Part shown: in pieces, positions 1-34,976 of the stretch
How the letters are laid out: every line of letters begins with the position of its first letter
How positions within the stretch are numbered: the first letter of the stretch is position 1
Source of the DNA: Salinivirgaceae bacterium
GTDB lineage: Bacteria; Bacteroidota; Bacteroidia; Bacteroidales; SZUA-534
Direction of reading: 5' to 3'
NCBI GenBank assembly: GCA_024405635.1
Contig: JAKSOL010000027.1
Span: 1-34,976, forward strand
Length of the DNA stretch: 34,976 bases
Notes under the pieces: generated by a model
What the model saw: the letters and a program-made list of their open reading frames with translations, nothing else
Database searches by the model: none
What the model was told of the DNA's origin: nothing
Translations under genes and position numbers: made by a program

Positions 1-1093
1 TAGGATCGAGCAATCCGTTGATGGTGACGGCATCCGTAATGCCTCGTTCGGCAAGATTATCCACCTGGTCTTTCATCAACGACTGCAGAGGCGAGATGAT
101 AACGGTAAGTCCATGTACAGAACGACCTTCCATCAAGGCAGGTAACTGAAAGGTAAGCGACTTACCACCACCGGTCGGGAAGATGGCCAACAGAGACTTC
201 CCTTCTACAGCCGCCCTTGCTGCTTTCTCTTGCAGAGGCTCACCTTCGTAAGTTCGAAACTGGTCATAACCAAAGAATTGCTTTAGGTTGTAATAAATAT
301 CAAGGTCTCTGTTGCAATAAGCGCACCCTTCCTCACATCGCGAGTGTCGAAAAATACGCACAACATTCTCCACATTCGGATAGTTGTGTAAAAACCACGA
401 CGGAGTAATCGAACGATAATCGGCAGTATCAATAAGGGCAAATGCTAATTCTGTTGGTTGTTGCACCATGATGCTTGCCACATCCGCATGTTCGCAGATT
501 TTGCCCTTGTATTCTTCACGAACCAATTCCTGAAGTTTTGCACTGTCATCCGCCTTTGCTCCAACGAATTGGAGGAAGCCCCGGAACTCAGGAACATCAT
601 GAAGTAATGTCGCATAGATTGCCTGTTTCCTTTTTGGAAGTGCGGCCCATGCAGTAACCTCCTCCATCAGCAAATCACGCGCTTTCTCACAATCATTTAC
701 CGGATTGTTCATCTGCTCACTCACCAACTTGTCGTCTTTCAACAATCGGTGATAAGGCCGTTCTGGAAACAATAACGGAGAAACGTACAAGGTATCTACC
801 AAAGTACATTCCCTAATATCTTCCCCGAACAGATACTTCGCATCATGATGGATGATGTTGTGACCGCAAATATAATCCACACCGTCCAGAAACTGCATCA
901 TCGCATGTTTGTCGGCAGCATGAAAGGTCGCCCCATCCCAACGCAAAGCCCCGATGTCATGAACCCGCTTGTCCTTCATGCCCACCTCGCAATCTACAAT
1001 GGCATACTTGAAAGCCCCGCTAGACTCCACCTCATTGGCAGAGGCAGAAACATTGCCGCTTATAGATTCTATTATTTTACTCCAGATGGACAT
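1..1093 (-). CDS. RecQ-family ATP-dependent DNA helicase with N-terminal DnaQ/DEDD exonuclease-like domain (5' part only; runs off the left edge)
   Basis: Not in the ORF track because no stop lies in the window. Manual translation from ATG at 1093: MSIWSKIIES...YAIVDCEVG...VHDIGAL...YICGHNIIHHD...LVDTLYVSPLLFPERPYHRLLKDDK...NNPVNDC...LKQFFGYDQFR...LLAIFPTGGGKSLTFQLPAL...TVIISPLQSLMKDQV. RecQ motifs 0, I and Ia are present, plus ExoI/ExoII-like DxE and GHN..D motifs. Confidence 0.92.
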   Translation of the reverse strand, partial: MSIWSKIIESISGNVSASANEVESSGAFKYAIVDCEVGMKDKRVHDIGALRWDGATFHAADKHAMMQFLDGVDYICGHNIIHHDAKYLFGEDIRECTLVDTLYVSPLLFPERPYHRLLKDDKLVSEQMNNPVNDCEKARDLLMEEVTAWAALPKRKQAIYATLLHDVPEFRGFLQFVGAKADDSAKLQELVREEYKGKICEHADVASIMVQQPTELAFALIDTADYRSITPSWFLHNYPNVENVVRIFRHSRCEEGCAYCNRDLDIYYNLKQFFGYDQFRTYEGEPLQEKAARAAVEGKSLLAIFPTGGGKSLTFQLPALMEGRSVHGLTVIISPLQSLMKDQVDNLAERGITDAVTINGLLDP

Positions 1094-1103
1094 GATTCAC
1101 TTC

Positions 1104-1181
1104 TTATATTAATCCAATCTTTTTCAGCCTTGAACGGATTGAGCCATCATTACGCTGTAGTATGATTGCCAACTCATAATG
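1104..1181 (-). pseudogene. Relic of a small Myb/HTH-like protein C-terminus
   Basis: Minus-strand frame reads HYELAIILQRNDGSIRSRLKKIGLI*, resembling the 'ELA...R..GAI.SRL.KLGL' HTH tail. An in-frame TAA (1182-1184) precedes it and there is no ATG start. Confidence 0.5.
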
Positions 1182-1242
1182 TTACTGCAACATGCTATTT
1201 ATGACGTCTTTGTATGCAATATTATTATGATATTTAATGTAT

Positions 1243-2988
1243 TTACTTTATCAACCCCTGTTCATTCAAAAAACTTGCGAACGCTTCAAGGATAGTATTG
1301 GTTCTTTCTTTAATATCTGATTCTGCAAAGTCGGTTTTCGTCTTAGCAAGTTGTTTCAATTCTTCTACACTAGTCGCTTTCTTTTCGTCTCCTTTAGAAG
1401 TAGTGTAGCCATTGTAGTACTTTATCTTGTCGCCAAAACGGAAGTCGGAAGCACGGATGTTGATACGCTTTTCAAGAATCGTTTTGTTGCCGAGCATCTC
1501 TACAACGTCTTTGGAACTGAGGGATTTCTCCAAATCGTAACGGTTGCGAGCATAGATGTGCTCTATTTCAAAGACTGTGTCAAGCGAAGGTCGTTCTTGA
1601 TTTTCGTCTTGCATACACCACCATACAAGCATTGACTTGGTGATAGGGCGCCCGTTGTAGAAGTTGTAGTTGTTGAACTGATTTGCCGTCTGCTGCTGAG
1701 GAAAACGGAATTCTGCAAAATCCACTTCTTTGCCGTTAATGAGATTCACCATCTCTGCATAGACAGGCGTACGCAAAGCATTCACACCAGGATTCGTTAT
1801 GGCGTATGTCCAAATGAAGGCAATGGTCTTTGTTAGAAAGTTGTAGAATTTCTCGTCGTCCAGTTGATTGTCGGCATCCTTGTTGCAAAGGAAATAAACA
1901 CTTACGAAGAAGGTCCACATGCTATTCGGTGCATAATTAAGGACAAAGAGCTGACGCAGCACTCTCTGAGAGAAACGATCATCGGACATAGAATAAACAT
2001 CGTTCCAAAAGTCAGCAAGCAGTTCCATGTTACAGAGCGTCTCATCGCTTTGTAGTAAAGCGTAGTTGTTAGCTCCATAGAATGAGCGCAATGCCTCTGT
2101 TGTAGATCGTTTGATGCCTTTCTTGGCACGCTCGTAATACATGTAACGGGAGAAAAGCTCATCCATCGGGGTACCGCTGTTGGAGTGGAGATGCTTTTCG
2201 CAAATCTCCTCAAGTTTACGCCAACGATTGATAAATTCATCCTTTTTGCCAAGCTTTGAATAATACTTGTAGAATTCTGCTTTAAAGATGTCTGCATCAG
2301 AAAGTGCCTTTCCACGATTGTTGAGCGTAGAGAATATGCGTAGAGCAGTATCCTGTACGTCAGCTTCGATTGGCAACAAGATACAATTGTTCAGTATTCT
2401 GCTAGGCAGATAAGGGAAGTATGCGGGATAATCTGCCACAAACTCATCTATCTTTCCTTGGAAAAAGCGGAAGTTCTCAGCATAACGACTTTTCATTTTG
2501 TCGTTGACAACTCCGTCTTTTAGAATAGCAAGGAATTCCTCCTTATCCTTATCTGTAGCAACTTCAGAATTGATTTTCAGAAGATTCATATCAGGTTGGT
2601 CAAACTCGTCAGTTTTCCAAATGCACTTACCAATCATCTCACGAAGCAATTGACTCTGCTTGTCTTTCATTTTCTCAAAACGAGAATAAAAAGCACGAAG
2701 TAAGAGCATAATGGTTGTTAAACGTTGCTGACCATCAATTATTTCCATTTGACCTCGCTCATTCTTGAAAGTCACGATAGGGCCAAGATAATACTCGGCT
2801 GTAGATCGGTCAAACTTGTCGGCATCAGCTTCTGGAATAGCAAAAGCGAACACATCTTCCCACAGGGTAAAGCATTCTTTTTCGGCATCCCAAGCGTAAG
2901 GTCGCTGATAATCAGGTATAAGAAAATCTGCCTTATTATCACTCAGCAGATTCTTTATGGTTTTCTGATCAACGTTAAGTTTTGACAT
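1243..2988 (-). CDS. gmrSD: GmrSD-type type IV (modification-dependent) restriction protein, DUF262 + DUF1524/HNH
   Basis: DUF262 motifs IPDYQRPYAW, IIDGQQRLTT and FSTLNNRG; C-terminal HNH-like EIEHIY...LGNKTILEKRINIRASD. Confidence 0.88.
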   Translation of the reverse strand: MSKLNVDQKTIKNLLSDNKADFLIPDYQRPYAWDAEKECFTLWEDVFAFAIPEADADKFDRSTAEYYLGPIVTFKNERGQMEIIDGQQRLTTIMLLLRAFYSRFEKMKDKQSQLLREMIGKCIWKTDEFDQPDMNLLKINSEVATDKDKEEFLAILKDGVVNDKMKSRYAENFRFFQGKIDEFVADYPAYFPYLPSRILNNCILLPIEADVQDTALRIFSTLNNRGKALSDADIFKAEFYKYYSKLGKKDEFINRWRKLEEICEKHLHSNSGTPMDELFSRYMYYERAKKGIKRSTTEALRSFYGANNYALLQSDETLCNMELLADFWNDVYSMSDDRFSQRVLRQLFVLNYAPNSMWTFFVSVYFLCNKDADNQLDDEKFYNFLTKTIAFIWTYAITNPGVNALRTPVYAEMVNLINGKEVDFAEFRFPQQQTANQFNNYNFYNGRPITKSMLVWWCMQDENQERPSLDTVFEIEHIYARNRYDLEKSLSSKDVVEMLGNKTILEKRINIRASDFRFGDKIKYYNGYTTSKGDEKKATSVEELKQLAKTKTDFAESDIKERTNTILEAFASFLNEQGLIK

Positions 2989-3046
2989 AAGTATGAGTGT
3001 TATTATTTGTTCAATTGTACTTTATTCAGAATTATAATTTATGAAA

Positions 3047-3253
3047 TCATTGATTTTCCATCTCCCAATGTCCAGCCTTGTTGATTCCAACATACTTGAC
3101 GTCCTTCAAATCGCTAAGGACGCAGAATGTCCGTTTGATTATCTTCTCTAAAACATTAAACATTGTTGCAAGAGTAAATGTATTTACAATACTATTTGAT
3201 ATGCCGTTTTCTATAATAAATCTTTCGCTGTTATTACATATAACGAACAACAA
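3047..3253 (-). pseudogene. Degenerate winged-HTH tail of the type found on Fic / AlbA-RecG-like proteins
   Basis: TLATMFNVLEKIIKR...VKYVGINKAGHWEM resembles the 'LA..L.VS.KTIKR...L....I...G..K.GHWE' wHTH tail. Only a weak TTG start, and an in-frame stop lies about 15 codons upstream. Confidence 0.5.
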
Positions 3254-3396
3254 ATCGAACTGTAAATCACTTTGTTTTTGTTCAGTTATTATTTCTCTTC
3301 AATGTTAATATTTTATTCAACACCAAATCTTTAGAAATAAGCAATAAACGAACTTAATTGATTGAAGACTCTTCAGCCCACCCCTTTGATATAGGC

Positions 3397-3431
3397 AAAA
3401 AAAAAAGAGGAACATCTCTGTTCCTCTTTTT
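3397..3431 (-). terminator. Intrinsic terminator of tRNA-Ser
   Basis: Perfect hairpin AAAAAGAGGAACA-tctc-TGTTCCTCTTTTT; on the minus strand it ends in a 10-nt T run. Confidence 0.85.
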
Positions 3432-3442
3432 GCATCTCTCAG

Positions 3443-3527
3443 CGGAGAGATAGGGATTCGAACCCCAGATACCTTGCGGTATGCCGGTTTTCAAGACCGG
3501 TGCAATCGACCACTCTGCCATCTCTCC
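3443..3527 (-). tRNA. tRNA-Ser (anticodon TGA)
   Basis: Reverse complement GGAGAGATGGCAGAGTGGTCGATTGCACCGGTCTTGAAAACCGGCATACCGCAAGGTATCTGGGGTTCGAATCCCTATCTCTCCG: 7-bp acceptor stem, anticodon loop CT-TGA-AA, long variable arm, GTTCGAATC T-loop. CCA is not encoded. Confidence 0.97.
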
Positions 3528-3532
3528 AGCGA

Positions 3533-3540
3533 CAAAAGTA
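3533..3540 (-). promoter_or_regulatory. Bacteroidota -7 promoter box (TACTTTTG) for tRNA-Ser
   Basis: Exact TAnnTTTG match 5 nt upstream of the tRNA; a TTG lies about 20 nt further upstream. Confidence 0.75.
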
Positions 3541-3801
3541 GATATTTTTCCTTTCCGTGCAACACGAACTGCACTTTTTCTGAATATTTTTTATAATCTT
3601 CTAATAATCAACACGTAACGCAACACAAAAGACTATCATTTCGTTACAAAAGCGTCTCATTATAGCTCATTTAACAACGTTTGCAACATCAATTTTTAGT
3701 TTACAAGTGTGAAAAACTAACATTTTTAGCACCCAAGTCAACTTTAATACTAAACTTTAAAATAATCGTAATTTTATTGTTGCACATTAAAACAAAGCAT
3801 G

Positions 3802-3809
3802 TATATTTG
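3802..3809 (+). promoter_or_regulatory. Bacteroidota -7 promoter box (TATATTTG) for tRNA-Val
   Basis: Exact TAnnTTTG match with TTG about 20 nt upstream. Confidence 0.75.
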
Positions 3810-3844
3810 CATCGCTTTTACGGAAGCAAGGTTCTTAATATTTT

Positions 3845-3919
3845 GGGCGCTTAGCTCAGTTGGTTCAGAGCATCTGGTTTACACCCAGAGGGTCGGGGGT
3901 TCGAATCCCTCAGCGCCCA
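3845..3919 (+). tRNA. tRNA-Val (anticodon TAC)
   Basis: GGGCGCTTAGCTCAGTTGGTTCAGAGCATCTGGTTTACACCCAGAGGGTCGGGGGTTCGAATCCCTCAGCGCCCA folds as a cloverleaf with anticodon loop TT-TAC-AC. CCA is not encoded. Confidence 0.97.
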
Positions 3920-3922
3920 CTC

Positions 3923-3958
3923 AAAGACTTTCAATCATCGATTGAGAGTCTTTTTTTT
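3923..3958 (+). terminator. Intrinsic terminator of tRNA-Val
   Basis: AAAGACTTTCAATC-atc-GATTGAGAGTC followed by T8. Confidence 0.85.
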
Positions 3959-3976
3959 GCCTAATTATTACTTGAC

Positions 3977-4010
3977 AAAAAAAGCAACCCCAAACTTGGA
4001 ATTGCTTTTT
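3977..4010 (-). terminator. Intrinsic terminator of the T9SS cargo gene
   Basis: Minus strand GCAATTCCAA-gt-TTGGGGTTGC (with G-U pairs) followed by T7. Confidence 0.7.
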
Positions 4011-4036
4011 ATAATTTTTCAAAAATAGGATCTACC

Positions 4037-5677
4037 CTATTCCACTACAAGTTTCACTGTCTTTATTGTATCGTTTAAAATATCAAGGGTAACCACATAC
4101 ACACCAGAAGCCAAATGGGTATCTAATTGCACACTGCCCGATACTTCGTTTATATGGTATTGTGCCACTTGCACACCAGTCATATTTAGTATTGTTACGG
4201 TGATTGGCGACTGCACATCGGCTCCAACATTGAGCATTACCGACTGATTTGCTGAAATTGGATTTGGGTATAAACTAACTTGATTGGCGCTAATTGATAT
4301 GTGGGAAACCGACACTATTTGCGATGCTACCGTTGTGCCATCATAGTCGGTTTGCTCAAGGCGATAATAAACGGTGCCTTGTGGAGCGTCAAAGTCGGCA
4401 TATTTATAAGACATAACCGAGTTGGAGTTTCCTGCACCATCAAAAATTGCAATTTTCTGAAAATTGACACAATCGGTTGAGCGATATATAGTATAGTAAT
4501 CGTTGTTTGTTTCGGTTGCTGTTTGCCATTGCAATACAACTTTTCCATTGGCACTTGTTGCCGAAAAATCAAGCAATTCTATTGGCAGAGGGCGACTTGT
4601 AACAATGGGATTAAAATGTGTTATATTAAAACCTCCAGCGGCCAACTGATCCATACATACTTCGCCGCTACCATTGCTACAACGCAAATCATTAATCACA
4701 AGCATCGAGCCTTCGCCCGAAATTGTCCTTGTCCAATCAATTATTAAATCGTTGCCAACAGACAAGTCTCTGTTTATTGTGTATTGTCCATTATTTAAAA
4801 CCACATTGCCTGTTACATCAAGCGATGCGCCATCGGCTATAACAACATTATTTGGATTAACGAATTTGCAATCGCCTTCAACACTAAATTGCGCACCAGT
4901 GCCCATAGTCAAACTTGCGCCATTACCAATTGCCACATCACCAGCAAAGGCAACTGTTGAATTTGCATCAGCATTAATTGCAGTTCCTCCTGACATGTTT
5001 AGTGTCTCGCCCTCAAGTTCGCCTTGAATAGTAACAGAGCCACTTCCAGTTACGTTTATCGGTCCATTAACAATAGCTTTTGCTCCCGGATTAACTTGTA
5101 GTTGAGATGTATTTCCGCCATTAATTGTAAGGCTGTTGCAGGTGAATCCATTACTAGCAAAAATGCCAGCTGTTGATAAATAAACGTTATTTGCCTGCAA
5201 GCTACTTTGCGTACCAAGATAAAGGTTCATATGGTTTCCGCCAGAAAGACGTAAGTCGTTCTGAACCTCAAGCGAACCATTTATTCGTATTGGGCCAGAG
5301 CCACCTCGCAAATTGTTCGCAATAATGCTCGATCCGTATTCCGATTCAATATGAAGGTAGTCTTGACTTGGTACCGAAATATCGCCCGCAACATTGATTG
5401 TGATGCCTGCGCCTATAACTAAACAAAACAATCCGTCAATACTAACGTCTCTAGTTACGTTCAATGTATGAGGGTTGCCATCGGCTGACACTATATTAAA
5501 ATAAACAACATTACCCCAATGCGTCATAGACATTGAGTTTAATGTTAAATCGCTTGACAAACGCAATGTTGATTCGTTGGTAATATTTAGGCTTGAATTA
5601 GGACTTGGGGTTATATCGGCACAATAAGCCAATAAAACAAAGTACAATAATAGCGTAGTGATGAATAATCTTTTCAT
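4037..5677 (-). CDS. Secreted protein with T9SS type A C-terminal sorting domain; Gly/Asn-rich beta-solenoid-like passenger plus an Ig-like 'PLPIELLDF' domain
   Basis: Signal peptide; repeated short beta motifs (L.V.G.L.L.G); PLPIELLDF...LQWQTATETNNDYYTIYRS...YYRLEQTDYDG; CTD LYPNP...LASGVYVV...TVKLVVE. Confidence 0.85.
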   Translation of the reverse strand: MKRLFITTLLLYFVLLAYCADITPSPNSSLNITNESTLRLSSDLTLNSMSMTHWGNVVYFNIVSADGNPHTLNVTRDVSIDGLFCLVIGAGITINVAGDISVPSQDYLHIESEYGSSIIANNLRGGSGPIRINGSLEVQNDLRLSGGNHMNLYLGTQSSLQANNVYLSTAGIFASNGFTCNSLTINGGNTSQLQVNPGAKAIVNGPINVTGSGSVTIQGELEGETLNMSGGTAINADANSTVAFAGDVAIGNGASLTMGTGAQFSVEGDCKFVNPNNVVIADGASLDVTGNVVLNNGQYTINRDLSVGNDLIIDWTRTISGEGSMLVINDLRCSNGSGEVCMDQLAAGGFNITHFNPIVTSRPLPIELLDFSATSANGKVVLQWQTATETNNDYYTIYRSTDCVNFQKIAIFDGAGNSNSVMSYKYADFDAPQGTVYYRLEQTDYDGTTVASQIVSVSHISISANQVSLYPNPISANQSVMLNVGADVQSPITVTILNMTGVQVAQYHINEVSGSVQLDTHLASGVYVVTLDILNDTIKTVKLVVE

Positions 5678-5706
5678 CGGTTTAGTTTTTTTGGTTTCTT
5701 CAGCTG

Positions 5707-5714
5707 CAAATATA
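5707..5714 (-). promoter_or_regulatory. Bacteroidota -7 box (TATATTTG) for the T9SS cargo gene
   Basis: Exact TAnnTTTG about 30 nt upstream of the ATG; TTG at 5733-5735. Confidence 0.65.
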
Positions 5715-5877
5715 CTCTTTTGCTTTGTGTATCAACATTATAGAAACCAAAACTACTATGAAGAATATCAGTTTTGCAACATGATAAAACACACTAAAGG
5801 ATAGTTAATAATACTATTTATATAGTTCAATTTGAATAATTTAGCGCTCATCAAAAAAAAACAAGAACAACAACTTT

Positions 5878-7227
5878 ATGAACAAGAAAGTATTTTCCAC
5901 ATTGGCTATTCTACTGATATTGAGTCAATTTGCAGCAAAAGCCGGCACTAAACCTGAGGTTGAATTCAGCAAATACTTTACAGATAGTACACTTCGTTTG
6001 GACTATATTTTTGCTGGGACTGCAAAATGCGCAAACATTTACGTTGACGAACTAAACATGTTACCTCATTGGGCGGGTCGCCGCTATAACCTTGATTCGC
6101 TGATACTTAAAGGCAACGGGCAGATTTATGTAACCGACTCAGCAACTAACAAACTTATTTATTGCCATTCGTTTTCGACCTTGTTTCACGAGTGGCAAAC
6201 TACCGAAGAGGCTGCCAATGTAGCTCGCTCGTTTGAGAATGTTTATCTTGTGCCGTTTCCTCGCAAAGCGGTAAATATTCGCATCGTTATTCAAGATTTT
6301 CATGGCCAAAACACTGCAGAATTGAATCATAAAGTTTCGCCAAACGATATTTTAATCCGCAAAATTGGCTTTAAGGAATATTACCCAAGCAAATACATAC
6401 AGAAAAGCGGAAGCAGCGCAAACTGCATCGACATTGCATTTATTGCCGAAGGATACACTGAAGAAGAAATGGAATTGTTTTATAGTGATTGTGCGAAATC
6501 GGTAGAATCGATTTTGAGTTTCGAACCATTTAAATCGCGCAAAGACAAATTCAATTTTGTTGCAGTTGCAACCCCATCAATCGAAAGCGGAGTGAGCATT
6601 CCACACAACAATCAAGGTTGGACAAATACCTTCCACCAATCGCACTACGACACCTTTTACAGCGACCGATACTTAACAACATCGCGCCTAAAAACAATAC
6701 ACAACGCACTGGCCGCTGTTGAATACGAGCACATTATTCTGCTGGTAAATACCGAAAATTATGGAGGCGGAGGCATTTACAATGCGGTAACACTATCGGC
6801 CGCGCACCACCCTACAGCTCGCCAAGTGTTAGTTCACGAACTTGGGCATAGTTTTGCGGGTCTAGCTGACGAGTATTTTTACGACGATTCGTACGAACCA
6901 TATTACTTTACCGACACCGAACCTTGGGAGCCAAACATAACAACGTTGAACGATTTTGAATCGAAGTGGAAAGATATGCTACCCAGAGGCACACAAATTC
7001 CGACACCAACGAAATACACAGGCAAATTCAACTACAAAAACATGCCAACCGACCCAAACCACCCAATTTATACCGAAGTTGGCGTTTTTGAAGGCGCTGG
7101 CTATATGAGCAAAGGCGCATACAGACCTGTTGAAGAGTGCCGAATGAAAATAAATGAAGCACCTGATTTTTGTCCTGTTTGCAAAAGAGCAATTATACAT
7201 GTAATTAATTTTTACACAAGAGATTAA
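5878..7227 (+). CDS. M64 family (IgA peptidase-like) zinc metallopeptidase with N-terminal M64_N domain
   Basis: Signal peptide; FTDSTLRLDYIFAG; IAEGYT; YGGGGIYN; HELGHSFAGLADEY; C-terminal CRMK...FCPVC. Confidence 0.92.
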   Translation: MNKKVFSTLAILLILSQFAAKAGTKPEVEFSKYFTDSTLRLDYIFAGTAKCANIYVDELNMLPHWAGRRYNLDSLILKGNGQIYVTDSATNKLIYCHSFSTLFHEWQTTEEAANVARSFENVYLVPFPRKAVNIRIVIQDFHGQNTAELNHKVSPNDILIRKIGFKEYYPSKYIQKSGSSANCIDIAFIAEGYTEEEMELFYSDCAKSVESILSFEPFKSRKDKFNFVAVATPSIESGVSIPHNNQGWTNTFHQSHYDTFYSDRYLTTSRLKTIHNALAAVEYEHIILLVNTENYGGGGIYNAVTLSAAHHPTARQVLVHELGHSFAGLADEYFYDDSYEPYYFTDTEPWEPNITTLNDFESKWKDMLPRGTQIPTPTKYTGKFNYKNMPTDPNHPIYTEVGVFEGAGYMSKGAYRPVEECRMKINEAPDFCPVCKRAIIHVINFYTRD

Positions 7228-7242
7228 AACTGTTTTTGCGTA

Positions 7243-8223
7243 ATGGAAACAGATAAAAAACGAATAGAGTTTATTGATTTAGCCAAAGGTGTATGCATCA
7301 TTTTGGTAGTGCTGCTTCACATGGGGCTACCCATTGACGAACATGTGCCTTTGCTTCAAAATTTGCGAATGCCGCTGTACTTTATTTTGTCTGGCCTTTT
7401 TTTCAAGACATATGGCGGTTTTGCTCAATTATGCAAAAAGAAGATTAATAAAATACTTATACCATTTGTGTTTTTCTATGTTGCCAGCTATGGCATATTT
7501 TACATGCTGATAACATTTGCTCCAAGCTTATCAAACTCTGAAGCAACAGGCATTCTTGACATTTTTACCCAACGAACAACATTTAACAATCCGATTTGGT
7601 TTTTGCTATGCTTGTTTTGGTGCAACTTACTGTTTTGTGCCATTTCTGTTACAACAAAAGAAGAATGGCAACGAACAATTGCAGTAATTACAATAGGAGC
7701 AAGCGGATATCTACTAAACCGTTGTAACGTGCAAATTTACGGTTGCATTGATTGTGCATTTTCTTCTCTACCAATGTTTTATGTTGGCTATATGCTCAAT
7801 AAAACAAAACTACTCTACTCAAACAAATTTGATAAATACACACCACTGTTTGCAGCTGCTATTTTATGTTTGGCACTATTGCTAGTTAATATATGGCCAT
7901 CAAGAATAAACTACCAAACAAACGAATACTTTGGAAACATAATAATAGCCTATAGCACAAGTATTTTAGTTGTATTATCCACTTTGCTTATCTGCAAGAT
8001 TATAAAGCACTTACCAATCATTTCGTACTTTGGCCGATACTCAATAATTGTGCTTTGTACTCACGAAATGATACGTAAATTCGTAAAACCCGTGTTGGGC
8101 ATTTTAACCGACAATGTGTATGTGCTTGCAGTTGTAGTGTTAACAATATGCCTTGCAATAATTCCTTTGTGCATCAGATTTTTGCCACATGTTACAGCAC
8201 AAAAAGATGTTTTAGCAAGCTAA
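7243..8223 (+). CDS. Acyltransferase-3 family membrane protein
   Basis: RIEFIDLAKGVCIILVVLLH, RMPLYFILSG, IWFLLCLF and GRYS motifs; about 10 hydrophobic segments. Confidence 0.9.
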   Translation: METDKKRIEFIDLAKGVCIILVVLLHMGLPIDEHVPLLQNLRMPLYFILSGLFFKTYGGFAQLCKKKINKILIPFVFFYVASYGIFYMLITFAPSLSNSEATGILDIFTQRTTFNNPIWFLLCLFWCNLLFCAISVTTKEEWQRTIAVITIGASGYLLNRCNVQIYGCIDCAFSSLPMFYVGYMLNKTKLLYSNKFDKYTPLFAAAILCLALLLVNIWPSRINYQTNEYFGNIIIAYSTSILVVLSTLLICKIIKHLPIISYFGRYSIIVLCTHEMIRKFVKPVLGILTDNVYVLAVVVLTICLAIIPLCIRFLPHVTAQKDVLAS

Positions 8224-8286
8224 AGGCTAAATCAGCAAAAATGTTAGGCATAAACAATATGTTACAGCAACCAAAAGTTAAAAGGT

Positions 8287-8294
8287 TACATTTG
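8287..8294 (+). promoter_or_regulatory. Bacteroidota -7 box (TACATTTG) for the lgt operon
   Basis: Exact TAnnTTTG 21 nt upstream of the lgt ATG. Confidence 0.7.
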
Positions 8295-8315
8295 CAGTCA
8301 TACAAATAATAAGAA

Positions 8316-9152
8316 ATGGAACTGTTTATTAATTGGAATCCAAACCCAATAGTTTTTCAACTAAAAATTCCAGAAGCAATACCATTAATAGGTGGCGATG
8401 TTTTAGCACCTCGTTGGTATGGCATGCTGTTTGCTTTGGCCATTGTAGTTGGCTATTGGATTATGGGCAAAGTGTTTAAGCGCGAAAAAAAGGACCCTGA
8501 AATTATGGACAACATGCTGGTTTATATGGTTTTGGGTACAATTGTCGGCGCACGAGTTGGGCATTGTTTGTTTTACGAACCTGCATATTATTTGTCGCAC
8601 CCAATTTCAATACTCAAAATTTGGGAAGGCGGACTTGCTAGTCATGGAGCAGGAATAGGCATACTGTTTAGCTTCTATCTTTTCTCGCGAAAATACAAGA
8701 TGGATTTCTTTTGGATTATGGACCGAATGGCAATGCTAATTGCACTTTCGGGCTTATTTATCCGCACAGGAAACCTAATAAATTCAGAAATTTGCGGCAA
8801 ACCAACCGATTTATCATTTGGATTTATTTTTGAAGCCTTGGGCGAAGATTTTGCTCGTCACCCATCACAATTATACGAGGCTGCCGGCTATAGCGTCATT
8901 TTTGTCATTTTGTTGCTTCTTTATGTTTACACCAATGCTGGCAATTTGCGCGGAATGTTGGTAGGCTTGGGTTTGGTGTTGGTATTTGGATTCCGAATAG
9001 CAATTGAGTTTACCAAAGAGGTTCAGGTTGATTTTGAAAAAGGAATGATACTAGATATGGGACAATGGTTAAGTGTTCCATTTGTGTTAGGTGGCATTGC
9101 CTTGATTTATTATTCATTAACCAACAGAAAAAAAGATGAAAAAGCTATTTAA
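8316..9152 (+). CDS. lgt: Prolipoprotein diacylglyceryl transferase
   Basis: RWYG, GARVGHCLFY, IWEGGLASHG, RTGNLINSEICG, RHPSQLYEA and MGQWLSVP motifs. Confidence 0.97.
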   Translation: MELFINWNPNPIVFQLKIPEAIPLIGGDVLAPRWYGMLFALAIVVGYWIMGKVFKREKKDPEIMDNMLVYMVLGTIVGARVGHCLFYEPAYYLSHPISILKIWEGGLASHGAGIGILFSFYLFSRKYKMDFFWIMDRMAMLIALSGLFIRTGNLINSEICGKPTDLSFGFIFEALGEDFARHPSQLYEAAGYSVIFVILLLLYVYTNAGNLRGMLVGLGLVLVFGFRIAIEFTKEVQVDFEKGMILDMGQWLSVPFVLGGIALIYYSLTNRKKDEKAI

Positions 9153-9753
9153 TATACTCGCTATCAGCAGTTTAATGCTACTTACCGCATGCAGTAAAGA
9201 CGATGATATTAAAGTAATAACACCAGGCGATTTCCTACCAGCCTACCCTCTTTCGTATTGGGACTACAGCGACGGTTCGCGCATTCTCACATCAAGCAAT
9301 TATGTGCACCATAGTTACCACGCTTCAACATCATCAAAAAACGAAACTCAAGAGTGTTTAGTTCCAATTTGGGACGGCAAATACTTATACAAATACAGCA
9401 TATATCAGCAATCGACAACAATGCCATTGCGCAAACTATTAAATGCCACAGGCTCAAACGCTTGGGTGGTTGAAGAAAACAATGGTGTAACTGTAAAACG
9501 AACCGAAACTCATCTTGACTCGTTGACAATTTCGTGGAAAAACAACACCGATACCACGTTCAAAGATGTGTATATGGTTACCGAACATCTTGGACACTTT
9601 GACTATAAAACCAAGTGGAGCATTCGCGAATACTACGCAAAATACGTTGGACTTATTAGGGTTGAAGTTAACAATCCTTACCAAGATGTAGCTACACCTG
9701 TTATACAAAAAGACTTGCGCTCTTACAGTATTAAATTCCCCGAAAACAACTAA
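9136..9753 (+). CDS. Hypothetical lipoprotein
   Basis: Lipobox LLTA-C followed by SKDDD; YYAKYVGLI near the C-terminus; overlaps the lgt stop. Confidence 0.75.
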   Translation: MKKLFNILAISSLMLLTACSKDDDIKVITPGDFLPAYPLSYWDYSDGSRILTSSNYVHHSYHASTSSKNETQECLVPIWDGKYLYKYSIYQQSTTMPLRKLLNATGSNAWVVEENNGVTVKRTETHLDSLTISWKNNTDTTFKDVYMVTEHLGHFDYKTKWSIREYYAKYVGLIRVEVNNPYQDVATPVIQKDLRSYSIKFPENN

Positions 9754-9754
9754 A

Positions 9755-10366
9755 ATGCACAGCTTCCCTTTTCGGTACACCGACCGAGTGGTTCTTTATC
9801 TTGAGAACAAAGAAACCGAAACGGATGCTCTTCGAAAAATTGAACATGCGCTTGGTTTACAACTAGATGCAACAACATCGGGTTGGCCTTTTGTGGGAAA
9901 AACAAGCATTGAAACCAACGTTAAAATTGATGCCATTTCAATTGTTGTTGTTTATAGCATAAACCTACGGGGCAACAACTTGGCACTATTAATATGCGTG
10001 CTAACTGGCTTATTTTTAGGAATTAACAATTTTAACACCATCACAACCATAATAACTCTGCTATCGGTTGTTGCATACATAGCAATGATTGTTATTCAAA
10101 ATGCACATGTAAAAAAGCTGATAATAGAAACACTGGGCCAACCTCAAATTGAAGGCGAAACAAGCATTTGGGACAAGCAAAAACGTTGGATGCAACAGCC
10201 CGAAGTTTGCCCAGCTTGCGGAACTCCGCGCAACGAATACAGCAACCGTTGTGTTGCTTGCGGAATAAAACTTCCACAAACAAAGCAAATTAAAAGCAAC
10301 GCAACCATTTGCAGTTCAAACAATTACAACATAACCTATCAATACAAAGAGCAATGCGAAAAATAG
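9755..10366 (+). CDS. Two-TM membrane protein with C-terminal zinc ribbon
   Basis: Two hydrophobic helices; CPACG...CVACG; starts 1 nt after the previous stop. Confidence 0.7.
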   Translation: MHSFPFRYTDRVVLYLENKETETDALRKIEHALGLQLDATTSGWPFVGKTSIETNVKIDAISIVVVYSINLRGNNLALLICVLTGLFLGINNFNTITTIITLLSVVAYIAMIVIQNAHVKKLIIETLGQPQIEGETSIWDKQKRWMQQPEVCPACGTPRNEYSNRCVACGIKLPQTKQIKSNATICSSNNYNITYQYKEQCEK

Positions 10367-10899
10367 CTGCAAACATCGTTTTTACAGGAGTTGGCGCCCC
10401 AATAAAAAATGGACATGTTGTGGTTGACGACAACGGATATATTATTGACGTTGTTGACTCGGGCGGTCAAATAGTTGAAATTGAAGGACTTGAGTATTTC
10501 AACGGGATATTAATTCCTGGACTTGTATTGGGATGCAAAAATGTTGAAGTAACCGAACAATTGAGCAAAGTGCTTTGGCGAATGGGAGTGCAAGCCATTG
10601 TTGGAAACAACATAAGTGCAACTACAAAGCTGCAAACTCAAGCCATTATAACCAACATGTCCGACGACAAACTAGTACAAATGCAACCAAACCAATACAA
10701 CTTTTTGCAACCTACTGATGGATACAATTTTGAACAATGGCTTAACAAACTTACCTCAGAGGCAGCAAAAAAATTAAACTTACAATTTTGCTTTGGTAGT
10801 TTTCAAAAAGGTGTAAAACCTGGCATTCTGCTGGTTTCGCCATTTAACTTTGCAACTAATTCACTAACAGCAGATTCGGTTGTAACAAGATTAGTGTAA
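10354..10899 (+). CDS. Short amidohydrolase-derived protein lacking the metal-binding HxH motif (181 aa from ATG 10354)
   Basis: N-terminus MRKIAANIVF...IKNGHVVVDDNGYI...NGILIPGLV and C-terminus LTSEAAKKL...GSFQKGVKPGILLV match the beta-sandwich ends of metal-dependent amidohydrolases, but the core is far shorter than usual. Confidence 0.65.
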   Translation: MRKIAANIVFTGVGAPIKNGHVVVDDNGYIIDVVDSGGQIVEIEGLEYFNGILIPGLVLGCKNVEVTEQLSKVLWRMGVQAIVGNNISATTKLQTQAIITNMSDDKLVQMQPNQYNFLQPTDGYNFEQWLNKLTSEAAKKLNLQFCFGSFQKGVKPGILLVSPFNFATNSLTADSVVTRLV

Positions 10900-11858
10900 T
10901 GGCCCAACAATACACCATATTATATAGTCCTTTAAATTGGGGATTAGGTCATGCAACTCGTTGTGTTCCGCTAATTAACAAAGCCATAACCGATGGCCAC
11001 AAGGTTGTAATAGCCACAAATGGTGCCGCACTTAATTATTTGCAAAACGAAATACAAAACGCACAATTTGAGCAACTTAATGGTTACAACATGCACTATG
11101 CTCGTTGGCCATTTTTGCCATTAGTAATAGCACTACAAGCGCCTTTACTTTTTTTGTCGTTGATTTTTGAACGAGTACAAACGTGCAAAATTGTTAAACA
11201 ACACAACGTTACACACATTGTGAGCGACAACCGATATGGCGTGCATTGCAAAAAATGCCACAACAGCATCATAACACATCAATTATACCTACCTCTACCC
11301 AAATGGCTAAAAGTTATACAACCAATAGTAAATGCCATTATTCAACTGATACTCAACAAATTTGACAGCATATTAGTTCCCGACTTAGCCGAAAACGAAA
11401 AAAGCCTAAGTGGCAAATTATCGCATGGCGGCAAACTAGACTCCAGAGTAAAATACATTGGACCGCAATCGCGATTCGTTAATGTAACCGAAAGTAAATC
11501 AAGCAGTTTCAACCCCGATGTATTAGTTGTGCTATCGGGCAAAAACGCACAAAACAAAAAGTTGATTAAATCGCTTTGCAAACAATACAAAAACAACGAA
11601 AAACAGTTGCTTATAGTTTGTGGCACTGCAACCGATTATAGTGCAAATTCAGCACGTAACATTCACATTATAAACTACCTACCAACCAACCAACTTGCTT
11701 ATCTTTTAAAACACACAAAAACAATAATCGTTAGGTCGGGCTACTCCACTGTTATGGATTTGTACACACTACAACGCACTCAAGGTATTATTTGGATACC
11801 ATTAAAAGGGCAATGGGAACAAGAGTATTTGTCTGAAAGACTAAAACAAAAAGCATAA
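10899..11858 (+). CDS. GT-B glycosyltransferase (MurG/GT28-like)
   Basis: YSPLNWGLGHATRC, IVSDNRYG, ITHQL, IVRSGYSTVMDL and IP.KGQWEQEYL; TAATG coupling to the previous gene. Confidence 0.88.
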   Translation: MAQQYTILYSPLNWGLGHATRCVPLINKAITDGHKVVIATNGAALNYLQNEIQNAQFEQLNGYNMHYARWPFLPLVIALQAPLLFLSLIFERVQTCKIVKQHNVTHIVSDNRYGVHCKKCHNSIITHQLYLPLPKWLKVIQPIVNAIIQLILNKFDSILVPDLAENEKSLSGKLSHGGKLDSRVKYIGPQSRFVNVTESKSSSFNPDVLVVLSGKNAQNKKLIKSLCKQYKNNEKQLLIVCGTATDYSANSARNIHIINYLPTNQLAYLLKHTKTIIVRSGYSTVMDLYTLQRTQGIIWIPLKGQWEQEYLSERLKQKA

Positions 11859-12058
11859 CTTATCAGCGCCATCTATTTGCTTTTCAGCATTTTACAAACA
11901 CAACAGGCACAGCATGGCGCAATAGCGCAAAAACAGAGCACATACTCATTTAAAGGCAATATGTTAATAAGGTTTTAATTTTATTACAGCCAAAACCATT
12001 GAAAATCAGCAAAAAAAACGTAGTATTGTTCAACACATACATGTAACACCAACTGCTA

Positions 12059-14266
12059 ATGTTAAGCCAAAACAATAACAAGTTCCGTTCTAGAACAAAA
12101 AACAAACTTTTGACTTTGTTGTTAAGTTGTGTATTGCTCACAAACTGCACCAACAACACACAACAAGCCCCAAGCAGCAACTACGTTTGGCGTAATGTTG
12201 AAATTGGCGGCGGCGGGTTTGTAACTGGCATCATTACATGCCCTACCGAGCCCAACCTTGTTTTTGCCCGCACCGATATTGGCGGCGCATATCGTTGGAT
12301 TGATTCAACAAAATCGTGGAAACCTATAACCGATTTTATTGGCGCTAACGATGCAACAATTTTAGGAATTGAAAGTGTGGCCATTGACCCTCAAAACCCA
12401 AACAACATATACATTTCGGCAGGAATAAACTATTTGTCACCTGCAACTTCGTACATACTAATATCGCACGACTACGGCGATAGTTTTCAAAAAGTTGATG
12501 TAACAAAACAATTTACCATACACGCAAACGGTCCTGGCCGACAATGCGGCGAGCGTTTAGCTGTAGATCCAAATTGTAGCAACATTATACTTTGTGGCAC
12601 ACGATTCAACGGATTGTGGCGCAGTTCTGATAGTGGATTATCATGGGAACGAGAATTTGGATTTCCATTACATAATCAGAATGAAACAGCAAACAACGGC
12701 ATTTGTTGCGTGTTGTTTGACGAGCAATCGGGCAAAAAAGGCTCACCAACACCTGTCATTTATGCTGGATTATCGCGAATTGGCGACAACAATCTTTACG
12801 TTTCAAAAGATGGAGGAAAAAGCTGGTCACCTGTAAAAGGAGCCCGAACCGACATGATGCCTCATCAAATTAAGCTGAATGACAACAAGTTATACGTTAC
12901 ATACAACGACCACGAAGGTCCTTGGAACACAAAACAAGGAAGCATTAACTGCTTTGACATTGCAAAACAAAAATGGTCCGATGTTTCGCCACAACAACCA
13001 TTTTCAATGGGAGGTATAAGCATCAGTAACGATGGTAAAACTCTTTTGGCCAGCAGTTTAAACCAATGGGTATTTCAAAGTAAAGAATTAAACATTGATG
13101 GCGACGAAGTGTATCGCAGCAACAACGGCGGTAAAACTTGGGAAAAATTGTTTCAAAGCAACCTTGCCAATGTTAGCAATGGCGAAATTAGTTGGATGGA
13201 TAAGTTCTCAATGTATTGGGTTTCAGACATTGAAATTGACCCTTTCAATAGCAAACGAGCTTGGGCAAATTCGGGTTGCGGAATATTTATGACCGAAAAT
13301 CTTGACGACTCAATTTCAAATTGGGTTTTCACTCCAAAGGGAATGAACCAATCGGTTTGTTTAAGTGCAGTTAGTTTGCCATCGGGTGAATTGGTTTCGT
13401 GCATGATCGATTTTGATGGCTATGTACATAGCGATTTGCTTAGTTACCCAAATAAAATACATACCCCAAGCATCGGCACAAACTCAAGTGTAGCCTACGC
13501 TGGACAAAAACCAAACATTGTTATACGAGCAGGCGGTTTTGCCAACAACCAGGCAGTTTTAATATCAAACGATTGTGCTCAAACTTGGCAGCAAATAAAA
13601 ACCGAAAGCATTGGACGGTATCGAGGTCAAATAACAATAAACGCCGATGGCAGTTGCGTTGTTTGGTCTCCCGAAAATGACAATCACACATATTGGACAA
13701 CCGATTGGGGTGAAAATTGGAATATATGCATTGGCACTCAAAATGCACATTTTAGCCCTGTTGCCGATTCGTACAATCCTTCATTTATATATGGATTATC
13801 GGCCAATGGCATTTTATATGTAAGCCGAAATGCAGGCAGTAGCTTTGAACAATATCAAACTAGCATTGCACCAGTTTATGGCAATGTGATTAGTGTAAAT
13901 CATACAAAAACTGGCGAAATATTGGTACCAGGCAACAATGGATTGTTTCGCATCAATGTAACCAATAAAGACATTGACATTAAAGCAATTAAAAGCATAA
14001 CTCACTGCGAAGCTGTTGGTTATGGAGTACCGGCTCCTAATCGAAAAAATGCAACCATATACATTTTTGGAACCCCACAAAACCAACCAACTGGCATTTA
14101 TAGGAGTATTGACGATGGCGAAACTTGGGTTCGCATTAACAACGATCACTCACAATACGGCGGACCTGGCAACGGTCATTTTATTATTGGCGACAAAAAA
14201 GTATTTGGTCGTGTTTTTATGAGCACCATTGGCCGCGGTATTGTTTATGGCGAATTGTGCGACTAA
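12059..14266 (+). CDS. GH74 xyloglucanase-like double beta-propeller lipoprotein
   Basis: Lipobox-like LLTN-C; WRNVEIGGGGFVTG; ARTDIGGAYRW (catalytic Asp); GERLAVDP; LVSCMIDFDGY (second Asp); several BNR S.D.G..W repeats; C-terminal GRGIVYGE. Confidence 0.88.
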   Translation: MLSQNNNKFRSRTKNKLLTLLLSCVLLTNCTNNTQQAPSSNYVWRNVEIGGGGFVTGIITCPTEPNLVFARTDIGGAYRWIDSTKSWKPITDFIGANDATILGIESVAIDPQNPNNIYISAGINYLSPATSYILISHDYGDSFQKVDVTKQFTIHANGPGRQCGERLAVDPNCSNIILCGTRFNGLWRSSDSGLSWEREFGFPLHNQNETANNGICCVLFDEQSGKKGSPTPVIYAGLSRIGDNNLYVSKDGGKSWSPVKGARTDMMPHQIKLNDNKLYVTYNDHEGPWNTKQGSINCFDIAKQKWSDVSPQQPFSMGGISISNDGKTLLASSLNQWVFQSKELNIDGDEVYRSNNGGKTWEKLFQSNLANVSNGEISWMDKFSMYWVSDIEIDPFNSKRAWANSGCGIFMTENLDDSISNWVFTPKGMNQSVCLSAVSLPSGELVSCMIDFDGYVHSDLLSYPNKIHTPSIGTNSSVAYAGQKPNIVIRAGGFANNQAVLISNDCAQTWQQIKTESIGRYRGQITINADGSCVVWSPENDNHTYWTTDWGENWNICIGTQNAHFSPVADSYNPSFIYGLSANGILYVSRNAGSSFEQYQTSIAPVYGNVISVNHTKTGEILVPGNNGLFRINVTNKDIDIKAIKSITHCEAVGYGVPAPNRKNATIYIFGTPQNQPTGIYRSIDDGETWVRINNDHSQYGGPGNGHFIIGDKKVFGRVFMSTIGRGIVYGELCD

Positions 14267-14307
14267 AATTTGCTATCAATGGCACTAAGTTTTAGTAACT
14301 AGTTTTG

Positions 14308-15162
14308 CTAAAACAATTTATCACAACTCGAAACGATGATAATGAACAAAGCAATAGTTGCATTTAACATGAGCATTGCTAACAAATTAGACATTGCGCA
14401 CAACATTATGCTACGCAAATAGCCTATTCTAAACAACTGGTGCATATCCCAAACAAAATAAACAAAGGGTAGCAGAAACATTATTTTACTTATTAGCTCA
14501 TTACTGCAAAATTGTTGTATTGGCATCAGTATTATTACTAACATAATTACCTGACACACAATATAAACCATGCAATAAAAATGTTCGGCAAGAGACATTT
14601 TGCTGCCTCGTTCGGTTTTACGAAAACAAAGCCTATTTGGTAATACAAACCATATGACTAACAAAATAGAAAAAAACGACTGATTATTAGTCAACCAATT
14701 GGCAACTGCTTGTATTATTGTCCATAAACGATTGCCAGTTTCAGTGTTATCATCAATATTTATTGAAGAGATAGATTGTATTTGCCCGTTCAAAAAGTAT
14801 TGTAGCGACAACATAATGAAGCAGAGCAAAAAGAGCAACTGAATTGGTTTTACATACTCTTTACGTTTTCCATCTAAATAATCGGCCATCATATAACCAG
14901 GCCTAAAGCACAATTCAATGCATGTGTGAATCAATCCTTGGTCATAATTTGTAATTATGCCAACAACATCGTTTATGCCTTGAAAAAACGACAATTTACT
15001 AGTTCTTGCCTCTTGTCCGCAATTAGGGCAATAATTGCCTTTAAAATGGGTTTTGCAATTTAGGCACACACATTCAGTTGATTGTTCAATATTGACAGAG
15101 GGAAGATGATTGCCATTTTGCTGCCATCTTACAAATCTTGTATATATACCTTTTAGCGTCAT
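14308..15162 (-). CDS. DUF3667 domain membrane protein (ATG at 15162 preferred over TTG at 15204)
   Basis: CLNCKTHFKGNYCPNCGQ; RPG.M..DYLDGKRKEYVKPIQL; multiple TM segments. Confidence 0.85.
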   Translation of the reverse strand: MTLKGIYTRFVRWQQNGNHLPSVNIEQSTECVCLNCKTHFKGNYCPNCGQEARTSKLSFFQGINDVVGIITNYDQGLIHTCIELCFRPGYMMADYLDGKRKEYVKPIQLLFLLCFIMLSLQYFLNGQIQSISSINIDDNTETGNRLWTIIQAVANWLTNNQSFFSILLVIWFVLPNRLCFRKTERGSKMSLAEHFYCMVYIVCQVIMLVIILMPIQQFCSNELISKIMFLLPFVYFVWDMHQLFRIGYLRSIMLCAMSNLLAMLMLNATIALFIIIVSSCDKLF

Positions 15163-15287
15163 TAAAAGAAGATGTATAAATGTTTTTCGATTAACACAAT
15201 GCAATAAAGTTGCATGTTGGGTGTTTAAAATTTGGCGCTAAACTATATCTAAACAAAGAATTATGTGAACTTTTTTTTAATAAAGAA

Positions 15288-15322
15288 TTGATGTGCTAAA
15301 CGCATTGTGCCCAGCACATCAA
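15288..15322 (-). terminator. Stem-loop, probable terminator after the small lipoprotein gene
   Basis: Perfect 10-bp stem TTGATGTGCT...AGCACATCAA followed by TTCTTTATT on the minus strand. Confidence 0.55.
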
Positions 15323-15387
15323 CACTAAACACATTATATTTCAGACCATTGTCTGCTTGTATGAAAGGAATATAGTACACAAGTGCT

Positions 15388-15804
15388 CTACTTGCAATCT
15401 TGAACTATGCTGATATGGCTGAATGCATCGCCACACTCTATTCCCACTTCAATAAAACGAGAATAGTGTGTATTATTTGGCTCAACAATTACGCAAATGT
15501 TTTTGCCAGTAACTTTAGCTTGCAAAATTCTGCATTTAATGTCTTGAAAATTAAACGCACTATCACTCTGGTAAATTTCAAGATATTTACCGTTTAGACT
15601 CACATAATCAAACCATCCCGATGGGTAGTTTTTGAGCTGACAACGCAATGTGTCGCCATTTGCCGAAGCAACAAAACTACTCTTCGACAATTTAATTGGA
15701 TCCCAATCGCCGTCACGGGTTACTACTTCAATTTTGCAACATGCACCAAGAATTGCTATGCAGCACACTGATAGTGCCATCATTTTCAAGAATCGTGTTT
15801 TCAT
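15388..15804 (-). CDS. Small lipoprotein, BACON/Ig-like (ATG at 15804 preferred)
   Basis: MKTRFLKMM...ILGA-C lipobox; DGDWDPIKLSK; VIVEPN...R...V....GD....I.IVQ pattern typical of BACON-like domains. Confidence 0.65.
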   Translation of the reverse strand: MKTRFLKMMALSVCCIAILGACCKIEVVTRDGDWDPIKLSKSSFVASANGDTLRCQLKNYPSGWFDYVSLNGKYLEIYQSDSAFNFQDIKCRILQAKVTGKNICVIVEPNNTHYSRFIEVGIECGDAFSHISIVQDCK

Positions 15805-15935
15805 AATATCTGGTTGTTTAATTCGGTTATATGACATTTAAACAACACTCAACCCTACGTGCAAACTAAAAAAAGACCCTACAAAATTTAATTTGCACAA
15901 GCAACACAGATGCAAAAAACGCTGATAATCAGCGA

Positions 15936-16796
15936 CTAAACGCACGATTGCATTTTCTGCCAAATTGCAACAGCCTCGCAAGCTTCAGCCACATCGTGAA
16001 CGCGCAAAATTTTTGCTCCTTTGGCAAGCGCTATAGTATTTAGCACTGTTGTTCCATTAAGCGAGGCGTCGGGAGATGTATTTAACAATTTATAAATCAT
16101 CGACTTACGTGATATGCCTACAAACAACGGGAAACCAAATCGGTGTAGTTGCTCCATTTTCCCGAATAGTTCGTAGTTCTGCTCAAGCGTTTTTGCAAAG
16201 CCAAAACCCGGGTCAATAAGTATTTGATTTACACCATATTGTTGCAGTTGCGCAATTTTTTCTTCAAAGTAATTGAGCACATTGCCCATAAAATCGGAAT
16301 ATGTAGTTTGTTCGCTATTCTGCATGGTTTGCGGAGTTCCACGCATGTGCATCAAAACGTAAGGCACGTCCAACTTGCCAACCGCTGCAAACATTTCATT
16401 ATCAAGTTGTCCGCCCGAAACATCATTAATAATATCAACCTTAAAATTATTTACAGCATCGGTTGCAATTTGGCTACGGAAGGTGTCGAGCGAAAGAATT
16501 GCATCGGGATATTTTTTGCGAATGGCAGTCAACACAGGTTCCAATCGGGCCCACTCCTCACTATTCGTAACTTCGGCAGCTCCGGAACGAGTTGAATACG
16601 CTCCAACATCAATAATATCGGCCCCTTGCGCAAGCATTTGCTCTACTCTTTCCATTGCCGCGTCAACATTTGCAGTTCGACTATTGGCATAAAAACTATC
16701 GCTCGTAACATTCAAAATGCCCATAACTGCCGGTTTGTCTAAATTCAGAATGGTGTTATGGCATTTAATTTTATGTGTATCAGCAATTTGCTTCAT
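15936..16796 (-). CDS. folP: Dihydropteroate synthase
   Basis: VMGILNVTSDSFY, IIDVGAYSTR, IINDVSGG, LMHMRG, IDPGFGFAK, GISRKS and LRVHDV. Confidence 0.97.
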   Translation of the reverse strand: MKQIADTHKIKCHNTILNLDKPAVMGILNVTSDSFYANSRTANVDAAMERVEQMLAQGADIIDVGAYSTRSGAAEVTNSEEWARLEPVLTAIRKKYPDAILSLDTFRSQIATDAVNNFKVDIINDVSGGQLDNEMFAAVGKLDVPYVLMHMRGTPQTMQNSEQTTYSDFMGNVLNYFEEKIAQLQQYGVNQILIDPGFGFAKTLEQNYELFGKMEQLHRFGFPLFVGISRKSMIYKLLNTSPDASLNGTTVLNTIALAKGAKILRVHDVAEACEAVAIWQKMQSCV

Positions 16797-16880
16797 ATTG
16801 TCAGTTTTAAATAATTTGCGGCTATTTACAAATTTTTGCTGGACTCTCGTTCGCTCTTGTTAAAAACTATTGATATGTAA

Positions 16881-20081
<3,201 letters not shown>

Positions 20082-20101
20082 TTAAAAATCAACATTATAA
20101 A

Positions 20102-20136
20102 GCAAAAGCCAGTCCCAAAAAAGGATTGGCTTTTGT
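20102..20136 (+). terminator. Intrinsic terminator after the GH2 gene
   Basis: CAAAAGCCAGTCC-caaaaaa-GGATTGGCTTTTG followed by TTGTTT. Confidence 0.8.
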
Positions 20137-20185
20137 TGTTTCAATAATTAACACTGCCTTAACACTCGCAATGCCGCGCAAATTC

Positions 20186-20193
20186 TACATTTG
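20186..20193 (+). promoter_or_regulatory. Bacteroidota -7 box (TACATTTG) for the gld-type ABC operon
   Basis: Exact TAnnTTTG 18 nt upstream of the ATG. Confidence 0.7.
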
Positions 20194-20211
20194 TGGCTCT
20201 AAACCAGATTT

Positions 20212-21141
20212 ATGAACGTTGTTATTAAGAACTTAACCCAAAAATACGGCAATCAATATGCAGTTGACAACTTGTCGTTTGAAGTTAAGACAGGCGAAAT
20301 TGTTGGATTTTTGGGACCAAATGGTGCAGGTAAAACAACCACAATGAAAGCCATAACAGGCTACATTGAACCTACCGATGGCGAAGTGTTTGTAGGCAAC
20401 ATTTCTGTAACCGAAAACCCAAACGAAACAAAACGCCACATTGGTTATCTGCCAGAGCACAATCCTTTGTATGTAGATATGCCAATAATCGACTACTTGC
20501 GCTATATGGCAGAGCTACAAGGCATTAGCAAAAATAAAATAACCGACCGTGTGCTCGAAATGGTTCATATTTGCGGACTTGAAGGCGAAAAACACAAACT
20601 TATTGGCGAACTTTCAAAAGGCTATCGCCAACGTGTTGGTCTAGCCCAAGCGCTTATTCACGACCCCGAAGTATTGATTCTTGACGAGCCAACCACAGGA
20701 CTCGATCCAAACCAAATATTTGAAATTAGAGAACTGATTAAACGCATAGGACGTGAAAAAACCGTCATTTTAAGTTCGCACATTTTAGCCGAAGTTGAAG
20801 CCACTTGCGACCGCATAATAATCATCAACCACGGCAAAATTGTAGCCAACGGCACAGCTAATCAACTACGCAAAGCTGAACATGGCAACGAAATTGTTCA
20901 AGTGTGCATTGAGGACGCCGACCGCAATGTGGTTTTCGAAAAATTACAGCAAATAAGTTCAATTGAGTTAGTTGACACAAACATTGACAACCCACAAATG
21001 TTTGAAGTTCAAGCAAAAGCAAATCAATCGTGCAAACGCGACATTTTTGCGCTTTGTGTGGCTCAAGGTTGGACTATTACCGAACTACACACCGTTGAAA
21101 CAAAACTTGAAGACGTGTTCCGCGACCTTACACTAAAATAA
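20212..21141 (+). CDS. gldA: ABC transporter ATP-binding protein, GldA-like
   Basis: Walker A GPNGAGKTT; GYLPEHNPLY; signature LSKGYRQRV; Walker B ILDEPT; SSHIL; LEDVF tail. Confidence 0.85.
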   Translation: MNVVIKNLTQKYGNQYAVDNLSFEVKTGEIVGFLGPNGAGKTTTMKAITGYIEPTDGEVFVGNISVTENPNETKRHIGYLPEHNPLYVDMPIIDYLRYMAELQGISKNKITDRVLEMVHICGLEGEKHKLIGELSKGYRQRVGLAQALIHDPEVLILDEPTTGLDPNQIFEIRELIKRIGREKTVILSSHILAEVEATCDRIIIINHGKIVANGTANQLRKAEHGNEIVQVCIEDADRNVVFEKLQQISSIELVDTNIDNPQMFEVQAKANQSCKRDIFALCVAQGWTITELHTVETKLEDVFRDLTLK

Positions 21142-21156
21142 CCTAACACACTGACA

Positions 21157-23364
21157 ATGAAACACGTATGGACTATTGCCCGCCGCGAATTCCAATCGTT
21201 TTTTGACTCACTTTCAGCCTATATTTTATTAGTTCTGTTTTTGAGTTTCACAGGCATTTTTACATGGATTTACGGCAACGATATATTTATGTACGGACAA
21301 GCATCGTTGCAAATGTTTTTCAACGTTGCATACATATCGCTCTTTTTGCTAATTCCAGCATTAACCATGAAATCGATTGCCGAAGAACGAAAAACCGGCA
21401 CCATTGAAATGCTACTAACAAAGCCAATAACAGTGTGGCAGTTATTGCTTGGCAAATACTTGGCAATACTGATGCTTGTTGCTGTGTGCCTGGCACTTAC
21501 ACTTCCCTACTACATTTCGGTTTCGTGCCTTGGAAACATTGATCATGGCGCTGTAATATGCGGATATATTGGACTTTTGCTTATGTGCAGCGCCTATATT
21601 GCAATAGGACTTTTTGCCAGCTCAATAACAGGAAATCAAATAGTTAGCTTTCTCATATCTATAAGCATTGGAATATTGTTCCACTTTATATTCGATATGA
21701 TGGGTGAACATTTTTCGGGTACTCTTGGGCACTTGGCAAACTCGCTTAATATGAACACCCATTTTGAAAGCATTGCTCGTGGGGTTATTGACTCAAAAGA
21801 CATTATTTACTTTATATCAATCACATTTGCAGCCATTTACGTTGCAAAAAATCAGATAAAACGCAACACATCAAAACTCAACACAGCATTAACACTGGCA
21901 ATTGTGGTTGCAATAAACATTGTAGGTTCATACGCGTTTTTTCGACTCGATTTTACAGGTGACAAACGCTACACACTCAGCAACGCCACTTTATCTATTT
22001 TAGAAAAAGTTGACGAACCTATTACAGTAAAAGCCTATTTTTCAGAAGATTTACCTGCCGAAGTAGCAAAAGGCAAGCAAGATTTTAAAGACTTGCTAAC
22101 AGAATATCACAGCACATCGAGCCACATGATTGAATTTGAGTTTATCAATCCAGCTAGCGACGATATAACAGAACAAGAGGCAATGGATTGTGGCATATTT
22201 CCCATAATGATAAACGTGCGCGAAAAAGACCAGATAAAACAACAAAAAGCATACATGGGCGCCGTTGTGATGAAAGGAAAAAAATCAGAAATAATACCAT
22301 TTGTACGCCCCAACATGTCGGTTGAATACGAACTATCGTCAGCCATACGCAAACTATCGCAAACCAACCGCCCTACTGTAGCCATACTACAAGGCCATGG
22401 CGAACCTTTGCCTGAATTTATGCCACAACTATTATCGGAACTCGAAGTGCTTAACAACATAACCACAGCAACTATTAATGGTAACATTGCAAACCTAAAC
22501 GGCATAAACACGTTGCTGATTATTGCACCAACCGATAGTATTCCGCAAGCCGATTTTGATGCAATTGACCAATTTATGGCAAATGGCGGACGCGTTGCTA
22601 TTGCTATCAATCGCGTAAACGTAAACCTTGACGAATTTGCTGGATTCAGCCAAAACACTGGACTTGAAACTTGGTTACAAACAAAAGACATTACCGTTGA
22701 CAACAAATTTGCAATAGATAGTCGTTGCGCAACCGTTGGCATACAACAGCAACAACCAAACGGCTTTACTACTAGCACTCAAATGATATTCCCCTACATT
22801 CCAATCATCACCCAATTTGCCGACAACGCTATTACAACCGGATTGGAACAAATTCAATTTCAGTTTGTTAGCCCAGTTGTTTACACTGGCGATTCACTTG
22901 CAACCTTCACCACACTTGTAACAACATCAAACCACGCGGCCACACTCAACGTACCACATTATATCGACATGCAAAAAGAGTGGACATTTGCCGATTTTCC
23001 TCTAGCCGAAGTACCTGTGGCTGGACTACTTGAAGGCAACATTGCTGGCGCAAATACCAAAATGGTAATTTTTGGCGATGGCGATTTTGTAATAAACGCA
23101 TCTCCTCGGCAAAAACTTATGCCCGATAATATCAGCCTTATGGCCAACGCAATCGACTACCTAACAGACGACACAGGTTTGATTGAACTTCGCACAAAAG
23201 GCATAACTTCGCGCCCGCTTGATGATGTTGACAATCAAAGTCGAACCATAATTAAATGGATTAACGTTTTGCTACCCATTGTGTTAGCAATTTTTATAGG
23301 CATACTTCGCAAACAACAACAACGCAACTTGCGCATTAAACGAATGGAGGAAGGCTATGTATAA
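21157..23364 (+). CDS. gldFG: Fused GldF (ABC-2 permease) - GldG (ABC auxiliary) protein
   Basis: N-terminal ~235 aa: TMKSIAEERKTGTIEMLLTKP, HFESIARGVID (GldF-like). Continues in frame into RLDFTGDKRYTLS, LQGHGE, GDGDF and NAIDYL...GLIELR (GldG-like). Confidence 0.88.
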   Translation: MKHVWTIARREFQSFFDSLSAYILLVLFLSFTGIFTWIYGNDIFMYGQASLQMFFNVAYISLFLLIPALTMKSIAEERKTGTIEMLLTKPITVWQLLLGKYLAILMLVAVCLALTLPYYISVSCLGNIDHGAVICGYIGLLLMCSAYIAIGLFASSITGNQIVSFLISISIGILFHFIFDMMGEHFSGTLGHLANSLNMNTHFESIARGVIDSKDIIYFISITFAAIYVAKNQIKRNTSKLNTALTLAIVVAINIVGSYAFFRLDFTGDKRYTLSNATLSILEKVDEPITVKAYFSEDLPAEVAKGKQDFKDLLTEYHSTSSHMIEFEFINPASDDITEQEAMDCGIFPIMINVREKDQIKQQKAYMGAVVMKGKKSEIIPFVRPNMSVEYELSSAIRKLSQTNRPTVAILQGHGEPLPEFMPQLLSELEVLNNITTATINGNIANLNGINTLLIIAPTDSIPQADFDAIDQFMANGGRVAIAINRVNVNLDEFAGFSQNTGLETWLQTKDITVDNKFAIDSRCATVGIQQQQPNGFTTSTQMIFPYIPIITQFADNAITTGLEQIQFQFVSPVVYTGDSLATFTTLVTTSNHAATLNVPHYIDMQKEWTFADFPLAEVPVAGLLEGNIAGANTKMVIFGDGDFVINASPRQKLMPDNISLMANAIDYLTDDTGLIELRTKGITSRPLDDVDNQSRTIIKWINVLLPIVLAIFIGILRKQQQRNLRIKRMEEGYV

Positions 23365-24277
23365 GAACAAACAATCGACCCGAACACTTACTCTTTTGTT
23401 AGCTGGAATAGTTTTAGTTTCAGTAATAATGATGGTATTAAGCCACCAAAGCGACCGATCGTACAAACGCCACGTTATTAAGACCAATGCCGAAAAAATA
23501 AGCCGTTTCAGCATTACACCAAGCAATGGCGACAGCACATTTCAAGTTATAAAAACCAAAAGCGGATGGGTTGTTCCAATGCCATGGGGAAACGTAGATG
23601 CAAGCGCCTTTAATGTTGAAAAACTACTGCGCTATCTCGATGGAGGAATAGCATCGGACCGTTTAGTTGCCAAACATCCAATGCAGTGGGCCGACTTTGG
23701 GGTGTCTGATAGCCTTGCAACACACGTTATTGCATACCGCAACAACAAAGAGGTTGCCAACTTTTATTGCGGAGGTTTTGAGTTTGAGCCACAAACTCGC
23801 CGCACATGGTGCTACATTCGTTTGGCCGATAATGGCGAAGTTTACTCGGTTGATGGCATTTTAAGCATGTCGCTAAACCGCACACAAGCCGACTTTAGAA
23901 ACAACGACCTTTTAAGTGTGAGCCCTAAAAGCATCAGCAAAATTGAAGTTGAACAAGCCGACTCGTCATACACAATTGAGAGAAATGGCAACTCATTGTT
24001 AATGAACGGCATAGCATGCGATTCAGTTAAGGCCAGCAAATTCATTCATCAAGTATCGAAACTTACCACTCACCTTTTTGCCGATAGCGCTCGCAACCAA
24101 CTTAAACAACCAATTGCAAAAGCCTCAATAACAGCCAATAACAACGTTGTAACAATAACGGCATACAAGGTTAACAATGAAATTGTACTTGAATCGTCGG
24201 CAAACAATGGCAATTTATTTTCTGACGAAAGATTGAACCAAATTTTGTTTACCAAAAAGCAGAATTTGCTACCGTAG
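23357..24277 (+). CDS. DUF4340 family membrane-anchored protein
   Basis: N-terminal TM; WADFGV...; YIRL...VYSV...FRNNDL two-repeat organisation; usual position after GldG-like genes. Confidence 0.75.
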   Translation: MYKNKQSTRTLTLLLAGIVLVSVIMMVLSHQSDRSYKRHVIKTNAEKISRFSITPSNGDSTFQVIKTKSGWVVPMPWGNVDASAFNVEKLLRYLDGGIASDRLVAKHPMQWADFGVSDSLATHVIAYRNNKEVANFYCGGFEFEPQTRRTWCYIRLADNGEVYSVDGILSMSLNRTQADFRNNDLLSVSPKSISKIEVEQADSSYTIERNGNSLLMNGIACDSVKASKFIHQVSKLTTHLFADSARNQLKQPIAKASITANNNVVTITAYKVNNEIVLESSANNGNLFSDERLNQILFTKKQNLLP

Positions 24278-24475
24278 TTTAGCGCCCAAAAATGGCTTCA
24301 ATTTTCAGTTTTAGTAATACACGTAATGCAAAAAGTGATAATTACATCAAGTAACACGCTAACAATCAAACAATTTATTAGTCACAATTAAATTCAAACA
24401 ATTTATGCACCATGCGGTTTTTAACGCATATATTTAACCAATTTTGCGACAGTAATAAAAACCGTAATTGACACA

Positions 24476-25882
24476 ATGGGTGGCATTTTTGGAACAATAG
24501 GCAAGTCGAGTTGCGTAAAAGATTTGTATTACGGAACCGACTACAATTCACATCTTGGGACAAAGCGCGGTGGCATGGCCACACTTTCTGAAAAGGGCTT
24601 TATCCGATCAATTCACAACCTTGAGAGCACATATTTCCGCACCAAATTTGAACCAGATTTGGACAAATTCAGCGGCAATTCAGGCATCGGTGTAATTAGC
24701 GACACCGACTCACAACCAATCATTGTAAACAGCCATTTGGGCAAATTTGCAATGGTTACAGTTGCCAAGGTTAACAACATAAAAGAGTTGGAAACTGGGC
24801 TTTTGCAACGCATGCATCACTTTGCCGAATTTAGCGGTGGCGACACCAACCAAACCGAGTTGTTGGCAATGCTAATAACCGAAGGCAAAGATTTTGTTGA
24901 CGGCATTGAGCGCATTTACAACAACATAAAAGGTTCGGCAACAATGCTTTTGCTAACCGAAAAAGGTTTAATTGCAGCTCGCGATAAATACGGCCGTTTG
25001 CCTTTGGTAATTGGTAAAAAAGAAGGAGCCTACGCCATTACCGGCGAATCGGTTGCCTTTCCAAACCTTGGTTACGAACCTTGCTACGATTTAGGTCCAG
25101 GCGAAATTGTACTTATTACCGCCGACGGCATTGAGCAACTTCGCAAACCAGAAAAGAAAATGCAAGTTTGCTCGTTTATGTGGATATACTACGGATATCC
25201 ACCTTCAACATACGAAGGCATAAACGTTGACGAATTCCGTTTAATGAGCGGCAAACTTATGGCCGAAACCGATGATGTAAAACCTGACTATGTTGGTGCT
25301 ATTCCTGATTCGGGTATTGGTCATGCACTTGGTTACTCTCATGGTTTGGGCGTTCCTTATCGTCGTGCAATTATTAAATACACACCAACTTGGCCTCGTA
25401 GCTTTACCCCAACAAACCAAACAATGCGCGAGTTGGTTGCTAGTATGAAACTTGTGCCAAACCGTGCCATGCTAAACGGCAAACGAGTTATGCTTTGCGA
25501 CGATTCAATAGTTCGTGGTACACAGTTGCGCGACAACGTAAAAGTACTTTACGATTACGGAGCAAAAGAAGTTCACATGCGCATCAGCTGTCCTCCATTG
25601 TTGTTCAGCTGCCCATTCATCAACTTCTCGGCTTCAAAATCAATTTTGGAACTTATTACACGCCGCATTGTTCAAGAATTTGAGGGCGACATTGATGCTC
25701 ACATTGACGAGTACATTACCCCAGGAACTGAGCGTTACAAGAAAATGGTTGACGAAATTTGCAAACGTTTAGGTATGGATTCGCTTAAATTCAACACACT
25801 TGAGAATGTGATAAAAGCAATTGGACTACCTAAAGAATGTGTTTGCACTCATTGTTTCGACGGAAGTAGCTGCGGACACTAA
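24476..25882 (+). CDS. purF: Amidophosphoribosyltransferase (PurF-like) without the N-terminal catalytic Cys
   Basis: ARDKYGRLPL, CSFMWIYYG, IPDSG, CDDSIVRGT (PRPP site), EVHMRISCPP and CTHCF. The N-terminus is MGGIFG rather than (M)CG. Confidence 0.9.
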   Translation: MGGIFGTIGKSSCVKDLYYGTDYNSHLGTKRGGMATLSEKGFIRSIHNLESTYFRTKFEPDLDKFSGNSGIGVISDTDSQPIIVNSHLGKFAMVTVAKVNNIKELETGLLQRMHHFAEFSGGDTNQTELLAMLITEGKDFVDGIERIYNNIKGSATMLLLTEKGLIAARDKYGRLPLVIGKKEGAYAITGESVAFPNLGYEPCYDLGPGEIVLITADGIEQLRKPEKKMQVCSFMWIYYGYPPSTYEGINVDEFRLMSGKLMAETDDVKPDYVGAIPDSGIGHALGYSHGLGVPYRRAIIKYTPTWPRSFTPTNQTMRELVASMKLVPNRAMLNGKRVMLCDDSIVRGTQLRDNVKVLYDYGAKEVHMRISCPPLLFSCPFINFSASKSILELITRRIVQEFEGDIDAHIDEYITPGTERYKKMVDEICKRLGMDSLKFNTLENVIKAIGLPKECVCTHCFDGSSCGH

Positions 25883-25906
25883 TTGAAGAAAAATACTTAG
25901 CCAAGT

Positions 25907-25941
25907 AAAAAGCGGTTCCTACATCAGAAACCGCTTTTTTT
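25907..25941. terminator. Bidirectional terminator between purF and the HAD gene
   Basis: AAAAAGCGGTT...AACCGCTTTTTTT between convergent genes. Confidence 0.8.
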
Positions 25942-25995
25942 ATGCTTCAAATTTTTTTCAAATTGCATAGTTGGGGTTCGTTCCCAAAAGGATTT

Positions 25996-26667
25996 TTATT
26001 TCAACACATCGAGTGTCAATCCTTCAAACCCATCACGAAGTTGGTAAACGTTACCAATCTCAGCAACTTTTGCAGTATCAAGAGTAGGTTCAACCGCAAC
26101 AATGCGACCAATGCCTGCAGCCACAGCCGAACGAATTCCAGCATACGAATCTTCGAAAACCAAACAATTTTGAGGTTTTACGCCAAGCACTTCTGCTGCT
26201 TTTAGAAAAATATCGGGAGCTGGTTTGCCCGGATATGTTCCATCATCGTACACAACTTTCTGAAAATCAAACCATTTACTCAACCCCAAATGGCTGAAAT
26301 AAAATTCCACATTTGGACGATACGAACCTGTAGCAATGGTAAATGGCACATTGGTAGGTTTCAGCTGATTAAGAAAATCTTCAACGCCGGGAGCTAAATC
26401 AAACAAACCACCAGGTGCTGCACATCGCGTGCGATATGTCAATTCCTTTTCTTCTGTTATACGCTCCAGCTCCGCCGCATCAGGTTCTCTTCCTAGTAAA
26501 TATTTAATAATCTGATAGTTGGTCCTTCCTTGCAAATTGGCATAAAACTCATCAATACCAAGAGGTTTTTGGCGAAGAGTAGCCGCCATTTCAATCCAAA
26601 CTCGCTCGTGCAGTGGAGAGTCGAGAAACATTGTTCCGTTAAAATCAAAAACAACAGCCTGTATCAT
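25996..26667 (-). CDS. HAD family phosphatase (beta-PGM/CbbY-like, subfamily IA)
   Basis: Motif I VVFDFNGT, motif II IATGS, motif III GKPAPDIF, motif IV VFEDS..GI.SA..AG. Confidence 0.9.
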   Translation of the reverse strand: MIQAVVFDFNGTMFLDSPLHERVWIEMAATLRQKPLGIDEFYANLQGRTNYQIIKYLLGREPDAAELERITEEKELTYRTRCAAPGGLFDLAPGVEDFLNQLKPTNVPFTIATGSYRPNVEFYFSHLGLSKWFDFQKVVYDDGTYPGKPAPDIFLKAAEVLGVKPQNCLVFEDSYAGIRSAVAAGIGRIVAVEPTLDTAKVAEIGNVYQLRDGFEGLTLDVLK

Positions 26668-26704
26668 AAACTTTTACATTTGAATCAGTATAAAATTATT
26701 CGCA

Positions 26705-26747
26705 CAAAAGTAATGCAAGTATGCGAACCGTTTTGTAAGTATATTTG
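26705..26747. promoter_or_regulatory. Divergent pair of -7 boxes: TACTTTTG (- strand, 26705-26712) for the HAD gene and TATATTTG (+ strand, 26740-26747) for the M16 operon
   Basis: Two exact TAnnTTTG matches pointing away from each other. The + box overlaps the track's TTG start at 26745. Confidence 0.7.
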
Positions 26748-26774
26748 CATAGATATGACATCACACTGAACATC

Positions 26775-28013
26775 ATGATAAAATTTGACCGATTTACATT
26801 AGACAACGGACTCACCGTAATTGTACATAGCGACCCAACATCGCAAACAGCAACGGTAAACTTATTGTATAAAGTTGGAGCTCGCAACGAACGTCCCGAG
26901 CGAACTGGATTTGCCCACTTGTTTGAACACTTGATGTTTGAAGGCTCGAAAAACGTAAAAGATTTTGACCACCAACTGCAACTTGCCGGCGGTGATAACA
27001 ACGCATACACAACCAACGACTATACAAACTACTACATTAACCTTCCAAAGCAGAATTTGGAAACAGCATTTTGGCTTGAGTCGGACCGAATGCTGGAACT
27101 TGACCTTACACAAGAAAAACTCGACATTCAGAAAGGTGTTGTAATTGAAGAGTTTAACCAACGATATTTGAACCAACCTTACGGCGATTGGATGCTTAAA
27201 CTGCGCCCACTAGCCTACAAAAAACATCCATACCGATGGGCAACAATAGGCATGGACACTAGCCATATTGCAAATGCCACACTTGACGAAGTAAAGGACT
27301 TTTTCTATTCGTTTTACGCACCCAACAATGCCATTCTTTCGGTTGCTGGAAACGTTGAAACTGAACAAGTTAAGCAACTTGCCGAAAAATGGTTTGGACC
27401 AATTCCAATGCGCACAATACGCAAATGTGTAATTGAGCCAGAGCCTGAACAAACTGCACCTCGACTCCTAAACATTGAGGGCAATGTTCCTTGCAACAGC
27501 ATATACATGGCTTACCACATGGCCGACCGCCGCTCTCCCGAGTTTTACACTGCCGACCTTATTACCGACATATTGGCAGGTGGCGACTCTTCGCGAATTC
27601 CTTTAAACCTTATAAAACGAGACAAAATTTTTTCGCAAGCAAATGCTGCAATAACAGGCAGTTACGACTCTGGTTTGGTTATCTTGCAAGGTAAAATGAA
27701 CAACGGAATAAGCTTTGAACAAGCCCAAGAAGCTTTACAAAACGAAGCCGACTTGCTTTGGAAAGAACTTGTGAGCAACCACGAACTACAAAAAGTAAAA
27801 AACTGCTTAGAAATTAAAAAAGCTGTGTCGGAAATTGGAAACGAAACCAAAGCCGAAATTTTAGCTATTGGCGAAATGCTTGGCGATGCAAACCTGATAA
27901 ACTCAATTGTTGAAAGATATCAGCACGTAACCCCCGAATCGCTTGCCGCTGAAGCAAAAAAGATTTTCTCTGTCAACAACCGATCTACCATTTTTTACAA
28001 AGCTAGGAACTGA
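26775..28013 (+). CDS. M16B zinc peptidase, catalytic subunit (ATG at 26775)
   Basis: TGFAHLFEHLMFEGS (HxxEH), NAYT..D.TNY, WLESDRM, VVIEE and FYAPNNA. Confidence 0.93.
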   Translation: MIKFDRFTLDNGLTVIVHSDPTSQTATVNLLYKVGARNERPERTGFAHLFEHLMFEGSKNVKDFDHQLQLAGGDNNAYTTNDYTNYYINLPKQNLETAFWLESDRMLELDLTQEKLDIQKGVVIEEFNQRYLNQPYGDWMLKLRPLAYKKHPYRWATIGMDTSHIANATLDEVKDFFYSFYAPNNAILSVAGNVETEQVKQLAEKWFGPIPMRTIRKCVIEPEPEQTAPRLLNIEGNVPCNSIYMAYHMADRRSPEFYTADLITDILAGGDSSRIPLNLIKRDKIFSQANAAITGSYDSGLVILQGKMNNGISFEQAQEALQNEADLLWKELVSNHELQKVKNCLEIKKAVSEIGNETKAEILAIGEMLGDANLINSIVERYQHVTPESLAAEAKKIFSVNNRSTIFYKARN

Positions 28014-28015
28014 AT

Positions 28016-29299
28016 ATGAACAACTTAGATAGAACAAAAGCACCATCTTTCAAACAAATTGAAAGCATTTCACTTCCAAACCTTACAACTGGAAGATTAA
28101 GCAACGGTATTCAGTTTACAAGCATAAGCGGCAATGCAAACGACGTTGTTCAAATTGACATTTTTTTCAGAGCTGGCGCCATATTCTGCGACAAACCATA
28201 CGTGGCTGCATTTTGCTCGCAAATGATGTATGAAGGAACAACAAAGCATACCGCTCAACAAATTGCCGACGAACTTGAATTTTACGGCATCAGTCTTACC
28301 ATTCAATCAGACAAGCAGTTTGCAAATCTTTCTATAATGTGTTTAAGCAAATATGCCGAACATGCTCTAAATCTTGTTTTGGAAATAATTTGCGAAAGCA
28401 ACTTCCCTCAAAACGAGCTTGACATTATTAAAAACCAAAGCATTCAGGATTTGCTTATAAACCAAGAAAAAACCACACAAATTGCACGAAAGGAAATGTA
28501 CACAACCCTTTATGGTGCAAATCACGTGCTTGGTCGCAAGCAATCAATCGACTTAATAAACGCAGTTTCGCAATCGGACCTTATCAATTTTCACAAAAAG
28601 CACTACACTGCCGCAAACTGTCATTTGGTTATAACCAGCAACCAATCGAGCAACTTAATTTCGCTGATAGACAAACACTTATCAGCCATACCACAAGGGC
28701 AAAAAGCAATTTATCCGGTGCAACCCCAAATGCCAGCAATAAGCAACAACCCAATAATTATTGAAAAAGAAAACACCGTTCAATCGAGTTTGTGCATCGG
28801 TTCGCAAGGAATTGATATAACTCACCCCGACTTTAACGATATGTACATTTGCAGAATTATTTTTGGCGGTTTCTTTGGCTCACGATTGATGAAAAATATT
28901 CGAGAAGACAAAGGCCTAACCTATGGTATTTATGCAAGTTCGGTGCTATATCCTTTTGGCAGTACACTAATAATTGGGGCCGATATAAAACAAGGCTGTT
29001 CAGCACAAACTTTAACCGAAATTCGCAACGAGATTGACCGAATGCAAAACGAGCCAATAAGCGCCAACGAACTGAGCATTGCCCGAAACTACATTATGGG
29101 TAGCATGCTTCAATTGTTTGACGGACCATTTAATAGCATTCAAGCAATAAACCTAATCAACCAATTTGATGTTACAATTGACCATTTTGCACAACGACAA
29201 CAACGGGTTCAAGCAATAACACCAAACGAAATAATGGAAGCTGCCCGCAAGTATCTTGTACCCGAAAAAATGGTAACAGTAATAGTTGGCAAACCATAA
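28016..29299 (+). CDS. M16B peptidase partner subunit, non-catalytic
   Basis: HxxEH is replaced by AAFCSQM; the C-terminal R/Y pair motif GGFFGSRLMKNIREDKGLTYGI is retained. Confidence 0.9.
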   Translation: MNNLDRTKAPSFKQIESISLPNLTTGRLSNGIQFTSISGNANDVVQIDIFFRAGAIFCDKPYVAAFCSQMMYEGTTKHTAQQIADELEFYGISLTIQSDKQFANLSIMCLSKYAEHALNLVLEIICESNFPQNELDIIKNQSIQDLLINQEKTTQIARKEMYTTLYGANHVLGRKQSIDLINAVSQSDLINFHKKHYTAANCHLVITSNQSSNLISLIDKHLSAIPQGQKAIYPVQPQMPAISNNPIIIEKENTVQSSLCIGSQGIDITHPDFNDMYICRIIFGGFFGSRLMKNIREDKGLTYGIYASSVLYPFGSTLIIGADIKQGCSAQTLTEIRNEIDRMQNEPISANELSIARNYIMGSMLQLFDGPFNSIQAINLINQFDVTIDHFAQRQQRVQAITPNEIMEAARKYLVPEKMVTVIVGKP

Positions 29300-29311
29300 C
29301 ACAGCCACCGC

Positions 29312-29800
29312 ATGGACCATTATTTTTTCAGCCGCGAATTGGTTATTCGCCAACCACGCGAAGGCGACGAAGCTGCCATTGCATTAAATGGCAACAACTT
29401 AAAAATTGCACAACAAATGCCAGCTCTTTTCCCTTCGCCATTCACCTACGACGATGCTTGTGTGTATGTTCAAGAAAAGACTAAACAAACACCACCAACT
29501 AGTTTTGTTATAATTTACCAAGACGATGTTGTTGGTTGCATCGACTTGTGCAACAATACTAACAATAGCTACAACATAAGCATTTGGATAGGCGAACCTT
29601 ATTGGCACAACGGCATTGCCACTCAAAGTTGCAAATGGATTTGCCAATATGCCAAACACGAATTAAAAGCCACTAAACTGATTGCTAACACTTTAGAAAG
29701 CAACACGGCAGCAAAAAAACTATTTGAAAAATGTAATTTTACCCAAGTTGACTACACAAACAAGCAAAAAAGCACTTGCGTTTTTATGTTTGATTTATAG
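29312..29800 (+). CDS. GNAT N-acetyltransferase, RimJ/RimL-like
   Basis: FPSPFT.DDA; IWIGEPYWHNGIAT; N.AA.KLFEKCNF. Confidence 0.88.
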   Translation: MDHYFFSRELVIRQPREGDEAAIALNGNNLKIAQQMPALFPSPFTYDDACVYVQEKTKQTPPTSFVIIYQDDVVGCIDLCNNTNNSYNISIWIGEPYWHNGIATQSCKWICQYAKHELKATKLIANTLESNTAAKKLFEKCNFTQVDYTNKQKSTCVFMFDL

Positions 29801-29832
29801 ACTAAAATCATAAAAAACACACATCGGTTGTA

Positions 29833-29840
29833 TATGTTTG
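29833..29840 (+). promoter_or_regulatory. Candidate -7 box (TATGTTTG) for the pilin-like operon
   Basis: Exact TAnnTTTG about 70 nt upstream of the ATG; a near-match TATATTGC at 29852 is an alternative. Confidence 0.4.
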
Positions 29841-29908
29841 CAAATAATAAGTATATTGCACCTCAATATTTAGCAACAAAATTGTATTAACCTTAATATC
29901 AAAACAAA

Positions 29909-30484
29909 ATGAGAAAACTTTTCCTTTCAGTACTTGCATTGGGCTTTGCTGCTGCAGTTTCAGCTCAATCAATTGTTGACAACGCTATTATCCCAGTGTC
30001 TGTTAACGTAAACACCATTATGCGTATGAACGTAACCTCTGGTGGTAACATTGAGTTTGCTTTCAACACAATTAATGACTATACAAATGGCATTGTAAAT
30101 TCATCGCGCTACGACACTAAATTCACAGTAGCATCATCTGTAAAATTTGATGTAACAATGGTTACAGAAGATGCTAATTTAGTTGGTTCAGACAACTCAA
30201 GCAACACAATAAATTTGGATTTAGTTGGTTTTAAAATAACAAATTCAGGAACTGCAACACCTTCAACTTTTCAAGAAAACTGGACAAATCTTGGTGCTGC
30301 AACAGGAACAGGAATTAGCATAGTTCAAGCCGAAGGTGGCGATGCAAGCGCAAATGTATACACAATCAATTGGGCTTGCGGTGTTCCTTCTCAAGGAGCT
30401 GGCACAGGCAACACAATGTTGGCTGCAAATGCAAAACCAGACCGCTACTCTACCAACATTTTCTTGACTCTTACTGCACAATAA
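29909..30484 (+). CDS. Secreted beta-rich protein, putative major pilin/fimbrial subunit
   Basis: SPI signal (..AAAVSA|Q); Thr/Asn/Gly/Ser-rich; alternating hydrophobic N-terminal strand AIIPVSVNV; C-terminal strand YSTNIFLTLTAQ; followed by a hairpin. The pilin call is inference. Confidence 0.6.
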   Translation: MRKLFLSVLALGFAAAVSAQSIVDNAIIPVSVNVNTIMRMNVTSGGNIEFAFNTINDYTNGIVNSSRYDTKFTVASSVKFDVTMVTEDANLVGSDNSSNTINLDLVGFKITNSGTATPSTFQENWTNLGAATGTGISIVQAEGGDASANVYTINWACGVPSQGAGTGNTMLAANAKPDRYSTNIFLTLTAQ

Positions 30485-30513
30485 TAATTGTCGCAAACTA
30501 TATTTATCAAATA

Positions 30514-30545
30514 ACAAAAGGCCAAACTTAGGTTTGGCTTTTTGT
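30514..30545 (+). terminator. Intra-operon stem-loop / partial terminator
   Basis: ACAAAAGGCCAAAC-ttag-GTTTGGCTTTTTGT. Confidence 0.8.
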
Positions 30546-30574
30546 CGTTTGTAACACCTACAAAACCAAACGAA

Positions 30575-31078
30575 GTGAATAGCGGAGTAAAACTTGTTGT
30601 TTTATTATTGTTACTTACTGTTAACCAAGCATTTGCACAAAGTCAAAGTTTGCGAATAAAGGTTACTAGTGGCAACAATTTAGAGTTCAACTTTAACTCG
30701 TATGCAAAACTGAAAAACGGCATACAATACGACGATTTCACAACAATAAAGGTTTCGTACTCCGATGTTGACGAAAACGGAGATTATACAAGCACTGGAT
30801 GGCGATTATCAGTAAACGCATTATCCGACGACTTGATACCTGACTTTGGAACAAGACATTTATCTCTAGACATAATCGAAATGAAATTCGTTCACGATTT
30901 TGACGTTAAACAATTTCCTTTATCTAGAGCAGAAAGCATAGTTGACGACGTTCACCAAAATCCAACAAACGACTACACATACAAAGTGTCGTATAGTTGT
31001 GGCATCAACGGAGAAATGATGAATGTTATAAGCGATAATTTTTCAACCGATATAATGTTTACTGTAACAGTCCCCTAA
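30575..31078 (+). CDS. Secreted paralog of the upstream protein, putative minor/tip pilin (GTG at 30575 preferred)
   Basis: Signal peptide ..NQAFA|Q. LRIKVTSGNNLEFNFNS...NGI aligns with MRMNVTSGGNIEFAFNT...NGI; shared CG and D..ST.I..T.T C-terminus. The track's TTG at 30542 lies inside the hairpin. Confidence 0.6.
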   Translation: MNSGVKLVVLLLLLTVNQAFAQSQSLRIKVTSGNNLEFNFNSYAKLKNGIQYDDFTTIKVSYSDVDENGDYTSTGWRLSVNALSDDLIPDFGTRHLSLDIIEMKFVHDFDVKQFPLSRAESIVDDVHQNPTNDYTYKVSYSCGINGEMMNVISDNFSTDIMFTVTVP

Positions 31079-34000
31079 TGAAGCCTGTTGCAAAAGCACG
31101 ACATATTCTACTAACAATTTTGTGCAGCTTGTTGTTTGCACAAACAGCTTGGTCGCAATTTTATTTTTACGAAGATGCGCACGACCAAGTTGAAGTAAAT
31201 TTTTTGCGCAAAAAAATTGAGACATTTTCAAACAATGCATTCTTTAATGCGGTAAAAATTGTCAACCCCACATCACAAAGACTCACATTTATAGCCAACT
31301 TCAGTTATCCTGCAGGTTGGACATTTATGGGCGACCAAGGACAACGATACACAATTGAGCCAAACGACTCAATAATAATTCCATTCCGTGCATCGGCCCC
31401 AAAAACCACACGCGGCGAAATTGGCTACTCAATTGTAGTGGCATTAACCGACCTACGAGGCAATGTTTTTAAAAACGCATATAGTTTTGTAAACATTCCA
31501 AAAGTGCAAGAGATATCGTTTGCACCCGAAAACCGAACAATATTTATCGACCAATATAAACGCGACGCCACAGTTGGTTTGCAATTTGCCAACACTGGCA
31601 ACACCGAAGAGGTTTTTCACATCGACTATCACCTACCCGATGCCTTAACAACGCGAGGAGAACACGAAGGCCTGTATGTTGACGAAATAAGTCTAAAACC
31701 ATACCACGACACAGTTATTCATTTGCCGGTAACCCTTCGCGACCGATATTCAGATGACAATCAAACATATCATCGAATTCAGGTGAATGTTTTAAATGCC
31801 GACACCACATTAAAATCGACCATTTGGGCTCGCGAACTTCGCAACCATTACTACAATCCTATACCGACATCGTACACCATGCTTGGTGTTGAATTAACCG
31901 CACGTAACCTTATTGCAGAGAGCGCACCTTCGCTTTCGGCCGACGTGTGGGGCAACTTTTTGCTAAAACGTGCAGGCACAATTTACTTTCGCGCCATGGC
32001 CAATAGCATCGAGAGCGCTGATTGGAAAAGAATGTGGCGATATGGCCGATACGAACTGCGCTACGATTACAAAAAAACGCACCTATGGTTAGGCGACATT
32101 CAGCAAGTATATGCGCTGAACATATATGGTCGTGGAGGTTTTTTATCACAAAAATTTAACAACAACGAGATTACTGCCATTGCGACAAAATCAATGTATT
32201 CCGATATATTAGATTATGGCGCATCATACAAATACAAGAACAGCAAGTTTGGTGCTAGCTTTGGAGGTGCATACGAACAAGACAAAGACAACCAACGAAA
32301 CATAGTAGGTGTATTTGTTGAAGGTAATTACAGACACAAAACGTTGGGAAACATTGACGCTACACTAAACCTAACCAACGCAATGTGGCAAACAGGCAAC
32401 AACATCACACAATTTGGACTAGGTTTTGATGCTCGATACTCAAACACCTTTGCAAAAAAATTGATTGTGTTTGCACAAACACACTACGGACAGCCTCAAT
32501 ACTTTGGCCGATACGCAGGTCGATTGGAACTAACAAGCCAACTGCGCTACCTTTTGGCGCAAGACAAATACCTATTTGCATCATACAACCGCACAAATAA
32601 CGGCACTCCCCGATACGTTGGCGACTCAATGCTACGTAGGTCTATTGTAAACTACGACGAGATAAAACTCACATATAACAAAAACATTACCAAGCATTTA
32701 TATTATTACGTAGGCGGAATTAGCGAGTCGCGACATGGCGACAACTTCAACTCAACCTACCCAAATTTGCTATTCACAACTCGAAATGTTTTTGCAACCG
32801 CAATGGTGCGCTTTCGCAAAGATCTTAACCTAATAAACCTAAACATAAAAGGTGGACCAAACTTTGTTACAGAACATCCCTTTGGACTCGACACTCTGCC
32901 ACACAACAAAGCATGGTTCTCGTTAGTTGCAAATGCTAGTTGGCGCTCGCAATATGGCGGCTTGTACCTAAACTACTACCACGGACCAAACTCGTTGAGC
33001 CAACAATTTACTCATTACATACAAAAAGGTTATCCTCGCACAATACGTTTGATGCCTTACCTTGACATTTACCTATTTCCACGCTACGTTCAGTACCAAA
33101 ACAAAACAAGCCTATCGTACGACATTGGCAACAAAACCACACGCGTAAGTTTAAGCAACGACCTTACTTTCTACCTAGGAAAAACAACCCAATTTATAAT
33201 AACCCACACATGGAATTTCTCATCGTCATACGATGTAATAACCGAAGAACAATATCGGTACAAAGGCTCGTATGTTGAAGCTCGTTTGCGCAAAGACTTC
33301 AACTTTGACCAACCTCGATACAAATTGTGCGACCTTGAAATAACATTCTACAAAGACTTGAATGGTAACCACCGCAAAGACGAAGACGAACCGGGCGTGA
33401 AAGATGTGCTATTCAACATTATACAAAACGAAGGCGAAGGAATCGAAAACGACCAAGAAGCATTGTCGGCATTTATGGCCATGGAACTATTGTCGGACAT
33501 GAACGGAACAGTGTCGTACAAAAACATTCCAAGTGGATTTTATATTATTGAATATCAACCTATTGGCGAAGTAGTTGGTGCATACACAACCGAGACCAAC
33601 CGCCAAAGCATATACATTAACAAGAACACTAAACTTGAAATACCTTTTGCCGAAAACAACAAGATATTTGGTCGCATTGTGATGAACCGCTCGCGCCTAT
33701 CAAATCTTGGCCAAGTTGACATTTCGAACATAAAAGTAACAGCCGAAGATACTCGCGGCAAAATTCACAGCACGTTAACCGACAAAGACGGAAACTTTAC
33801 ACTTTACGTACCAAGTGTTGACAAGTACAACGTAAAGGTGAACAACATTTTCTACGAAAACTTTGACCTTGAACAAAACACATTTGAGGTTCAACTTAAC
33901 GGCTACCGACAATTTGAAGTAAACTTTGTGTTTAACGAAAAACGCCGAAAAATAAACTTCACAACCACCCAAGAATACGGACTTAACGAATCGGACAATG

Positions 34001-34629
34001 GCATTGAAATGATTCGCCGAACCGCAATGACTGGTACAATTAAAGATGCAACTACCCTACAACCAATTGCCGCAAATATTAAGATAATAAACGGACGAGG
34101 CAAAGTAATTGCCACCGCAGCTTGCAATGCAAAAACTGGATTTTACAACATTGAATTCATAGCAGGAAACGACTACACCATTGAAGTTGAGGCCGACGGA
34201 TATTGGTTCTATAGCGAAAAACTACGTGTTGACCAAGCAGTAACCTTCTCAAATGACGAAAAGGATGTAATGCTTAAACAAATTATTAACGGAGCAACCA
34301 TTCCTATGAACAACCTTAACTTTGCCTCGCGAAGTACCGAAATACCTGCTGTTGCATTCCCTGAACTTGAACGTTTGCTAAAAGTATTGCGACAAAACCC
34401 ATCGGTTAAAATTGCAGTTTACGGCCATGCTGACGACATTGAAATTCGCGAAACAAACGTTGACGTAGCCCAAGAACGAGCTCGTATAGTTGCTTCATAC
34501 CTAATTGCAAACGGATACAGCCGAATAAAGTACCTTGGTTACTCAAACACCCGACCAATAGCCGACAACGACACTGAAGAAGGTCGAGCACAAAACCGTC
34601 GTGTTGAGATTGTGGTTACCGACAAATAA
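31078..34629 (+). CDS. Large outer-membrane protein: 2 Ig-like domains + predicted beta-barrel + SdrD-B-like + carboxypeptidase-regulatory-like domains + C-terminal OmpA domain (usher-like)
   Basis: Signal peptide; PAGW...IEPNDSIIIPF and ANTGN Ig/NEW3-like domains; ~480 aa of amphipathic aromatic-rich strands; FYKDLNGNHRKDEDEPGV; TLTDKDGNFTLYVP; OmpA motifs NLNF...VYGHADD...ERA..V..YL...PIADNDTEEGRAQNRRVEI. TAATG-coupled to the previous gene. Confidence 0.75.
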   Translation: MKPVAKARHILLTILCSLLFAQTAWSQFYFYEDAHDQVEVNFLRKKIETFSNNAFFNAVKIVNPTSQRLTFIANFSYPAGWTFMGDQGQRYTIEPNDSIIIPFRASAPKTTRGEIGYSIVVALTDLRGNVFKNAYSFVNIPKVQEISFAPENRTIFIDQYKRDATVGLQFANTGNTEEVFHIDYHLPDALTTRGEHEGLYVDEISLKPYHDTVIHLPVTLRDRYSDDNQTYHRIQVNVLNADTTLKSTIWARELRNHYYNPIPTSYTMLGVELTARNLIAESAPSLSADVWGNFLLKRAGTIYFRAMANSIESADWKRMWRYGRYELRYDYKKTHLWLGDIQQVYALNIYGRGGFLSQKFNNNEITAIATKSMYSDILDYGASYKYKNSKFGASFGGAYEQDKDNQRNIVGVFVEGNYRHKTLGNIDATLNLTNAMWQTGNNITQFGLGFDARYSNTFAKKLIVFAQTHYGQPQYFGRYAGRLELTSQLRYLLAQDKYLFASYNRTNNGTPRYVGDSMLRRSIVNYDEIKLTYNKNITKHLYYYVGGISESRHGDNFNSTYPNLLFTTRNVFATAMVRFRKDLNLINLNIKGGPNFVTEHPFGLDTLPHNKAWFSLVANASWRSQYGGLYLNYYHGPNSLSQQFTHYIQKGYPRTIRLMPYLDIYLFPRYVQYQNKTSLSYDIGNKTTRVSLSNDLTFYLGKTTQFIITHTWNFSSSYDVITEEQYRYKGSYVEARLRKDFNFDQPRYKLCDLEITFYKDLNGNHRKDEDEPGVKDVLFNIIQNEGEGIENDQEALSAFMAMELLSDMNGTVSYKNIPSGFYIIEYQPIGEVVGAYTTETNRQSIYINKNTKLEIPFAENNKIFGRIVMNRSRLSNLGQVDISNIKVTAEDTRGKIHSTLTDKDGNFTLYVPSVDKYNVKVNNIFYENFDLEQNTFEVQLNGYRQFEVNFVFNEKRRKINFTTTQEYGLNESDNGIEMIRRTAMTGTIKDATTLQPIAANIKIINGRGKVIATAACNAKTGFYNIEFIAGNDYTIEVEADGYWFYSEKLRVDQAVTFSNDEKDVMLKQIINGATIPMNNLNFASRSTEIPAVAFPELERLLKVLRQNPSVKIAVYGHADDIEIRETNVDVAQERARIVASYLIANGYSRIKYLGYSNTRPIADNDTEEGRAQNRRVEIVVTDK

Positions 34630-34640
34630 TAAAGAGTAGT

Positions 34641-34976
34641 TTAGAAACGTAAAGCCATCACCTTAAATTGGGTGTTTTGACGGCTATTGTAGCGTTGATT
34701 TGTGTCAAAATTCCATATCCACTCGTCACGTTCAAGCAAAGTTGGTAATGTTGCATAAACCGAATTGCGAATTGTTTGCTCGCCAGTATCAATATTGGTA
34801 TTAATCTCTTGATAATCAGCAACCAAGCACGATGCTCCTCTTGGCATTGAATTGATATGTTGCTGTTGAACCCACTTGCGAATAGGCTCCAAATCATTAT
34901 CGGACAGGTCAAATCGCGCAGTGAGATAATCACAAAGAATAATGTCGAGTTGGTTAAGCAAGTTAAGCGACACCAC
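34641..34976 (-). CDS. Hypothetical protein, C-terminal part (enters from the right edge)
   Basis: Open frame from the window edge to TAA at 34641 (VVSLNLLNQLDIILCDYL...WIWNFDT...), convergent with the OmpA-domain gene. No family recognised with confidence. Confidence 0.6.
   Translation of the reverse strand: MVSLNLLNQLDIILCDYLTARFDLSDNDLEPIRKWVQQQHINSMPRGASCLVADYQEINTNIDTGEQTIRNSVYATLPTLLERDEWIWNFDTNQRYNSRQNTQFKVMALRF

Follow-up and report, generated by a model that had tools for sequence, protein, structure and literature searches.

In classical chaperone-usher pili, FimH and PapG take the distal tip position as the first subunits to be incorporated, and in the pap and fim operons a hairpin follows the gene of the major subunit. 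Type V pili are surface fibres built by strand exchange, their subunits being lipoprotein precursors that are processed by a protease, with no usher involved. More recently, a preprint (Sleutel et al., bioRxiv 10.64898/2026.10.17.759780, Oct 2026) has described the WxL/Elr pilus of Bacillota as an ElrD fibre with a membrane-anchored DUF916/DUF3324 chaperone, ElrE; it presents DUF916 proteins as donor-strand chaperones of WxL pili and, in its screen of 4,698 genera, places the system in Bacillota only. TLP-1a and TLP-1b (PDB 9IKJ and 9IKK) are fibrils from pond water resolved by CryoSeek cryo-EM. The published account has them polymerise by N-terminal donor-strand exchange, with subunit n+4 as the donor in an 8-nm tubule, and gives as the closest predicted structure one from a Flavobacteriales bacterium, of the same phylum as protein A described below (PMC11494351).

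Here, we consider a window of 34,976 nucleotides (the whole stretch of DNA analysed) from a gut Bacteroidota bacterium, in which three adjacent genes, A, B and C, probably encode the core structural parts of a fibre (pilus) system that resembles chaperone-usher pathways and works by donor-strand exchange. Assembly by strand-swapping is a mechanism already known in other bacterial groups; the pore family would be new, and we found no published description of the A-B-C system in the literature.

The A-B-C locus and its conservation

The features of the locus are collected in Table 1. An earlier note, made from the sequence alone, had described three co-oriented genes for secreted proteins with C translationally coupled to B, and this is indeed what the sequence contains: all three genes are on the plus strand, and the stop codon of B (TAA) shares one base with the start codon of C (ATG) in the TAATG at 31076-31080. 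The frame of B is open from a TTG at 30542 (30542-31078, 178 aa), while the GTG at 30575 gives, by sequence reading, a protein with a normal signal peptide. The note's further claims, that the signals are of the signal peptidase I rather than the lipoprotein kind and that the subunits have neither a lipobox nor a T9SS C-terminal sorting domain, also agree with what we see. Signal-peptidase-I-type ends are read in all three proteins (...VSA before Q in A, ...AFA before Q in B and ...AWS before Q in C), the glutamine at +1 being 98% conserved in A and invariant in B and C; no conserved lipobox cysteine was seen in A, B or C by reading, and Pfam found no T9SS sorting domain in them. Judging from these sequences, A, B and C would be exported by Sec and then cleaved by signal peptidase I.

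Homologues of the three genes were expected to co-occur, and they do so in every testable locus. All 68 related loci whose sequence continues for at least 2500 nt past A have a C-like gene there, 66 of these genes matching via the N-terminal 750 residues and two via the middle region only, and a B-like frame is present in the gap between A and C in 69 of 70 loci. A survey of 401 genomes sampled from the phylum found A in two of them, and the N-terminal part of C in these same two. The A-B-C arrangement is not due to chance, since it returns in all related loci open to checking. Automatic annotation had been predicted to label such genes as hypothetical or OmpA family, and the 59 homologues of A are unnamed or 'hypothetical protein', save for one evident automatic mislabel, with the only two C homologues that carry a source name being called 'flagellar motor protein MotB' and 'OmpA-like'.

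The hairpin reported after the first gene is likewise present and is conserved in kind. The 80 nt 3' of the A stop codon fold with an MFE of -23.8 kcal/mol (z -6.0 vs shuffles); across the 80 sources scored the median is -22.9 (median z -4.75), and a hairpin of at least 5 bp follows A in 57 of them. This stem-loop may serve as an attenuator or a partial terminator, or else stabilise the mRNA, and together with a B start codon other than ATG and the overlap of B with C it may result in much A being made and little B and C.

Table 1. Positions in the window of genes A, B and C and of their features
Feature	Position	Strand	Remarks
Gene A	29909..30484	+	ORF; 191 aa precursor; putative major fibre subunit
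Signal peptide of A	29909..29965	+	residues 1-19, cleavage between ...VSA and Q by reading; Q20 98% conserved
N-terminal extension of mature A, putative donor strand	29966..30019	+	residues 20-37
Stem-loop right after gene A	30521..30538	+	7-bp stem, 4-nt loop, T-run downstream on + strand
Gene B	30575..31078	+	167 aa from GTG 30575; putative tip or initiator subunit
Gene C	31078..34629	+	1183-aa outer-membrane protein; putative usher-like assembly/secretion platform
C residues ~31-262, two periplasmic N-terminal Ig-like domains	31168..31863	+	AF2: first acceptable, second poor
C residues ~262-745, large transmembrane beta-barrel	31861..33312	+	about 26 strands (24-28 by DSSP count)
C residues ~750-1060, three periplasmic Ig-like/prealbumin-like domains	33325..34257	+	Pfam, AF2 strands
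C residues 1075-1183, OmpA-type peptidoglycan-binding domain	34300..34626	+	Pfam

Putative subunits A and B and a candidate donor strand

A and B, previously taken for paralogues, are so by their sequences, with 24% identity over 166 columns in BLASTP (E 7e-7) and retrieval of B in the genome by the A-family profile (E 3.6e-4). The A family, with no Pfam family found in any of the 59 homologues, would be new by sequence, with an Ig-like fold of the pilin type on the model of A. The AlphaFold2 (AF2) monomer model of A is confident (pLDDT 92.4), and its top structural match in VIA-align is TLP-1b (Z 11.1, rmsd 2.5, 153 residues aligned), which covers the whole A domain and stands 4 Z units above the next-best row (Z 7.1); in Foldseek the TLP-1 fibrils match with E values of 2.3e-6 and 5.3e-6. 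After TLP-1b, structure searches match A to CfaE/CfaB, TasA, and the Fim and Csu pilins, and also to Saf and EcpA. The suggestion that the small proteins are incomplete Ig folds like those of pilins is favoured by the model of A, a pilin-type Ig-like fold with a free N-terminal strand. As a lead only, we also record a Bacteroidota cluster in the ESM Atlas, auto-named 'putative WxL domain-containing protein', with a TM of 0.79 to A.

The N-terminal extension of mature A has no secondary structure in the AF2 monomer model and matches the core fold in conservation (A26 96%, I28 98%, P29 100%, V32 95%, N35 93%, I37 96%), with positions 28, 30, 32 and 34 strictly hydrophobic and alternating with polar residues. 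In TLP-1, the equivalent N-terminal strand is described as mediating donor-strand exchange (PMC11494351). From the mature N-terminus to an invariant glycine the distance is 25 residues in A (51 of 57 sequences), whereas in B its median is 11 (8 to 14 in 55 of 66), and B appears to be without the extension in nearly all orthologues, as expected of a putative tip or initiator subunit. Fold and conservation suggest that A would be the major subunit, an incomplete Ig-like fold whose 18-residue amphipathic N-terminal strand would fill the groove of a neighbour. B would accept such a strand and be unable to donate one; since it has no donor strand it should stand at one end of the fibre, which by analogy with FimH and PapG may be the distal tip, B being the first subunit in.

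The predicted barrel protein C and the chaperone-like protein D

C had been described as carrying Ig domains on either side of a long beta region, and the AF2 model reproduces this layout, with an Ig-like N-terminal part, a barrel, then beta-sandwiches at 750-1057 and finally the OmpA domain. The model has a mean pLDDT of 59.7 from an alignment of 11 sequences, and confidence in the barrel is modest. Strands at 39-139 have a pLDDT of about 70 and residues 142-267 fall below 50, with residues 31-145 matching macroglobulin-type domains (Z 11.8, rmsd 2.8-3.0). Pfam gave no assignment for residues 1-750, and identified CarboxypepD_reg at 984-1051 (45 bits, cut-off 32.3) and OmpA at 1082-1174 (55.7 bits, cut-off 27.2), with SdrD_B at 758-828 and CarbopepD_reg_2 at 894-950 below their cut-offs; the structural matches of the OmpA domain have Z 14-15 and rmsd 1.8-3.3.

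At residues 269-741 the model has 26-28 long antiparallel strands in a row (strand pLDDT 70-84). The best Foldseek matches of this barrel are the ushers FimD and PapC (E 6.6e-11 for FimD to 8e-8), ahead of TonB-dependent receptors (about 1e-6). In VIA-align the 26-strand MtrB (Z 17.6 with 423 residues aligned, at 10% identity and rmsd 5.8) and LptD (model, Z 15.0) fit slightly better than full-length PapC (Z 14.9, spanning the barrel into the C-terminal domains at model 265-1060), the FimD pore (14.1) and the PapC pore (14.0), with generic large barrels such as BtuB (13.7) close behind. Of the earlier note's expectation of a barrel of about 24 strands with a plug, like that of PapC and FimD, the large barrel and its usher likeness stand, but the strand count is nearer 26 and the secondary-structure listing of the model shows no inserted domain like a plug. 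A TonB-type barrel, which the note had set against an usher, does worse than the ushers in Foldseek. C has no sequence match or similarity to the Usher family (PF00577), and no Usher or PapD_N match was found anywhere in the genome. With 220 representatives at E<=1e-3 (residues 1-760), the C family is an outer-membrane pore family undescribed so far. C would act as an outer-membrane platform with a barrel of some 26 strands, wide enough for a folded subunit; its Ig-like domains on both sides of the barrel may dock incoming subunits, and its OmpA domain would anchor the machine to peptidoglycan.

A fourth component, D, which the earlier note does not mention, is a two-domain protein that is secreted by reading. 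In this genome it was found at E 7e-61, unlinked to A-B-C, on another contig (C12) beside the gene of a MORN-repeat protein. Elsewhere, 32 of the 43 loci with 7 kb of upstream sequence have D within that distance, and of the 11 loci without D nearby, all 10 that were checked carry it at another place in the genome. D was found in each of the 44 A-bearing genomes tested, compared with 41 of 401 in the phylum sample. The operon of genome G135 runs C, D, an A-like gene with the extension and a B-like gene without it. The wider family comprises 24 D loci from 23 other genomes: a C-family gene is found in 16, adjoining D or one gene away in 15 of these. Tandem pilin-family genes, up to six of them, are also found in 8 of the 24 loci, in the classical order of pilin, chaperone and usher, and in 8 of the 24 D has no detectable C neighbour. 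Operons of pilin(s), D and C are more widespread across the phylum.

Among the matches listed, the sub-threshold Pfam matches of D are all PapD-like folds (WxLIP_PGBD in 26/34 members, Motile_Sperm in 26/34, Cep192_D6 in 27/34 and PapD_N in 6/34), and in one homologue (G027) WxLIP_PGBD exceeds the Pfam cut-off (27.8 vs 27.3 bits). The D profile matches the solved E. faecium WxLIP1 (EfmWxLIP1) near end-to-end at E 0.004 and the chaperone FaeE at E 0.83; DUF3324 is absent among the matches listed (25 of 39 families). D ends, by reading, without a hydrophobic tail, so it should lack a membrane helix at the C-terminus and reside in the periplasm as a soluble protein. It is likely a periplasmic chaperone for the subunits, a link drawn from sub-threshold or marginal scores, and would hold them by donor-strand complementation as a PapD/WxLIP-like protein.

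Alternative readings and described systems

The notion of a separate fibre-assembly pathway is favoured by the barrel, by the pilin-type fold and by gene co-occurrence. While the gene order with its conservation, the modelled folds and the co-occurrence were observed, we infer polymerisation and binding, the role of D as a chaperone, the passage of subunits through C and the place of B. An unlikely reading, though the most probable of the alternatives, is that the fibre is a matrix fibre into which A and B assemble by themselves, with no chaperone or usher-like catalyst, as is reported for TasA and archaeal donor-strand fibres, C being only a secretion pore or wall-tethered anchor and D serving another process. 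The fold matches of A include TasA (Z 7.0), archaeal cannulae (Z 6.4) and bundling pili (Z 5.9); the D gene of this genome stands apart from A-B-C, and C has an OmpA anchor, which to our knowledge classical ushers do not. However, in a diderm, open-groove subunits must cross the periplasm, and D accompanies A in every genome tested against its much lower frequency in the phylum sample, stands between C and A in the G135 operon and directly precedes C-family genes in 15 of the 24 D loci.

We consider it unlikely, and more so than the matrix fibre, that there is no fibre at all. C would then be an outer-membrane protein of the OmpA family serving envelope integrity, or one of porin type, and A and B small beta-sandwich accessories or cargo that remain monomers in the periplasm or at the surface. 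OmpA and CarboxypepD_reg are the only above-threshold families of C, its C-terminal part gives matches below the cut-offs to the NCBIfam OmpA-like integrity models CHU_0125 (E 1.5e-16) and PorE (E 1.2e-12), and Ig-like folds are common, a Z of 5-7 lying within the range that VIA-align itself calls unspecific. Yet the TLP-1b match is 4 Z units clear of the next row and spans the whole domain, a monomer would have no reason for a conserved, alternating, unstructured extension that is specifically missing in B, and in the wider family tandem arrays of subunit genes precede D and C. That C is an MtrB-like sheath permanently enclosing A and/or B, a fixed trans-outer-membrane complex with no polymer secretion, is very improbable: MtrB is the top structural match of the barrel, but at low identity on a model of modest confidence with LptD and ushers within 3 Z units, the fold of A is that of a pilin, unlike the sheathed partner MtrA, a decahaem cytochrome, and neither a cytochrome gene nor any other cargo gene is conserved among the loci.

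The chaperone-usher-like reading can be set beside the described systems. Type V pili (FimA/Mfa1 type) of Bacteroidales and T9SS surface proteins share the phylum, but A and B differ from the former in their signal-peptidase-I ends with no lipobox, and A, B and C from the latter in having no C-terminal sorting domain. By geometry, residues 262-745 of C are fitted best by MtrB and LptD, at 6-10% identity, but these have no domain context, operon partners or function in common with C, and the likeness probably reflects barrel size.

The likeness of A to TLP-1 is structural and extends to the disorder of the N-terminal strand in monomer predictions. Identity is, however, only 12-16%, TLP-1 was not matched in sequence by the A-family profile, and A, with 172 residues, is shorter than the TLP-1 protomer of about 237; TLP-1 offers no gene context for comparison. 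The multi-start tubule of TLP-1, with its n+4 donor, is also harder to square with a single chain threaded through one pore. [quoted passage not shown] Unlike ElrE, D has by reading no C-terminal membrane helix, and DUF3324 is absent among the matches listed; the WxL Pfam family matches 0 of 57 A sequences, no sortase or LPxTG anchor is present, and C provides a barrel that a monoderm system, having no outer membrane, cannot have.

Classical chaperone-usher pili (FimA/FimH-FimC-FimD, PapA/PapG-PapD-PapC, CfaB, CsuA/B) belong to Proteobacteria rather than Bacteroidota, and differ in sequence, with no match here to Usher PF00577, to PapD_N at threshold or to the pilin families. The barrel of C fits 26-strand barrels better than 24-strand ushers and has no evident plug, it is followed by three C-terminal Ig-like domains and a peptidoglycan anchor of the OmpA (elsewhere SPOR) kind, and the chaperone-like gene is unlinked in this genome. 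These pili are nevertheless matched in the fold class of A, in a donor-strand-like N-terminal extension that one subunit (B) does not have, in a barrel of very large size flanked on both sides by periplasmic beta-sandwich domains, in a two-domain partner with a PapD-like fold, in the order of pilin(s), chaperone and barrel in the wider D family, and in the hairpin after the major subunit gene.

The A-B-C cassette and its recurrence

A (a putative major subunit), B (its paralog) and C (an outer-membrane protein of 1183 residues), together with D, a secreted two-domain protein and putative chaperone encoded outside the window, probably make up a chaperone-usher-like fibre system. The logic of this system is that of the chaperone-usher pathway, with every part being new or only remotely related by sequence. 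In the window, A, B and C are three ORFs in one orientation spanning 29909-34629 on the plus strand, of which A and B are distant paralogs (24% identity, E 7e-7) and B and C overlap by the one base shared between the B stop and the C start (TAATG). By reading, all three leaders are of the signal-peptidase-I type and end right before a conserved Gln, a residue favoured at +1 in Bacteroidota. The earlier note had described co-oriented secreted-protein genes with a paralogous first pair, non-lipoprotein signals, a hairpin after the first gene and a coupled third gene, and each of these points held. It also guessed rightly at the annotation: the window genes are labelled hypothetical or OmpA/MotB-like, with the consequence that adhesin surveys of animal-gut Bacteroidota miss them. 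A stable hairpin 3' of A is characteristic of the family (57 of 80 sources scored, median z -4.75), and the terminator scan reported the one in the window on the minus strand only.

Features of the cassette, of protein C and of the D locus
Feature	Location	Strand	Remarks
Gene A	29909-30484	+	191 aa ORF
Stem-loop after A	30521-30538	+	7-bp stem, T-run on the plus strand
Gene B	30542-31078	+	ORF; GTG at 30575 gives 167 aa with a normal signal peptide
Gene C	31078-34629	+	1183 aa ORF
Ig-like domain of C	residues 39-139		AF2 model
Second domain of C	up to about residue 262		AF2 model, poorly modelled
Predicted barrel of C	residues 269-741		AF2 model, 26-28 consecutive long antiparallel strands, strand pLDDT 70-84
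Three Ig-like beta-sandwiches of C	residues 750-1057		AF2 model and Pfam
CarboxypepD_reg of C	residues 984-1051		Pfam
OmpA (PF00691) of C	residues 1082-1174		55.7 bits, cut-off 27.2
MORN_2-repeat gene of the same genome	L086:8134-9306 (contig C12)	-	directly after D

Upstream of the cassette the window holds two M16 peptidases and a GNAT acetyltransferase, and the contig ends 347 bases past C. The genome itself (G000) amounts to 2.66 Mb in 36 contigs and is 99.78% complete, and animal-gut metagenomes contain DNA near-identical to the stretch. Sigma-70-type promoter sites were not enriched (13 found, 13.9 expected), as is expected for this phylum; a TATGTTTG motif at 29833-29840, 69 nt 5' of the A start, resembles TAnnTTTG, the -7 promoter consensus of Bacteroides. 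Contigs from one RNA-library run match C at 31115-31571, 32922-33489 and 34338-34597, as well as the 3' end of B and neighbouring genes, all at identities of at least 99%, and none falls on A; being assembled, these contigs may include DNA, show neither expression nor silence and cannot rank genes.

Elsewhere in the window, a 546-aa protein (4037-5677, minus strand) bears a T9SS C-terminal sorting domain, which makes it probable that this bacterium possesses a type IX secretion system. Three genes in a row at 20212-24277, for an ABC ATPase, a fused ABC-2 permease/ABC_transp_aux protein and a DUF4340 protein, resemble the GldA/GldF/GldG gliding-motility transporter of Bacteroidota. The window also encodes a GmrSD-type restriction endonuclease, the target of which is modified DNA (1243-2988, minus strand), and directly after lgt there are four co-oriented ORFs (9136-11858; 205, 203, 196 and 319 aa) with no Pfam match at E<=1e-5.

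Relatives of A were sought in one genome from each of 185,579 species, which gave 162 stretches, of which the best 80 loci were kept. Nearly all of these 80 have Bacteroidota titles (Bacteroidales, Salinivirgaceae, Paludibacter and others), with a few bins labelled otherwise. Wherever one of them extends at least 2500 nt downstream of A, a C-like gene is found there (68 of 68 loci; 66 match by the N-terminal 750 residues and two by the middle region only), and the start of C is also visible in 4 of the 12 shorter loci. The C match begins 567-1501 nt (median 730) after the end of A, and a single open frame of the size of B occupies this gap in 69 of 70 loci, which bears out the earlier expectation that the three genes would occur together. 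In an even sample of 401 genomes across the phylum, matches to the A profile and to the N-terminal part of C fell in the same two, G000 and a second genome, G135.

Clustering of the 80 locus flanks revealed recurrent neighbours that the window itself is without; unless stated, the counts given here for upstream neighbours refer to the 43 of the best 80 loci with 6.9 kb of upstream sequence. Directly upstream of A, about 180 nt 5' and on the same strand, a 650-aa TPR and SpoIIE (PP2C phosphatase) protein is encoded in 37 of these 43 (50 of 80 overall), and a SiaC-family (phospho)protein is present in 15 (20 of 80 overall). The occurrence of SpoIIE phosphatase and SiaC neighbours suggests partner-switching control of the fibre genes. 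The best TPR-SpoIIE homolog of the window's own genome (G000:C5:42466-44271, 34% identity) lies on another contig and has many paralogs.

Folds of the small proteins and of the large protein

A has 59 detectable homologs among 5.8 billion proteins, all of them unnamed or 'hypothetical' save one evident automatic mislabel and none with a Pfam family; where a source organism is given, the homolog belongs to a metagenome-assembled genome of Salinivirgaceae, Marinilabiliales or Tenuifilaceae. Searches of A, B and the A-family members against Pfam and NCBIfam gave nothing meaningful: A and B themselves match no named pilin family model, and none of 57 A-family members matches WxL (PF13731), SCPU (PF05229), DUF4402 (PF14352), Fimbrial or any pilin family at E<=1. 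In an ESM Atlas feature search the nearest named clusters to A were SCPU (0.94), WxL (0.91) and DUF4402 (0.90), which are leads only. The AlphaFold2 model of A (pLDDT 92.4, 57-sequence alignment) has a predicted pilin-type Ig-like fold, in keeping with the CfaB- and Csu-like character proposed for the small proteins at the outset. Foldseek against the PDB placed the cryo-EM fibrils TLP-1b (E 2.3e-6) and TLP-1a (E 5.3e-6) first and second, and after them CfaB (E 2.8e-4), FimF/G, SafA, Csu, FimA, TasA and archaeal fibres. A second structural search, all against all and independent of the first, also favoured TLP-1b (Z 11.1, rmsd 2.5, 153 aligned), four units above the next rows (CfaE pilin domain 7.1, TasA 7.0, FimH pilin domain 6.4, Csu 6.3). 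Since the A profile, searched against PDB sequences, gave one chance match and no TLP-1 chain at E<=10, the relationship between A and TLP-1 is one at the level of fold.

The first 18 residues of mature A (20-37) lack secondary structure in the monomer model and are conserved like the core (A26 96%, I28 98%, P29 100%, V32 95%, N35 93%, I37 96%). Only hydrophobic residues occur at positions 28, 30, 32 and 34, alternating with polar ones, and this conserved amphipathic pattern is the predicted signature of a strand that pairs within another subunit. We gauged the length of the extension as the distance from the predicted mature N-terminus to the invariant glycine of the first core strand. This distance is 25 residues in 51 of the 57 A-family sequences (range 24-30), compared with a median of 11 for 66 B orthologs (8-14 in 55 of them), where several of the longer values arise from a crude cleavage rule choosing an earlier Gln. 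The short distances across orthologs indicate that B lacks the extension as a family trait, and B would therefore be able to accept a strand and unable to donate one. In classical pili, this acceptor-only property belongs to the first, distal subunit, such as FimH or PapG.

[quoted passage not shown] The accessible part of a later preprint from the same group (10.1101/2025.09.30.679562) adds nothing on their origin. By analogy, n+4 strand donation as in TLP-1 would imply a multi-start tubule, which fits threading through a single pore less easily. With the putative chaperone D present in every A-bearing genome tested, we regard the alternative of a fibre that assembles itself independently of a chaperone as unlikely, and favour the chaperone-usher-like reading.

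Pfam assignments on C are confined to its C-terminal third, with SdrD_B and CarbopepD_reg_2 matches below threshold. The structural matches of the OmpA domain reach Z 14-15 (rmsd 1.8-3.3), and C carries an OmpA C-terminal peptidoglycan-binding domain by sequence and by fold. This domain is what C would have in common with an OmpA-family complex that forms no fibre; given the TLP-1b match of A and its conserved extension, which B lacks, we consider such a complex quite improbable. Residues 1-760 define a family: at E<=1e-3 it takes in 220 of 1.84 billion cluster representatives, and the majority of the 150 matches listed have a length of 900-1250 aa.

The AlphaFold2 model of C is of modest quality and clear outline (mean pLDDT 59.7, 11 sequences). 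It predicts periplasmic beta-sandwich domains before and after the barrel, in agreement with the Ig domains that had been seen on both sides of the beta region. We read the central region of this model as a very large barrel of about 26 strands, in which there are short inserts only (helices 316-322 and 640-648) and no plug-like insert is evident at this mean pLDDT. An even number of strands would leave both termini of C in the periplasm, consistent with its peptidoglycan-binding end.

In Foldseek, FimD (E 6.6e-11, about 840 columns) and PapC came out ahead of LptD, MtrB and the TonB-dependent receptors (about 1e-6 for the last). VIA-align put MtrB at the top (Z 17.6, 423 aligned), with a LptD model at 15.0, full-length PapC at 14.9 (rmsd 13.2, over model residues 265-1060, an alignment that starts in the barrel and extends through the Ig-like domains behind it), the FimD and PapC pores at 14.1 and 14.0, each over about 350 residues, and TonB-dependent receptors at 13.7-14.5. 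The modelled large barrel and its resemblance to FimD and PapC agree with the usher-like barrel proposed in the earlier note; at the modest confidence of the model, the count of about 26 strands, the higher score of MtrB and the lack of an evident plug differ from it, and the geometry of the modelled barrel alone cannot prove usher ancestry. That C forms an MtrB-like sheath, which the first VIA-align row would favour, seems to us very improbable indeed.

At the level of sequence, C has no Usher match at E<=1, and phmmer with residues 1-760 against PDB sequences returned no usher, the only matches being chance ones to flagellin (E about 0.4). A six-frame search of the whole G000 genome gave no PF00577 match and PapD_N also had no match in this genome; the controls matched in E. 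coli. ESM Atlas neighbours of C residues 28-760 include 760-980-aa 'COG1470', SdrD_B or CarboxypepD_reg clusters from Gemmatimonadota, Synergistota and Bacteroidota (0.86-0.89) and an unnamed 643-aa Elusimicrobiota cluster (0.90). These are leads only, and hint that the barrel family may reach beyond Bacteroidota.

The putative chaperone D and the wider family

D encodes a secreted protein of 265-290 aa and stands, on the opposite strand, in 32 of the 43 upstream flanks of A. For the 11 loci without a nearby D, 10 whole genomes were searched and each has exactly one D elsewhere, so that D is present in 44 of 44 A-bearing genomes tested (32 + 10 + G000 + G135). In G000 the single D gene lies on contig C12 (217 kb) with the MORN gene next to it and housekeeping genes on both sides, and across the loci that have both genes a secreted MORN_2-repeat protein of about 390 aa directly follows D in 36 of 40. 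G135 has the components in one operon, consisting of a C-like gene (975 aa, no OmpA end), a D-like gene, an A-like gene with the extension and a B-like gene without it.

The family matches of D are largely sub-threshold: among 34 members, fn3_5 is found in 31, Cep192 PapD-like domains in 27, the MSP domain in 26, WxLIP_PGBD/DUF916 in 26 at E<=0.1, and PapD_N in 6 (best E 1.8e-4). As predictions, these matches agree with one another. Own-genome D scores 23.5 bits against DUF916 (WxLIP_PGBD), for which the Pfam cut-off is 27.3, a value that the homolog from genome G027 exceeds (27.8 bits); several homologs have a precomputed PF06030 match, and in one source a homolog bears the name 'P pilus assembly chaperone PapD'. 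The D profile aligns nearly end to end (positions 36-262) with the solved Enterococcus faecium WxLIP1 (EfmWxLIP1) at E 0.004; its alignment with the chaperone FaeE is weak (E 0.83). For the 34 members 25 of 39 families were listed, and DUF3324 (PF11797) is not one of these 25. By reading, the aligned D proteins all have a polar C-terminus, ...EGTQIxIxV(E/D), and no hydrophobic helix there, which would suit a periplasmic protein.

D-family genes occur in 41 of the 401 sampled genomes, mostly beside C-family barrels. We scanned 24 D loci from 23 other genomes (places at E<=1e-7, with 18 weaker places omitted) with HMMs built here. A C-family gene is present in 16 of the 24 and, in 15 of those 16, adjoins D or lies one gene away. 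Genes of the A/B family occur in 8 of the 24, where as many as six stand in tandem and the order is pilin(s)-D-C. A 477-aa protein often comes next, which likewise matches the pilin HMM and is a possible two-domain tip adhesin. In four genomes (G271, G211, G027 and G147; L105:4669-14022, L106, L102 and L108) 3-6 tandem pilin-family genes of 180 aa precede D and C. By reading, nine further D loci have small secreted ORFs with similar N-termini flanking D and C. The comparison of the A profile with a G027 pilin is suggestive only (hhalign probability 52%, E 1.4e-4); the barrel of the same genome is homologous to C over 827 columns (probability 97.6%, E 2.8e-12). A 993-aa barrel protein of G024 gave E 0.26 against C by 11-sequence hhalign and 7.7e-12 with a 116-sequence HMM. 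The peptidoglycan module varies, being OmpA in the window's C and SPOR in G024 (L103:8609-11587), with none detected in G135 and G027, and the cell-wall tether of the family appears to be interchangeable.

Four D matches in genomes of 2.1-2.7 Mb (L112, L113, L117 and L120) have no C-family or pilin-family neighbour detected; a D-HMM ORF is present at three of them and the L117 match was not recovered as an ORF. At L119:4118-11820 and L122:5798-11978, four small secreted proteins precede a D-like gene, which is followed by 1491-aa and 994-aa proteins without a C-HMM match, and these loci may represent a cluster of this type that has diverged further.

Implications and comparison with known systems

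Bacteroidota are credited with type V pili and with T9SS-dependent surface filaments; to our knowledge, chaperone-usher-type pili are not credited to them. The cassette would change this picture by adding a donor-strand-exchange pathway with sequence-novel subunits and platform and a PapD/WxLIP-like partner. More broadly, A, B, C and D could represent a phylum-wide, previously unrecognised fibre pathway of Bacteroidota, a proposal that, jointly with the four implications that follow, we advance tentatively, as a serious possibility and short of an expectation. If it is true, D would be related by descent to the Gram-positive WxL (DUF916) chaperones and not to PapD, and the WxL-type chaperone-pilin module would not be confined to Bacillota, having a diderm form with its own outer-membrane barrel. 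Secondly, the barrel, with its roughly 26 strands and an OmpA or SPOR tether to peptidoglycan, would be a new and independently evolved usher. Thirdly, the orphan TLP-1 pond-water fibrils would be products of the same pathway, and the cassette offers a concrete, testable candidate for the kind of organism and the machinery that make them. Finally, going by the Atlas leads, related barrels may exist in Gemmatimonadota, Elusimicrobiota and Synergistota.

We found no description of the cassette in full-text searches of the literature outside subscription journals and supplements. Several identities were considered and dropped. Type V pilins, the FimA and Mfa proteins of Bacteroidales, have a lipoprotein signal with a lipobox cysteine, whereas the leaders of A (...VSA|Q) and B (...AFA|Q) have, by reading, no cysteine near the cleavage site, and a type V pilus was rejected for want of a lipobox. 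A, B and C as T9SS cargo were rejected for want of a sorting domain: in line with the earlier note's statement about the subunits, Por_Secre_tail and its relatives give no match at E<=1 in any of the three, in contrast to the 546-aa protein of the same window. C was also rejected as a TonB-dependent receptor, having no plug or TonB-box family match and Foldseek scores weaker than those to ushers, and as a classical usher homolog, for which there is no sequence support. In its predicted fold A matches the TLP-1 protomer (9IKJ/9IKK), and at E<=10 its profile gives no match in sequence.

Among chaperones, D lacks an above-threshold match to PapD_N (PF00345), and its nearest relative is, as judged by profile, the DUF916 chaperone of the Gram-positive WxL/Elr pilus. 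A preprint of October 2026 (bioRxiv 10.64898/2026.10.17.759780) shows donor-strand complementation by this chaperone of subunits that carry N-terminal donor strands, and reports the system as confined to Bacillota after a screen of 4,698 genera. D has a largely sub-threshold likeness to the DUF916 domain (PF06030) of these WxL-interacting proteins; their DUF3324 domain (PF11797) is not among the families listed for it, and by reading it ends without their transmembrane anchor.

In classical ushers the barrel has 24 strands, and its sequence is interrupted by a plug domain. C differs from FimD and PapC in having no Usher sequence match, but is like them in being encoded beside subunit genes, here A and B; and the chaperone-like D, which in G000 is on another contig, adjoins a C-family gene or lies one gene away from it in 15 of the 24 D loci of the wider family, and shares an operon with it in G135.
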